NCBI GenBank assembly: GCA_937916405.1
Contig: CALFUF010000049.1
Location: 3,750-67,749, forward strand
Direction: 5' to 3'
Length of the DNA: 64,000 nucleotides
Origin: an uncultured Prevotella sp.
GTDB taxonomy: Bacteria; Bacteroidota; Bacteroidia; Bacteroidales; Bacteroidaceae
Below, piece after piece: positions 1-64,000 of the stretch; the first letter of the stretch is position 1; every line of letters starts with the position of its first letter. A program made the position numbers and the translations under genes. Below the pieces are notes generated by a model. It saw only the letters and a program-made list of their open reading frames with translations. It searched no databases and had not been told where the DNA came from.

Positions 1-848
1 TCTGCCCTTTGCATATTAGACAAATAATTCAGCACGGTCGTCTTATTAATCTCAAGATAGGAGGAGAGTTTTGAAATGTTAACCTCATAAGGAACATTAT
101 CTGACAAGTACATCAACATCGCCTTGAGTTTACGAGTGTATGCAGGCTCTACCCCACAGAATTGAGTCATCTCCTGATCTATAATAAAACTGATAACGTT
201 CTCAATACGACTATAGTATTCCGTCTCATTTCCATCGTAAAAAGGATAATAACCCACACGCAAATATTCTTCAAAAAGAAGCTGAGGGCGACAAATCTCA
301 TTTACGCTATGGCTGATGGAGTCTGCATTTAATAACAGTTCATCTAACTTATGAGCAGGAACACTGATACTTTTATAGAAGCGAAGGAATTCACGAAAAG
401 AGAGACCTGCCATTTGGTAACTAAGAACCCGTCTGGATAAGTCTGCATCTGCATTTAATATTTGGATTAGTGACGATCCCGTAAACGTTACTTTCATATC
501 AGGATAGAGATCAATGATTTCTTTAATCTCTTTGCTCCATGTTGGATATTTGTGTACTTCGTCCAAGAAAAGGTGCTTTCCTCCAACCAGATGAAAATGT
601 TCCGCTAAATCTAAGAGTGTATGATTGGTAAAATACATACTATCCATAACACAATACAGAGCCTTTCCTGCTTGTACTCCATATTTCTGTTTAATATATT
701 GGCGTATCAAAGTCGTCTTTCCAACGCCGCGTGATCCACGTATAGCAACAAGCTGTTTTTCCCAATTTATGTCATTCATGATTTCACGTATAATTTTCAT
801 GCTGACTTGGGATATCAGTATCTGATGTTTCTTAAATAATGTTTCCAT
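1..848 (-). CDS. AAA family ATPase (AAA_14-like), 3' end truncated by window start
   Basis: Not in the ORF track. Manual translation from ATG at 848 gives METLFKKHQILISQ...AIRGSRGVGKTTL (Walker A)...HLFLDEVHKYPTWS (Walker B)...TFTGSS; the frame runs off the window. Confidence 0.85.
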   Translation of the reverse strand, partial: METLFKKHQILISQVSMKIIREIMNDINWEKQLVAIRGSRGVGKTTLIRQYIKQKYGVQAGKALYCVMDSMYFTNHTLLDLAEHFHLVGGKHLFLDEVHKYPTWSKEIKEIIDLYPDMKVTFTGSSLIQILNADADLSRRVLSYQMAGLSFREFLRFYKSISVPAHKLDELLLNADSISHSVNEICRPQLLFEEYLRVGYYPFYDGNETEYYSRIENVISFIIDQEMTQFCGVEPAYTRKLKAMLMYLSDNVPYEVNISKLSSYLEINKTTVLNYLSNMQRA

Positions 849-1009
849 TTCTACTACTATTTTAGACTTATCTGGATGCAAATATACGAAAGTTTAGTCG
901 ACCAACCAAAAAAATGAAGAAAAAGGTGATTGGACTAAACGATTTTTATAACTTTTCACTTATTACACTAACCTTTTCTCGATTAACTCCGCCATTTGGC
1001 AGAATTTTA

Positions 1010-1071
1010 TTCGGCTGTTTGGCTGTTTTTTATTCAGCTATTTGGACGTATTCCGTTCGGCTATTTGGACG
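1010..1071. repeat. Three degenerate copies of TTCRGCTRTTTGG at 23-bp period
   Basis: Copies start at 1010, 1033 and 1056, between a GT stop and the ATPase promoter. Confidence 0.6.
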
Positions 1072-1088
1072 GACATCATTCAACAATG

Positions 1089-2201
1089 TTAGGAAAGAGA
1101 GGTTAACTTCTCAAAGAGTTCTTTCCACATGGGCATGATTTTGTCTGCAGAGAAGCGATGGGAAGATGCGATGGCGCACTGCCCCATTTCCTTTCGCAAC
1201 TCCTCATTAGCCATGAGCTGACATAGCCGATCGGCAAATGCTTGGCGGTCATGTAGGGGAACTATAAAGCCATCCTTTCCATCTGAAATAATACTGGCTG
1301 GACCATAAGGACTGGCATAGGAGACTACAGGCAGTCCACAACTCATTGCCTCTGGAATCACCAAACCAAAAGGCTCATAAAGAGAAGTCAACACAAAAAT
1401 ACTACTATTGCAATAAGCTTCAAAGATATCTTTGGTCGGCTGATGTAATTCTATGTTCATATTCAGTGCTTCCGCCTCCTGTTGATATTGATCCCACAAC
1501 TCACCTTCACCATATAAATCTAAATGCCAATCAGCGAATTTGGGATAGATTGACTTCCAAATGGCAAAAAGTTCACCAATTCCTTTTTGTTCAGCAAACC
1601 TGCCTACAAAAATGACACGCTTCTCCTTCCCAGAACTATATTGAGGCAAGGGATTCATTTGAACAATATTAGGAATCACCAGAACATTTTTACTTATACG
1701 TTTCCAGTTTTCCGCATCACCATCTGTCAAAGTCACTAAGGCATCTGCTTTACCAATCCAATAATTATTTATCCACGTTTGCATCCGATGAAACAACGTA
1801 TCAGGACGCAAAAAATTAATATGGGACTCTACGATAAGGGGAATCCCACCCTTCACCTTCAACAATGGTCTAACATCCTGAATGGATGTACACACTATCA
1901 CATCGGGGCGAATGACATCCAAATGTTCCTGTAAGAGCTTATGATATATCTGCGACATTTGGCGATAAATAAAAGGTCTACGCCACCACTTATATTGATA
2001 CCGTCGATGAAATCGGATATTCAAATCTATGAAATGCGCCCGTTCGTCCAAGTCGTATGGAATCTTGTGCTGCCCTTGGTCTGAAGTTATCATATAGACT
2101 TCATAGCCATAGTGATGAACCAAGTAGTTCATCTTATCTACAAAGATGCGTTCCACCCCACCCCAAATAGCCAGAGAATGATATAAATATACGAGTTTCA
2201 T
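1089..2201 (-). CDS. Glycosyltransferase family 4 (GT-B)
   Basis: GGVERI N-terminus, FVGRFAEQKG, EPFGLVIPEAMSCGLPVV motif. Confidence 0.9.
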   Translation of the reverse strand: MKLVYLYHSLAIWGGVERIFVDKMNYLVHHYGYEVYMITSDQGQHKIPYDLDERAHFIDLNIRFHRRYQYKWWRRPFIYRQMSQIYHKLLQEHLDVIRPDVIVCTSIQDVRPLLKVKGGIPLIVESHINFLRPDTLFHRMQTWINNYWIGKADALVTLTDGDAENWKRISKNVLVIPNIVQMNPLPQYSSGKEKRVIFVGRFAEQKGIGELFAIWKSIYPKFADWHLDLYGEGELWDQYQQEAEALNMNIELHQPTKDIFEAYCNSSIFVLTSLYEPFGLVIPEAMSCGLPVVSYASPYGPASIISDGKDGFIVPLHDRQAFADRLCQLMANEELRKEMGQCAIASSHRFSADKIMPMWKELFEKLTSLS

Positions 2202-3049
2202 TTATTCATAATCAAATTATCTTCTTGATCATCATAATGGTCTACTTGATAGAAAATACGAGATATTCCTCTTAACTGAGATTTTACATTATTCACAAGA
2301 CTCTTCCAAATAGAATTGCTTCCAATAGTGCCGTAGCCTGTAACAGGTCGTATTTTACGATTATAGACAAATGAGATCTTGCCAAATTTCTTTAATTCTA
2401 AGGCTAAAGAGCCATCTTCACCTCTTCGAATATCAGTACGTATTTTTATCTGTTTTGCGTAATCTGCTTTAAAAGCCATCACCATACCACGGACACAGAG
2501 TTCTGGACGTTTAAAATGTTGAACCCACAGGAAAATATCACGAATCAATTCATATATATATAAACTAAAAAGAGAATGATTCTTATCAGGATAAAAGCTC
2601 CAAAAAGTACTAACACAAGCAACTTCTGGTTGAGTCAGTTTTTCCATCATTACATCAACATATTCAGCAGGATAAAAAGTGTCGGCATCTATATAGAAAT
2701 GGTATTTACCCTTGGCATGTTGCAATCCACATTGACGAGCAAATCCTGGACTCTGACGAGGTTCATTAAAGTAAGGGACCCCTAATACTTTATAAATATC
2801 TTCCGTTTTATCCGCTGAGTTATTATTAACACCAAGTATTTCTATCGGATATTTTGATTTAATCTCGCTAAGTGACCATAGGCACGCTGCCAAACGCTTC
2901 TCCTCGTTATATGCACACACCACTATAGACACTAATGGGTCTATCGCTTGCACTGAGGCTAACTGACTTTTAATATCAGTAACAATATTGGGAGGAACCT
3001 CACTAAAAGGTTTCCCGTAGATACTCATGTATTTATCGTACCATGCCAT
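2198..3049 (-). CDS. Glycosyltransferase family 2
   Basis: VSIVVCAYNEE, NNNSAD, IDAD motif; ATG at 3049 (MAWYDKY) preferred over the track start at 3088. Confidence 0.85.
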   Translation of the reverse strand: MAWYDKYMSIYGKPFSEVPPNIVTDIKSQLASVQAIDPLVSIVVCAYNEEKRLAACLWSLSEIKSKYPIEILGVNNNSADKTEDIYKVLGVPYFNEPRQSPGFARQCGLQHAKGKYHFYIDADTFYPAEYVDVMMEKLTQPEVACVSTFWSFYPDKNHSLFSLYIYELIRDIFLWVQHFKRPELCVRGMVMAFKADYAKQIKIRTDIRRGEDGSLALELKKFGKISFVYNRKIRPVTGYGTIGSNSIWKSLVNNVKSQLRGISRIFYQVDHYDDQEDNLIMNK

Positions 3050-3220
3050 AGACTCGTATCTTTTCTGCAAAGATACATAATATTTCACAGAGTATCAAAA
3101 AAAAGAAAAAAAAAGAGTAAATTCATAAAAAAATATTACCCTTAATTCCGCAGCACTTTAGTTTAACTATCTTTATAACGTAATAATCTTCAGGAAAAGA
3201 TAAATAATAGAAAAATAAAA

Positions 3221-3337
3221 CGACCTGTACGGTTGAAAAAGTTCTCTGAAGAAGCTATAAAACGAGCAAAAACATTCGATATAGATGTCATAATGGAGAA
3301 ATGGAAGGATTTATTTGAAAGACTCTGTGCTACTTAA
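3221..3337 (+). pseudogene. 3' remnant of a GT4 glycosyltransferase gene
   Basis: Reads RPVRLKKFSEEAIKRAKTFDIDVIMEKWKDLFERLCAT*, matching the C-termini of neighbouring GT4s (RFSADKIMPMWKELFEKL; RFSIDKIAQQWKCLFDKI). Confidence 0.7.
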
Positions 3338-4301
3338 AAGAGCGTAGCCATAGATAGGTAAACGGCATGTTCTCAAAAAGAAATGAAAAAATTTTCTGTT
3401 TGAATCCATTAGAGAAATACATATCAGGAACACGCCTTCTAAGGTCTTTAACTATTTCACTCCTATGGCGATATAATTCTTTTTCTTTTGTCAGATACCA
3501 CATTTCTATGGACAATGTACAAAATATTATATCTTGAAGTTTTAATAACTGTTTGCTTGAGAGAGTAAGTCTATTTTTTAAATTCCAAAGATATTCAATA
3601 ATGGTATTGAAGTCAAAAATTTTCTTCACATTAATACTAGAAACTATTGAATTTGAATGCTGTAAATATACGTAAAAAGATATTGGCACAGAAATACACT
3701 TTTCTGCTTTTAAATAACATTCCACAGTAAAAGGAATATCTTCAAAATATATACCAGGCAGAAAATTTATATGATTTTCCAGCAAAAAATCCCTTCGATA
3801 TAATTTGCACCACACATAACATTCCCTTGGATTAAGATAGTTAATGAAAGCCTCTTCTCCTAACAAAATTGTTGTTTCTATTTCAGATTTAGAAACTGCA
3901 TCTGGCGTATAATCTACTATTTGTCCATCACACAACTTTACAAATTTACCCATAACCATATCCACAGACGAGTTAATAGCAACATCCAATAATGGTTTGA
4001 GAGTGTCATCTACAAGAAAATCATCAGAATCAACAAAAAGAATATACTCACCTGAAGCTCTCGCTAAACCAATATTTCGAGCAACTGACAGTCCTCTATT
4101 CTCTTGATTTATAACTATTACATTTGAATGCTTCTGGATAATCTTTGAAATTAACTCCATACTTCTATCCTTTGTACCATCATTTACAATAATGAGTTCA
4201 AAAGTGCTTTCATCCATTCCTTGGCAAAAAACACTCTCGATGCATTTGGAGATATACTTTTCAACATTATAGACAGGAACTATAACACTCAACTGCATCA
4301 T
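3330..4301 (-). CDS. Glycosyltransferase family 2
   Basis: LSVIVPVYNVEKY, VNDGTKD, GLSVARN, FVDSDD. Confidence 0.9.
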   Translation of the reverse strand: MMQLSVIVPVYNVEKYISKCIESVFCQGMDESTFELIIVNDGTKDRSMELISKIIQKHSNVIVINQENRGLSVARNIGLARASGEYILFVDSDDFLVDDTLKPLLDVAINSSVDMVMGKFVKLCDGQIVDYTPDAVSKSEIETTILLGEEAFINYLNPRECYVWCKLYRRDFLLENHINFLPGIYFEDIPFTVECYLKAEKCISVPISFYVYLQHSNSIVSSINVKKIFDFNTIIEYLWNLKNRLTLSSKQLLKLQDIIFCTLSIEMWYLTKEKELYRHRSEIVKDLRRRVPDMYFSNGFKQKIFSFLFENMPFTYLWLRSFK

Positions 4302-4302
4302 A

Positions 4303-5067
4303 TTATGATTTCTTAAATTTCCATGGCATCAGGAATGTCTCCACTCTACGCACTAGGTTCCGCCCAAAAAATTTAACAAAAACCGCTCTTATGCGATAAT
4401 ATACTTTAGCCTTAGGTGAAAACCATGAATTCTGATAGTGATGGATAGCATATGTATAAGGAGTAATTTCTACTTCACGAGAGTCAAAAACCTTAGGAGA
4501 GAAGAATGCATCATTAAACACCAACACTTCTTTCTGCATGTCCAATTGACGGATATTCAAACTGTCTTCTATGGATAACACCCGAACGGGTTTTATCTGC
4601 TCTATCTGGCGAATCATAATGTCAGGAACAGTCTGGATATTAAAGCTTCCATCATTATTAATAAATAGACGATCCTTATAGTAATCAAGGCACTGTTTTA
4701 TCCATTCACACCCCTTCTCCGCACCCATAATAGCAGCCTCAGGAGTCTGCGCTTTCTCGGCACCCAAAAAATAGGGAAGGTCGAGTAAGTCATCAAAACT
4801 CTTTAATACCTCTACATCTGAATCTAAATAAATACCTCCAAAATGATATAAGGCATAGAAACGAATATAATCAGCAGCAAAGGCATATTTTTTCCTTTCA
4901 AATGCTTGCCGCACCCAAACAGAATTATTTATATCAAAACGATTAGTATCCCATAGGATAACCTTATAATCAGAAAGATATTTTTCCCATGACTGCAGAC
5001 ATTTCGCAATCTTTGGAGGATAAGGGTCTCCACTCAACCAACAAAGATGGATTATTTTAGGTATCAT
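4303..5067 (-). CDS. Glycosyltransferase family 32-like (DXD sugar-binding)
   Basis: MIPKIIHLCW, ADYIRFYALY..GGIYLDSD. Confidence 0.88.
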   Translation of the reverse strand: MIPKIIHLCWLSGDPYPPKIAKCLQSWEKYLSDYKVILWDTNRFDINNSVWVRQAFERKKYAFAADYIRFYALYHFGGIYLDSDVEVLKSFDDLLDLPYFLGAEKAQTPEAAIMGAEKGCEWIKQCLDYYKDRLFINNDGSFNIQTVPDIMIRQIEQIKPVRVLSIEDSLNIRQLDMQKEVLVFNDAFFSPKVFDSREVEITPYTYAIHHYQNSWFSPKAKVYYRIRAVFVKFFGRNLVRRVETFLMPWKFKKS

Positions 5068-5196
5068 ACTGATAGACGAATTAGTAATTTACATTTTTAG
5101 ATATAATAATGCAAAGTTAAGTAATTTTACTGAATAAAACAAATAAATCATAAATAATCTCGTTGTCTGTGGTAAGCCACTCAAATTCAAATTCCG

Positions 5197-6321
5197 TCAA
5201 TGTGAAAAAAGGGCATCTACGACTTCTTTCATCTGATACTTCCATTGTAATTGCTCTATTGTCTTACGAATTTCCTCAGGCTTCAAAGAGAAGCTTTCCA
5301 CGAAATCAACAATTTGTTGAATACCAATGGGAGATTCGTCTGCAGGAGCCTTGATGATATAGTGCTGGTGATCAAAATCTGAATCACATTCAGAATAAAT
5401 GAATGGAATACCACGACAAGCATATTCGCGGTTTTTTAGTGTCTTAATTTGGGTGATACCACTGCGATGACGACCCAAACTTCCTACAGCAAAGGCACAT
5501 TGAGCAAACACTTTATCAAGTTCTTCCCCAAACAATTTACCATGAAAAATAACAAATTTCCCAATATGGTACTCGTTAATAATTTTAGAGAATTGCTCCA
5601 TAAGCACATCGGGTACCCCACCAACAACATGAAAATAAACAGGTTTGGGTATTTCTGATTGACTGTAATACAGTCCTAATCCTGCAATCAAACGATCAAA
5701 GCCATGCCAAGGATGCACTTCGGCAACCCCGATTAAATGAAGTTCATTAGAAGTGTCGACAACAGGCTGTAGGGGCAATGTATCTGGATCTATTCCGTTA
5801 CTTATATTGATTGTCCGCTGACCAAAGATTTCTTTATCATCAGAAAAAGTTACTATGGCATCCATATAGGAAGCCAAACGACGGCGGAACAGCTTGTCAA
5901 AGATATGCTCGAATTTATATTTCAAAGGGAGAGACTCAAACTCCTTATCATACGGATAAGTAGGTATTTCCATCACACACTTTGTTCCACTTTGCTTCAA
6001 CCGCTTAAACAAACGGATATTAAATGGTGAGGCATTCATAAAACTACGGACATAAACCAATTCTACAGCATTCGTTTTACAATAGTCTACAATGCAACCG
6101 TAACTCATACGTTGCCATACTGAAGAGAATAGTCCTTTTCCATAATTTTTGATCACCTTACCATCAACATAACGACATCGATCGCCTTCTGGGGAAATAT
6201 CATAAAAACAGACATGAACCTCATGCCCGTTTTGACGGAGTCCTTTGATCTGCGCCAGCATCTTTTTACTAATGCCACTCGCCTTCTCAAATCCATGGTA
6301 TGTCAAAAATAGTATTCTCAT
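5197..6321 (-). CDS. GT-B fold glycosyltransferase (GT4-like)
   Basis: MRILFL start at 6321, GISKK, WHGFDRLI, LKNREYACRGIPF. Confidence 0.8.
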   Translation of the reverse strand: MRILFLTYHGFEKASGISKKMLAQIKGLRQNGHEVHVCFYDISPEGDRCRYVDGKVIKNYGKGLFSSVWQRMSYGCIVDYCKTNAVELVYVRSFMNASPFNIRLFKRLKQSGTKCVMEIPTYPYDKEFESLPLKYKFEHIFDKLFRRRLASYMDAIVTFSDDKEIFGQRTINISNGIDPDTLPLQPVVDTSNELHLIGVAEVHPWHGFDRLIAGLGLYYSQSEIPKPVYFHVVGGVPDVLMEQFSKIINEYHIGKFVIFHGKLFGEELDKVFAQCAFAVGSLGRHRSGITQIKTLKNREYACRGIPFIYSECDSDFDHQHYIIKAPADESPIGIQQIVDFVESFSLKPEEIRKTIEQLQWKYQMKEVVDALFSH

Positions 6322-6352
6322 ATAGCTACTGATTGCAAAAATACTGAATATT

Positions 6353-7384
6353 TTAAAAAAAATGACGTATCTTATCGACAAAATATACAACTAATGTCAT
6401 CAGACGTGCCGGCAATATAGTTAGCAACTTATAAATACAACATTTTATATTGCCAAGACGAACTGTCTGCACGAAGGTCAAGGGTGAATATAAAATAGTT
6501 TGAATTTCTTCGTTACTAAAACCAGGATATATAATTTTACGTTTCTTCAAGATATCACGAATCATATAAAAATCCGTATCGAGGACGAACGTTAGCCATG
6601 AGGAGAAATATGATTTATCAAGTAGCCTTTTATAACCTTTTTTTAAGGTATCTATTGTCGCTATATTACGTAAAACCTCTTCTTTGGATATCTTATCTCT
6701 AAACTGAAAATTTGATAAAGAAAGCCCATGACAGTTATAATGGTAAGTGATATCTGGTAATAATACGACATGGGTGACATAGGTTGCCAACTCATACTTA
6801 AAAGCCAAATCCTCCCAGAAGTTTGTATCCACAAAACGAAGTCCGCATTTCCTTATAAAAGCCAAATCCATCAGCATATTCCAGACATTTGCATTGATGG
6901 CACCATAACGGTGAAAGGCATAAGTTGCGAACTGATTATCTTCTGTGAAAACTTTTTGAGGTAATATATAATTATGAGTAACGGGGTTTTCATCAAAGGT
7001 CTCCATACGCTGATATGAAGCCATTACAACTTGTGCGCCATTATCTTCAGCTGCCTTCCACATCTTTTCTATTGTGTCAGGCTCTATCGTATCATCTGCA
7101 TCCATAAAATACATATATTTTCCTCGTGCCTCATCAAGAATCCTATTACGCGTCTGCCCTATTCCCATATTATTGAGTTGATGAACAATACGAATATCTG
7201 TTCCACGAGGATGTTTTTTCTGTATTTCCTCAACAATATCTATTGAACTGTCTGTTCCGCAATCGTCCAACACAAGAAAGTCTATACTGTCGAATGTCTG
7301 TGATAATGCAGACTCCAAACTTTTCCTGATGTATTTCTCTGCATTATAGACAGGTATTCCTATAGTTACTTCATAGTTGCTCAT
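6353..7384 (-). CDS. Glycosyltransferase family 2
   Basis: TIGIPVYNAEKY, DDCGTD, FMDADD. Confidence 0.9.
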   Translation of the reverse strand: MSNYEVTIGIPVYNAEKYIRKSLESALSQTFDSIDFLVLDDCGTDSSIDIVEEIQKKHPRGTDIRIVHQLNNMGIGQTRNRILDEARGKYMYFMDADDTIEPDTIEKMWKAAEDNGAQVVMASYQRMETFDENPVTHNYILPQKVFTEDNQFATYAFHRYGAINANVWNMLMDLAFIRKCGLRFVDTNFWEDLAFKYELATYVTHVVLLPDITYHYNCHGLSLSNFQFRDKISKEEVLRNIATIDTLKKGYKRLLDKSYFSSWLTFVLDTDFYMIRDILKKRKIIYPGFSNEEIQTILYSPLTFVQTVRLGNIKCCIYKLLTILPARLMTLVVYFVDKIRHFF

Positions 7385-7399
7385 ATAGTTATAGGCTAG

Positions 7400-8557
7400 T
7401 TAAGTAACTATTTTATCAAAAAGACACTTCCATTGTTGAGCTATCTTATCAATACTAAAACGGTGAACATTTCGCTGAGCGGCAACAGCCATTTCCTTTC
7501 GTTTTGTATCATCCTCCATCAAAAGAAGTAATCCCTTTGCTAAAACTGACGGATTTCCATTTTCTACCAACAATCCATCTTCACCATCTCTTATAATCGA
7601 CTGTGGTCCCCACGGGCAGTCAAAAGCAACAACTGGCAAACCGCACGACATTGCTTCTATCATCACCATGCCAAATCCCTCGAAACGTGAACTTAGAACA
7701 AAGATACTACTGCTAAAGTACTCTTTTTCCACATCATCAGTACGTCCATGAAGTTTACATCTCGTCTTATCAACACCAAGTTGGTTTATCTGAACCTCGT
7801 ACGGCGTTCTGTCACCATCACCAAAAACATCTAGTCGCCACTCGTCACAGCAACTCTCCACTTCCGCCCAGGCACGAAGCAACAAGTCAATTCCTTTCTC
7901 ATAGGAATATCGTGCAACAGCAATAACCCGCTTTTCTGTCTGCGGACTAACTGAGGCTGGCTCAAAAGGTAATGGATCAGGAATTGTCACTACATTGTTA
8001 AGTTCTTTCCACGCCTCTCGGTCTTTTTCCGTCAACACGACCAATGCCTCTAACTTCTGCAAATGACGAATCAAATTACCCGACCAGTATTTTGCAAAAA
8101 TATGTTTTAGCCAATTAGAATCACTGTTCTCTACATTTCGATAATTAATACGATTAACATGTATCTCTCCAATCTTTCTACTTCCATCCTTGATGCCATT
8201 AAGAAAATTAATCTCCCTACGAAGTGTACTGACTGTAATATCCGGACAAATGCGCATCAACACTTGAGTCAATAACTTTTTATATCGTCGTTGTTTTCTC
8301 AGATAGACTACGACCTTCTTAATAAAAGAACAAGTCCAAAGCTCCTCAAAATTTATTTCAAGATTAATAACCTTAACTTTACTAGATAACTGGAAGAATG
8401 AATCGCTTCCTTTACCTTCTGTAACTATAATAGTCACATCGTATCCATATTCTTCGGCAAAATATGTCGCCTTCATAGTAACGACACGTTCTATACCGCC
8501 AGCAGAATAGATTGCTGGAGTTATATATACCAGTTTGAGAGGAGCATTTTCCTTCAT
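7400..8557 (-). CDS. Glycosyltransferase family 4
   Basis: GGIERV, VARYSYEKG, EGFGMVMIEAMSCGLPVV. Confidence 0.9.
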   Translation of the reverse strand: MKENAPLKLVYITPAIYSAGGIERVVTMKATYFAEEYGYDVTIIVTEGKGSDSFFQLSSKVKVINLEINFEELWTCSFIKKVVVYLRKQRRYKKLLTQVLMRICPDITVSTLRREINFLNGIKDGSRKIGEIHVNRINYRNVENSDSNWLKHIFAKYWSGNLIRHLQKLEALVVLTEKDREAWKELNNVVTIPDPLPFEPASVSPQTEKRVIAVARYSYEKGIDLLLRAWAEVESCCDEWRLDVFGDGDRTPYEVQINQLGVDKTRCKLHGRTDDVEKEYFSSSIFVLSSRFEGFGMVMIEAMSCGLPVVAFDCPWGPQSIIRDGEDGLLVENGNPSVLAKGLLLLMEDDTKRKEMAVAAQRNVHRFSIDKIAQQWKCLFDKIVT

Positions 8558-8563
8558 TACAGA

Positions 8564-9688
8564 TTATTTCTGATAGAAATCCGCATACCATTCCGCAAAG
8601 GCACGAAGACCGTCACGAAGGGAGGTGGAGGGCTTATAGCCATAATCACACTCCAAGGCAGAGGTGTCTGCATAGGTCACGGGGACATCACCTGGTTGCA
8701 TGGGTACCAACTTCTTATGCGCCTCAAAGTCATAGTCTTCAGGAAGGACTTTGGCACGGACGAGCTCTTGTTGGAGTATATCCACGAAGGTTAACAGATT
8801 CTCTGGTTGGTTATTACCTATGTTATAAACAGCGTATGGCGGTTCGGGAAGCCCATCCTCTCCTACTTTTTTTTCAGGTGCTCCCTGCATGATACGAACT
8901 ACGCCTTCTACGATATCATCTACGTAGGTGAAGTCACGTTTACAATTACCAAAGTTGAAAATCTGAATGGTCTCGCCTTTCACCAGTTTATTGGTAAAGC
9001 CGAAGTATGCCATATCAGGACGACCGGCAGGACCATAGACGGTAAAGAAGCGTAAACCTGTAGAGGGGATATTGTAAAGCTTTGAATAAGCATGTGCCAT
9101 TAACTCATTACTCTTCTTCGTTGCCGCATAGAGTGAAACGGGATTATCCACCTTATCATCCGTAGAATACGGAATCTTCTTGTTGGAACCATAGACTGAT
9201 GAGGAACTGGCATAGACCAAATGTTCCACTCCGTGGTAAGGATGATGGATGATGGATGATGGATGAGAATTCACATTATCCATCGAATGACGACATGCTT
9301 CTAAGATATTATAGAAGCCTATTAGGTTGGATTGGATATAGGCATCAGGATTGGTGATGGAATAGCGTACACCTGCCTGTGCCGCCAGATTGACCACTAT
9401 CTGGGGATGATACTGTTCAAAAATATGATCGATGGTGGATTTGTCGGCTATATCACCCTTGACAAAAATCCACAGGTTTTTGTTCATTGAACATTGAACA
9501 TTGAGCATTGAACATTGTTCTAGTCTGAATTCTTTGAGAGACACATCATAATAGTCGTTCATATTATCGATACCGATAATCGTTGCCTCTTTTACCTCTT
9601 TAAATAAGCGTTTTACCAAGTTGCTGCCAACAAAGCCGGCAGCACCTGTTACCAATATGGTCTTTCCGTTTAAATCTATTTTCTGCAT
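8564..9688 (-). CDS. NAD-dependent epimerase, UDP-glucuronate 4-epimerase-like
   Basis: TGAAGFVG, LAAQAGVRYS, YAATKK, RFFTVYGPAGRPDMA, MQPGDV. Confidence 0.92.
   Translation of the reverse strand: MQKIDLNGKTILVTGAAGFVGSNLVKRLFKEVKEATIIGIDNMNDYYDVSLKEFRLEQCSMLNVQCSMNKNLWIFVKGDIADKSTIDHIFEQYHPQIVVNLAAQAGVRYSITNPDAYIQSNLIGFYNILEACRHSMDNVNSHPSSIIHHPYHGVEHLVYASSSSVYGSNKKIPYSTDDKVDNPVSLYAATKKSNELMAHAYSKLYNIPSTGLRFFTVYGPAGRPDMAYFGFTNKLVKGETIQIFNFGNCKRDFTYVDDIVEGVVRIMQGAPEKKVGEDGLPEPPYAVYNIGNNQPENLLTFVDILQQELVRAKVLPEDYDFEAHKKLVPMQPGDVPVTYADTSALECDYGYKPSTSLRDGLRAFAEWYADFYQK
9240..9267. repeat. Heptamer array (GGATGAT)x4 inside the epimerase CDS
   Basis: Read directly; encodes SHPSSIIHHP on the coding strand. 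Confidence 0.85.
9485..9517. repeat. Heptamer array (CATTGAA)x~4.7 inside the epimerase CDS
   Basis: Read directly; encodes QCSMLNVQCSM. Confidence 0.85.
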
Positions 9689-9710
9689 AGCATTGAAAAC
9701 TTAATTCTTG

Positions 9711-9759
9711 CAAATATATAACAAATATTTGGAACTATCAAATTTTTTTCGTACTTTTG
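9711..9759. promoter_or_regulatory. Overlapping divergent Bacteroidota sigma-A promoters
   Basis: Plus strand: TTTG 9728-9731, 20 nt, TACTTTTG 9752-9759. Minus strand: TTTG 9742-9739, 20 nt, TATATTTG 9718-9711. Confidence 0.75.
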
Positions 9760-9766
9760 TGACAAA

Positions 9767-10924
9767 ATGAAGAGAATCTGTTTCATAGTAGACTCCATAT
9801 TCTCCTTTGGAGGTGTGCAACGAGTAACTGCTGTCATTGCCAAAGCTTTGGCAAAAGACTATGATGTGACTATTGTTACCATGGACGATTCTTCTATAAA
9901 AAACACTTCTTTCTATGATTTGCAGGAAGCTGATATTCATTATCGTTTTTTTCAGTTTCCGAGCATTAATCCATTAAAAGATAAATGCTGTAAATTATAC
10001 AGTGCTCTATTTAGGAAATTATTACCACAAACAAGACTCACTTCTGATTGGTATGCCCACAGTTCCTTCCCGTCCGAGAAGCGTAATGCTTTAACAAAAG
10101 AATTGAAAGCGGGAAATTATGACATCATCATTGGTGTACATGCCCCACTTGCCGTACGTTTAACTTCATGCAAGTCGCAACTTAGAGGTATTAAACTGAT
10201 TGGGTGGATTCACAATTCTTATCAAGCATTATTTGGTAAGCACTCCCATTATATTGGCTCAGAATTAAAGAAGCATTATGAGTACCAATTGGAAAAACTG
10301 CACAAAATTGTTGTTTTATGCCAATATGATGCTCAACAATATCATTTCCCAACAACTGTCATCTACAATCCATTAACATTAATCCCTGGCGAGCTTTCCT
10401 CAGGAGCCTCTAAGAGATTCCTTGCAGTAGGACGTTTCTCTCGCCGACATAAAGGATTTGACTTGCTCATCAAAGCTTTTCATCTGTTTGCTCAGAATAA
10501 TAACGAGTGGACATTAGATATCGTTGGGGAGGGTGAGGAAGAAACTCTTTACAAGAAACTCATTTCCGAATATCAGCTTGAGAAACGCATTACTATTTAT
10601 CCTTTCACGAATCATATACAGTCGTACTATTCCAATGCACAAGTCTATGTGCTGAGTTCCCGTTGGGAAGGTATGCCTTTAGTTCTCATGGAATCCATGT
10701 CCCACGGATTACCTATTATCTCTTCAAACTTGCCAGTTTGTAAAGAAATCATGGGTGATTTCGGACTTTATTTTGAGAATGAGAATGTTGACCAACTTGC
10801 CCAACAACTGGAGTGTGCCACTCAACTTGACTGGAAAAAGAAATCCCAAGAAGCCTTAGAAATAGCTAAGAGATATAATCTTGACACCATTATCCAGAAA
10901 TGGAAAAGTATCATAAAAGAATAA
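9767..10924 (+). CDS. Glycosyltransferase family 4
   Basis: GGVQRV, AVGRFSRRHKG, EGMPLVLMESMSHGLPII. Confidence 0.9.
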   Translation: MKRICFIVDSIFSFGGVQRVTAVIAKALAKDYDVTIVTMDDSSIKNTSFYDLQEADIHYRFFQFPSINPLKDKCCKLYSALFRKLLPQTRLTSDWYAHSSFPSEKRNALTKELKAGNYDIIIGVHAPLAVRLTSCKSQLRGIKLIGWIHNSYQALFGKHSHYIGSELKKHYEYQLEKLHKIVVLCQYDAQQYHFPTTVIYNPLTLIPGELSSGASKRFLAVGRFSRRHKGFDLLIKAFHLFAQNNNEWTLDIVGEGEEETLYKKLISEYQLEKRITIYPFTNHIQSYYSNAQVYVLSSRWEGMPLVLMESMSHGLPIISSNLPVCKEIMGDFGLYFENENVDQLAQQLECATQLDWKKKSQEALEIAKRYNLDTIIQKWKSIIKE

Positions 10925-10935
10925 ATGAAGTATTA

Positions 10936-11030
10936 TTCACAAATTTGTAGTGATGAAAGATAAAGAAGAATTACGCCAAGGACTAAAAGCCAATCCGAAA
11001 CTGAAGCATACAGAAGGCTGCTATCCATAA
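10936..11030 (+). pseudogene. Stranded 5' fragment of the acetyltransferase gene (70-bp direct repeat of 12663..12732)
   Basis: [19 protein letters not shown] is identical to the N-terminus of 12677..13294, followed by HTEGCYP*. Confidence 0.85.
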
Positions 11031-11036
11031 CTCATA

Positions 11037-11068
11037 ATTATAAAGTAGAATTATTATAAAGTAGAATT
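11037..11068. repeat. Perfect 16-bp tandem repeat ATTATAAAGTAGAATT x2 upstream of the ATPase promoter
   Basis: Read directly; a promoter follows (TTTG 11093, 20 nt, TATCTTTG 11117-11124). Confidence 0.75.
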
Positions 11069-11140
11069 ATATTCTTAATTATATATAAAAGATTTGGTTC
11101 AATAGCCAGAATCGTCTATCTTTGCAAAAAATTAAGAGAT

Positions 11141-12532
11141 ATGGAATTCGTTGATAGAAAGAAAGAGTTCGCCCGATTACAAAATGCGTTGCAGAGAAAA
11201 AAGCCTCAGTTCATTGCAGTATATGGTCGCAGGCGTATCGGTAAATCCACACTCATAAAAAAAGTATTGGACTTTAACCGTGGTGACATTTATTTCCTTG
11301 CCGACAGGACCTCAGAGCCAAGTCAACGGCAGTTATTCTCTACTACGGTGGGCATGAATATCGAAGGCTTCAGTATGGCAACTTATCCTACATGGGAGTC
11401 GCTTTTCGTCAGTCTTAATAGATCAATTGACCATCGTATAACCGTCTGTCTCGATGAATTTCCATATCTTGTTAAGAGCTGTCCGGCTCTGCCTTCTATT
11501 CTTCAGAAATTGCTTGATGATAAGAAATTGAACTTCGATTTGATCATCTGCGGTTCATCACAGCAGATGATGCAAGGGTATGTACTTGACAGTAAGGAGC
11601 CTCTATATGGTCGTGCCGATGAAATTATAAAAATGCAACCCATCGCCCCTGCATTTATCTGTCAGGCACTTGGGTGTGATGCAGAACAGGCAGTTCGAGA
11701 ATATGCTGTCTGGGGTGGTGTTCCCAGATATTGGGTATTGCGTGAAAATTATGACAGTCTCCAAGATGCCATAGAAAACCTATTGCTGACACCAGAAGGA
11801 ACATTATATGAAGAACCATCAAAACTGTTATACGATGAAATGCGCGATACTGTTCAGGCATCATCCATACTTTCGTTTATCGGTAATGGGGCTAACAAAT
11901 TGTCTGAGATAGCTTCGCGTGCAGAAAAGCAGGCGACAGATATCACACCACAACTGTCGAGGTTGAAAGAACTGGGCTTTATAAAAAAGGAGATTCCTTT
12001 TGGTGAAAGTGAAAGGAAGAGTAAGAAAGGACTCTACCATATATCCGACCCATTGCTTCGCTTTCATTATCGTTATGTCCTCCTCTATCGCTCACTCATA
12101 GAACTGGGCAACAGCCAAGCGGTTTTGAACGTGTTGGAGAAGACGGAGAATGACTATACCAGCCAGACTTGGGAAGAGCTGTGCAGAAACTATATCAGTA
12201 CACATGGCTTCGACAATGTTGTATATCAGATAGCATCCCGCTGGTGGGGAAGCTATTACGATGCAGAAAAAGAACAGTATATTCCTGTAGAACTGGATGT
12301 TGTCGCTGAATCATTTGACGGAAAAAACCTTTTCCTGGGTGAATGTAAATGGCAAAACGGCAATCAACATATAGACGCTAAGGAGGAACTTGAAAGGTTG
12401 CAGACTATCGCTAACGGTCTGCCTTTTGCAAAAGATCATTTCGTGCATTATGCATTATTCTTAAAAGAAAAACCTAAAAACCCTGATATGGCAAAGGTCT
12501 TTTATCCTGACGATGTGCTGTCAATTTTATGA
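11141..12532 (+). CDS. ATP-binding protein (archaeal-ATPase/DUF234-like) with C-terminal PD-(D/E)xK-like domain
   Basis: FVDRKKE, YGRRRIGKSTL, CLDEFPYL, ICGSS, GGVPRY; C-terminal ELDVVAES..FLGECKW. Confidence 0.85.
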   Translation: MEFVDRKKEFARLQNALQRKKPQFIAVYGRRRIGKSTLIKKVLDFNRGDIYFLADRTSEPSQRQLFSTTVGMNIEGFSMATYPTWESLFVSLNRSIDHRITVCLDEFPYLVKSCPALPSILQKLLDDKKLNFDLIICGSSQQMMQGYVLDSKEPLYGRADEIIKMQPIAPAFICQALGCDAEQAVREYAVWGGVPRYWVLRENYDSLQDAIENLLLTPEGTLYEEPSKLLYDEMRDTVQASSILSFIGNGANKLSEIASRAEKQATDITPQLSRLKELGFIKKEIPFGESERKSKKGLYHISDPLLRFHYRYVLLYRSLIELGNSQAVLNVLEKTENDYTSQTWEELCRNYISTHGFDNVVYQIASRWWGSYYDAEKEQYIPVELDVVAESFDGKNLFLGECKWQNGNQHIDAKEELERLQTIANGLPFAKDHFVHYALFLKEKPKNPDMAKVFYPDDVLSIL

Positions 12533-12555
12533 AGTCAAAATTTAATAATAATTGA

Positions 12556-12644
12556 TTCAACTTTCGCAAGGCTATGCTTGCTACAGTTGAAGAGGTGAGT
12601 GGTGAGAGGTAAGAGGTGAGAATGCGAAGCATGCGAAACTTGAA
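12556..12644. repeat. TIR-bounded heptamer-containing dispersed element, copy 1
   Basis: TTCAACTTTCGCA...TGCGAAACTTGAA ends, internal GCAAG/CTTGC hairpin and 4 GAGGTGA-type units; homologous to 29667..29884. Confidence 0.7.
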
Positions 12645-12676
12645 TTGAGAATTGAGATTTATTTCACAAATTTGCA

Positions 12677-13294
12677 GTGATGAAAGACAAAGAAGAATTA
12701 CGACAAGGGCTAAAAGCTAATCCGAAACTGAAAAAATGGTTGGATTATGTCATCATGAATCAGCGGGACGCACGACCACGATGGTATATCCGCATGCTGG
12801 CTCCTTTTTACCAGCATCGGGGATACGGCTCTAAGATATATTCGAGTGTGCGAATGGACACGCCACCTTACCGCAATTTCTCTTTAGGTAAGCGAAGCGT
12901 GATTGAGTCATTCTGTTGTATCAACAATGCCGTCGGTGATGTCGTTATCGGTGACGATACACGTATTGGAATACATAACATCATCATCGGTCCTGTCACC
13001 ATCGGAAACCATGTGAACCTTGCACAAGGTATTGTCGTTACAGCTCTTAACCACAACTTCAAAGACACCACTTTGCGGATTGACGAGCAAGGCGTATCCA
13101 CTCAACCCGTTGTCATTAAAGATGATGTTTGGATAGGTGCCAATGCCGTAATTTTACCTGGTGTAACTATTGGCAAGCATGTGGTGGTTGCCGCTGGTGC
13201 CGTTGTCACCAAAGATGTACCAGACAACTGTATTGTTGGTGGTGTTCCTGCAAAGGTTATCAAAAAGATAGAAGATACATCAACCCTTATCTGA
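12677..13294 (+). CDS. Hexapeptide-repeat (LbH) O-acetyltransferase
   Basis: [45 protein letters not shown]. Confidence 0.9.
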
Positions 13295-13305
13295 TTAAGT
13301 AGATG

Positions 13306-13644
13306 TTACGCAAATAAATCGAGGGATAGGTCTTGATGGGGCTTCTCCTCTTCTTTTTCCTCCTCCCGCTCTTCACGAAACTGGAGCATCATCTGACGGG
13401 CATCGGCAGAGCCTTCCGTATTCAGACGATAATAACCACGACGACCTGTGGACTCTATCAGCGACTGCGTTGACTTGCTATTACGAAGCAGGAACTGTTG
13501 GGCATACGTACGGATTTCCTCAAAGTCTGGCTGGGTGAAGAATGTACAATTCATATTGTAAATATGCTTGGCAATAGCCTGCACACTTACACCACCGTCT
13601 CCTGCCTCGGTGAGTACTTTCAATATCTGCTGGTCGTAAGTCAC
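13306..13644 (-). CDS. Hypothetical protein, possible winged-HTH
   Basis: 112-aa ORF; helix pattern ILKVL..GVSVQAIAKHIY and wing-like GRRGYYRL. Confidence 0.65.
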   Translation of the reverse strand: MTYDQQILKVLTEAGDGGVSVQAIAKHIYNMNCTFFTQPDFEEIRTYAQQFLLRNSKSTQSLIESTGRRGYYRLNTEGSADARQMMLQFREEREEEKEEEKPHQDLSLDLFA

Positions 13645-13673
13645 CCTTAACTATGAACTGAGAACTATGAACT

Positions 13674-13713
13674 AAAAAAGGCTGGTATGCCATGAAAGCT
13701 TACCAGCCTTTTT
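13674..13713. terminator. Intrinsic terminator, potentially bidirectional
   Basis: AAAAAAGGCTGGTA...TACCAGCCTTTTT just downstream of 13732..14025. Confidence 0.75.
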
Positions 13714-13731
13714 ATGCTTCATTTGATTTGA

Positions 13732-14025
13732 TTAAGCAAGTGTAATCTTCTCATCAGCAGTAGCGAGTTTGCCCTCTTTGAAGAGCCAACCCAGACCGAG
13801 CAGAGTCTCCTCCTCGCTGATATTTGCTGCCTTAGCGATTTCTTTAACGGTCAAAGCCTTACCAGCAGCAGCAAGAGCCTGGTAAACATCACCAGCCTTG
13901 AAACCTGCATTCTCTGCATTTACTGCTACAACTGCCTTAACAGCAGCGGTCTTCTTTACGGTTGCCTTCTTTGGCTCTTCTGCCTTCACAGCAGCGGCCT
14001 TCTTTGTTGTTTTCTTTTCTGCCAT
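13732..14025 (-). CDS. Small winged-helix protein (DUF2582-like) with Lys/Ala-rich N-terminus
   Basis: NAGFKAGDVYQAL...LLGLGWLFKEGKL. Confidence 0.75.
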   Translation of the reverse strand: MAEKKTTKKAAAVKAEEPKKATVKKTAAVKAVVAVNAENAGFKAGDVYQALAAAGKALTVKEIAKAANISEEETLLGLGWLFKEGKLATADEKITLA

Positions 14026-14212
14026 AATTTTAATAATTAATACGCTATTGAATGTTCTTTCTAATAGAAATTTTAATTTCTGGGTGCAAAAGTAAGAACT
14101 TTTCCAATGCGTTGTTACCGTACACAGGTTCTTTTTTATATTTATTTAATTATTCTTGATGTAAGTCAACTGACGAACGAAGTAAGAGCAATAAAAATTC
14201 ACTTTTATTGCC

Positions 14213-15982
14213 TTACAAGGAGGAAGTCGAACTTAGTTCAACACGTAACTGCAACTCTTCCAGCTGTTTAGCGTCTAATTCGCCTGGTGCGTCAAGCATC
14301 ACATCACGACCAGAATTGTTCTTCGGGAAGGCGATACAGTCACGGATAGAGTCCAGCCCTGCCATCAGGCTCACAAAGCGGTCGAGACCAAAGGCGAGAC
14401 CTGCGTGAGGGGGTGCTCCATACTTGAAGGCATTGATGAGGAAACCGAACTGTGCCATCGCTCTCTCGGGTGTGAAACCTAAGATCTGGAACATCTTCTC
14501 CTGCAACTTACCGTCATGGATACGCAGGGAGCCACCACCTACCTCAACACCATTACATACGAAGTCGTAGGCAACGGCACGCACCTTCTCAGGAGCGGTA
14601 TCGAGCAAGGGGATATCATCTGGGTTAGGCAGGGTGAACGGATGGTGGGTAGCCATTAATCGTTGCTCCTCGTCGCTCCACTCAAACAGTGGGAAGTCGA
14701 CAATCCACAAACACACGAACTTATCCTTATCACGCAGCCCGAGACGGTCACCCATCTCCAGACGCAGCGTACAGAGTTGTACACGGGTCTTGTTTGCCTT
14801 GTCACCACTCAGGATCAGCACGAGGTCGCCATCCTTGGCTCCTGTCTTCTCCTTCAGCTGTGCCCATACCTCAGGGGTATAGAACTTATCAACGGATGAC
14901 TTCACGGTACCATCGGTATTGAACTTTACATATACCAAGCCCTTCGCACCTACCTGTGGACGCTTCACGAAGTCAGTCAATTGGTCGAGTTGCTTGCGGG
15001 TATAGTCAGCACATCCGGGTACGACGATACCTCCGATATACTCTGCCTCATTAAAGACAGGGAATGTACCCGTTCCTTTCAATACGTCCATCAACTCCAC
15101 GAACTCCATGCCGAAGCGCAAGTCGGGCTTGTCAGAACCAAAACGACGCATTGCGTCATGCCATGTCATACGCTGTAACTTAGGTAGTTCCACACCACGC
15201 ACCTCCTTGAACAGATGACGGGCAAGGTCCTCAAAGATCTCCAGCACATCCTCCTGGTCGGCAAATGACATCTCACAGTCTATCTGTGTGAACTCCGGCT
15301 GACGGTCGGCGCGCAAGTCCTCGTCACGGAAACACTTGGCAATCTGGAAATAACGGTCGAAACCACTGACCATCAACAACTGCTTCAAGGTCTGTGGACT
15401 CTGTGGCAGTGCATAGAACTGTCCTGGGTTCATGCGGGAGGGCACCACAAAGTCACGTGCTCCCTCTGGGGTTGAGCCAATCAGTATAGGTGTCTCCACC
15501 TCTATGAAGTTCTTGTTATCGAGGAAGTTACGAATAAGGATAGTCATGCGGTGACGCAGTTCCAAGTTCTTACGAACGCAACTACGGCGCAGGTCCAGAT
15601 AACGATACTTCATTCGGATATCGTCACCACCATCGGTATGGTCCTCTATCGTGAAGGGAGGAGTCAGGCTCTCGCTCAGCACATTCAGTTCCTGGGCGAT
15701 GATCTCAATATCTCCCGTTGGGATATTCATATTCTTACTCTGACGCTCGTTGACGGTACCCTTCACCTGAACACACCACTCACGTCCCAATTTATTGGCA
15801 CACTCGCAGAGTGCCGCATCCTTCGACTCGTCGAAAACCAACTGTGTGATACCATAGCGGTCACGCAAGTCCACAAACGTCATGCCTCCCATCTTACGGG
15901 TCTTCTGTACCCATCCGGCAAGGGTTACCACCATGCCGGCATCCGTGAGTCTCAACTCACCACATGTCTTTGTCCTATACAT
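14213..15982 (-). CDS. aspS: Aspartate--tRNA ligase
   Basis: [65 protein letters not shown]. Confidence 0.98.
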
Positions 15983-16069
15983 ATTATATATATATGTGTT
16001 TTTAAATTGTTTGCAAAATTACAGCGAAAATATGATATATCCAAATTTTTTCATATCTTTGAACACGTT

Positions 16070-17209
16070 TTATAGACTATTACTCTCCCAAAGCATCTGG
16101 AAGAAATCTTTTACATAGATACATTCGACATCTCCAATTTTACGATTGAATCTATCAAGCGAAACTATGATTCTTCGGCTTTGGGGATGTTCCTCGCCAA
16201 ATGCCTTCAAGCCTTTTAAGTGTTTGCTCATGACCTCTTCCACTGATTTTATCTCTATGGCAACACGTGCATCTCCAATGATGACATCCACTTCCACACC
16301 TGTATATGTACGCCAATAAGAGATTGTTTCCTCTGAGTGGCAATAGTGCAACCAAGCATATATCTCCTGAACGACCAAATGCTCAAAAGCGTGACCATAT
16401 CCGTCTGTTCCTCTTACAATATCCTTCCGATGAAGCAGATGATTGGCGACACCAACATCAAAGAAATAAAAGCGTGGAGCCTGCACCAGTCTGCGTTTCA
16501 TCACTTTCCGATAGGCTGGAATGCGATAACCTATCAGCGTATCTTCAAGAATATCGAAATACGAACTGACCGTTGTTGCACTCACACCACAGTCCTGGGC
16601 TATGTTATTGTTATTCACCATTTCACCGTTTGTCAGGGCAGCCACTTCCAGAAAGCGCTGAAAAGAATCAAGATTACGTACCAGAGACTCTTCCTTGATT
16701 TCCTCTTTTAAGTATACTTGAATATAGGCTGCCAATTGTCTGGATGGATTCTTGGCAAGATAGTGTGGAGGCAACATACCATAATTGACCGCTCGGTCAA
16801 TATCGAAATCCGCAATCTCGGAACTGACAAACGGATAAAGACAAACTGGCAAAGCCCTGCCACCCAAGGTGTTCTTTCCTTTTCGCTTCAGTTTCCTAGC
16901 ACTGGATCCGCAAAGGATAAAAACCAGATGGCACTCCGCTATTAACCTATGAACTTCGTTTAGCAATTCTGGCACCTCTGGTATCTCGTCAATGATAACC
17001 AGCGTGTTCTCTGGTTTATCATGTAGCATCTCATAGAGCAAAACAGGACGACGGCTTAGACGACTCTTCACTTCCGTATCGAGCAGGTCGATATAGATAG
17101 ACTTAGGAAACTGCTGGCGCAAAATTGTGGATTTTCCTGTCTGACGAGCGCCAAACAAGAATATACTACCATCTAACTCTTTGCTAATCTGTAATATACG
17201 TTCTATCAT
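16070..17209 (-). CDS. AAA_14 + DUF4143-like ATPase
   Basis: FGARQTGKST, IIDEI, LCGSS, FYFFDVG, YWRT..EVDVII..AIEIKS. Confidence 0.88.
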   Translation of the reverse strand: MIERILQISKELDGSIFLFGARQTGKSTILRQQFPKSIYIDLLDTEVKSRLSRRPVLLYEMLHDKPENTLVIIDEIPEVPELLNEVHRLIAECHLVFILCGSSARKLKRKGKNTLGGRALPVCLYPFVSSEIADFDIDRAVNYGMLPPHYLAKNPSRQLAAYIQVYLKEEIKEESLVRNLDSFQRFLEVAALTNGEMVNNNNIAQDCGVSATTVSSYFDILEDTLIGYRIPAYRKVMKRRLVQAPRFYFFDVGVANHLLHRKDIVRGTDGYGHAFEHLVVQEIYAWLHYCHSEETISYWRTYTGVEVDVIIGDARVAIEIKSVEEVMSKHLKGLKAFGEEHPQSRRIIVSLDRFNRKIGDVECIYVKDFFQMLWESNSL

Positions 17210-17374
17210 ACGCTAAATTATATAGCCTTTTACTTTTAATTTTCCTTTAAAATCACAAGTAGAACTTTTGATTTTCAATCAAATTCAAGTGCAAAATTAA
17301 ACAAAAAAAAGATGTGCACAAGTTTATAGGCAGAAATATTCCTAATCCTCCAAGTTTTTATTGACTTTTTTCAT

Positions 17375-20300
17375 TTAATGTCTAAATTTCTTTCCATTCA
17401 AGATATAGATACCGGGGCGCAACAATCGCCATGACCCATCCTCCACCTGCTGACGAGTAGCGACTTTACGTCCCATCAAGTCATAGATACAACCGTCCCC
17501 TTGGAAGGTGACACCCTCGGAAGAATCCTCTTCTTCCTCACCGGGCAGCTCCCCACCCTCCTCATCACCGAAGATCACCGGCACGAACTGGATACCACGC
17601 ATAGACATTTCACGAGATCCGCTGCCTGTTTCACGATAGTAAATCTTGTTGTGCAGGACGTAATAATTGTGGCGCGTCCAAGAGGCCTTCGTCATACCAA
17701 GTTCCTTGTTCGGGTTCGCATTAAGGTAGAAGCCCACATTGGTATTACCGAGTGAAGGTAATACGGCTGATATTTCACCTGTTGATGTATTTAGCGTTAT
17801 ATTGCCGTCCATCTTAGGTCCGAAGACATAGACACGCTTCTCGTTGTCCCAACCTGGCAACAGTTGCTCCAAGTATTCTGCGGAGAAAATAGTAGTGATA
17901 GGCGTTGAAGGCGAAGGGGTAGGAATCGTAGCCTTGATATATGAAGTAGCACGCTTTGTAGAGAACAGCACAGGAGTGCCGGCAGGAACGAAGTAGTCGT
18001 TATCAGCATAAGTTCCTGTATTGTAATTACCGATAGGTTTCGGATGCAACATGGTGGTATTCCATGGCGAATCGCTTTCAACACACGTATATGCATTCGA
18101 TGAGTGGGCTGCATCATCACCGTCCTTGTCTGCTATCAACAAATCGAATGGCACGCAGTAGGAACTATAGTACCAGAGGTCAGTAAGTACAGCCTCCTCA
18201 CCACCACTATGAGTCTCGATATACAAACCCAATGTGTTAGCTGGCTCCATGCACCATTTGGTCTCGTCAGCAATACCGATGTTAGGTGTGAATTTTGCAT
18301 CGTACTTATACGTTTCTTGATTATAATTCAGATAAGAGGCTGTCGCACGGTCTGAAGCATTACGTAATGTTACCACGGCTCCGCCAAGATCGTCAATAAT
18401 GAATGAAGTTGCACTTCCAGGACTTTCCGTCATAGCGGCACCATTGACGTAAAGACCTTGTGTCTGCATCGTTGCGCCACTTGAACTGCCAGTGATATAG
18501 AAGATGCTGGCTGGGTCGTACTCTGGTCCTGTGATAGGAATAACGCCATGAGTAGCGGAAGATGTAGTGAAGCCACTACCCAACACCTCAAAGGTAGTAT
18601 TCACCCCTTTCATTTCGTAGAAGTGCATAGGAATGGCTGTACTACTTTCGCCTGCTGTCAACTCTATCTTATGCGTATATCCACTGAGGTATCTTGGAGT
18701 GGTGATACCCGAAGAGTTCGGTTCATTAAACAGACGGTAGTAGCCAGGGGTGAACTGTACGATGTTGACATCATTATAAACGATAGCCTGCTTAGCCATC
18801 AGGTCAGCAGCTTCGTCGTATGCCGCTTTACCTGTAGGATTCAGTCCACCCACATTGCCTGCGCCCAGATAATATGGGTCGAGCAATGGATCGCTCAACC
18901 CAAAAGTCCACTCTGTAGAGGTTGAGGCTTTCAGAGTCATCACACCCGCATTATTATCCAAATACAATGGTGTCCCGCCTGCTGCCGTCAGGGTCTGTAC
19001 CTTGAAGTAGCCGTCCGTATTTCCTGGCAGCAATTCATAGACTGGTCTGTCAGAGTCAGTATCTTCTTGTACCACTAAATCAGCATCTACAGCAGGTGTA
19101 GAACTGGTGGTCATCACATAGTCAGTATGTCCTCCATTTTTATAGACATAGCGGTTATACATCACGAAGCCGTAAGGGTCGCCAACAGGTGACCACAGGA
19201 AATCGTTGGTGTAGTGTCCCACACGTCCTGCAACACCCGATAACTTGGCATTCTTATAGGTGTAATGTGCCAAGTAAGGAGTATCGTCACTCGTTTCGAA
19301 GGAGTACCACTCCGTGCCGGTCGCATTGGTCACAAAGTGCGAGCCATTGTTAGTCTCCGTTAGTCCATCGTTAAATTCATAGACAACATTGATACGAACA
19401 GTTGAGCCTACTAATTCTGGTTCTTTTCCCATTTTGGTTATCTGAAGCCCTCTGTATTGAACATCAAGTTCATGCACATGCGATGATTGTGAACGATCAC
19501 AATCTTCATCTGTGTACACTCCCTCCACATAGTAGAAGTACTTACAGTTTGGTCTCTCAAGTGCTGCTGGTACTGCCAATGGGGCACCAAGAGTGACATG
19601 CCCATTATCAACACAGTAGTTTAAGCCATTGATAGTTGAGCCTAATTGGTAAGTATCGCCTGTAACCGTAGTTGTAGTTGTCAAATCTCGCTTAGTAGAA
19701 CCTGATATTGATATTGATGTTGTCGTTTCGCTTCCATCCTTTGTTGCCCGATATGGGATTGAGACCGATGAGCCGATGTTCTGAATCACCAAATGATAAA
19801 TCACCTTGTGCGTAGAAAGACCGAAGATAATGAACTTAGTGGGAGTTTCTGGTGTAGCAGCCTCTGTATCTGCTAATGTTTGACCATAGCCCGACAGTTG
19901 GTGTCTGCTGTCACCCGTCTTTGCCAGCACACCATACTGCCAACCGTCGCTAGATGGCAAGAGCATAAAGGTTGTTGCTGTAGCATTCAAAGTGGCTGTT
20001 CCATCAGCATACTTTTCAGCGTTCTTATGCTTAATCTTGATGGCGTACGGGTCGTTGCCCTCAAACTGCCAGACGTAGGCTGCAGCTCCATCCAATGCGT
20101 GAGAGCCACCGTCACTGATGGCACTATTATCGGTGCTTTGCATCATATTGTCATTATACCAAATGATGTTGTAAACCAACTCTCCACTGATGTCAAGTGC
20201 TGCGTCATTGGAACTCCCGTCGCGTGCCACCTTGCTGTCAACAACAGCCTTCACATTAGGCACCTTATATTCTGTCTCCAATGGGTCGTAGTCGGTATAG

Positions 20301-23300
20301 CGCACATACACATCGTCTTCATACAGACCATACAGGTTCGTCAGTTTTTTTGCAGAGTTGCCCATGTCTGCCACAGCACCGTAATACAGGAACTGGTCGA
20401 TATTCAGTAGCGGAGACCTTATCTCTTCTGGCAGAACAGGAACAAAGTCATTTTCTTCTGCCGCACTCTGCGTCTGTGTAGCACTGACAGCAAGCGAACC
20501 GTATTTCACATCGTTACTGCCATTCGTTCCATTAGTGTATACATAATAGGTATAGGTATGCTGCACGTCATCAAAGAGTAGAATCTGGTTTTTGATGCCG
20601 TTACTAGTAAACGTACCGCTTGTACTCGTAAAACTATTTTCTGGCGACATACGAGCATCTTTGTCTGTGGCATCCTTTCCTTGCAGGAACTTAAATGTAT
20701 AGTCATTCTCTTCCGCACTGGCAAATGCATAGCCACCATCAGGATATGAGAGGACAACAAATCGCGGTGACTTATCGTTTATTAAGGCTTCACTTCCCTT
20801 TTGTCGGTTGTAGATATGCATGGCATACGGGTCTGGATCGCTTTGCGGAGATGCCAAGAACTTCCACTGCCACTTCTTATCATCATTATCCACAGGGTCA
20901 GGTTTTGTAGAGCTATCAGCTTCACCATAATAGATTCCTGCCGTAGTACTGACAGTGGTGTACTGCATATCATGGTTGTTCAGCTTCATGGTTAGCCACT
21001 TGCCCTTCAGAATGCCAAGGTCATCGGCATCTGGATCGTAGTTATAACGTACGAAAACATTGTTTGTACTTTCTGCAAGCCCAGCACCAGCTAACGATTC
21101 TGCTATCTCACTGCGAGTTGTTCCATCGTAAATCTTACTGCCGCTATCATAGGTGTATCCTTTATAGAACACGAAATCTTTTGCAAGAGGACTCATCAGA
21201 TGTGAAGGGATTGAAGGAATAAGGTCACCACCTGACTGATATGATATCGATGACTTTCCATCGTTATCTATAATGCGATAGTTATACACCAGTGGACGAT
21301 ATAGATAGGTGTAGGAATTTGCAATGTTTGGGTCGGTAGAAGCTACCAATTCCGTGAAGTCCTTCATGCGTTTCGTGTGGTCGAAGCGAGGCATCAGTTG
21401 CATATTTCCGTTTTCGTCCTGCACTGCCATAAAGGTGGCATTAGTCATCTGTAGCGTACGGTTGTCCATACCACCAGTGAATGTCGTGGAGACAGCTGCC
21501 TTTGTACCTAATGAATTAGTCGTTCCGTCACCCACTATCGCACCTTCGTCAATCTCTGCCTTGGTGGCATTGGTCACGAAGTACGAGGATGTATGTGCGA
21601 CACTCGATATCTGGATATTGTACGGGTCAAAGCCACTCGCACTGAAGTCTGTCACCGTGTAGTCGTTAGTCCAGTCGTGAGCATAGCCTTCTGGGAACTT
21701 TGTCGCGTCCAGATATCCCATCTCGATGTCAATGTCGGCATTGGGCTTCAACGTCCACAGCTCATTATTCTTAGTACCATCGGTAAGTGTTGTAATATTG
21801 TCGATGATATACTTCGACATTCCGCCAGTGGCAGGAACATCATTATCATTCTTGAGAGTAGAAGCATCAGTTGCCGAAGCGAAGTGGCTGCCTTGCTGGA
21901 TAAGGAACGGCTCGCCAAGACTCTGCACGTATTCATCCTTCACGACGTAGGTGACATATTGGTCAAGGATGTTGCCCTTGGCATCTTTCACGTTAGTGGC
22001 ATCGACGGGTGGCAAGTCACCTAACGATGTTGACGAGAAATTAACACCACCTTCACTGACAGGCTGGCTGAGGTTGTAATACTGATGGAAGCCAGTGCGC
22101 TTAGAGGTCTTTGTCCAGAAGTGATACTCCTTCACCATCGGACTGTCATAGACACGCAAGGCAGCATGCTTGGCCTCCAAGTCAGGGTCATCCTCACTGC
22201 TGGGCAGCGGCTTACGCATAATCTCCCAACCGTGCTGGTCGAGCAGAATAAGGGCTGGATCGATAGTGATGGGCACAAGGTCAAAGTAGCCCTCGCCCAT
22301 GTTCACGGTCTGATACCAGTGCTCTATAGGTTCCCAGCCCTTGCTCTTGGCTCCGGAAACATTATATCCGTTCCATCGCTTGCCGTATGCCCACTGCTCA
22401 TAGCTGTGCCAACCCATACCTGCAGGTAATGCTGTAGTGCTTGTTTCCAAATAAGTTCTGTTGCTGTCCATACCTACAGCAGAGACAGTAGGCGTAAGAG
22501 GTGTGGCAGGCACGGTACTCGGGTCACTCTGGCTCTCTTTGGCTCCACTGTCGCCCAGCACCTTCTTACGAATGGTGTCCCATGTCTTCCAGTACTGTTC
22601 GAATGAGGTGACGGTGCGGCGCTCATTGGACTCGCCTTCGTCAGCAGTATCACCGTCATCATTCAGGTCGATTGCCACCGTGTTGGTTGTTACCAGCCTG
22701 AACTGTCCTGTGGTACCCAGCACCATATATTCCGTACCAAGCACACCAGATACACCAGGCCATGCCAAAGTAGTCACCAAATGCTTTGTGCCGCCGTAGG
22801 TCTCAACGTAGGTATGGAAGTAAGCACGTGCCTGGTCGTTATTGTATGTCTCCGTCTGGCGCGAGCAGATCTTTACGTGGTAGGGGTCGTTATTAGCACT
22901 CTCTAAGAACCACGCCCAACGGGTACGGGTGCTGGCAGCACCCTGTTGCTGAATATCAAACTGCTCCTGTCCATATACGAAGAAGTTGCAGTCACCGTTA
23001 CAATAGGGATATATTGCCTTCTGTGCCACTGAGGACAAGCCATCGCTACCATTCTCCTGCTTGAAGGTGTCGCCCATATCATACTTCAGCAGATACATAA
23101 TCTTCTTGTTCTGCAGGTCGTAAGCGTCGCTGGTGTCATAGGTGACGTAGATGTCATTGTTAGCCCCAACAGAAGAAAGTTCGCTCTGTGATGTTTTCAG
23201 AGTGTACTTACTGTCTGCAATGTCGAAGTTGCTGGATAACCAATAGTGATATGTTGCCACTAACGGACTTCGATAGTCTGTGGGGAACATGGGCGTGTCA

Positions 23301-26155
23301 CTGGATGACTGACGAGCCACAACCTGCAACAGGTCCGTACCCGCCTTGTCAATCAAGTGATAGGTGACATTCTGTGCGTCTTGTGCCGTCAGAAGGAAGC
23401 GCAACTGGTCGTAGCCGTGAGCATAGGTAGCGTTGCTGAATATCTTCGTGCCTGTGTTATCACGACCTATGTTATAATAAGTAGTGGAGGCATCCACTCC
23501 ATCTCCAGTGGCATACATCACTTCATATACACCTGTATAGGTGCTATTCTTGATGATGAATTTAGTGGCATTTGTTTCTGACGCATCCCAACCTAGTGCT
23601 GTATTGTCTTCGGCAGATGCTGTCACGTATTCCGCAGCAAGATTATTCTTTATCGTCATTGCGTATGGGTCAGTGCCACCATTTACCCAGAGGAATCTGC
23701 TTTCAGAAGCTTCGTCGTTCGTTATAGTTGCCTGACTCTTGATTGTTCCGGAACTACTGTCGTAATAGATATACTCACCATTCAGACGAACGTTGACTGC
23801 ATGTTTTCCATCTATATAATTCTTATATTCAGTAGCTACGCCTGATATGTCGTAACGCACCCAGATGTCTTGAGTCGCGTCTGTGCCATTGTCAGGAGCG
23901 TAGGTGATAGCAGAAGAACCAGATGACGCATTGCTTGCACTTGCGTAGAACGAAAGTGTTGCACCAGTCATACCTACAAACGGGCTGCGGATAATCTCAG
24001 GGATATGTGCGAAGTCAAGTTTTACGCCAGTCTCCTGCGTGACAGTAGCCTTGGCAGCGATGTCGCCAGCGTCATTTCGCATAATGTGATAGACATAGCT
24101 CTTGGTAGGTACATCAATAACTGTCAGACGAGCGGCTTGATTAGCGCCACCGTAAAGGGCGTAATTACCTGTACCATAGTGCCAGCCAAATACTGTTGTA
24201 TCATTAAACTTATTCAGTCGGAAACAATCAGAGTAGTTGCCTGTGTTGTCATCATATATCATCTCCCATGATGTACCATCACCTTCTATATAATTACCTG
24301 TATCATTAATAGTCACGTATTTCAGCGAACCAGCATCGTCAGATGCCTTGCGTGACACTATTTTCATCTCAAAGGGGTCACCTACGAAGGCGAAGTGACT
24401 GTCACGTCCATAGCGGGAGTGACTACTCTTTGTGTGGAAGTTGTAATGATCTATAGTTCCGCCGCTATCGTTTTTCTTTTCCGCCCATGCTATATACTGT
24501 ACCTCCTTGTTGGTATAGAAGTTATACCATTTCAAGTCATCGTAGGTGGGACTAGGCTTCAAACACGTCTCAAACGGCATGTTGGTTTCATACTTCAGAT
24601 AGATGACTTTGCGAGTGACACCGTTAATGTCTTCGGTTGTTGTGCAATTGGTGGCAGCAGTGGCAAAAGTGCTAACGGCACTTGTCAAATTGTCGTCAGA
24701 ATATGCCCCTTTAAAGGTCACATACTTGCGCTTCAGTGCTTCTGGTATGCAGGTCATTGGGTCGTCGTCGCCAAAGATGGTACTCATGTCGAGCGTGGCA
24801 GATGCGTAATGGCCAAACGGGGTCTTTACTTTATAGACGAAGTGTTCTATGGCACCTATCTTCACAAGTATGGCATTATCACACTTCTTGGCATCGCTAT
24901 CAGGAAGTTTGATTTGAGGATTCAAACCGCCATTGGGTTGGAGAAAATAATACTGACCCGCAGGCAAATTGTCCTGAGCTGTAGTTGTGGGCTGGTTGGT
25001 CTGACCATTGTAGTTCATCTTTGATGCAACGAATGCATATTCACCTCCATCGTGATCAAATGATTGCCAGTTTGCTGGCTTGCTTAGGTTTGGATGGTTA
25101 ATCAGTACAAAGGCACTGACAACTGGTTGTACCTTTGACCCCTCGTTATTGTCCTTAAAGGTTCCAGGGACTTCTGTTGAGGTGGCTTCTGATGCTGATG
25201 TCCATCGCAGGTAATCCTCATTCTGCAGCCACATGTTGTTTTTGATATTACCATACAGAATACCTCCATCGGGTTTCTTTTTCAGGTTGTTCTGTGTATA
25301 AGTCCAGTTGTCATGCGCATAGGTGTAGCCATTCTGAATAATGATATGATAAGGGTCGCCGCCTTGCAGCTTGAAGAGGAAGTATAAGTTGGCAGAGGTG
25401 ACTTTGTTGTCTCCAAAACTTACACCATCCTCTGCTGTAGTTATATTGACAATTTTGTCCTCAAACATCTTGACCTTAGTCGTTGTGAAGTATTGAGTCC
25501 TGTCGAAAACTGCGTCACCATTGCTTACTTTACTATCCAATGGGGCCGTGATACGGTTGCCACGGTCACGGTTATAGGCAAGGAAACGGTCCTTGGAAAG
25601 CTGGATGCTGTATCTTTTAGTGCCGTCGAGTTTGAGGCTCTGACCTTTTGGGGTACAATAGGTAGAACTTAAAGGGTCATAGGTATAGATGACATAGATA
25701 TGATCTCCATCGGAAACACCAGAACTACTTCCTGCAGTAAGGTCGGGGTCATCATCAACTCCGTCCGAATTATCATCTTTTATCTGATACAGATCCAACT
25801 TCGTGTTATTGTTGGCATAGACACTCGCTTGCGACGTTTTTGTAATCTTCGATGCTGAATAATACTTATACGCAGCATCCTTCAGCAGCGGACTTTTGAA
25901 GACCTCGGGCAGTCCAACCGTTGTAGAGGTGCTGGTGCACACCAATGCCTCGTAGCGATAATTGACCGCGGTATATCTTGTCGAATTGAAATTCCAGTCA
26001 TGCAGTTTTCCTGCTCCACCAGTCGTGCTGATTGGCAGCGTCAAGATATGGTATGTCACTGTTGCCGCCCACGCTTCATTCACCATGCCGCCCAAAAGCA
26101 ACAGGGTCAGCAGGAGGGGGTATATACGGGTATGTCGTCTCTTTATTGTCAGCAT
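17375..26155 (-). CDS. Giant (2926 aa) secreted repeat protein with Prevotella-type T9SS-like C-terminal domain
   Basis: Signal peptide (LLLTLLLLGGMVNEAWA), recurring SPL and DPY modules, C-terminal IYDLMGRKV...GIYILNGKKF. Confidence 0.8.
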   Translation of the reverse strand: MLTIKRRHTRIYPLLLTLLLLGGMVNEAWAATVTYHILTLPISTTGGAGKLHDWNFNSTRYTAVNYRYEALVCTSTSTTVGLPEVFKSPLLKDAAYKYYSASKITKTSQASVYANNNTKLDLYQIKDDNSDGVDDDPDLTAGSSSGVSDGDHIYVIYTYDPLSSTYCTPKGQSLKLDGTKRYSIQLSKDRFLAYNRDRGNRITAPLDSKVSNGDAVFDRTQYFTTTKVKMFEDKIVNITTAEDGVSFGDNKVTSANLYFLFKLQGGDPYHIIIQNGYTYAHDNWTYTQNNLKKKPDGGILYGNIKNNMWLQNEDYLRWTSASEATSTEVPGTFKDNNEGSKVQPVVSAFVLINHPNLSKPANWQSFDHDGGEYAFVASKMNYNGQTNQPTTTAQDNLPAGQYYFLQPNGGLNPQIKLPDSDAKKCDNAILVKIGAIEHFVYKVKTPFGHYASATLDMSTIFGDDDPMTCIPEALKRKYVTFKGAYSDDNLTSAVSTFATAATNCTTTEDINGVTRKVIYLKYETNMPFETCLKPSPTYDDLKWYNFYTNKEVQYIAWAEKKNDSGGTIDHYNFHTKSSHSRYGRDSHFAFVGDPFEMKIVSRKASDDAGSLKYVTINDTGNYIEGDGTSWEMIYDDNTGNYSDCFRLNKFNDTTVFGWHYGTGNYALYGGANQAARLTVIDVPTKSYVYHIMRNDAGDIAAKATVTQETGVKLDFAHIPEIIRSPFVGMTGATLSFYASASNASSGSSAITYAPDNGTDATQDIWVRYDISGVATEYKNYIDGKHAVNVRLNGEYIYYDSSSGTIKSQATITNDEASESRFLWVNGGTDPYAMTIKNNLAAEYVTASAEDNTALGWDASETNATKFIIKNSTYTGVYEVMYATGDGVDASTTYYNIGRDNTGTKIFSNATYAHGYDQLRFLLTAQDAQNVTYHLIDKAGTDLLQVVARQSSSDTPMFPTDYRSPLVATYHYWLSSNFDIADSKYTLKTSQSELSSVGANNDIYVTYDTSDAYDLQNKKIMYLLKYDMGDTFKQENGSDGLSSVAQKAIYPYCNGDCNFFVYGQEQFDIQQQGAASTRTRWAWFLESANNDPYHVKICSRQTETYNNDQARAYFHTYVETYGGTKHLVTTLAWPGVSGVLGTEYMVLGTTGQFRLVTTNTVAIDLNDDGDTADEGESNERRTVTSFEQYWKTWDTIRKKVLGDSGAKESQSDPSTVPATPLTPTVSAVGMDSNRTYLETSTTALPAGMGWHSYEQWAYGKRWNGYNVSGAKSKGWEPIEHWYQTVNMGEGYFDLVPITIDPALILLDQHGWEIMRKPLPSSEDDPDLEAKHAALRVYDSPMVKEYHFWTKTSKRTGFHQYYNLSQPVSEGGVNFSSTSLGDLPPVDATNVKDAKGNILDQYVTYVVKDEYVQSLGEPFLIQQGSHFASATDASTLKNDNDVPATGGMSKYIIDNITTLTDGTKNNELWTLKPNADIDIEMGYLDATKFPEGYAHDWTNDYTVTDFSASGFDPYNIQISSVAHTSSYFVTNATKAEIDEGAIVGDGTTNSLGTKAAVSTTFTGGMDNRTLQMTNATFMAVQDENGNMQLMPRFDHTKRMKDFTELVASTDPNIANSYTYLYRPLVYNYRIIDNDGKSSISYQSGGDLIPSIPSHLMSPLAKDFVFYKGYTYDSGSKIYDGTTRSEIAESLAGAGLAESTNNVFVRYNYDPDADDLGILKGKWLTMKLNNHDMQYTTVSTTAGIYYGEADSSTKPDPVDNDDKKWQWKFLASPQSDPDPYAMHIYNRQKGSEALINDKSPRFVVLSYPDGGYAFASAEENDYTFKFLQGKDATDKDARMSPENSFTSTSGTFTSNGIKNQILLFDDVQHTYTYYVYTNGTNGSNDVKYGSLAVSATQTQSAAEENDFVPVLPEEIRSPLLNIDQFLYYGAVADMGNSAKKLTNLYGLYEDDVYVRYTDYDPLETEYKVPNVKAVVDSKVARDGSSNDAALDISGELVYNIIWYNDNMMQSTDNSAISDGGSHALDGAAAYVWQFEGNDPYAIKIKHKNAEKYADGTATLNATATTFMLLPSSDGWQYGVLAKTGDSRHQLSGYGQTLADTEAATPETPTKFIIFGLSTHKVIYHLVIQNIGSSVSIPYRATKDGSETTTSISISGSTKRDLTTTTTVTGDTYQLGSTINGLNYCVDNGHVTLGAPLAVPAALERPNCKYFYYVEGVYTDEDCDRSQSSHVHELDVQYRGLQITKMGKEPELVGSTVRINVVYEFNDGLTETNNGSHFVTNATGTEWYSFETSDDTPYLAHYTYKNAKLSGVAGRVGHYTNDFLWSPVGDPYGFVMYNRYVYKNGGHTDYVMTTSSTPAVDADLVVQEDTDSDRPVYELLPGNTDGYFKVQTLTAAGGTPLYLDNNAGVMTLKASTSTEWTFGLSDPLLDPYYLGAGNVGGLNPTGKAAYDEAADLMAKQAIVYNDVNIVQFTPGYYRLFNEPNSSGITTPRYLSGYTHKIELTAGESSTAIPMHFYEMKGVNTTFEVLGSGFTTSSATHGVIPITGPEYDPASIFYITGSSSGATMQTQGLYVNGAAMTESPGSATSFIIDDLGGAVVTLRNASDRATASYLNYNQETYKYDAKFTPNIGIADETKWCMEPANTLGLYIETHSGGEEAVLTDLWYYSSYCVPFDLLIADKDGDDAAHSSNAYTCVESDSPWNTTMLHPKPIGNYNTGTYADNDYFVPAGTPVLFSTKRATSYIKATIPTPSPSTPITTIFSAEYLEQLLPGWDNEKRVYVFGPKMDGNITLNTSTGEISAVLPSLGNTNVGFYLNANPNKELGMTKASWTRHNYYVLHNKIYYRETGSGSREMSMRGIQFVPVIFGDEEGGELPGEEEEDSSEGVTFQGDGCIYDLMGRKVATRQQVEDGSWRLLRPGIYILNGKKFRH

Positions 26156-26184
26156 CTGTAGTAGTTCTCAGTTTTCATTCATTA

Positions 26185-26240
26185 CATCTTACTTCATCCA
26201 TCTCACATCATCCATCACTCACTTCTCACCTCTCACCTCA
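26185..26240. repeat. Degenerate heptamer array overlapping the stop of the AAA/PDDEXK gene
   Basis: Minus strand GAGGTGA GAGGTGA GAAGTGA ... encodes EVRGEK*. Confidence 0.7.
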
Positions 26241-27796
26241 ATCCTACAGTCATGAGCCTTGGTCTCGCGGTTGTAGTTGATGCCAACCAACAACAAGCGG
26301 TTAGCGTATGGAGCCACCTTGGCAGGATACTGCTTGCGCTTGATCTGGTCGATGGCGGCATCAGCATCCTTGTTATATTTCAATTCCACGACGATGGCAG
26401 GTGAGTCTACATTCTTGCGAGGAATAAGCACGATATCCGCAAAGCCCTTACCCGTAGGCAACTCACGATGTACGATATAGTCGTTCTTCGCATAGTAATA
26501 GGCAAGACTCAGCACACATGCCAGCGAGTTCTCGTTGTTGTACGAGAGGATGCTGGTATTCTCGTCGTGTACTGTCTCGATGGCACGAGCCACAGCATCG
26601 CTATCGCCTGCCAGTGTATCGGCAAGGAGCTGTTCTGACTGCTGCAGGGCATTCACTACCGGACTCCAGTTGTTGCTTTCTATGGCATTCGCCATTTCGC
26701 CTCCCACCTCCTTGTTAGGGATATAGCACTCGTCCTTGCGCCAGTCATAGCCCAAGTAACCCAAGTGGATAAGTACTGTCAAGGCATCGTCTTTGCTACG
26801 GATGACGGACATATCATTCTGGAACTTAGTCGGATTGACCTTGCTGCGTCCGCCTGCCAGCATATAGATAATGTCGTCTTTCAGACCCTCAAAGTTCATG
26901 TTGATGTAATTGGTTACAGCATCGACAGCACCAGTGGTTGCCCAATAACTGCGGCAGCGACCTGTGTCTATCGCCTGCATAACAGAGTTCGGGTTGAACA
27001 TCGACAGTTCGTCACCTATCTGGTAACCGTCATACCATTTCACCATCTCGTCGAAGTCCATCTGGTATTTCTCTGCAAGCATCCTCACCTCTTCCTTGGT
27101 AAATCCGAAAAACTGAGCCATCCTGCGAGGCTCCACCATCGAATACTCGATGAAGTTATTCAGAGCCGACTCTGTCTTGTATTTCTTCACGGGTAGGATT
27201 CCTGTCATATAGACTCCGGCGAATACCCGTGCCGACATTCCTGCCTTAAACATACGTCGCAGCCAGTTGACATAGGCATCCATTGCGGTAGTTCCAGGTT
27301 TGAACTCGCGACAGATGGCATCCCACTCGTCGATGATAAAGATAAAAGTCTCGTTAGTCTTGGCATTGATGCGGATGAGCAACGCCATCAAGTCGTCCTC
27401 TTCCTTCACTGGTACGTCGGGGTAAGCCTCGTGGATGTCTGCCTTCATCTCTTCATTGATGTGCTGCATGATGGTGTCATCCTTGAAGCGCGTTACAAAG
27501 TCACTGACATCCAGATAAATGACAGGATATTTGTTCAGATGCTTCTCAAACTGCGGGTCACTGGCAATTCTCAGGTCAGCAAACAGTTGGCGAGAGTCGC
27601 ACGACTGGTCGTAGTAGGCACACAGCATCTTTGCCGCCATCGACTTACCGAAGCGGCGGCAGCGCGTGACGCAACTGAAACTACGTTCCGTGAACAGCGT
27701 CGAGTTGACAACGCTGATAAGTTCCGATTTGTCAACATACTCGCTGTTGCGAGCCCTCACAAATCCTGCGTTTCCTGTATTTATATATATTCCCAT
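26219..27796 (-). CDS. AAA-ATPase-like + PD-(D/E)xK (PDDEXK_9-like) protein
   Basis: YVDKS, RCRRFGKS, IIDEWD, MTGILP, WYDGY, GFADIVL..VVELKY; ATG at 27796 (MGIYINTG) preferred because the upstream extension is repeat-derived. Confidence 0.88.
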   Translation of the reverse strand: MGIYINTGNAGFVRARNSEYVDKSELISVVNSTLFTERSFSCVTRCRRFGKSMAAKMLCAYYDQSCDSRQLFADLRIASDPQFEKHLNKYPVIYLDVSDFVTRFKDDTIMQHINEEMKADIHEAYPDVPVKEEDDLMALLIRINAKTNETFIFIIDEWDAICREFKPGTTAMDAYVNWLRRMFKAGMSARVFAGVYMTGILPVKKYKTESALNNFIEYSMVEPRRMAQFFGFTKEEVRMLAEKYQMDFDEMVKWYDGYQIGDELSMFNPNSVMQAIDTGRCRSYWATTGAVDAVTNYINMNFEGLKDDIIYMLAGGRSKVNPTKFQNDMSVIRSKDDALTVLIHLGYLGYDWRKDECYIPNKEVGGEMANAIESNNWSPVVNALQQSEQLLADTLAGDSDAVARAIETVHDENTSILSYNNENSLACVLSLAYYYAKNDYIVHRELPTGKGFADIVLIPRKNVDSPAIVVELKYNKDADAAIDQIKRKQYPAKVAPYANRLLLVGINYNRETKAHDCRIEVRGEK

Positions 27797-27851
27797 CTTA
27801 CTTCTTACATCTTTCTCACCTCTTACCACTCACCTCTCACTTCTCACCACT
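27797..27851. repeat. Heptamer array between the fimbrillin stop and the ATPase start
   Basis: Minus strand GTGGTGA GAAGTGA GAGGTGA GTGGTAA GAGGTGA ... GATGTAA GAAGTAA GATG. Confidence 0.75.
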
Positions 27852-28797
27852 GTTCCGTAAACTTCGATATGTTCACTATCAAGTCGTCTGGTGAGATGGT
27901 GAAGGTATAAGTATAGCTATAACCAGGCTCCCAATCAGTGGGGACGGTGGTGGTCAGCGTATGCTCCACAGAGGTGTCCCCCCAGTCATTCCAACTGGCA
28001 TTGACCTCTATCTCTCCAGCCCATGACTGGGGGATGACAAGGTAGTAGGTAGGTGACGCTGCACCATTTACGTCAAGTGAAGTGACCGTAAGGTCAGTAT
28101 TGTCACCTGTGGTTGTCCATTGGGGCGATGCCGCCTCACTGTATGAGCCATTGTTCTTGATATTCTTGAACTTGATGGAATAGGAAGTAATGGCTGAATG
28201 GTCATAATTAGCCCATTGCATATTGATGCGGGCAAAGGGGTGTTGGAAATTCAGTGTTACACCTGTAGTACCCTGATTTGCTTTGTTCTGTCCTGTCTTA
28301 ACAGCATATATGAACTCTGTCGCAGTAGTCATGACAAGATTGGTGCATGTAAACGCCACGTTATGGTCTGCTGTATAGGTTGGACCTGTTATATACTCTG
28401 GTGTCGTTGCCGGCATATACGCAAAGAAGTCGAGGTTTCCTGTTGCGGGCCAGTAGTGCTTACCGTCGCTCCATTCCCATTTATCGTTTTCCCAGTTAAC
28501 GGTCGTTGGACTGATGTATGCCGTAGTGGTGTTTTCTGTATATACGCCACAGGTGAACGAGCCTTCTGTCTGTAGTGAAGTGGCATTATCAAACGTGGTG
28601 GCTCGCATACCCTCCATGAAGTTCCATGCCGTAGCATTGAGCTTGATCTCTTCCTTCTCGTCGGTAGGGACGGGAGAAACGGGAGGGTCTGAAGGGTCGT
28701 CACTGCCACTGGAACATGCCGTCAACAGGCATGTTAATGCCAGCAGAAAGTATCCGATATATCTATTTCGTTTCATTTTATGTTTCATAAAATGCAA
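27844..28797 (-). CDS. Fimbrillin-like (Mfa_like_1) lipoprotein
   Basis: Lipobox LLTACSS, GMRA, KHYWP..LDFFAYMP, LNFQHPFARI, WEPGYSYTYTFTI; true start may be a later Met. Confidence 0.82.
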   Translation of the reverse strand: MHFMKHKMKRNRYIGYFLLALTCLLTACSSGSDDPSDPPVSPVPTDEKEEIKLNATAWNFMEGMRATTFDNATSLQTEGSFTCGVYTENTTTAYISPTTVNWENDKWEWSDGKHYWPATGNLDFFAYMPATTPEYITGPTYTADHNVAFTCTNLVMTTATEFIYAVKTGQNKANQGTTGVTLNFQHPFARINMQWANYDHSAITSYSIKFKNIKNNGSYSEAASPQWTTTGDNTDLTVTSLDVNGAASPTYYLVIPQSWAGEIEVNASWNDWGDTSVEHTLTTTVPTDWEPGYSYTYTFTISPDDLIVNISKFTEQW

Positions 28798-28846
28798 AAG
28801 TAAGGATTTTTAGGGAAAACACCAAACTTTTCCCCAATTTTATTCC
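28793..28846 (-). promoter_or_regulatory. 54-bp promoter-containing direct repeat, copy serving the fimbrillin gene
   Basis: Identical to 29414..29467; minus strand reads TTTG...TACTTTTG. Confidence 0.85.
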
Positions 28847-29142
28847 TATCCGTGCATGTTCTGAGCATGGCAGGCATCATGTATAATGATAGTGCTTCCA
28901 TCTATAGAATATGCGAAATACCAATTACCTGCATGAGCCATAAACCATTTTTGCCATCGCTCAACAGTTGGTCTTCTACGCTGAAAAGTCACCTCAATGC
29001 CATAGATATTGTCAACAGTGTTGTTCACATATCTGAGCATGTCGTCATAAGAATATGTATTGGGATATTTCAAGCACACATTTCTGTAGAATGAACGTAC
29101 TTTCCTGACGGCAAGAGGTTTGATAATATACTTATATTGCAT
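28846..29142 (-). CDS. Putative RelE/ParE-like toxin
   Basis: 98 aa, basic, C-terminal WYFAYSIDGSTIIIHDACH pattern; overlaps the upstream small acidic ORF. Confidence 0.5.
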   Translation of the reverse strand: MQYKYIIKPLAVRKVRSFYRNVCLKYPNTYSYDDMLRYVNNTVDNIYGIEVTFQRRRPTVERWQKWFMAHAGNWYFAYSIDGSTIIIHDACHAQNMHG

Positions 29143-29389
29143 CTTTTACACCATAAATTTCCTTGAGGTCACCAATTAGCAACATCCTCAATTCCTCTGG
29201 TGTGTAATTCTCTTTTTCAAGAGGCATCTCCATCTCGTCAATCTCAAATAAAGAATTGTCAGAATAGTCAATGTCCATCTCCTCTGGAGCATTCAGTTGC
29301 TCAAACAGCCCAGTACGAAGCAGAGCAGCCAATTTCTCGGCAGCAACTTTATTGTTTTCGTTATAAGATAAAGTAACTACACACATCAT
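29132..29389 (-). CDS. Putative antitoxin (small acidic protein)
   Basis: 85 aa, acidic, 11-nt overlap with the downstream gene. Confidence 0.45.
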   Translation of the reverse strand: MMCVVTLSYNENNKVAAEKLAALLRTGLFEQLNAPEEMDIDYSDNSLFEIDEMEMPLEKENYTPEELRMLLIGDLKEIYGVKDAI

Positions 29390-29413
29390 CTCTCCCTTTT
29401 AAATGATTGCATT

Positions 29414-29467
29414 TGCAAAAGTAAGGATTTTTAGGGAAAACACCAAACTTTTCCCCAATTTTATTCC
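29414..29467 (-). promoter_or_regulatory. 54-bp promoter-containing direct repeat, copy serving the two-gene cassette
   Basis: TGCAAAAGTAAGGATTTTTAGGGAAAACACCAAACTTTTCCCCAATTTTATTCC, identical to 28793..28846. Confidence 0.85.
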
Positions 29468-29490
29468 AAAACACAGATCAGCAAAAAGCC

Positions 29491-29662
29491 CTTACACTTA
29501 CAGTACTTACAGTTACATTTTTAGTGAAAATCGCAGGGTATTACGTTATACTATATATATAATATATATATTATATATATAGTATATATTTATACGTAAT
29601 TTATGCGCGTTTTTGTTTTTCTCTTTATTGCAAACTTTAACTGTAAGAACTGTAAGTGTAAG
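29491..29662. repeat. 25-bp inverted repeat enclosing a perfect 40-bp AT-rich palindrome
   Basis: Arms 29491-29515 and 29638-29662 (1 mismatch, three CTTACA motifs each); palindrome 29547-29586. Confidence 0.85.
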
Positions 29663-29666
29663 ACAC

Positions 29667-29884
29667 TCAACTTCCGCAAGCTTTTGCTTGCTACAGTTAA
29701 AGAGGTGAGTGGTGAGAGGTGAGTGGTGAGAGGTGAGAGGTGAGAGGTGAGTGGTAAGAGGTAAGAGGTGAGAGATATGATGGTAAATCAAGTAATGAGT
29801 GAGCAAATAATCAAAAGAAGAGGTAATCTCTCACCTCTCACCTCTTACCTCTCACCTCTGAAGATTGAGAATGCGAAACTTGAA
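29667..29884. repeat. TIR-bounded heptamer-containing dispersed element, copy 2
   Basis: Same ends as 12556..12644; 10 forward units (29702-29771) and 4 inverted units (29829-29856). Confidence 0.75.
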
Positions 29885-29885
29885 G

Positions 29886-29980
29886 ATAGGACTTTACGTC
29901 GCTTCCGATAAAGGTTTAGGGGGTAAAAGTCTTATCCTTTAGGGGGTATAACCTTTATCGAAAGCGATGTAAAGTCCTAT
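29886..29980. repeat. 31-bp inverted repeat with 33-bp spacer
   Basis: 29886-29916 versus 29950-29980, 2 mismatches. Confidence 0.85.
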
Positions 29981-30002
29981 GGAAAGCGAGGTGAAACTAT
30001 AA

Positions 30003-30163
30003 GAGGTGAGAGGTGAGAGGTGAGAGGTGAGTGGTGAGAGGTGAGAGGTGAGAGGTAAGGGATGAGAGGTGAGAGGTAAGGGATAAGAGGTGAGAGGTGA
30101 GTGGTAAGAGGTGAGAGGTGAGAGGTGTGTGGTGAGTGGTGAGAGGTGAGAGGTAAGAGGTGA
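30003..30163. repeat. Heptamer tandem array (GAGGTGA consensus), about 23 units
   Basis: Read directly; variants GTGGTGA, GAGGTAA, GGGATGA. Confidence 0.95.
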
Positions 30164-30328
30164 GGGAAATGTTAAAATGAAAATTTGGGGAATCAAAAGT
30201 GTAAATTTCGGGTGCCGATTTCATGGTCACCTCGACAAGAATGACTATCTTTGCAGTGTCAATCAGAAGTTGCAACAACGAAAGACACACAATCAATCAA
30301 AATCATTAAACCTTAAAAATTTAAAACT

Positions 30329-30820
30329 ATGAGTCAGAAATTTATTAAAGTACAGAACAAGAACCTGCGATCTAACGCCTTTGGAAAGTGGTATGCCCAG
30401 GCAGTCTATGACAAGAAATTCGTGGAGACGAAGCAACTTGCCGAGTTTATCCAAACCCAGGCAAGCGTGAAGCGAAGCGACATCATCGCCGTGCTGGACG
30501 AGCTGGGCGCAGCCATGAAGCACTTCTTCGAGATGGGACAGAAAGTCCGTCTGGACGGCATCGGTATCTTCCGTGTCGGTTTCTCCAGCATCGGTGTCAG
30601 CAAGCCGGAGGATGTGGGTGCGCAGAACATCACCACCCGTCGTGTGATCTTCATCCCGGAGACTACCCGTATCGTGACTGGACAGAGTCAGCGTTCCAAC
30701 GGTACCATCGCCCAGAAGTATGCCAATGCCAAGATGCTCGTGAAGGACGTGACCTTCGAGGAGACGCATGAGAATGCGGTGGCTGTAGAGAACACGAACG
30801 CACAGGAAGGAGGTGAGTGA
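30329..30820 (+). CDS. HU/IHF-like DNA-binding protein (Bacteroidales extended HU family)
   Basis: GKWYAQAV, DIIAVLDEL, GQKVRLDGIGIFRVG, VIFIPE; promoter box TATCTTTG at 30246-30253. Confidence 0.85.
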   Translation: MSQKFIKVQNKNLRSNAFGKWYAQAVYDKKFVETKQLAEFIQTQASVKRSDIIAVLDELGAAMKHFFEMGQKVRLDGIGIFRVGFSSIGVSKPEDVGAQNITTRRVIFIPETTRIVTGQSQRSNGTIAQKYANAKMLVKDVTFEETHENAVAVENTNAQEGGE

Positions 30821-30912
30821 TGAAGAAAGAGACTTGGAAAATGGTGATTCAGCTCGTAGTGAGTATCCTCACCGCCATCGCCACCACCTTAGGTGTTACC
30901 TCGTGCATGTAA
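30820..30912 (+). CDS. Smalltalk-family small protein
   Basis: MKKETWKMVIQLVVSILTAIATTLGVTSCM*, coupled to the HU-like gene by TGATG; not in the ORF track. Confidence 0.85.
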   Translation: MKKETWKMVIQLVVSILTAIATTLGVTSCM

Positions 30913-30939
30913 AGACGCTCCTGTCATGTGAAATGAAGA

Positions 30940-30975
30940 GAGGGTGTGCCTATTTTGACACACCCTCACCTTTTT
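30940..30975 (+). terminator. Intrinsic terminator
   Basis: GAGGGTGTG...CACACCCTC followed by a T-run. Confidence 0.7.
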
Positions 30976-31002
30976 ATGGGTTTCTTTTCTTAAAGTTCTC
31001 TA

Positions 31003-31158
31003 TTACAAAGCATTCTCTGGGTCTGCCTCTATATCGTCGTAGACTTGCTGGGTGCCAGTCTAGCCGCTCTGGATGCCCGTGTCAGAATTGACCAGCAGCA
31101 GACGGCTCTTCATGGCATGGGTCTTCACGCTGGGGATGATATACTCTTTCTTATCCAT
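31003..31158 (-). pseudogene. Small KKxYxxP-type peptide gene with an internal TAG
   Basis: MDKKEYIIPSVKTHAMKSRLLLVNSDTGIQSG*TGTQQVYDDIEADPENAL**; TAG at 31062-31060. Confidence 0.55.
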
Positions 31159-31246
31159 CTTTGTGTCCTCCTACCTTATTGTTTCTTCATCATTGTTTTT
31201 GTTTTAAGTTATCTTCCAGCCCATAGGCAACTGCGGTTTTAAGGGT

Positions 31247-31681
31247 TCAACAATGATATTTCTTTCGCATCATGTCGGCAAATGCATCCAACCCAACAAT
31301 TCGGAATTGCGGGAATGCCGATTGGGCTGCATCGTCGAAATGCTTATCGTCAGTTACGATGAAATCTGCATGATTCACAAAGGCACAATCTACAAATTTG
31401 TTGTCATCATCATCTTGCTTGACTATGCCAAGGCGAAAGTATGGATCTTTTCGTTCCACATTACGAGAACGGGATATTACCTTCAGAAACAAATCTGCTG
31501 CGGTTGGTGATGCCTTCTCACGTAAGATTTCTTCATATTCAAAAAGTATTTCCGTTGATACACACAGCACATAATGCCCCTTGAGAAACTCTCCGAACAG
31601 AAAATGATACTGACTCCGGGCTCCCAAAATCTGCAAAAGGCTGTTGGTATCAAGTACAATACGAGGCATGAAATGGTTCAT
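31247..31681 (-). CDS. PIN-domain toxin of a putative TA pair
   Basis: RIVLDTN, STEILFEYEE, DDDDNKFVDCA, FIVTDDKHF. Confidence 0.88.
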   Translation of the reverse strand: MNHFMPRIVLDTNSLLQILGARSQYHFLFGEFLKGHYVLCVSTEILFEYEEILREKASPTAADLFLKVISRSRNVERKDPYFRLGIVKQDDDDNKFVDCAFVNHADFIVTDDKHFDDAAQSAFPQFRIVGLDAFADMMRKKYHC

Positions 31682-31690
31682 TCAATACTG

Positions 31691-31912
31691 TTATTGACGA
31701 TAAGGAGTACGTAGGTGTTCACCGTGCAGTTTATCAAGTGCTTGTTGGTCAAGTGTACCATTGTCCCACAGACGCTGCATCTCTGCCTCAAGCCTGGAAG
31801 CATAGAAATTACGCAACACGTCCATCAGCGCGTTCAGTTCCTGCTCGTCCTGTGCCCCTGCAAACGATTCCAAAATCATCATTTGCGTCTCGTTCATCGT
31901 ATTGATTTGCAT
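31691..31912 (-). CDS. Putative antitoxin upstream of the PIN toxin
   Basis: MQINTMNETQMMILESF...LWDNGTL...EHLRTPY; ATG at 31912 lies downstream of a minus-strand TATCTTTG box near 31940. Confidence 0.7.
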   Translation of the reverse strand: MQINTMNETQMMILESFAGAQDEQELNALMDVLRNFYASRLEAEMQRLWDNGTLDQQALDKLHGEHLRTPYRQ

Positions 31913-31995
31913 AATCCAGTCTTTTTCGTTTTCGTCGGCAAAGATACAAAAAAATTCCGCAACTCCAAAAGGAATCACGGAATTTTGCAACAATG

Positions 31996-32015
31996 GTTAA
32001 TTACCCCTCCTAAAG
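31996..32015. repeat. About 20-bp direct repeat, left copy (right copy 33444..33464)
   Basis: GTTAATTACCCCTCCTAAAG versus GTTAATTACCCCCCCCTAAAG, bracketing the ATPase gene. Confidence 0.7.
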
Positions 32016-32141
32016 AGAGCGTTTGTAGGCATTATGTGATGAGGATAAAAGATTCTATGCTTGATATTTGGTAATTTAGCAGAAAAAGTGTATTTTTGTG
32101 GCAAAAATCTGTGATAGTTCACAAAAAAAATCCATAAAAGC

Positions 32142-33392
32142 ATGATTTTCGAACGTCAAAAGTATCTGCAAGAACTCGTATCTTCCGAAGGTAATGGGAT
32201 GATTAAAATTGTGACAGGCATCCGTCGCTGCGGCAAGTCATTCTTACTCTTCAATCTTTTTCACGATTATCTATTGAAGCGTGGTGTGCAGGAAGACCAC
32301 TTAATTCTAGTGAACCTCGAAGACCGCCGCAACAAGCGGTTGCGTAATCCTGATGTTTTGTTGGAGTATATCGACAGCCACCTGATTGATGACAATATGT
32401 ACTATATCATGCTTGATGAGATACAACTGGTAGCGGAGTTTGAAGATGTGCTCAACTCATACCTTAGCATTCCCAATGCCGAGGTTTATGTGACGGGGTC
32501 CAATGCCAAGTTTCTGTCAAAGGATGTCATCACCGAATTTCGGGGACGTGGCTGGGAGATACGCATACATCCTCTTAGTTTCGCTGAATACTATGAAGTA
32601 GCAGGTGGGGAACTTGCTCAGGCTCTTGAAAACTACTATCTGTATGGTGGGCTGCCCGCCGTTCAGCAATTCGAGTCTCCAGCACAGAAACAGGACTATC
32701 TCCGTGAGATATATGAAACTGTTTATCTAAAAGATGTAATAGAGCGTAACCATCTACGCAGTAGCGACGGATTACGTGAATTGTTGCGTATCCTTGCATC
32801 GGGGATAGGGTCTAGTACCAATGTTAAACGCATTGCTAATACGTTCAAATCGGCTGCAGGTATTGATATCGGCTCAAACTCGATAGCACGATATCTAGTA
32901 CACTTGCAAGATGCTTTCTTCATCAACGAGGCTCTTCGTTATGATGTGAAAGGTCGTAAATACATCGGAACAGAGACCAAATACTATTTCGAAGATGTTG
33001 GAATACGAAATGCCGTATTGGATTTCCGTCAGATAGAGTTTAACCACACGATGGAGAATGTTATCTACAATGAATTGCGAAGGCTTCACTACAGCGTTGA
33101 TGTTGGCAGGGTGGAGACATTCAGACTGGACGAGGACGGAAAGCGCATACGTAGCAACCTTGAGATAGACTTTGTTGTGAACCGCCATGATGAGCGGCTA
33201 TATATACAGTCGGCTTTCACGCTTCCCGACAGGGAAAAAGAGAATCAGGAGCAAGCATCTTTATTGCAAGTGAACGACAATTTCAGAAAAATTATCATTG
33301 TTGGCGACCGCTACCATTCTGGCTACAACGAAGATGGTGTTTTCCTTTTGAATATCTACGACTTCCTCTTGCAAAAAGTGCCATGGAAATGA
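32142..33392 (+). CDS. AAA_14 + DUF4143-like ATPase
   Basis: TGIRRCGKS, MLDEIQ, VTGSNA, YGGLP, KYYFEDVGIRN, EIDFVV..LYIQS. Confidence 0.88.
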   Translation: MIFERQKYLQELVSSEGNGMIKIVTGIRRCGKSFLLFNLFHDYLLKRGVQEDHLILVNLEDRRNKRLRNPDVLLEYIDSHLIDDNMYYIMLDEIQLVAEFEDVLNSYLSIPNAEVYVTGSNAKFLSKDVITEFRGRGWEIRIHPLSFAEYYEVAGGELAQALENYYLYGGLPAVQQFESPAQKQDYLREIYETVYLKDVIERNHLRSSDGLRELLRILASGIGSSTNVKRIANTFKSAAGIDIGSNSIARYLVHLQDAFFINEALRYDVKGRKYIGTETKYYFEDVGIRNAVLDFRQIEFNHTMENVIYNELRRLHYSVDVGRVETFRLDEDGKRIRSNLEIDFVVNRHDERLYIQSAFTLPDREKENQEQASLLQVNDNFRKIIIVGDRYHSGYNEDGVFLLNIYDFLLQKVPWK

Positions 33393-33393
33393 A

Positions 33394-33422
33394 GAGTCCT
33401 GTTATTTATAACAGGGCTTTTT
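33394..33422 (+). terminator. Intrinsic terminator
   Basis: GAGTCCTGTTA TTTA TAACAGGGCT TTTT right after the stop codon. Confidence 0.7.
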
Positions 33423-33548
33423 GTATTAATTAGGTTAAATAAAGTTAATTACCCCCCCCTAAAGTAACCACATGTAGACATTATTATATATCTTTGCACT
33501 GATTTTTGCAAATACTACAATTAAGAAATTTTAAGTTTCCGACTCCTA

Positions 33549-34880
33549 ATGGGATTACAGACGAAGATGAATCAACGAATAAAAGTTTATTTAACCCTCA
33601 TTCTGCTACTGGCGACTACTCGTATAGTGGCACAGCAGGTGACCATCAGCAATAATCTGTTATATGACGCATGGCTTACTCCCAACCTGAGAGTAGGGTT
33701 ACGGCTGGCACCCCATTGGTCGATGGGCGTGACAGGTGGTTACCGCCCATGGCCCACCGACGACCACAAGTCGAAGAAATGGAAGCACCTATTAGTGTCA
33801 CCCGATGTGCGTTACTGGACAGACTCCGTCAATGTGCATCATTTTTTCGGAGTCAACCTCATCTACAGTCACTACAATGTCGCGGATATCAAGTTTCCCT
33901 TCGGACTCTACAAGAGTGTGAGAGATGAACGGCGTCAAGGAGACCTTGGCGCCCTCGGTGTGTATTATGGGTACTCCTGGCCCTTGGGTCGCCATTGGAA
34001 TATCGAGGCGTTAATCGGTGTCGCCGTCGGCTATACGAAATACGACCGTTACGAGTGTGGAGAGTGCGGTACGAAGATCGGTAACGACAAGAAATGGTTT
34101 GCCATGCCCCAGGCAGGATTGAATATCGTCTTCAACCTCCCCGGTCGTCCGAAGAAGGTCGCTCAGCCCATGGAGCCCGTCGAGCCTGTCATCCCTGCCA
34201 TTGTACAGCCAGAGCCTGAGGTCAAGACCGACTATGTGGAGGTGGTTGTGGATAGCGTAGCGGCTGATCCCCTCATCCGGCTCTGTGAGGAGTATCCCGT
34301 CCTTGCCGATATCTCCGAGTACAAGTCCTACGACCGCAGTCAGGTGCTGCGCCGTGACGAGCGTGCTTTGTTCGTCTACTTCCCCATGGCGAAGACCGAC
34401 ATCCAACCCGGGTGGCGTGACAACCAAAAGACCCTCGACCAGATTGTGGAGGCTACCGAGAAGCTGCTTGTCCTCAAGGATGTCAAGCTCAGCAAGATAC
34501 AGATCGTGGGACTTGCCTCCTTCGATGGCGCCCAAGCCTTCAACGAGAAGATCGCTCAGGGACGTGCCGACGCACTGAAGAAATATATCCAAGACCGCCT
34601 GCACGTCAGCGACGACCAGTTTGCCGTCTCCTATGGCGGTGAGGACTGGGCAGACTTCCGTGACCAGATAGAGGAGGCGATAGCCATCGGTGACAGCCAT
34701 GCCGCCGAGCTGCAGCAAGTCGTTGACATCATCGACCGCGAGCCGAACCTCACCCGTCGTGAGCAGCAGATCCGTAAGCTGCGTGGCGGACACACCTACC
34801 AGTATATCAAAGAGCATTTCCTGAGTGACCAGCGTAACTCCGGTTATCTGAGAGTGTTCTACGACAATAACAGCAATTAA
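33549..34880 (+). CDS. DUF3575-like outer-membrane barrel fused to an OmpA-like domain
   Basis: SNNLLYDAWLTPNL, RYW, GYSWPL..WNIEA; C-terminal FVYFP..IVGLAS.DG..FNEKIAQGRADALK. Confidence 0.8.
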   Translation: MGLQTKMNQRIKVYLTLILLLATTRIVAQQVTISNNLLYDAWLTPNLRVGLRLAPHWSMGVTGGYRPWPTDDHKSKKWKHLLVSPDVRYWTDSVNVHHFFGVNLIYSHYNVADIKFPFGLYKSVRDERRQGDLGALGVYYGYSWPLGRHWNIEALIGVAVGYTKYDRYECGECGTKIGNDKKWFAMPQAGLNIVFNLPGRPKKVAQPMEPVEPVIPAIVQPEPEVKTDYVEVVVDSVAADPLIRLCEEYPVLADISEYKSYDRSQVLRRDERALFVYFPMAKTDIQPGWRDNQKTLDQIVEATEKLLVLKDVKLSKIQIVGLASFDGAQAFNEKIAQGRADALKKYIQDRLHVSDDQFAVSYGGEDWADFRDQIEEAIAIGDSHAAELQQVVDIIDREPNLTRREQQIRKLRGGHTYQYIKEHFLSDQRNSGYLRVFYDNNSN

Positions 34881-34908
34881 TTAATTTAAATTAAAAACAT
34901 AATCGATT

Positions 34909-36816
34909 ATGAAAAAGTTCAAGAATTCTGCTTATGCCGGTGTGATAGCACTGCTGAGCGTGACAAGTTTCACTGCCTGCTCGTCCAGTGACGACGCGGT
35001 GGCTGGTGCGGATGTAAATCCTACCTATGACGGAACAGGTGTCCGTACAGACTTTGCCTTTAACATTACAAAGGCCTCTACGATGCGTATGACTGCTGCG
35101 AATGTACAGGAGAATAATAGTTTCCTCGGAATGAAGAATATGTTCCTGCTGCCATTCAGTGAAGAACCCGCTGCAAATAAAACTACGAATTACGCTTCTG
35201 GATCAGTCAAAAACTACGCACTCGGTTCTCTAACGGGTATCACCGCCGAACAGTCCAGCAAAGTGTATTCGTTGACCATTCCAGTGGGAACCAACAATTT
35301 CCTGTTCTATGGAACAGCAGACGGTTCAGGGACGAATTTCCAGAAAGGTAAGGTGACAAGTTCTTTGACCAAAGAAACCGAGAATACTAATGATATTACC
35401 TTTGGTCTGACTTCTATCGCTACAGACCTTGGTACTGACGGAACGAATATCGCCAATTACCTGACGGCTATCGCCAATACCACAGATTGGGAAGGGACGG
35501 TGACTACCGCACAGACGGACGGACGCTATGCTGCCATCGCCTTGCTGTATACCAAATTCACTAAAAACATAACCCAGTATGCTGGTTCCGCAGAAGCAGT
35601 AAAGCGTCTCGTCTTAGACCTTTATAAGAGTGCCAAGGCAATTAACGCACATAGTTCTGTATATGAGATCCAGACGATTGCCAAAGCTATCTGCATGAGT
35701 ATTAATTCGGACAGTAATGGATTGAAAATCTCTATTACTGATACCGATACTGATCCAGACAACTGGACGGCAACGTTGACTGGTTTCACTGATAATACGT
35801 TCCCCTCTGGTGCGACAGGACTTAATCTGCCGATGGGTGCCGCACAGTTGACATGGAAAGATACAGATAAAAAGTTTGAGTATAAAGTTACTACTGCAAC
35901 GAATGTGGGAACGACTACAACCGCAGCTCTCTCAGACTATCGCTATCCTGCCGAGTTGATTTATTTCGACAACTCACCACTGCGCGCTACGGATAAGTAC
36001 AAGAATGCTTCTGATTACCCGACAACAACAACTACCTGGGATACTGCAGACAATTGGACTGACTGGACACAGTCCGCAGTGACTGCCACCACCCGTGCCG
36101 TCGCCATGACCAACAATGTGAACTATGGTGTTGCTATGCTGGTGTCTAAAGTGGAACTCACTCAAGCATCAATGACGGATAATATGGCTGCTATTATCGG
36201 TGGGTCAGCGACCAACCAGACAATTACTGCTGCGGAAACAAAAGACATCGCTAACAAAAAATCTGCCTTCAAGGTAACGGGTATTCTGGTAGGTGGTCAG
36301 CCTGCACAGGTAGGTTGGAATATGGTGCCTACCTCCACCACTTTCAACTCCGTCATCTACGACAATGACGTGACCTTCAAAGAAACAGCACTTTCTACGA
36401 CGACAGCGACAGCGAACAACTATACTCTTGTCTTTGATAACTATGATGCTGGCGGTACACAGAAAGATGTCGTCATCGCCCTGCAGATTGTCAATGACGG
36501 TTGTGACTTTTATGGCGCAGAGGGTATGATTCCTGCTGGCAGCACTTTCTACCTGATTGGTAAGTTGGATCTTGCTAACAATACAACAACCTGGGCAGGT
36601 GCCACTCGTGGTACTGATACTTACCGCATCACCAACGAAAGCACGAAGCGTGTCTTCATCCAGGACTATAAGACCACTGCCAATATCACACTGGGAACTG
36701 ATGCGTTGAGTAAGGCATACAGTGCCATCCCCGACCTGCGCGCCACAGAGGTGCTCTTCGGTCTGAGTGTTGACTTGACATGGGAGCCAGGCTTGACCTT
36801 TGATGTAAATATGTAA
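34909..36816 (+). CDS. Type V pilus-like lipoprotein, probable major subunit
   Basis: Lipobox FTACSS, TMRM, GTNNFLFYG, C-terminal SVDLTWEPGLTFDVNM; followed by a strong hairpin. Confidence 0.65.
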   Translation: MKKFKNSAYAGVIALLSVTSFTACSSSDDAVAGADVNPTYDGTGVRTDFAFNITKASTMRMTAANVQENNSFLGMKNMFLLPFSEEPAANKTTNYASGSVKNYALGSLTGITAEQSSKVYSLTIPVGTNNFLFYGTADGSGTNFQKGKVTSSLTKETENTNDITFGLTSIATDLGTDGTNIANYLTAIANTTDWEGTVTTAQTDGRYAAIALLYTKFTKNITQYAGSAEAVKRLVLDLYKSAKAINAHSSVYEIQTIAKAICMSINSDSNGLKISITDTDTDPDNWTATLTGFTDNTFPSGATGLNLPMGAAQLTWKDTDKKFEYKVTTATNVGTTTTAALSDYRYPAELIYFDNSPLRATDKYKNASDYPTTTTTWDTADNWTDWTQSAVTATTRAVAMTNNVNYGVAMLVSKVELTQASMTDNMAAIIGGSATNQTITAAETKDIANKKSAFKVTGILVGGQPAQVGWNMVPTSTTFNSVIYDNDVTFKETALSTTTATANNYTLVFDNYDAGGTQKDVVIALQIVNDGCDFYGAEGMIPAGSTFYLIGKLDLANNTTTWAGATRGTDTYRITNESTKRVFIQDYKTTANITLGTDALSKAYSAIPDLRATEVLFGLSVDLTWEPGLTFDVNM

Positions 36817-36825
36817 TCTTTCCAT

Positions 36826-36855
36826 ACCTCACAGGGGATGATGCCCCTGTGAGGT
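36826..36855 (+). terminator. 12-bp stem-loop after the putative major pilin gene
   Basis: ACCTCACAGGGG ATGATG CCCCTGTGAGGT. Confidence 0.7.
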
Positions 36856-36906
36856 GTATTAATTATTAATGAACGCACGAAGTGCGCATTCTCCCAGAGA
36901 GAAATA

Positions 36907-37953
36907 ATGGGTAACATGAAAAATATACAGGTCATAGCACTGATGTTGGCGGGATTGTTCTTGATGACAGTCTCCACGGCTTGTTCTGTGATTGACGACG
37001 ACCTGAGTGACTGCGGCACAGATGCGGAATTGAATTATGAGTTGCGCTTGGTCACCAACATGACAACAGAGTTGGAGACGGAGCTGACGACCCAAACCGA
37101 CCTTCTGTTAGCGGATGCCCTGCGTCAGCACCTGAGTAATATCTTCACCGATTTTGCTCACGATGTCGACCTGTCGTTCTATGACACGACAGGCGACTCG
37201 ATCCGTCTGCAACACGACCAGCATATCATGGATGCCAACCAGGCAAGTTACACGCTCCATCTGCCGATGCGTCAGTATATGCACCTTTCCACAGCGAATA
37301 TCGCCAATAATAAAGTGGTGGGACTGGCAAGTGACGAACGCTGTCATCCTGCCCAGTTGCTGCAGATTGACCGTGACACGATAGACTCGCAAACCACAGG
37401 ACTGTTTACGGCACGACAGAAGATGGATGTGTTGGAGGGTGTCAACCAGACATTCAACGTGCATCTGTATATGGCAAACTGTGCTGCCGCACTGGTCATC
37501 GACCCACAAGGGCATGATGACTATCAGACCAAGATGTACAGTACCGGTTTTGCCACCAGGTTCAGTATCCGTGACTCTTCCTTCGTCTTTGCGCCGAAAG
37601 CTCCTATCGTCCGTGCCGACCGTGTCGACGATAATGGCTCTGGTCTGTTGGCGTTCTGCTCCGTGAACTTCCCTTCCAAGGAGCCGATGCGAACCGTCAT
37701 CGAGACCGAGGAACCGTTTGTCGCCCAGGAAGGAGAGCAATCCCTTTGGGAGTTCCGTGTCTATGTCACCCTGCCCGACGGGAAGGTGACGGAGACAATC
37801 CTCTCTTTCAAGGAACCGTTGCGTGCCGGACAGTTGAAGGTGTTGAGGGCAAGGATGCAGAACGACGGTAGTGTGTCAACGACAGCTTCGGAAGTGGGTG
37901 TCAGCGTGACACTCGACTGGAAAGAGGGTGGGCACCATGATATTGTCTTGTAA
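36907..37953 (+). CDS. FimB/Mfa2-like anchor lipoprotein
   Basis: STACSVIDDDLSDC N-terminus typical of the Mfa2 family; C-terminal VSVTLDWKEG. Confidence 0.7.
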   Translation: MGNMKNIQVIALMLAGLFLMTVSTACSVIDDDLSDCGTDAELNYELRLVTNMTTELETELTTQTDLLLADALRQHLSNIFTDFAHDVDLSFYDTTGDSIRLQHDQHIMDANQASYTLHLPMRQYMHLSTANIANNKVVGLASDERCHPAQLLQIDRDTIDSQTTGLFTARQKMDVLEGVNQTFNVHLYMANCAAALVIDPQGHDDYQTKMYSTGFATRFSIRDSSFVFAPKAPIVRADRVDDNGSGLLAFCSVNFPSKEPMRTVIETEEPFVAQEGEQSLWEFRVYVTLPDGKVTETILSFKEPLRAGQLKVLRARMQNDGSVSTTASEVGVSVTLDWKEGGHHDIVL

Positions 37954-37975
37954 TCCTTTTTAATTAAGAACGTCC

Positions 37976-39595
37976 ATGAAAAAAAGTTACATCATCCTGT
38001 ATCTGATGTTGATGAGCGTGATACTGCTGTCGTGCTCGACAGAGGATGGTGTGACTGCACCCGAGGAGCGTCCTGCAAGCGACATCTTCTTTCATGTTCG
38101 TCAGCTGGGTACGATGCGTATGGCTAACGACGTGGTACAGAACGATGTGTCTAATTTCCGTGGCATCCAAGACATCACGGTGCTTCCTTTCATGACAGCG
38201 GGCAGCGATGTCCCTGTCGCTTCTGGCGACAAGCCTCTGCTTGCCACTACCAAAGGCACAGAGGTGAACAGGGTACAAGACAAGTACTACTATTATATCG
38301 ATCACTGTGAGATAGCAGAGGGTACTAACCGGATGCTTGCCTATGGACAGGCAGCAACTGTCACAGGGAAAGAGTCTAATCAGGAGAATGGCATACTGGT
38401 AACACCCTTGGCAGCCGATGCGGAACCTGATGACATCACTTTCCAGTTGCAGCAGATTCATGAAGCGGAGACAGTTGATCCTACTGCAGACAATGTTTTC
38501 CAACCTGCAAGGGATCTTGCCGCCTATCTGACGAACATAGCCAATACGGAGACAGCACGTGGGGATAAATGGAGTACGACGACCGACGAGACCTTACACC
38601 AGCTCTATCTCGACTTCATCAAAGCGAATCCCGACGGGACGGGGCTGTTAGCTGGGTCTGCCGCTTATGTCAAGCAGCATGTGGAGCATCTCAAGAGTCA
38701 GTTAGGAACTGATGCTTTGAGTGAGGCTATTAAACTGGAAATCGGCGATATTGAAAATGTAACTTGCTTGAACAATCAATATCCAAGCACGCTCGGACTC
38801 CCCGACGGTGCCGCTGTCCTGCGTTGGACAGGATCAGGACTGGGAGACCAATTCTCTGTCAGTGCTACCACGACGACCCTTGACAATATCAACAATGTCA
38901 CTCGCTTCACCTATCCTGCCGAGCTTTGGTATTATGTCAACAGTGCTATAAAAACCTCTGATTCAGAAGTCGGAAAGGACAGATATGAGGCGGCAGCGAC
39001 GTGGGATAAGCTATTGACAGATTATTATACGACAAGCAATGTCGTTGGCTGGTTTACCAAATCCGTGGCACTGACAGACCCCTTGCAGTATGGAGTCGCT
39101 CGCTTACATACCATACTGACAGACGAAGTGACGGATTGTCCGTTGACAGCAGTGATCGTCGGTGGACAGCATACGGTTGGTTTCGACTTCAAGCCACAGG
39201 AGCCAAAGAGCGACTTGGATGCCCGTCTTATCTACGACAACGTGGTGAGTGGTACGGAAACGAATACCTTGGTCCTCCAGTCCTATGACAATGAGAAGGT
39301 ACCTGTCGTTCTGGAGTTTAAGAATAACGGCATTGCGTTCGCTGGCAGGGACGGCATCGTCTATCCCAGAACGAAGTTCTATTTAGTGGCTTACCTTGAC
39401 CCGGCAGGAATGGGAGAGGGAGACTGTGCCGGTCGGGTGTTCACACAAGACTTCACCACCACGGCAAAGATGACGGTGACCTCTCTGGCAAATGCCTATA
39501 CCTGTATCCCTGATCTGCTGGAGCCTCGTCTGGAGATTGGTGTGCAGGTGGTAACGCAATGGATTCAGTCGACGACGACAACCGTGAAACTTTAG
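37976..39595 (+). CDS. Type V pilus-like lipoprotein, paralog of 34909..36816
   Basis: LLSCS, TMRM, GTNRMLAYG, YPAELWY, YGVA, FYL..LD, VFTQDFTTTA, IPDL shared with the paralog. Confidence 0.65.
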   Translation: MKKSYIILYLMLMSVILLSCSTEDGVTAPEERPASDIFFHVRQLGTMRMANDVVQNDVSNFRGIQDITVLPFMTAGSDVPVASGDKPLLATTKGTEVNRVQDKYYYYIDHCEIAEGTNRMLAYGQAATVTGKESNQENGILVTPLAADAEPDDITFQLQQIHEAETVDPTADNVFQPARDLAAYLTNIANTETARGDKWSTTTDETLHQLYLDFIKANPDGTGLLAGSAAYVKQHVEHLKSQLGTDALSEAIKLEIGDIENVTCLNNQYPSTLGLPDGAAVLRWTGSGLGDQFSVSATTTTLDNINNVTRFTYPAELWYYVNSAIKTSDSEVGKDRYEAAATWDKLLTDYYTTSNVVGWFTKSVALTDPLQYGVARLHTILTDEVTDCPLTAVIVGGQHTVGFDFKPQEPKSDLDARLIYDNVVSGTETNTLVLQSYDNEKVPVVLEFKNNGIAFAGRDGIVYPRTKFYLVAYLDPAGMGEGDCAGRVFTQDFTTTAKMTVTSLANAYTCIPDLLEPRLEIGVQVVTQWIQSTTTTVKL

Positions 39596-39605
39596 AGTTG
39601 AAAAA

Positions 39606-40754
39606 TTGAAAAAGGTGAGTAGGAGAATACATATCAGGATGTGGCTGTTTGCCATTAGCTTCTTGCTATTGGCTGTAGCCTGCAGCTCCTCTGATGAGTC
39701 AGGAGAGCAGCAGCCTACCATGCTGACTGTCTATGTATACTCTCCAGAGCATCCTTTGTTGATCCGCTCGGATGTCGGTCATGTCGATGCGTCTTTTGAC
39801 GAGACTAAGATCACAAGACTGCAGATATGGGTATGTAATAATGCGACAGGAGAGACGGTGGCATATCTGGTTACGGATGACACCGCACAGCTGAATGTCG
39901 GTGAGGGTGCTGTCTACCAGCTTCCTGTCAGTGATGATTTCGCCCATAACAAACCCTATGTGGATGTCTATGTCATGGCAAATATCCCTACCGATGGCTA
40001 TGCAGCCGATAGCAAACTGGATGGAAGCAGTACACGCCAACAGATCCTCGATGCTACGATTCCAGAAACGTCTTTCGGACTGACAACACCTACCACCTCG
40101 GTACCAGAGAAGGGACTGCCGATGACTGGTTCCTTGACGGCACAACCTGTGGTTGGTGAAGCCCCTGTGTTGCGAGTGGGTACTACCAGTCATATCGCTA
40201 CGGTACGACTGGAACGTGCCATCTCCAAAGTGCGCTTCGTCTTTGCCAATACAGCAGCAGTAGAACCCGCAACATCTGTGGATCCGCTGTATATCAAAAG
40301 TGTTTCGTTGGATGCAAATATGATTCCTAATGCCGAATACTTGATTCAGCAGACCCGCACGCTGACGACGGATTGGAATGCGGAGACTTCCTTATGGACA
40401 GCATCAGCAACAGAAGAGAAAGTGAAGGAGGTTGCCGATCCTACCTTCTATATCTATAGTGGACAGGAAGCACAGGACTATGAGGATCTGATCGACCAGT
40501 CGGACTTGACCAAGATAGGTCCGTTCTATCTGCGTGAGTCAGACCAGAAACTCTCAGGTACGATTACCTATCAGATAGGTGAAAATGCAGCACAGACAGG
40601 AAGATTCGAGATGGATGCCGCAGGCGACTTCCGCCGTAACCACACATGGATCGTCTATGCGTACCATGCCGGTGGCGGTTTCCTCCAGATGAATACGATA
40701 TATATAAAAGATTGGACCAATGCAAGTGCGAGTCATGAGGTATATAACTGGTAA
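39606..40754 (+). CDS. FimA-like pilin lipoprotein
   Basis: AVACSS, DVYVMAN, GLPMTG, LERAISKVRF, FRRNHTWIV; start uncertain (TTG or a later Met). Confidence 0.7.
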   Translation: MKKVSRRIHIRMWLFAISFLLLAVACSSSDESGEQQPTMLTVYVYSPEHPLLIRSDVGHVDASFDETKITRLQIWVCNNATGETVAYLVTDDTAQLNVGEGAVYQLPVSDDFAHNKPYVDVYVMANIPTDGYAADSKLDGSSTRQQILDATIPETSFGLTTPTTSVPEKGLPMTGSLTAQPVVGEAPVLRVGTTSHIATVRLERAISKVRFVFANTAAVEPATSVDPLYIKSVSLDANMIPNAEYLIQQTRTLTTDWNAETSLWTASATEEKVKEVADPTFYIYSGQEAQDYEDLIDQSDLTKIGPFYLRESDQKLSGTITYQIGENAAQTGRFEMDAAGDFRRNHTWIVYAYHAGGGFLQMNTIYIKDWTNASASHEVYNW

Positions 40755-41793
40755 ATATGGTTTGGGACTGTTAGCCATGAGCTGTTGGCTGATTACTGCC
40801 TGCTCCTCCGACGGTGCGGGTGGTGACGGTACAGACGTGCCACGGCAGGGGCATCCCTTGCAGGTAGTACCCTATACTGCCAACTATCATGCCACCGACT
40901 TCCAGATGCGTGCAGTCACTGAAGGCTATTCAGCATATACCCCTGACCATGAGATCGCTATCGGCTTGTATGTCCTTGAAGATGGGAATATTGCGGGCAC
41001 TCCAGCAGTTAAACTCATCAGTTACAGTAATAACGACTGGCACTCACAGGCTATGGTGGAGGAAAACAAAGACTATACCATCTTTGGCTATATGCCTAAG
41101 AAAGACCCGATTTCATCGAGCATCAGCAAGAGTGGGGAGGTCGTCACACTGACCCTCTCGAACATCAGTACCGTCAGTGCCGATGATGTCTGCTTCATCA
41201 CTGGTGTCAAGGATAACGATGGTGACTTGCTACAAGGAAAGTTTGACTATCGAGGTAAGGCTGACAATAACTATCTCCGCTTGTTGCTGGACCACCTCTT
41301 TGCGTCCGTGAAGTTCAGTTTCCAAGTGGATGCTACCTACAACACACTGCGTACCATCAAGGTGAAGTCGCTGACACTGAACACGACAGCGGGGACCATG
41401 ACGGCAACGGTCAAGTTGACACCGAATACGACAGAAGACTACCCAGCCACTGTTGAGTATACAACACCTGCGGCAGGAACCTCCTCCGCCACCTTCTTTG
41501 AGAGTGTGGAGGGTGTGGAGATACCGACCACGACAACCAGTTTCGTGTGCTGCTTTGCTCCTGCGGTATCCGGCAACCTGACCCTTGTCACGACCTACGA
41601 TGTCTATGACAGGAAAGGGAACCTGATCCGTAAGGACTGCGAGGCAACGAATCAACTTCCTGATAACTTGGATTTGGCGAGCCAACCGACGAGAGGGCAG
41701 CAGGTGACGCTCACCCTGACGGTGAACCCTACTTACCTCTACCAGTTGTCGGACCCCGACTTGGATAATCCAACGTTTACGTTAGAAGAATAG
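40720..41793 (+). CDS. Fimbrillin-like lipoprotein
   Basis: ITACSS, QMRA, IFGYMP, LDHLFASVKF, RGQQVTLTLTVNP. Confidence 0.7.
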   Translation: MQVRVMRYITGKYGLGLLAMSCWLITACSSDGAGGDGTDVPRQGHPLQVVPYTANYHATDFQMRAVTEGYSAYTPDHEIAIGLYVLEDGNIAGTPAVKLISYSNNDWHSQAMVEENKDYTIFGYMPKKDPISSSISKSGEVVTLTLSNISTVSADDVCFITGVKDNDGDLLQGKFDYRGKADNNYLRLLLDHLFASVKFSFQVDATYNTLRTIKVKSLTLNTTAGTMTATVKLTPNTTEDYPATVEYTTPAAGTSSATFFESVEGVEIPTTTTSFVCCFAPAVSGNLTLVTTYDVYDRKGNLIRKDCEATNQLPDNLDLASQPTRGQQVTLTLTVNPTYLYQLSDPDLDNPTFTLEE

Positions 41794-41794
41794 A

Positions 41795-44700
41795 ATGACT
41801 GATATATATAATATAATAAGGTGTAGTTTCTTGAAACGATTGCTGCTGCTGGCGGTAATGGTCACTGGTCACTGGTCATTGGTCAATGGTCAGATACTTA
41901 TAGGCGGTAGTGTCTATGGTGGTGGTAATGCCGGTGATGTCAGCGGTAATACGGCTGTCACTGTGAATGCCGGTGACCTGAATGAGGTCTTCGGTGGTGC
42001 TCGTCAGGCGAATGTCGGTGGTCATGCCTTCGTCAATATCAATGGTGAGAAAGCCTCAGACTATATCCTTATCAACCGTGTCTATGGCGGTAATGATATC
42101 TCTGGTCAGATTGGTACGAATAGTGAACTGACCAAGACAATTCCAGAGGGAATTACTGAAGCCAGTGCCAACAACGTGGATAACACGTGGAATGCCTTTG
42201 TCCGTATCAGTTCATCTAACACGGTGGAGCAAACCAACGAGAAAGGTAAGGTCTATCTCGGTCAACTCTTTGGTGGCGGTAACGGTGCCTATGACTATGA
42301 CTCAAAGAAACTGGAAGATAATACTGCTAACCCCTATTACGGACTCACGAAGCCCGAACTGGACCGAACTTACTTGGAGATCGTGGGTGGTTCCATGGTA
42401 TATGCCTTCGGTGGTGGTAACAATGCGACGGTGAAAGAGAATGCCGTCATCTATGTGGAAAATACAAGTCCGGTCGTTAACTCTGTGAAAGACGCGGCAG
42501 GCTATGAGTTGCTGACCGACGCACGAATCAAGGAGATGGGCTTCAACCCCGGTTATACCTATCCTACCAGTGCAGCCTACCAGATCGGTAGTTTCTTTGG
42601 TGGCAACAACTTGGAGGCGATGCATATCCGTCCTAAGTGGAACCTGCAAAAGGGAAAGATCAGAAATATCTACTCCGGTGGTAACCGAGGAGCGATGACC
42701 AGTCCTGTCGGATTGTTGCTGGAAATCGATCCGCAAGGAACTACTGAAGAAGAAAAGAAGCAACTGATTATCGACAATGTCTATGGCGGTTGCCGTATGG
42801 CAGATGTCCACCCGTTGACAGAGGCAGGGGGTGATGTGGCTTCTGATGACATACAACTTCCAGAAAGCGAGGGTTACAAGTTCCCGCCAGGATTGTCGGC
42901 ACGTGTATTGGTACGTGGTGGTGATATTAATAATGTATATGGTGGTAATGATATCACGGGACGTGTCTATGGTGGTAATGCCGTGGGTGTCTATACCAGT
43001 ATCAATGGTGATGTCTATGGTGGCGGTAACGGTGCCTATCCCTATACGGATAATGCTTATTTGATGAACGACCAGACCTATGGTGACCTATATTATACGA
43101 TACCTGTCGGAAAAACTTCAGTGGAAGCCCTGAATGCTTTCCGTCCCAATGCCGAGCAGGTGTCTATCCGTCTGGTTGGTACGGAAAGTAAGCCCACCAT
43201 TATCGGTGGCTCCGTCTATGTGGGTGGCAACTGTGCTACGCTTGCCACTACGAAGGCAGATGCCAGGGTGGAGTTGAAGATCGGCTCGTATGTCTATGCC
43301 GACCAAGTGTTCCTCGGTAATAATGGTGAGGGGATGGTGGAGACGAATGAGGAAGTAAAGGAAGGTACTGTGGTGGTAAAGCATGAGGGTGTTCTGCGTA
43401 CCATGAAGAGCACTAGAATCACCAGTGACGAGTCAAAGTTTAGTTCCATAGATTTGTTGACTGACGCAACTACTTTTGCCTCCTATATGGATGGTGTCGC
43501 GATGTCCCTGATGCCCCGTGTGACGTTCGACGATTCGCACAAACTACTGAATCCTGATCCTGCCGATTACGAACCATACTCCTCCTACTTTGGTTCTTTC
43601 TTCTGCGGTGGTAACGTAGGAAGTATGACCAGCAGCGGAAAGACCACCATCGACTTCGACCATAAGGTGGTTATATTTAATAAATTGGTGGGAGGCTCTA
43701 ATAATGCTAATGTAAAGGGAACAGATTACAACGCTGCCTACGAGGGTGGACTGCTTGGTAATGCAGATAGCAACGGTGACAAACTGGAACTGAACCTCTC
43801 GGGTCTGAAAATTCAGCCGAAGCGATGGAAAAATCCAGACGATAAATCAGAAGGACTAATATGGAACACCATCTATGCAAGTACAGGTATAAAGACCGAT
43901 CCTGTTACTTCAGGTGAAAATGAAGATAGTAATGAATATGACCTTGACCGCCGTCTGACAGGTGGTAACATCTATGGTGGTTGTTACAACAGCGGACACG
44001 TCAATGGTAATGTCATTCTTAACCTGAACGAGACCATCTTTGACCGTAAGATCGTCTTTGACGAGGTCGAGTTGAATACGGAGAGTGGAGAACCGAAACT
44101 CTATGGTAACGACAGTTATAAGATTACCAAGCGTCATACGGGTGTACTCCTTGACAAGCAGGGTATGGACGTATTAGGAACCGCCTTGAACGTGTTCGGT
44201 GGCGGTTATGGTAAAGACTCCGAGATATGGGGTAGTACGACCATCAACCTGAATAAGGGCTATACCTTCCAGATCTTCGGCGGCGGTGAGCAGGGTGTCA
44301 TCGGTAAGTCTGATGACGGTGACGGTAAAAGCATTACATTCAATAACAAGACCTTCAAATATAATCCTAAATACAGTTGTACCATTAATGTGAATGGTCA
44401 ATACGCTGGTGTTTATAGAGGTCATCAAGACGACAATGACGATATGGCGGAGGCGGAGTTCATCTATGGTGGCGCTTTCTTCGGACCCGTCTGTGGTAAC
44501 ACCACCATCAATTTAGGTAACGGTCGTGTGTTCAACACCTTCGCAGGCTCCTGTATGGCGGATATCCTTGGACATACCGAGACCTATATCGGTTATAATG
44601 GCGGTTTCCCCTATGTCCGTGACTATGTCTATGGCGGTAATGACTTGGGAGGTAAAATCCTTGGTTTAGGCAACTTCGAAAGTCGTGTACGCACCAATGA

Positions 44701-47700
44701 TAATGGTGGTTACGACGCTAAAGGCAAGGTGTCTCATACGGACATGCTGAATGCCTCCGCTTACGTGGAGTACCAGCAGGGTCGTGTGGAAAATATCTAT
44801 GGTGGCTGTTATGGTGTGTATGACTATACAGACGCACACTATGGCGAGTATTTCTATAACACTGATGGAGAAGGAACGATGGGTACCGCAAGAGAGGGCT
44901 ATTCTAAGCCCTGGCTGGACAATGCGTTTGTCAACTTCCGACCGACCGACAATATCAGCAATACCGTTAACCTCGTCTATGGCGCAGGAGAGGGCTACTT
45001 AGGTGAGAAAGAGGAGAACAAGATGCAGAACCGCAGTTATATCCTCGTGGATATCCCACAAACCATGACCTCCTTCAGCAGCACGGAGTTCTTCGGTGCC
45101 GGTGAGCGTGGTGGTGTAGGTATGGCTGTCATCGACCTTGCCCGTGGTAAAATCAAGGCAGTCTATGGTGGTAGTTACGAGGAGGGTGTCACCCGTCGTA
45201 CGGTGGTGAATGTCCCCGCAGGTTCTATCATCCAGTTGGAGAAGATTTTCGGTGGTGCCTACGGTACGTCTAATGAGCATTCTTGTGATGTCTATGAGGC
45301 TAATGTCAACTGGAACAGTAGTGACGCGCTGGTTGGTGGTTATCGCACGGGTATCTATGGTGGTAACAATGCTTTCCGCCGTACCTTATATAGTAAGGTG
45401 AACATCAATGCACCGGTATACTATGATAAAGACAATGAATACTATGCCACGGTCTATGGCGCCGGTTATGGTAAGGATACCTGGTCACAGTATACCGAGG
45501 TGAACCTGAACAATACCGCTCAGGTCTATGAGGTCTATGGTGGTGGACAACTAGGACGTGTCATGAACCAAATATCGACGGACGCTTGGAGGGCAGAGAT
45601 GGCGGCACAGACAGACCCTGTCACCATTGACCTTGGCTTGGACGACTACGAAGATACAGGTCTGGATAATGATCTTGCCATTGCCGAATACGATGGAAAG
45701 AAATACAATACCAACGTTCTGATTAAAGAGGGTGCTTGGGTCAGCGGCTATATATATAATGGTACTCGTAGCGGTGCCTATGCCTATGGTGGAGGACTGG
45801 GTTCAGACGAAGAAAACACTGGTGATGTCCATGGTACCACCTTTATTGGCTTGTTTGGCGGAAAGGTTGAAAAAGACATCTATGCAGCCGGAACCTCTGG
45901 TTCCGTGAATGATAAATACCATGTGTACGACTTCATCGCCAGTGCCAATGCTTATATCGAGGGAGGAACCTGCCGTAATGTCTATGGTGGCGGATGGAAG
46001 GGAAGTGTCGGTTACCATGACGGTGCTATCGACGGATCGACTGAGAATGATGTGTTGGGTGAGACGCATGTTGTCATTGGTAAACGGGATGGAAGTAGTT
46101 ATGTAGATGGTATTCCTGCCATTGAGCGTAACGCCTACGGTGGCGGTGAGGGTGGCGCCGTGTTCGGTACAACCAATATCACCCTGAACAATGGTTTTGT
46201 GGGTTATCGCTACTTTGCCGACGAGCCGACAGACAAGACACGATCCTATATTTCAGCAGGTGACGGCTACTACCAGGAGAAACTGGATGACGAGACATGG
46301 AACGGTGACGGTACTAACCGCCTCTATGACTCTGGTTGTATCTTCGGTGGTGGTTATATCGACAACAGTAGTGTGGACTTCAGCCATGTCTTTATGTATG
46401 GCGGTCATGTACGTAACTCCCTCTTCGGTGGTGGTGAGATTGCGGCAATCGGTCGTGGTGTCATCAGTGCCACTGGTGAGAACAACTCCGTACGTACCCT
46501 GCAAGGTATCTACAAGGCAGGACAGTCTAATGTCACCCTGTATGAGGGTCATGTCCATCGTAACGTCTTTGGTGGCGGTCGTGGTTACAACAACCTCGGT
46601 GAGGGTGGTACCCTCTATTCCGATGGTTATGTCTTCGGACAGACCCGTGTCTATATCCATGGTGGTGAGATCGGTAATGAGACTGTCAGCAGCGACGAGG
46701 AGCGTAAGGGTAACGGTAACGTCTTCGGCGGTGGTGATATCGGTTATGTCTATAGTGCCTACGAGGAAGACGGGAAACTGCATGTAGGTATCAAGCGCGG
46801 AGAACGTTATGGTGAAGATGAAGATAACCCTGGGGAAGGTTACTATTACAAATACAGAGTAGGCGACGATAGCAACTATGGCGCATATACTCCTGGAACC
46901 AAAACAGATACTGACGAAGGATGGAAAAAAGAGGATGATGAATATGTGCTCACCGAGGACTGCAAGGTGCTGGTGGAACCGCATCCACGTGTCACGAGTG
47001 AATCTGTTACTTATGATGGAGTAACTTATGATGTAGGTGATTATGTTCCTACCACTTACCTCAACACATTAGGAAACAAGGACGCCGCTGGTTGGTCATC
47101 CTTAGACGATTTCGGAATCATCATCCATAATGCCGTGTTTGCCGGTGGTAACACCTCGTCTGGTTCTGCGACTGTCTTTGCCAATGCCACGACGGTATTT
47201 GGTAATGCGACGGCATCTGTCCATGATGTCTATAACCGTGACCTTATCACTATCGGTTCTTCCCATGTCGGTGGACTTTACGGTGATGGTAACCTGACCT
47301 TCGTGGATGGTTACCGCGGACTGAACATCACGAACTACGGAACAGACTATTATAGTATCTCCAAAGAAATCTCGCTGAGTAAATATGAAGTCCTTCCTGA
47401 TCGTGAGAAAGCATATTACGAGTTGCGTTATCTCTGTAAGAAGGAATGTACCGACAAGGAAGGAAAAACTTACAAGTTAGGCTCCACGATCTCGCAAGAC
47501 GAGTTGGTGACCTTGTTTAACGGAATAAAAGATGGCGGGGTCTCTATCTTAGGTCCTGACGGTGAGCCTAATTCAACTTACTGGGTGGCTAATGGTGTCT
47601 GCTCCCGTTATGCCGGTCGCCCGATGAACACCATCCAGCGTGCCGACTTCTGCGGTGTGTGGGGTAGCCGTATGGTATTGCAGGGAGCACCAGACCGTGT

Positions 47701-50700
47701 GCCGGAGACGGTGGACTATACGAACTATACCATCAACCGTGTCCGTGAGTTGTCACTGAATAAGAAGGTGTCTGTCATTACTGCTGATGCCAGTGATGAA
47801 GAGAAGAAGGAGCATGGTAACTACTTCGGTATCTATAACGTTGTGAACTACCTCGGTGCCCTCAGTAGTGACTTTGACTTTGGCGATGGTGGAACAGGTA
47901 GTGATGTGGGAACTGGTACACCCCGTACGTCTGACAACACAGACACAGGAACCTATGGCCCACAATATGAAGGACAGACCTTCTTCGGGTGGAAGAAGAA
48001 CCATATCAACGACCGTACCCGTAATAATGGTAACAGCCATAACCAGGTGGCACTCGCCTCTGGTGTCTATCTGGAACTGACCTCTGAGAAGAGCACGGGA
48101 ACTGGTCTGAAAGAGAAAGTCTGGGGCTATATCACGGGTGTCGTCGAACTCGACCTCATCAATGTGCAGACTGGTGTCGGTGGCGGTTTCGTCTATGCGA
48201 AGAACGAGCATGGTAAACGCGGTAGGACGGGAGTCACCCACCATACCATCACTGACCTGAACGAAGGGGCTGTCAGTTACAAGCAGTTCAAGTATGAGAC
48301 GGATGATAGTAAAAGGGAAGAATGGCAATCGTCGGGTAACTTCGTGCATAGCACCCAGACCATCATCGACGACTGTTATAACATCAGTGGTAAGTACCTG
48401 AAAGCCGACGGTGTTCCTGCCCACTACTGGTATATTAAGGGTGAGGTATATGTCTATGACCAGTATATCTCCGCCTATACCGGTGCTCCTAATGCTTACA
48501 GTGAGCAGGTGGAGATCCCGTTGACCATCACGGCGGCATCGCATGGAAAGATGAAACTGCTGAATGTCATGCCGAACAAGTATGCTTACTATGCTGTCAA
48601 CAACGGTACGACACAGACAAAACTGGAGGGTGACCGTAAGATCGTCATCAACGATGTGGAATATGGTGTCAATACGCCTATCAGTTATTGGGACTGGTAT
48701 CTGCTGACGGCTTCAGAGAAGGCGCTCTTCGTAGAGGATACCTATTATGTGAAGGAAGACTGTTGGATTGGTGATACAGAATACAAGGCAGGAACGGTCT
48801 TGTTGAGTTCTGAGTATAGTGCTATCAGAGGTACTGATGATACCGCACCGACGGTTATCCAGAAGAAAGAAGTCAATGATGAGATCAAGGATGTTGAGGT
48901 TGACTTTGACTTTGTCTTCCGCTCCTCTAACAACCTCAGCCATGATACAGGTTACTTGTTGACCTATAAGGTGAACAACCCTTCTAAGTGGAATTCTACT
49001 GGCGCCACCTATTGCCTGAAAGACGAAACAGGTAGTATCCTCGGACAGCGTTCCTACAAACAAGGTGAAATCATCTCGAATGAAGTATATGACACTTACC
49101 AAACGGCGAAAACAACTTATCCTTCAGCGGTGAAAGACGGTCAGGCATCCTTCGAAAAAGCATATATCGTGACCAGTCAGGTGACGGTTCCTGCTTCAGG
49201 CAGTACGCCAGAGTCCCACTACTATGCCGGTACTACCATCTCGGCGACCGAAGCCAGCAACAGTGCGTTTAGCGGTCATGTGGATGAGGCATACGTCTGC
49301 ACACACACCATCCAGTTGAGTCCTACCGAGTATATCTTCATCAATACCAAGATGTCGAAGGCAGATAAGGATGCTTATCTGACAACTTATGCTGGTAATG
49401 AAGAGTTAATAAAGGAGATCAATGAGGGCATCGTGCCAGCATACTATTGTACTTCCGAAGGTCTCTACGGAGGTAATTACTATAATACAGGTGAGAACTA
49501 TCGTGCATTAGAGGCTTGGGCTTCTATGTCGGAGGATGACCGTGAGCACTTCTCCTTCAACTATGACGCGCTCGACTTGCTGATTGACCCGACCTACAGT
49601 CGTCGTGCTGATGGTACACTTCGTCGTCCTGACGGACAGAAGTACCAGTACGACTCGGCGGCAGAGACCTTGGCAGGCGCTCAGGCTAACCCGCCACAGT
49701 TCTCATTGGAGCAGCCAGTGGACTATACCGCTACCTATAACGGTACTGATACGGGAACTTATAATGGTGTCACATTGAGTAATGGAGGTGAATACACTCG
49801 TGAACAGTTTGAGAAACTTCCTAACGAGCAGCGTTATTATAGTACCATTGCGGTGAAGGACGAGACAACCATCTATGTGGTGAACAATGGCTTCCAGGTG
49901 GGTAACACTCCTTATGCCGTGGGTACAACCATCTCCAGTGAGACCTACAATAGTTTGGGTGACACAGAACGAGCCAATATCACCAGACTGACTTTCTCTG
50001 AGAGTGATAAGAATCAAACGTTCTATTTCTGCCGTGAGGCTTATGAGATAGGAACTGGTGGAACAGCGATTACCAGTGCTGGTGTGGGTGGTGCCACGTC
50101 ATATAGCGGTGGATCAAATGTGCCAGTAGGTGTCGTGATCGGTGAAACTGACTATAGTCGTCTTGTCAATCATCAGAAGGACTTCACCATCCATGGCATC
50201 GCACCAACAGCGACCACCACCCTCTATGTAAGTCGTGAGAGTGACATCTTCGACCTCTCGAAGGAGAAGATCATCACCGTCATCTATGAGTACGACTATG
50301 AGGAGAGTGACTCACAAGGTAATGTCACTCCCGTCAGTGAGCGTCATGTGGTGAATATTCATATTGAGTTCAAGAGCGGTATACCTATTGTAGAGGATAT
50401 CAAGCGTCCGCAGATCATCCTGCCGGGTACGAAACTGGGTCTTCGTGAACCTGTCGTAACACCAGGCGCTTACGAGATTACCGGTGGTGGATGGGAGCTG
50501 TTTGAGAATATCGACGATGCCGAGAGTCATATCAATGGTATCGACTACCTCCCGAACAGTGACCAGCTCTACTGGTATCAGGATGGCTACCACGTGGCTT
50601 ACTATGCGAAGACCTACTTAGGTAAGACCTATTCGAACCATGAGCCGATCAGCGTGGCAAACTATCACGACCTTACGAAGGTGATGGACGACGGGAAGCA

Positions 50701-53305
50701 TCACTACTACGTGGATATTCCTGATGCCCATGTGAAACGTGATCCGAAGATTTACATCACGGACGGACAGAACGGTGCCCAGCAGTTGAAGGACTTCTTC
50801 GATTTGAGTACGGGCGAAACGTTGACGGGTCATGCTTCTCTTAACGAACAAGTAAAGGATTGTCAGAACTTGGAGTTCTTTATGCATACCAATGTGGAAG
50901 TACCTGAGGGTACTGACTGGACACCTATTGGTAATGATACTCATTGCTTCGAAGGTAATCTGCATGGTGACGGCTACTATATCAGTGGACTGAGCAACTC
51001 GTTGTTCGGAAACCTCTGCGGTAGTGTCTTTAACCTCGGTGTCAAAGGCTCGTTCACGGGTGCTGGTATCGCTGAGACGGGTAGGGGCTATGTGGAGAAC
51101 TGTTGGGTCAGCACCAGTAGTACGGAGGCAAAGACCTCGATGCCTGTCTTCCATAATCCGACACGTGGTAGTGGCTATCAGATGGTGAACTGCTACTATC
51201 AGGAGGAGGATGATGCCACTAATAAGTACACGAACCATAGTGGTTCTTACGGTATTCCTACCCGTATGCCGGCGAGTGCCTTCTACAACGGTACGGTTGC
51301 CTACGACTTGAACGGCTTCTATCTCTACAAACGTTACAATGACGGTAAGAAGACCGCATCTGGTACTGACTATACCTATTATATTATTAATAAGGAAGAC
51401 GGTACCTTGTCTGACCCGCAGACTGGTCATTATGAGAAGACCCATGCACAGTACTGCTCTTCTGGTGTGGAGAATATCTACCTGGGTGGCGGTTATGTCG
51501 AGGATCGCTTCGCTGACGGTGACTTCCGTTATGCTGACGGTGAGATACCTGAGACGAAAGATGTCCGTATGTATACCGATGAGGACGAGAAGACCTTCTT
51601 CTATCCTATCTGGCCTGACGACTACCTCTACTTCGGACAGATGCTGACCTACAAGTGGAACGACGCACGTCCACATGAGGAGGTGCCCTCACATATCTAT
51701 AAGAGCAGCGGCAGACTGGCGGATAACGACCAGAGCAACCGTGTCTATCGTGCTCCTGCCTACTATCAGAGCAAGACGATGGATGTCGCCCACTTCAATC
51801 CTGCCGTCAACCTCGTTGCCTACAGCAAGCCCGAGAACCAGTATGACACGAACCTGACAGCGGCTTATCCTAACATGACCGCTATCGACTTTGCCGGTCA
51901 CAACGATACAGCCTATCAGCTCGGGCTCAATGGCAAGTGGTTCTACCAGCCGTTGCTCGATGACGACGGTCTTATCAGCATCGCTAACCGCGACGAGACA
52001 CCGAACCTGCTCGTTTATGCTCCGTCATCAGAGCAGAACGAGAAGACCTATAATGTACTGACGGGTTACTTCACCGAGCCAGTCTATAGCGATAAATATC
52101 ATAATGATAACAACCGTTGCGTGGATATCTCTTCAACGCAAGCGATCTATGGACATCTGGTACAGAGTGACCTCACGGCAACCAATGACCATCAGTTGGT
52201 CGACAAGCGTGACTTCAACTGTCCTATCAGCTACAGCTTCGATAGCGACCATCGTATGTGGCACCAGCGTACCCCAGACCATTATGTCGATCTGACGAAG
52301 GGTTGGGAGGCTGTCAGTCTGCCGTTCACCGCCGAACTGGTAACTACCCAGCAAAAGGGTGAGATCACCCACTTCTACAGCGGTAGCCGTTCCGTGGACG
52401 AGAACGGTACCAAGACGGGTCATGAGTACTGGCTCCGTAAATATAAGGGTAAGGCAGAGAAAGAGGGAACGCCCGATACCTATATCGCAGCATTTAACTA
52501 TCCGGATGCCGCAGGTGACTCCAAGACGGTAGGTAATACATTCTTGTGGGACTACTATTACAGTAAGAATGCTCAGAAAGATGCGAATACGGATATCTAC
52601 CAGCGTTACTATGAGACGGAACGCAACCTGGCGAAGTATCCGTTGTTGGCGAATGCCGTACCATATATCATCGGATTCCCAGGTACGACTTACTATGAGT
52701 TCGACCTGAGTGGTCAGTGGACACCGAGTCATACCGCTACACCTGCTCCTGCGAGACTCGACAGGCAGACCATCACCTTCGCTTCTAATCCTGGCGTTAC
52801 GATTCAGGTGAGTGACGATGAGGGTGATGGCACGACAGCTGACGACTATATCTTCAAGAAGAACTACGTCAGCAAGACGCTGGATGCAGATGCCGCATAC
52901 ATCATGAGCAGTGACGGTGGCAGTTTCGACAAGATAACGGCGGCAACGACGACCGTTCCGTTCCGTCCGTACTTCGAGAAAGCTCCTGCCTCCGGCTCAC
53001 GTCAGATGGCAAGCCGTATCCTCTTCGACAGCGATGAGTCGTCCTTCGCCTTCGGTGATGAAGACCCGTCGAAGGAGGAGATAGGAGGGGGCGACCTGCT
53101 CTTCACCATCCGCAAGCATGAGATTGCCGTGACCTCGTCACTCCGTCATGCCGCCGATGTGCGTATCGTCAACGTGAGTGGTATCACCGTTGCCAACTTC
53201 ACCATCCAGCCGGGTGAGACCGTCGAGCGTCACATCCCGATCGCAGGTGTCTACATCGTCCGTGCCGATAACGGTCGCATCCAGAAGAAAATCGCTTTAA
53301 AATAA
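41795..53305 (+). CDS. Giant (3836 aa) secreted protein with many (V/I)(Y/F)GGG repeats and T9SS-like C-terminal domain
   Basis: Signal peptide, numerous NVYGG/VFGGG motifs, WTPIG..FEGNLHGDG module, C-terminal DVRIVNVSG..GVYIV..KKIALK. Confidence 0.82.
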   Translation: MTDIYNIIRCSFLKRLLLLAVMVTGHWSLVNGQILIGGSVYGGGNAGDVSGNTAVTVNAGDLNEVFGGARQANVGGHAFVNINGEKASDYILINRVYGGNDISGQIGTNSELTKTIPEGITEASANNVDNTWNAFVRISSSNTVEQTNEKGKVYLGQLFGGGNGAYDYDSKKLEDNTANPYYGLTKPELDRTYLEIVGGSMVYAFGGGNNATVKENAVIYVENTSPVVNSVKDAAGYELLTDARIKEMGFNPGYTYPTSAAYQIGSFFGGNNLEAMHIRPKWNLQKGKIRNIYSGGNRGAMTSPVGLLLEIDPQGTTEEEKKQLIIDNVYGGCRMADVHPLTEAGGDVASDDIQLPESEGYKFPPGLSARVLVRGGDINNVYGGNDITGRVYGGNAVGVYTSINGDVYGGGNGAYPYTDNAYLMNDQTYGDLYYTIPVGKTSVEALNAFRPNAEQVSIRLVGTESKPTIIGGSVYVGGNCATLATTKADARVELKIGSYVYADQVFLGNNGEGMVETNEEVKEGTVVVKHEGVLRTMKSTRITSDESKFSSIDLLTDATTFASYMDGVAMSLMPRVTFDDSHKLLNPDPADYEPYSSYFGSFFCGGNVGSMTSSGKTTIDFDHKVVIFNKLVGGSNNANVKGTDYNAAYEGGLLGNADSNGDKLELNLSGLKIQPKRWKNPDDKSEGLIWNTIYASTGIKTDPVTSGENEDSNEYDLDRRLTGGNIYGGCYNSGHVNGNVILNLNETIFDRKIVFDEVELNTESGEPKLYGNDSYKITKRHTGVLLDKQGMDVLGTALNVFGGGYGKDSEIWGSTTINLNKGYTFQIFGGGEQGVIGKSDDGDGKSITFNNKTFKYNPKYSCTINVNGQYAGVYRGHQDDNDDMAEAEFIYGGAFFGPVCGNTTINLGNGRVFNTFAGSCMADILGHTETYIGYNGGFPYVRDYVYGGNDLGGKILGLGNFESRVRTNDNGGYDAKGKVSHTDMLNASAYVEYQQGRVENIYGGCYGVYDYTDAHYGEYFYNTDGEGTMGTAREGYSKPWLDNAFVNFRPTDNISNTVNLVYGAGEGYLGEKEENKMQNRSYILVDIPQTMTSFSSTEFFGAGERGGVGMAVIDLARGKIKAVYGGSYEEGVTRRTVVNVPAGSIIQLEKIFGGAYGTSNEHSCDVYEANVNWNSSDALVGGYRTGIYGGNNAFRRTLYSKVNINAPVYYDKDNEYYATVYGAGYGKDTWSQYTEVNLNNTAQVYEVYGGGQLGRVMNQISTDAWRAEMAAQTDPVTIDLGLDDYEDTGLDNDLAIAEYDGKKYNTNVLIKEGAWVSGYIYNGTRSGAYAYGGGLGSDEENTGDVHGTTFIGLFGGKVEKDIYAAGTSGSVNDKYHVYDFIASANAYIEGGTCRNVYGGGWKGSVGYHDGAIDGSTENDVLGETHVVIGKRDGSSYVDGIPAIERNAYGGGEGGAVFGTTNITLNNGFVGYRYFADEPTDKTRSYISAGDGYYQEKLDDETWNGDGTNRLYDSGCIFGGGYIDNSSVDFSHVFMYGGHVRNSLFGGGEIAAIGRGVISATGENNSVRTLQGIYKAGQSNVTLYEGHVHRNVFGGGRGYNNLGEGGTLYSDGYVFGQTRVYIHGGEIGNETVSSDEERKGNGNVFGGGDIGYVYSAYEEDGKLHVGIKRGERYGEDEDNPGEGYYYKYRVGDDSNYGAYTPGTKTDTDEGWKKEDDEYVLTEDCKVLVEPHPRVTSESVTYDGVTYDVGDYVPTTYLNTLGNKDAAGWSSLDDFGIIIHNAVFAGGNTSSGSATVFANATTVFGNATASVHDVYNRDLITIGSSHVGGLYGDGNLTFVDGYRGLNITNYGTDYYSISKEISLSKYEVLPDREKAYYELRYLCKKECTDKEGKTYKLGSTISQDELVTLFNGIKDGGVSILGPDGEPNSTYWVANGVCSRYAGRPMNTIQRADFCGVWGSRMVLQGAPDRVPETVDYTNYTINRVRELSLNKKVSVITADASDEEKKEHGNYFGIYNVVNYLGALSSDFDFGDGGTGSDVGTGTPRTSDNTDTGTYGPQYEGQTFFGWKKNHINDRTRNNGNSHNQVALASGVYLELTSEKSTGTGLKEKVWGYITGVVELDLINVQTGVGGGFVYAKNEHGKRGRTGVTHHTITDLNEGAVSYKQFKYETDDSKREEWQSSGNFVHSTQTIIDDCYNISGKYLKADGVPAHYWYIKGEVYVYDQYISAYTGAPNAYSEQVEIPLTITAASHGKMKLLNVMPNKYAYYAVNNGTTQTKLEGDRKIVINDVEYGVNTPISYWDWYLLTASEKALFVEDTYYVKEDCWIGDTEYKAGTVLLSSEYSAIRGTDDTAPTVIQKKEVNDEIKDVEVDFDFVFRSSNNLSHDTGYLLTYKVNNPSKWNSTGATYCLKDETGSILGQRSYKQGEIISNEVYDTYQTAKTTYPSAVKDGQASFEKAYIVTSQVTVPASGSTPESHYYAGTTISATEASNSAFSGHVDEAYVCTHTIQLSPTEYIFINTKMSKADKDAYLTTYAGNEELIKEINEGIVPAYYCTSEGLYGGNYYNTGENYRALEAWASMSEDDREHFSFNYDALDLLIDPTYSRRADGTLRRPDGQKYQYDSAAETLAGAQANPPQFSLEQPVDYTATYNGTDTGTYNGVTLSNGGEYTREQFEKLPNEQRYYSTIAVKDETTIYVVNNGFQVGNTPYAVGTTISSETYNSLGDTERANITRLTFSESDKNQTFYFCREAYEIGTGGTAITSAGVGGATSYSGGSNVPVGVVIGETDYSRLVNHQKDFTIHGIAPTATTTLYVSRESDIFDLSKEKIITVIYEYDYEESDSQGNVTPVSERHVVNIHIEFKSGIPIVEDIKRPQIILPGTKLGLREPVVTPGAYEITGGGWELFENIDDAESHINGIDYLPNSDQLYWYQDGYHVAYYAKTYLGKTYSNHEPISVANYHDLTKVMDDGKHHYYVDIPDAHVKRDPKIYITDGQNGAQQLKDFFDLSTGETLTGHASLNEQVKDCQNLEFFMHTNVEVPEGTDWTPIGNDTHCFEGNLHGDGYYISGLSNSLFGNLCGSVFNLGVKGSFTGAGIAETGRGYVENCWVSTSSTEAKTSMPVFHNPTRGSGYQMVNCYYQEEDDATNKYTNHSGSYGIPTRMPASAFYNGTVAYDLNGFYLYKRYNDGKKTASGTDYTYYIINKEDGTLSDPQTGHYEKTHAQYCSSGVENIYLGGGYVEDRFADGDFRYADGEIPETKDVRMYTDEDEKTFFYPIWPDDYLYFGQMLTYKWNDARPHEEVPSHIYKSSGRLADNDQSNRVYRAPAYYQSKTMDVAHFNPAVNLVAYSKPENQYDTNLTAAYPNMTAIDFAGHNDTAYQLGLNGKWFYQPLLDDDGLISIANRDETPNLLVYAPSSEQNEKTYNVLTGYFTEPVYSDKYHNDNNRCVDISSTQAIYGHLVQSDLTATNDHQLVDKRDFNCPISYSFDSDHRMWHQRTPDHYVDLTKGWEAVSLPFTAELVTTQQKGEITHFYSGSRSVDENGTKTGHEYWLRKYKGKAEKEGTPDTYIAAFNYPDAAGDSKTVGNTFLWDYYYSKNAQKDANTDIYQRYYETERNLAKYPLLANAVPYIIGFPGTTYYEFDLSGQWTPSHTATPAPARLDRQTITFASNPGVTIQVSDDEGDGTTADDYIFKKNYVSKTLDADAAYIMSSDGGSFDKITAATTTVPFRPYFEKAPASGSRQMASRILFDSDESSFAFGDEDPSKEEIGGGDLLFTIRKHEIAVTSSLRHAADVRIVNVSGITVANFTIQPGETVERHIPIAGVYIVRADNGRIQKKIALK
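41859..41893. repeat. Heptamer array (TGGTCAN)x5 in the signal-peptide coding region
   Basis: TGGTCAC TGGTCAC TGGTCAT TGGTCAA TGGTCAG. Confidence 0.85.
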
Positions 53306-53316
53306 AAAGTTAAAAT

Positions 53317-54201
53317 ATGACACACGATATAGATTTGCAGAAAAGTCAACAGGGTGAGATTATCCTCTACCAGCCTGACGAGACCGTGCGGCTCGATGTC
53401 AGGTTGGAGGATGAGACTGTGTGGCTGACGCAGGCACAGATGGCGGAACTCTTCCAGAAGGACCAGTCTGTGATAGCAAGGCATATTGGCAATGTGTTCC
53501 GTGAGGGAGAACTTGATGAAAATAGTAATATGCAAATTTTGCATAATACTCTGTCAAAATATAAGCCGACAAAGATATATAGTCTTGATGTTATTATTTC
53601 TGTAGGCTATCGGGTTAAAAGTAAGAGAGGTATCCAGTTTAGGATTTGGGCAACATCTGTTTTAAGAGATTTTCTTCTTCGTGGATATGCTGCAAGTCAG
53701 CGTATCGAGATACTGAAAGAAAATGTGGACGAACGTCTTTTTAAACATGAAAAAAGGATAGAGGCAATAGAAGAAAAGATTGATTTCTTCGTACGTACAA
53801 ACCAACCACCTGTAGAAGGCGTGCTTTTTGAAGGTCAGATATTCGATGCCTATAAGTTGGTGGAAGCACTTGTTAAGTCTGCGAAACGGGAGATCGTCTT
53901 GATTGACAACTATATAGATGCTTCCGTCTTCGATCTGCTTGAAAAACGAGAACAAGGTGTCAGTGCAACCATCTATACCGAGCATGTAGGGCAGTCGCTC
54001 TTGCATCTGCAGCAGTTGAACCACCAGCAGTACCGTCGGCGCATAGAGTTAAAGGAGTACAACAGCCGTTTCCACGACCGTTTCCTTATCTTAGACGACC
54101 ATCTCTACCATTTTGGAGCATCCTTCAAGGACTTAGGCAAACGCTTGTTCGCTTTTGAACTGATGGGCATTGATAAAAATACTATTCTGAACCAACTATA
54201 A
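53317..54201 (+). CDS. RhuM-like DNA-binding protein with C-terminal PLD-like (HDRFL) domain, copy 1
   Basis: GEIILYQPD, ETVWLTQAQMAELF, LDVIISVGYRVKS.RG.QFR.WA; C-terminal IDNYID, FHDRFLILD, YHFGASFKDLGK. Confidence 0.82.
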   Translation: MTHDIDLQKSQQGEIILYQPDETVRLDVRLEDETVWLTQAQMAELFQKDQSVIARHIGNVFREGELDENSNMQILHNTLSKYKPTKIYSLDVIISVGYRVKSKRGIQFRIWATSVLRDFLLRGYAASQRIEILKENVDERLFKHEKRIEAIEEKIDFFVRTNQPPVEGVLFEGQIFDAYKLVEALVKSAKREIVLIDNYIDASVFDLLEKREQGVSATIYTEHVGQSLLHLQQLNHQQYRRRIELKEYNSRFHDRFLILDDHLYHFGASFKDLGKRLFAFELMGIDKNTILNQL

Positions 54202-54226
54202 TAGATATGACACACGATATGAAAAC

Positions 54227-54271
54227 CATGTGCAACAAGTCTGCAAACTAATTAATGAACTAAGGGAATAG
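54227..54271 (+). pseudogene. 3' stump of an Abi paralog
   Basis: HVQQVCKLINELRE* aligns with HFQKICQKIDKLKPI* of 54708..55406 and is followed by the same RNA unit. Confidence 0.6.
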
Positions 54272-54323
54272 AAAAACAATACCCACCGGTTTGACTTACG
54301 TCAGGGACACGGTGGGAATCCTC
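54272..54323 (-). ncRNA. Putative Abi-associated antitoxin-like small RNA, copy A
   Basis: Promoter box TATCTTTG (54335-54328), stem CCCACCG/CGGUGGG, inner UGAC-GUAA-GUCA, U-rich tail; ends approximate. Confidence 0.65.
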
Positions 54324-54393
54324 ACTGCAAAGATAGGTAATTATTCGATATGAACCAGATAAATCCGCAAGGAATTAACAAAAAATAACGACT

Positions 54394-54604
54394 ATGACAC
54401 GAGATATGAGGCATACAGGCGAAATCATTCTCTATCAGCCCGACATCACAAAGTGTCAGACACTTTGTGATCAGATACGACAATTGCAGCAGGAATACGG
54501 CACAAATTTCTCAGAAAAGAATTATAGAAAAAGCCAAGCACCGTTTGGCCAATTCAGCAGACACGTCTGGTGGATTGCAGAAAAGTATATTGAAACCCGT
54601 ATAA
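54394..54604 (+). pseudogene. Chimeric remnant: RhuM 5' end fused to an Abi-like 3' end
   Basis: MTRDMRHTGEIILYQPD (RhuM start), then KCQTLCDQIRQL (Q..C..I..L as in the Abi C-terminus) and ATTGAAACCCGTATAA matching the Abi end ATTGAAACCCATATAA. Confidence 0.55.
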
Positions 54605-54653
54605 AAACCAAACCCGATAGCTTGACTAATGTCAGGGGCTACCGGGAATCAGC
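54603..54653 (-). ncRNA. Putative Abi-associated small RNA, copy B (divergent sequence, same fold)
   Basis: TTTG-20nt-TACCTTTG promoter (54689-54658), stem CCCGGUAGC/GCUAUCGGG, inner UGAC-AUUA-GUCA, U tail. Confidence 0.65.
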
Positions 54654-54707
54654 GGTGCAAAGGTAATATTATTTTCGGAAACTACCAAATAAATTAAGAA
54701 AAAAAAT

Positions 54708-55406
54708 ATGGAATATAGGATTTTTGAGCATATTTTGTCACCTAACAGGATGCAAAGGTACCTAAATGCCTGTCATGGGGATACTCGTAAAGCAATGACG
54801 TTATATAGATATAACCTTCACCTTTCACATGAGATGTTCACTATCATTAGCTGTTTTGAGGTAGCACTCCGAAATGCAATAGATAATCAATTAAAGCCTT
54901 CTTTTGGCGATAGTTGGCTGAGGGACTCTATCTTGCCTAATGGTTTTTTAACTTCGCGTAATACGGTAAAAACTTATGAAATTATAAAGCATACTTATGA
55001 CAAATTAGTTGCTGAGGGGAAATACAGCCATACTAAGTTACTTTCAGGTTTGGATTTCGGTATTTGGAAGTATATGTTCTCCCCTGCACAATTCAATGCT
55101 ACAGGGCGTGTCCTTTTGCGGATCTTCCCTAATAAGACACGTTCAACACCACAAAAGCAGTATAATCATTCATATATTTTTAATGAATTGGATAAAGTAA
55201 ATACTTTGCGTAACCGAATTGCTCATCATGAGCCAATATGTTTCTTGTTTGAGCAACCAGTAATAGACACTGGTTTTATACTTAATGAATATAACAAGAT
55301 ACAAATCCTATTTCAATGGATGGGTATTGATAGTCGGTCAATGTTATACGGTCTTGACCATTTTCAGAAGATATGCCAAAAGATAGACAAATTGAAACCC
55401 ATATAA
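54708..55406 (+). CDS. Abi family (Abi_2/AbiF-like) HEPN ribonuclease
   Basis: LS..RM.RY, LYRYN..LS, FEVALRNAI, LDFGIW, HEPN motif RNRIAH. Confidence 0.8.
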   Translation: MEYRIFEHILSPNRMQRYLNACHGDTRKAMTLYRYNLHLSHEMFTIISCFEVALRNAIDNQLKPSFGDSWLRDSILPNGFLTSRNTVKTYEIIKHTYDKLVAEGKYSHTKLLSGLDFGIWKYMFSPAQFNATGRVLLRIFPNKTRSTPQKQYNHSYIFNELDKVNTLRNRIAHHEPICFLFEQPVIDTGFILNEYNKIQILFQWMGIDSRSMLYGLDHFQKICQKIDKLKPI

Positions 55407-55455
55407 AACAATACCCACCAGTTTGGCTTTCGTCAGGGACACGGTGGGATTCAAC
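55405..55455 (-). ncRNA. Putative Abi-associated small RNA, copy C (adjacent to the intact Abi stop)
   Basis: TTTG-20nt-TATTTTTG promoter (55491-55460), stem CCCACCG/UGGUGGG, GAAA loop; 106-bp unit nearly identical to 54273..54378. Confidence 0.65.
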
Positions 55456-55550
55456 ACTGCAAAAATAGGTAATTATTCGATATGAACCAAATATTTCCGC
55501 AAGGAATTAATAAAATATAACAAGAGCCACGAATCAAACGAATTGAACGA

Positions 55551-56468
55551 ATGAAGATGACACACGATATAGATTTGCAGAAAAGTCAACAGGGGGAGAT
55601 CATCCTTTACCAGCCAGACGAGACCGTACGGCTCGATGTCAGGTTGGAAGATGATACCGTGTGGCTGACGCAGGCACAGATGGCGGAGTTGTTTCAGACC
55701 ACCCGTAACAACATAACCCTTCATATAGGCAATGTATTCAAAGAGGGGGAACTTGTTGAAACTTCAGTTCGTAAGGATTCCTTACTAACTGCTGCAGATG
55801 GGAAGAATTACCGTACTAAGCTCTATAACTTAGACGTAATCATTTCAGTCGGTTATCGGGTAAAGTCACAACGAGGTACGCAATTTCGCCAATGGGCAAA
55901 TAAAGTCATTAAGGATTATCTGCTCAGAGGCTTTGCTATAAACCGTCAGTTGGAACGCTTGGAGTCGCGTATGGATGCCCGCTTTGAAAAACAACATGAT
56001 GAGGTATTGCAAATAAAGCAAACTTTGGCAGACCATCAGGAAAAAATAGATTTCTTCGTACGTACGAATCAACCACCTGTAGAGGGTATACTTTTTGAAG
56101 GTCAGATATTCGATGCTTATAAGTTGGTGGAAGCACTCGTAAAATCTGCGAAGCAGGAGATAATTTTGATTGACAACTATATAGATGCTTCCGTCTTCGA
56201 TCTGCTTGAGAAACGGGAACAAGGTGTCAGTGCAACCATCTATACCGAGCATGTGGTACAGTCGCTCATGCATCTGCAGCAGTTGAACCAGCAGCAGTAC
56301 TGTCGGCGTATAGAGTTGAGGGAGTACAACAGCCGTTTCCACGACCGTTTCCTTATCTTAGACGACCATCTCTATCATTTCGGAGCCTCCTTCAAGGACT
56401 TAGGCAAACGCCTGTTCGCTTTTGAACTGATGGGCATTGATAAAAATACTATTCTGAACCAACTATAA
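55551..56468 (+). CDS. RhuM-like protein with C-terminal PLD-like domain, copy 2
   Basis: Same motifs as copy 1; near-identical N- and C-termini, divergent middle. Confidence 0.82.
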   Translation: MKMTHDIDLQKSQQGEIILYQPDETVRLDVRLEDDTVWLTQAQMAELFQTTRNNITLHIGNVFKEGELVETSVRKDSLLTAADGKNYRTKLYNLDVIISVGYRVKSQRGTQFRQWANKVIKDYLLRGFAINRQLERLESRMDARFEKQHDEVLQIKQTLADHQEKIDFFVRTNQPPVEGILFEGQIFDAYKLVEALVKSAKQEIILIDNYIDASVFDLLEKREQGVSATIYTEHVVQSLMHLQQLNQQQYCRRIELREYNSRFHDRFLILDDHLYHFGASFKDLGKRLFAFELMGIDKNTILNQL

Positions 56469-56473
56469 TAGAT

Positions 56474-59400
56474 ATGACACACGATATGAAAAGAAATATA
56501 AGATATATCCTTTCCCTCCTCCTGCTGTTCGTGGGAGTCGGGGAGGCTTGGGGACAGACTACTGACTATTCGGGAGTGTATTATATTGCAAATAATAACA
56601 CGAATACATATATACTTGATGCGACAACCAACTGGTATCTTGTCCCTGCATCTAATGGTGGTGACAATACTGTAAGTGCAACGGCATGGCAATGGAATAA
56701 TGATGCGAACACACCCTTAGTGACCACTTTCCAAACTCAAAAAGATACTAACTCTCTTTGGAAAATTGTGAAGGAAGGGGATTATTACTACATCATTCAC
56801 TTTAAAACAAGTATGTACTTAACATATAATCTCCCTGTTTATACCAACCGACGCGCCTTCCATCTTCAGGCAACTGCTGATGGTGATAATTCTCTTTTTA
56901 CCTTCACAAAAAGAGATGATGGGTCATTCAACATCAACCGCAAGGGACTTACTTCTGGCAATTGCTGGCTAAATCCGTCTAAGGGAAATAAGGAATACTA
57001 CTATGGATTGACTGCAGACGGACAAACCGAAGTTGCTGGTCTGCTAGGTTTATATAATGATAAAAAAGATAACGGTTCCATTTGGTTCTTAGAAAAGGTT
57101 TCACCAACAATAGAAATCATAAATACTGATCAGGTAAAAATTACCTTCCCCATAAATGGAGTAACTATCCATTACACCATAAACGGAGATACGCCAGATG
57201 AAAACAGTACCCTCTATTCTGGAACAACCTTTACCCTAACTGAAAGCATGCTATCCATTAAGGCTATCGCCTATTCTGGAGGCAGTCCATCTGGGATTTC
57301 AACATTCACTCCTATAGTATATCCAGGTGATTCCCATTCTTATCTTGTGCAGAGCGTGGAATGTAATGACTTCTACATGCTACCTGGAGATGATGACAGC
57401 AACATCAGTGAGAAAAGAATCACCACATCAAGTTTGGCTCGCTCATCCATGCAATGGTGCTTTGAAGGTGTCGGGAGGATTAATGGCTATCAGTATTACT
57501 ATCTGAAGAACAAAGAAACAGGACAGTATGCACGATATTATAACAATGGTAGTGATGTGGTTTCATTAAGTACTCCCGAAACATTTAATGCGGATGGAAC
57601 AAACAGGGACGAATACAAGTTCTGCATCAAGTATTATGAAGATGCCACAGCTCCAGGCTATTACATCAAACCGTTAGCCACGACCTATGAGGGAGGTTTG
57701 AATAAAGGTAGTGGAAACAATAATAAAAATATTATTTGGATAACTGGAGCAAATAACACAAGTGCCCGTTGGAAGTTTGTGCAAGTATCTGATGGTAAGA
57801 TGCCTGCACCTACGGATCCATTCCCTTTCACCGTTTCCGATGACGAAAAGATATCATATTATAAAATAGGTCATGGTGCCCAAATCCCATCCACTTATTT
57901 TATCATTCCATCAAGTGACTATGCTAATACTTCTTCTTCTTCTGCTGATGACAATATGGCTTGGTTTTTTATGGAGGCAGAATCAGACAGCTGGTCAACA
58001 TACTATTATATTGTAAATGCAGTATCGGGTTACTATCTGTATTATCGAGGACCAGAAAACAGTGATGGAACCACGCAAGCATTCCAGACGAAACTATTCT
58101 CCAGTTCCGACAAAGACCGTTATCAGTTTGCTGTGCCCAAGACCACAGAAACAAACACGAATGGCAAGTATTACATGGTTCCGAAAATACTGAAAGAACA
58201 GACCCACAATGAATATATCTCTGTTTGGCGTGACAACGATAATCCACTGAAGACTCAAAAAAGCAGAGAAAACAATAACACAAAGTGGACTTTCACCTCT
58301 ACCACGTTCACATGTGAAGCCCCGGTTATTACATACGATGAGATTCAAGGTACTGCGTCCATTACTTGTCCTACTGGCGGTGCAAAGATATACTATGTTC
58401 GCTATACTGATGACACAGGTGCAGACCCTGATTTGACAAATGCTACTATCAAGGCAACGCTCACGCTCTACGACGGCACACCTGTTTCGATGGTAGGCTA
58501 TACTTATATTAAAGCCATCGCTGCAAGAAGTTATGATGATGGCAGCGATCAGTCTTCAGTAACAACCTATGGTCCCATAGATGTTTTCAAGTGTGTAAAA
58601 CCAGTCATCAGTTATGACTCAGAAAACAACAAAGTGACCATCACCAGTGCTACGGAAAATGCAAGAATCTACTATGTCATTGGGGACGGAGACATTGATG
58701 CCTCTGGTGAAGGAAGTCCAAATGGTGTTTCTTTTTCTGTTGGTGAAGAACGGACTATTAAGGCTGTTGCCGTGTTGCCAGGAACTCCTATTTCAATATC
58801 AGATGTCGCTACATGTGCTGTTATATCATCTTGGTTAAGCAGTTATGCACTTGATGGTTACTATATCCTTACTAATAATTTCACATCCAGTGAACCGATA
58901 GGTACTGAAACAAATCCCTTTACAGGTACCATTGACGGAGGTTATAATCCTATTACCCTTACTCACCCATTAGTTGGGGTCGCACAAAATGCTACTATTA
59001 AGAATGTCATAGTCGGCAGTGCTACTATCAGTACCAGTGGCAATGCTGGTGCGATAGCGAACAAAGCCACGGGAACTACTCGTATCTACAATTGCGGCGT
59101 GCTGGGTGGTTCCGTCAGTGGTGGAACGAACGTTGGAGGACTCGTCGGACTTATCGAAGCGAACTCATCTGTGCGAGTGGTCAATTGTTACAACTATGCT
59201 ACAGTGAGTGGCGGTAGTACAATGGCAGGCATCGTGGGCAAGAATGAAGGCACAGTGGGTGATGTGCGTATCGCTATGTGTATGATGTATGGTGATATGA
59301 CAGGAGGTACGTCGCCCGTGTATGCTGGCAACCACACCTCAAATGTCAGTAACTTTACCGAGTATAACTTCTGGCGCAGCAAGGCTAATTTGACCTATTC

Positions 59401-62400
59401 TGTTTATAATGACCAGCTTGCCATTGACAAGGATGAATACCTGACTCGTTTCCCTTTCTACCGCCATATTCTGAACACACACCGTGAACTGGCAGCGTGG
59501 TTCCTGTTTGGTACTGCTGGTAGTAGTGTTGGCAGTATTACAGCATACCAGGTGGATGAGGTGGGTCATTGGGTGCTGAAAACGGAGAAAGCGCCTTACC
59601 CAATTATTGAGAAATGGGAAAAGAAAACGAAGAAGATCACTGTAGACCTCAAAGGTAATTTACCTAATACAACAGAAGATAGTAAAGGGCGTTTGCTGAC
59701 AGATATGGGAAGTGGCGGTTACCTCACGGTGAATGTCACTATCAATGGCAGTAGCTATTCCTCGCAGTTGCCCATCACCGATATGAACCAGGATAAGTTT
59801 GACTATACCTGGGGTAAGGTGGTGCTGCCCTTTGCCAATGAGTATGAAGTGAATACCGACTACAGCAAGGTTTGCACCGGTTGGAAGATTACAGGTGTCA
59901 CAGGTGGAACGGCAGGTTCCTTTGAAAAATATAATGTGTCCGATCGTGACTGCACGGCTAAGGATCTCTTTTCCACCACAGGCTTTATCTTTGCCCAGGG
60001 AGGCAACTACGTCGTTCCATACGGTGTAACTGCCATTAACATAGAGGCTAATTTCGCTACCGCCTACTACCTTAGTGATGAAGCTTATGAGATTGGTTAT
60101 TCGGGCGATAATTCTGGACAGGGTTATAAAGATAGAACTGCATTAGGTGGTAGTATGCCAGATATGTATCATGGTCAGACAGTCTATCATACATTGAAAG
60201 CGGCTTTATCTGCAATGAGTGCTTCTGGCACCACGCACAGTCAAGCGGTAGTACTGGTAAGTAATTACCATCAAGATAGTGAAGACTTGTCCAGCCTTAC
60301 AGCTAAAGGACTAACCATTATGAGTATCGATGCCGACAACAACCAAGAGCCTGACTATGCATTTTATAGCAATAACACACAGGATCGCCCTAAAATTCCG
60401 CCTACACGTTTTGACTTTGTCGCATTAATCCCCATGGGAATGTCGTCGCGTGTCAACAACAGTACTTTCTATCCACTCATCCCAATTTGGAAACCATTCG
60501 GTTGGTTTGAGATGACGGAGACAAGCCTGAGCATGACAGACCAGTTTGAGTTGGACTCAGGAAACTTCAACACGAGCGACAACGATACCAAGAACTACCG
60601 CTGTATCATCAATAGCGGCTATTTCACTCAGATGGTAAGATCAAGAGATGTAAATTGCTCAAAAGTTAAGTATTATCAGATAGGCGGCAATGCATACATC
60701 AAAGAGTTTTATCCTGGCAGTCATAGTGCAAAGACCAATACCACTACATTGGTTCCAATTAATGTAACAGGCGGTGAAATAGAGCAATGCTTTATGACTG
60801 GCTATGGAAAAGAAACAACGGATGAAAAAGCGACAGCAATCGGTTCGGACATCTATTTTTGGTGTGCAGGTGGAAAGATTGACAAGTTCCTTGGGGCTTA
60901 CATGGAGAAGCCTAAAGAGACTTCGAGTAGTGATGGAAATGTTAATATGACGGCAAAGATAGACCATGCCCTGATTGGACGCTTCTTTGGTGGCGGAACT
61001 TCCCCGAAAGCACAAATCACGGGTGATATTGATGTAACCATCAACAATAGTAAGGTTGACTTCTACTGCGGTGGTCCTGAGTTTGGGGATATGACGAGTG
61101 GCAAAACTGTCACCACCCATGCCACAGGCACTACCTTTGGTGAATACTATGGTGCAGGTTTTGGTGGTACAGCGATAACCTATACGAATGATGAAGATAA
61201 CACTGGACAGGGTATTGGCAGCGCTACAAAACCTACAGTGGACTATCCTTTGAGTTTCTTTACCAATTATTTTGTAAAACAGCGATTGAAATACAAGGAA
61301 GGCTATGGAATAGGTTGCTGCTATAAATTTGAGTTTTTATTTAATTCACGTGGTCATGGTAGCGTGGCTCGTTTCTACACAGGTTATGCTCAGTTCTCAT
61401 TGGCTACTACGGGTAATGTGACCAATGAACTGACTGACTGTATGATTAAGAAACTTGCAGCCGAAGAGACAGTGTTGGGTAAGGTTGCTTCATCTGGTGA
61501 CTTCTATGGTGCAGGTTGTCAGGGTAAGGTGAACGGTACAGTAACCTCTACGCTGACTGGCTGTACTGTAGACGGCAGTGCGTTTGGTGGTGGCTACAAG
61601 GCTGAGTCGAATGAAGTAGATGTTTATCCTGTAACAGCACCTACGATGTCTGTCTATACCAGAGAGACGGGTATCTTCTCTGATTTCGGAACTGTGGAAC
61701 CTGAGACATTCACATGGGAGCAAGGAACGGCGGAAAAGAATAATAAGGCAGAAGGAAGTGTGCTTTATAGTGGAACGGACATTACATTGTCTGACCTCGG
61801 AAACGTGACAGGAGAGATTTCTATTACAGTCGATGGTGGAACTGTAGGAGGTAGCGTGTATGGAGGAGGCAATGAAAGTAAGTCACTCGATAATACCAAT
61901 GTGTACATAAAGAGCAACACTAAAATAGGAACCCCGGGAGAAGGTGGAGCCCAATACGGCAACGTTTACGGTGGAGGTAACGGTAAGGCAGATAATTTCG
62001 AGGCTGGTCTTGTGAAGGGTAATACCAATATCGAGATCAGTGGGTCGCCTACTATATTACATAATGTATATGGTGGTGGTGCCTACGGTTCGGTGGGTGA
62101 CTTCGATTACGATGCCACTACAGGCTTGCCGACGGCTCGTAAAGCGGAAACCACAGGTGGAACGGCGAATATCACGATTACGGGTGGTACCATCGGAACG
62201 ACTGGTAGTAGTAATGGTATGGTGTTCGGCTCGTCACGTGGTGACGTGGCTACTCCTGGTGCAGACGACATCGATCCTAACGACCGTCTTGCCTGGGTCT
62301 ATGATACCCATGTCGTGATTGGCACTCAGAGCACAGCAGATGCTGATCCTGTATTGACGACTCCATTGATCAAGGGCTCTGTCTATGGCAGTGGTGAGAA

Positions 62401-64000
62401 CGGACATACTTTCCATAATACTGTTGTTGATATCCATAGTGGTACTATCGGTATTGCTACAGGAGAAAAAGTGACTGAAGGTGGTGTAGATTATGAAGGT
62501 GCCGCATATCCTTATCGTGGTAATGTCTATGGTGGTGGTTGTGGTACAGACCAATACACAGGTACAGATGATAAGATGTATTACAATCCTATTGCAGGTA
62601 TCGTTCGTGGTGACGCCACGGTGACGATTGACGGCGGTCATGTGGTACGTAATGTCTATGGTGCAGGAGCCATGGGCTCTGTAGGAAACGAATCGGAGGC
62701 AGAAGGAGAGTCGACGTCAGGTAAGACTACCGTGACAATCAGTGGTAAGGCAAAGATAGGTGTGGACGGTAATGACAATGGTAATGTCTATGGTGCTGCC
62801 CGTGGTGACCTTGCCGTCCAAGCAGAGAATTATGCGAATATCAGGGCTTCAGAATTGAATATCGAAGGTGATGCCGATATCCAGGGCAGTGCCTTCGGTG
62901 GTGGCGAGGCTGGTATTGTCAAGGAGAGTGTCACCGTCAATATGAAAGGCGGATCCGTGGCAAATGATGTCTATGGAGGTGGTGCCTTGGCGGATACACA
63001 GGTGGCATATAAAGAACCTGCCAATGCAGGAAAGAACTTCACGACCCATGTTAATCTGACGGGAGGCACTGTTGGTCATAATGTCTATGGCGGTGGCTTG
63101 GGTCGTTTGGAAGCAACAGGTGTGACCGCTGTAGAGGCAAAGGTGTACGGTAAAGTGCTGGTGGCACTGAATGGTACCAAGACAGAAGAGCCGGTAGAAG
63201 GTGGAGGTACGACCGTCTCCTATAACGACAACTGTGTCGTCAAGGGCAGCATCTTCGGTTGTAACAACCAGAATGGCAGTCCACAGGATGCAGTGACCGT
63301 ACATATCTATAAGACACAAGGATGGGAAGGTCATGCAGGAACAGCCTCGGATAAGAAGACGAGCACGAATGATGAAGACCACTCCTACCATCTTACCGCT
63401 GTCTATGGCGGTGGTAACCTTGCCGCCTACATGCCAGATACAGAGTCTGTTGTTGACACCCTCAAGACCCATGTCATCATCGACGGTTGCGGTCTGACGA
63501 GTATCAAGACCGTGTATGGCGGTGGTGATGCCGCTTCAGTACCTGCCACTGATGTTCTTGTCAACGGCACCTATGAGATAGAAGAGGTGTTCGGTGGTGG
63601 TAATGGTAAGGACGCGATTACCATCAACGGTGTGACTAAAGCGAACCCTGGTGCCAACGTGGGTTATAAGAACTATTCCACCTATGATGCTGTGAATGAT
63701 GAGTGGAACGATAACGAAGATGCTGATACGAAGAGCGAGCGACTTGCAAGTGGCTATGTCTTTGGCTCTGGTGCTGCCAATGTGACGATCAGTGGTGGAA
63801 CGATCCATCGTGTGTTCGGTGGTTCGAACACCAAGGGTAACGTCCGTATCACGGCAGTGACAATGCTGGAAGAGGCTGGCGGATGCGAATTCTGTGTTGA
63901 TGAGGCTTACGGTGGAGGTAAGGAAGCACCAATGGATGCCGAGGCAAAACTGCTGATGGCATGTATTCCGGGTTTGAAGGAGGCATACGGTGGTGCTGAG
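56474..64000 (+). CDS. Giant (more than 2500 aa) secreted protein, truncated by window end
   Basis: Not in the ORF track, consistent with no stop in the window. MTHDMKRNIRYILSLLLLFVGVGEAWGQTTDYSGVYYI signal peptide, chitobiase/Fn3-associated-like modules (IHYTINGDTP, APVI..GAKIYY), many VYGGG repeats; in frame at the end (..KEAYGGAE). Sampled by eye, not translated codon by codon. Confidence 0.85.
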   Translation, partial: MTHDMKRNIRYILSLLLLFVGVGEAWGQTTDYSGVYYIANNNTNTYILDATTNWYLVPASNGGDNTVSATAWQWNNDANTPLVTTFQTQKDTNSLWKIVKEGDYYYIIHFKTSMYLTYNLPVYTNRRAFHLQATADGDNSLFTFTKRDDGSFNINRKGLTSGNCWLNPSKGNKEYYYGLTADGQTEVAGLLGLYNDKKDNGSIWFLEKVSPTIEIINTDQVKITFPINGVTIHYTINGDTPDENSTLYSGTTFTLTESMLSIKAIAYSGGSPSGISTFTPIVYPGDSHSYLVQSVECNDFYMLPGDDDSNISEKRITTSSLARSSMQWCFEGVGRINGYQYYYLKNKETGQYARYYNNGSDVVSLSTPETFNADGTNRDEYKFCIKYYEDATAPGYYIKPLATTYEGGLNKGSGNNNKNIIWITGANNTSARWKFVQVSDGKMPAPTDPFPFTVSDDEKISYYKIGHGAQIPSTYFIIPSSDYANTSSSSADDNMAWFFMEAESDSWSTYYYIVNAVSGYYLYYRGPENSDGTTQAFQTKLFSSSDKDRYQFAVPKTTETNTNGKYYMVPKILKEQTHNEYISVWRDNDNPLKTQKSRENNNTKWTFTSTTFTCEAPVITYDEIQGTASITCPTGGAKIYYVRYTDDTGADPDLTNATIKATLTLYDGTPVSMVGYTYIKAIAARSYDDGSDQSSVTTYGPIDVFKCVKPVISYDSENNKVTITSATENARIYYVIGDGDIDASGEGSPNGVSFSVGEERTIKAVAVLPGTPISISDVATCAVISSWLSSYALDGYYILTNNFTSSEPIGTETNPFTGTIDGGYNPITLTHPLVGVAQNATIKNVIVGSATISTSGNAGAIANKATGTTRIYNCGVLGGSVSGGTNVGGLVGLIEANSSVRVVNCYNYATVSGGSTMAGIVGKNEGTVGDVRIAMCMMYGDMTGGTSPVYAGNHTSNVSNFTEYNFWRSKANLTYSVYNDQLAIDKDEYLTRFPFYRHILNTHRELAAWFLFGTAGSSVGSITAYQVDEVGHWVLKTEKAPYPIIEKWEKKTKKITVDLKGNLPNTTEDSKGRLLTDMGSGGYLTVNVTINGSSYSSQLPITDMNQDKFDYTWGKVVLPFANEYEVNTDYSKVCTGWKITGVTGGTAGSFEKYNVSDRDCTAKDLFSTTGFIFAQGGNYVVPYGVTAINIEANFATAYYLSDEAYEIGYSGDNSGQGYKDRTALGGSMPDMYHGQTVYHTLKAALSAMSASGTTHSQAVVLVSNYHQDSEDLSSLTAKGLTIMSIDADNNQEPDYAFYSNNTQDRPKIPPTRFDFVALIPMGMSSRVNNSTFYPLIPIWKPFGWFEMTETSLSMTDQFELDSGNFNTSDNDTKNYRCIINSGYFTQMVRSRDVNCSKVKYYQIGGNAYIKEFYPGSHSAKTNTTTLVPINVTGGEIEQCFMTGYGKETTDEKATAIGSDIYFWCAGGKIDKFLGAYMEKPKETSSSDGNVNMTAKIDHALIGRFFGGGTSPKAQITGDIDVTINNSKVDFYCGGPEFGDMTSGKTVTTHATGTTFGEYYGAGFGGTAITYTNDEDNTGQGIGSATKPTVDYPLSFFTNYFVKQRLKYKEGYGIGCCYKFEFLFNSRGHGSVARFYTGYAQFSLATTGNVTNELTDCMIKKLAAEETVLGKVASSGDFYGAGCQGKVNGTVTSTLTGCTVDGSAFGGGYKAESNEVDVYPVTAPTMSVYTRETGIFSDFGTVEPETFTWEQGTAEKNNKAEGSVLYSGTDITLSDLGNVTGEISITVDGGTVGGSVYGGGNESKSLDNTNVYIKSNTKIGTPGEGGAQYGNVYGGGNGKADNFEAGLVKGNTNIEISGSPTILHNVYGGGAYGSVGDFDYDATTGLPTARKAETTGGTANITITGGTIGTTGSSNGMVFGSSRGDVATPGADDIDPNDRLAWVYDTHVVIGTQSTADADPVLTTPLIKGSVYGSGENGHTFHNTVVDIHSGTIGIATGEKVTEGGVDYEGAAYPYRGNVYGGGCGTDQYTGTDDKMYYNPIAGIVRGDATVTIDGGHVVRNVYGAGAMGSVGNESEAEGESTSGKTTVTISGKAKIGVDGNDNGNVYGAARGDLAVQAENYANIRASELNIEGDADIQGSAFGGGEAGIVKESVTVNMKGGSVANDVYGGGALADTQVAYKEPANAGKNFTTHVNLTGGTVGHNVYGGGLGRLEATGVTAVEAKVYGKVLVALNGTKTEEPVEGGGTTVSYNDNCVVKGSIFGCNNQNGSPQDAVTVHIYKTQGWEGHAGTASDKKTSTNDEDHSYHLTAVYGGGNLAAYMPDTESVVDTLKTHVIIDGCGLTSIKTVYGGGDAASVPATDVLVNGTYEIEEVFGGGNGKDAITINGVTKANPGANVGYKNYSTYDAVNDEWNDNEDADTKSERLASGYVFGSGAANVTISGGTIHRVFGGSNTKGNVRITAVTMLEEAGGCEFCVDEAYGGGKEAPMDAEAKLLMACIPGLKEAYGGAE

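Follow-up and report, generated by a model that had tools for sequence, protein, structure and literature searches.

Abi toxins of the AbiF type that are controlled by small RNAs are already known. Among the closest described systems is the Prevotellaceae pair PbAbiF/AbiFr (PDB 8VZ6; Zilberzwige-Tal et al. 2025, via PMC12737573, PMC13064643, PMC12373285), where, in the accessible parts of two accounts, AbiFr blocks PbAbiF through bulge nucleotides (PMC12737573, PMC13064643). For a second pair, AbiF-Cd/RCd22, the accessible parts of PMC12373285 and of a preprint report that RCd22 rescues in trans, tolerates compensatory changes in its stem and co-purifies with AbiF-Cd. Here, we describe a 64,000-nt stretch of DNA from an uncultured Prevotella sp. 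(contig CALFUF010000049.1, positions 3,750 to 67,749; the window), in which a short Abi gene lies among three copies of a small, structured RNA unit. We consider it probable that this gene encodes an AbiF-like toxin, that the units encode RNA antitoxins, and that their presence in threefold is historical.

The Abi gene (54708..55406, + strand) is intact and encodes 232 aa with an R168-x4-H173 motif. The product matches Pfam Abi_2 (PF07751) at 37.5 bits (E 3.8e-9), above the curated cut-off of 25.6; R168 and H173 are invariant, and the RxxxxH motif is present in 108/108 full-length homologue sequences. The top match in the PADLOC defence library is PD-T4-5 (PDLC04038, E 7e-14, residues 7-182), next to a weak AbiD match (E 3e-7). 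The predicted structure (pLDDT 85.5) has PbAbiF 8VZ6 as its top Foldseek match (E 4e-3, TM 0.56), and VIA-align superposes the two with a Z of 13.0 that is close to the chance range of helical bundles (rmsd 3.1, 203 aligned residues, 19% identity); Cas13d is the second structural match (Z 6.7). A profile search finds 8VZ6 weakly (E 0.05), and a PDB search with the single Abi sequence gave no match. The Abi/HEPN identity proposed by the sequence-only reading is supported by the Abi_2 score, the intact motif and the top fold match, and the predicted product is a short AbiF-like HEPN ribonuclease that would act as a toxin. The same genome carries a second, long Abi_2 gene (locus L001, G000:C36:1930-2508; 328-aa frame) in the classic AbiF layout, with a co-oriented promoter and hairpin upstream, and this hairpin gives no RF03085 match.

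Three minus-strand units accompany the short gene, each consisting of a -7 box of what we take to be the Bacteroidota-type consensus, a -33 box 20 nt further upstream, a hairpin and a U-rich tail, all present as the sequence-only reading had quoted them. Copy A, with predicted ends at 54271..54322, has its hairpin at 54316-54282 and a U-tail to ~54271; its promoter (54328..54359) combines a -7 box at 54335-54328 with a variant -33 box, TCTG, at 54359-54356. Copy B (predicted ends 54603..54653, hairpin 54646-54613) follows a promoter at 54658..54689 (-7 box 54665-54658, -33 box TTTG 54689-54686). Copy C (55403..55454, hairpin 55448-55414) is convergent with the Abi gene and has its promoter at 55460..55491 (-7 box 55467-55460, -33 box TTTG 55491-55488); it abuts the gene as had been noticed, its U-tail overlapping the Abi stop codon. 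A and C form a direct repeat of 117 nt at 90%. The two-tier hairpin claimed for all three holds for A and B, which fold far better than shuffled sequences (z -3.4 and -4.2) into an outer stem, a CCC/A bulge and a 4-bp inner stem, whereas C folds weakly (z -1.3), with the A-U pair of its inner stem broken. A covariance model of the family finds three copies in the whole genome, namely A (63.3 bits), B (71.6 bits) and C (59.1 bits), all of which had also been used to train it. Downstream-type copies have a conserved AT-rich element on the far side of the -33 box (54362-54389 and 55494-55521), which to us resembles a XerD half-site.

Relatives of the locus indicate that these units belong to a family. 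Homologues of the Abi protein were collected from GTDB contigs (best 80 of 512), viral contigs (3) and 150 genomes of the genus, yielding 112 scored loci, among which some genomes are counted twice, the window itself twice, and kin are not independent. Among the matches listed, a strict pattern places a promoter-hairpin-U-tail unit at most 200 nt from the Abi gene in 98/112 loci. The 14 misses comprise seven loci in which a looser pattern or the covariance model does find the unit, three at contig ends and four with distant proteins, which have a different promoter-hairpin on the same plan; distant homologues from an order-wide search likewise have their own hairpin on this plan. For proteins at least 50% identical, the strict pattern finds, again among the matches listed, 80 upstream-divergent, 8 downstream-convergent and 3 downstream-sense units, the remaining loci being the window (2) and 10 of the misses (the seven recovered and the three at contig ends). 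The -7 box of upstream-divergent RNAs mostly lies 42-54 nt from the Abi ATG. Every close homologue with assembled flanks among the matches listed has an RNA unit beside it.

The 42 distinct RNA sequences keep 93.5% of 539 stem cells paired with 79 two-sided changes, a level reached by 0/500 shuffles, and controls slid along the sequence pair at most 43%. The bulge letters (CCC/A) are nearly invariant, while the apical loop varies (3-10 nt). A -7 box count of 85/86 is circular, the box having been part of the search pattern; the valid test is a promoter-free query, in which 31/33 matches have the -7 box at a fixed place (one last-base variant allowed) and 24/33 have an exact -33 box. The units are thus one family of ~45-nt RNAs with a covarying stem and a conserved CCC/A bulge. 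Neither the units nor the related loci gave a relevant match in Rfam, including the abiF motif RF03085 with which the sequence-only reading had proposed to check them; since RF03085 also misses the hairpin before the long Abi_2 gene of L001, this says little on function. In a pattern scan of viral contigs for phage mimics, limited to one stem type, none of eight stretches was a mimic, seven being chance matches in coding DNA and one an ordinary Abi-linked copy.

More distant Abi tiers have their own bulge and loop types on the common plan. Further uncatalogued promoter-hairpin RNAs lie beside distant Abi_2 clades (L107, L108, L110, L111, L214-L216, L218, L219), one type having a CCUCUCCC bulge and GAUGA. 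L112 and L213 have a longer RNA type, which by eye is also present upstream of the L186 gene (L186:4130-4270), so that this gene would have two RNA types.

Comparison with these relatives suggests a separate history for each of the three copies. Before A lies a stump (54227..54271, + strand), the 14 C-terminal codons plus stop that remain of an otherwise deleted Abi paralogue; this stump had been recognized from the letters, and it equals the C-terminus of homologue P0053 letter for letter. Locus L186 has the undeleted form of the A cassette: its positions 4023-4043 are identical to window positions 54205-54225, its cassette end matches 54225-54473 at 85%, and ~900 bp in between, including nearly all of Abi, are absent from the window. 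Judged from these alignments, A is a true orphan, and the only one of the three.

B, which had also been called an orphan, precedes the intact Abi gene at a distance of 43 nt, the position most often seen in the family. Its stem type is the commonest upstream type and is seen in 0/8 convergent loci, and it scores highest of the three with the family model that all three helped to train. The window Abi protein clusters with upstream-type relatives (support 95 and 89) in a quick tree from which 5 duplicate, partial or frameshifted loci were left out. In locus L192 (98% identity across 1049 nt), B is preceded by the 3′ end of a YhcG/DUF1016 gene that is intact there (387 aa, PF17761 and PF06250) and of which the window keeps two pieces; the remnant at 54477..54604 (+ strand) has an internal deletion of ~750 nt and stops with a 4-codon Abi-like tail. 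The second Abi-like end reported before B thus shrinks to the last 4 codons and stop, with 17/18 nt common to the flank of C, the rest being the YhcG/DUF1016 gene end. Because B occupies the canonical partner position, it is not simply an orphan; that label is rejected on the upstream site together with the L192 gene end.

C belongs to the downstream type. In L176 and L186, the sole family copy beside an intact Abi gene has the same inner-stem allele, so C may work, and the idea that its weak fold marks a dead copy is unproven. In the history that we favor, B, the upstream partner, would have arrived together with the intact gene, C would be a downstream-type copy of the same family, and A would be what remains of an Abi cassette after the ~900-bp deletion. 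A further public run has contigs for 54536-54921 (1 difference) and 54904-55442 (7 differences), so the joins B-Abi-C did not arise in assembly, provided that the window does not itself derive from that run. Two sheep-gut metatranscriptome runs offer matches as assembled contigs only (share 0.07, up to 15% mismatch allowed), and such contigs carry no readable strand, ends or level of RNA.

The surroundings suggest how several cassettes may have come together. The Abi gene is flanked by two RhuM-family genes and then by two giant genes, and a short motif, ATGACACACGATAT, occurs five times in 53317-56487 (at 53317, 54207, 54394, 55557 and 56474); its flanks carry an internal ATATGA direct repeat. 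The first RhuM-family gene (53317..54201, + strand, 294 aa; PF13310 E 3e-17, PADLOC PDC-S05 E 3e-114) starts at the motif. The next occurrence (54207..54220, + strand) forms the left edge of the deleted Abi cassette of A, and a variant is followed by a RhuM-like 5′ fragment and a cassette flank (54394..54473, + strand). The second RhuM-family gene (55551..56468, + strand, 305 aa), also with Pfam and PADLOC matches, has the motif at 55557, and the last occurrence (56474..56487, + strand) lies at the start of the next giant gene. In the window as well as in L164, L062, L068 and L193, the motif overlaps the start codon and marks gene boundaries. Its density is 4.0 per 10 kb in 27 giant-gene loci vs 0.19 in 85 upstream-type loci (21-fold), the motif having been defined from the same giant-gene loci in which it was counted. 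It lies on one strand per locus in 75/76 cases, with about one per boundary in L164.

Convergent arrangements of Abi and RNA are typical of loci that mix giant secreted-type genes with RhuM, YhcG and AAA-ATPase genes, and Bro-N genes also occur in motif-marked arrays. One contig joins 53306 directly to 56472, the whole block being absent; others have an extra ~1.3 kb at the left junction or join RhuM genes end to start, some of them maybe from other organisms. This gene turnover at junctions would explain how several Abi-RNA cassettes met in one locus. The motif looks like an integron-like cassette site; no integrase was noticed by eye among the ORF starts of the 62-kb G134 contig, and a literature search found no description of the motif. 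Across 33549-53305, 56474-64000 and 17375-28797, giant genes (3836, >2500 and 2926 aa; few or no Pfam matches) follow a fimbrial-type operon (DUF3575/OmpA, FimA, Mfa-like). At ~29550-30300, minus-strand short tandem repeats reading as LTSHLSP-like peptides adjoin a HU-like gene and a PIN-like gene pair, both by eye.

Each unit would be a separate gene for a ~45-50-nt RNA, composed of a promoter, an outer stem, the CCC/A bulge, a short inner stem and a transcript-ending U-tract. A GC stem followed by a U-rich tail is also what a plain terminator, or a chance hairpin, would look like, but a promoter lies at a fixed distance directly upstream of each hairpin, there is no minus-strand gene to end, and the linkage to Abi occurs in three orientations. 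Linkage, covariation and dedicated promoters together argue for small independent RNA genes, and the terminator explanation, which the sequence-only reading had named as its own refutation, is barely credible. The conserved bulge, the varied stem and the mobile position, combined with published binding of RNA to AbiF, lead us to infer a type III-like antitoxin: the evidence favors an RNA that binds the Abi protein and most likely holds its RNase off, as described for PbAbiF/AbiFr and AbiF-Cd/RCd22. By analogy with known type III systems, a phage that shuts down host transcription would let the RNA decay, thereby freeing the toxin. An RNA that serves the nuclease as a required cofactor or primitive guide, rather than as an inhibitor, would fit the strict one-way linkage equally and would suit the structural match to Cas13d. 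However, these RNAs are without a variable single-stranded spacer, their variation being confined to the apical loop, and the AbiF RNAs in the accessible accounts inhibit their partners; we regard a cofactor role as very improbable.

A type I-like mechanism, in which the RNA or its transcription represses Abi through antisense or promoter collision with no protein binding, deserves more weight and is still unlikely. A, B and C are all antisense to the + strand operon. Moreover, an opposing -7 box lies within 90 nt past the RNA 3′ end in 42/73 upstream-type loci and 0/10 downstream loci, compared with a background of 5.6% per 90 nt of locus DNA (mostly coding), and promoters also stand face to face in distant tiers. 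The RNA of those 42 loci is perfectly complementary to the leader of the toxin mRNA, which makes a cis layer likely, and there a type I-like mechanism could suffice. Yet in 5/5 sense-downstream loci, Abi has its own promoter, the RNA does not overlap the gene, and RNA-mRNA pairing is no better than in shuffles, so antisense cannot be the common mechanism. Neither does antisense need conserved bulge letters amid freely covarying stems. A co-oriented leader upstream is not the arrangement in the close family, and the one sense-upstream case (L111, distant tier) likewise speaks against repression by antisense. The type III-like antitoxin therefore remains our preferred reading; in the many relatives whose toxin and RNA promoters point at each other from either side of the hairpin, it may come with additional cis repression, while the window Abi gene has no opposing promoter and would rely on read-through.

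Loss of the toxin with retention of the promoter and RNA, which had been proposed for the window, is shown by genome comparison to be common and recurrent, with some of the retained copies decaying. The family model gave 50 matches in 28/150 genomes of the genus, from which G013:C28 was dropped as a terminator behind a tRNA-like sequence. Of the remaining 49 copies, 25 neighbor an intact Abi gene (in one case across a contig break), 4 neighbor a broken one and 20 have no Abi nearby; thus 24/49 copies have a broken or no Abi, and in the same genomes 21/21 full-length close-family genes have an RNA. A pattern scan of metagenomes, with 30 loci analysed from 32 stretches and several of them near duplicates, adds 33 copies, of which 18 have an intact Abi, 7 a broken one and 6 none, the other 2 lying behind a few-codon tail grafted on other genes. 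The comparison of L186 with the window gives one such loss directly. Another is found on a public contig of run X2, where the window's own Abi is deleted from 54704 to 55272, active site included, while B is kept. This one-way pattern is what addiction predicts, although the gene is a ~7-fold larger deletion target than the RNA and part of the asymmetry is therefore neutral. Since the toxin can be lost freely and the antitoxin cannot be lost first, RNA-only relics would pile up in a gene-shuffling locus, where the copies are probably redundant, contribute no more than dose and decay slowly.

Whether such relics are selected bears on how the three RNAs are viewed. Orphan and extra copies might be kept as a library against incoming Abi elements (anti-addiction) or raise the trigger threshold of the resident toxin, which we consider unlikely. 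Roughly half of the copies are orphans, among them seven of several types in genome G066 and three in G054; L192 also came to have three copies, its third unit being a different one; and in G013, G118 and G066 two different RNAs stand in tandem behind one promoter. A perfect -7 box is kept in 17/22 orphans, which fits selection as well as recency. However, the -7 box is lost in 5/22 orphans vs 0/23 linked copies (Fisher p 0.02, kin not independent), and beside orphans the first or last codons of Abi often survive, as they would after a plain deletion (several retain the first). Nor is a specificity spectrum evident: in the close family, by the quick tree, one stem type partners many protein clades and near-identical proteins use different stems, so copies are probably interchangeable. 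In the window itself, the three promoters lie 330 and 800 nt apart with RhuM and YhcG fragments between them, and the regular repeats in one transcript of a CRISPR-like or ToxI-like array are not seen. The purpose-built antitoxin array envisaged earlier therefore gives way to cassette debris, the stem types not tracking clades, and we retain the historical reading of the triple.

The tandem variants, ~60-66 nt apart behind one promoter, lie at L098:1295-1415 (G013), L099:2297-2417 (G118) and L156:3839-3953 (G066). G062 (L157) has a promoterless RNA pair behind a tRNA-like gene, and the eight RNA copies of G066 (L146-L150, L156) include seven with no adjacent Abi, two of which keep the first Abi codons. 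It is a speculative and rather doubtful thought that selection makes Bacteroidales keep orphan and tandem AbiF-type antitoxin RNAs as a library that can expand and that disarms incoming elements addicted to Abi. If so, the two-RNA, one-promoter units and the seven-orphan genomes would be extant transitional forms from a single RNA antitoxin to a repeat array, and the RNA gene of this short HEPN clade would be a free-standing, position-independent module.

The RNA family appears to be uncatalogued: in the accessible text of the literature searched, including two ncRNA-discovery preprints, we found no description of the family, its free position or its orphans, and Zilberzwige-Tal et al. 2025 (Cell) may cover the clade. 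What emerges is a widespread family of candidate RNA antitoxins for a minimal, 230-aa AbiF-like HEPN RNase of gut Bacteroidales, and because the carriers include cultured Segatella copri and Prevotella corporis, direct testing is possible. With an RNA gene at three positions that diverged in tiers with its protein, the family is a natural set for mapping RNA-HEPN recognition, a step thought to precede Cas13. The toxin-less copies and tandem pairs, in turn, make it possible to ask directly whether RNA antitoxins without a toxin are debris or serve against addiction.

Compared with known systems, the window resembles the lactococcal AbiD/AbiD1/AbiF group in its Abi_2 family membership and the adjacent non-coding element that this group needs; as far as the accessible accounts go, the group differs in its longer proteins (AbiD-like, 345 aa) and co-oriented upstream element (PMC13064643, PMC11381338). 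PD-T4-5 (PDLC04038) is a 309-position model, only partly covered by the window Abi. ToxI repeats are made as one transcript that is cut by the toxin, and ToxN has a different fold; unlike those repeats, each RNA copy of the window has its own promoter. The likeness to type III ToxIN/AbiQ lies in the several RNA antitoxin copies and in antitoxins with no toxin (accessible parts of PMC13064643, PMC7354431, PMC3594212). AbiF-Cd/RCd22 (RF03085), according to the accessible part of its account (PMC12373285), likewise pairs an Abi_2 toxin with a hairpin RNA in which stem structure outweighs stem sequence, as in the window family, and the two motifs within one RCd22 RNA resemble the tandem pairs of G013, G118 and G066. 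RCd22, however, is a co-oriented leader with a terminator, whereas the window copies are separate genes with no RF03085 match. PbAbiF, at 300 aa, is longer than the 232-aa window protein and shares 19% identity with it, and AbiFr, compared here through its description in the accessible accounts, differs from the window-family RNAs, which are separately promoted and mostly divergent or convergent. By those same accounts, the window and PbAbiF/AbiFr have in common an Abi_2/HEPN fold, an RxxxxH motif, a small structured RNA with a bulge and a Bacteroidales host.
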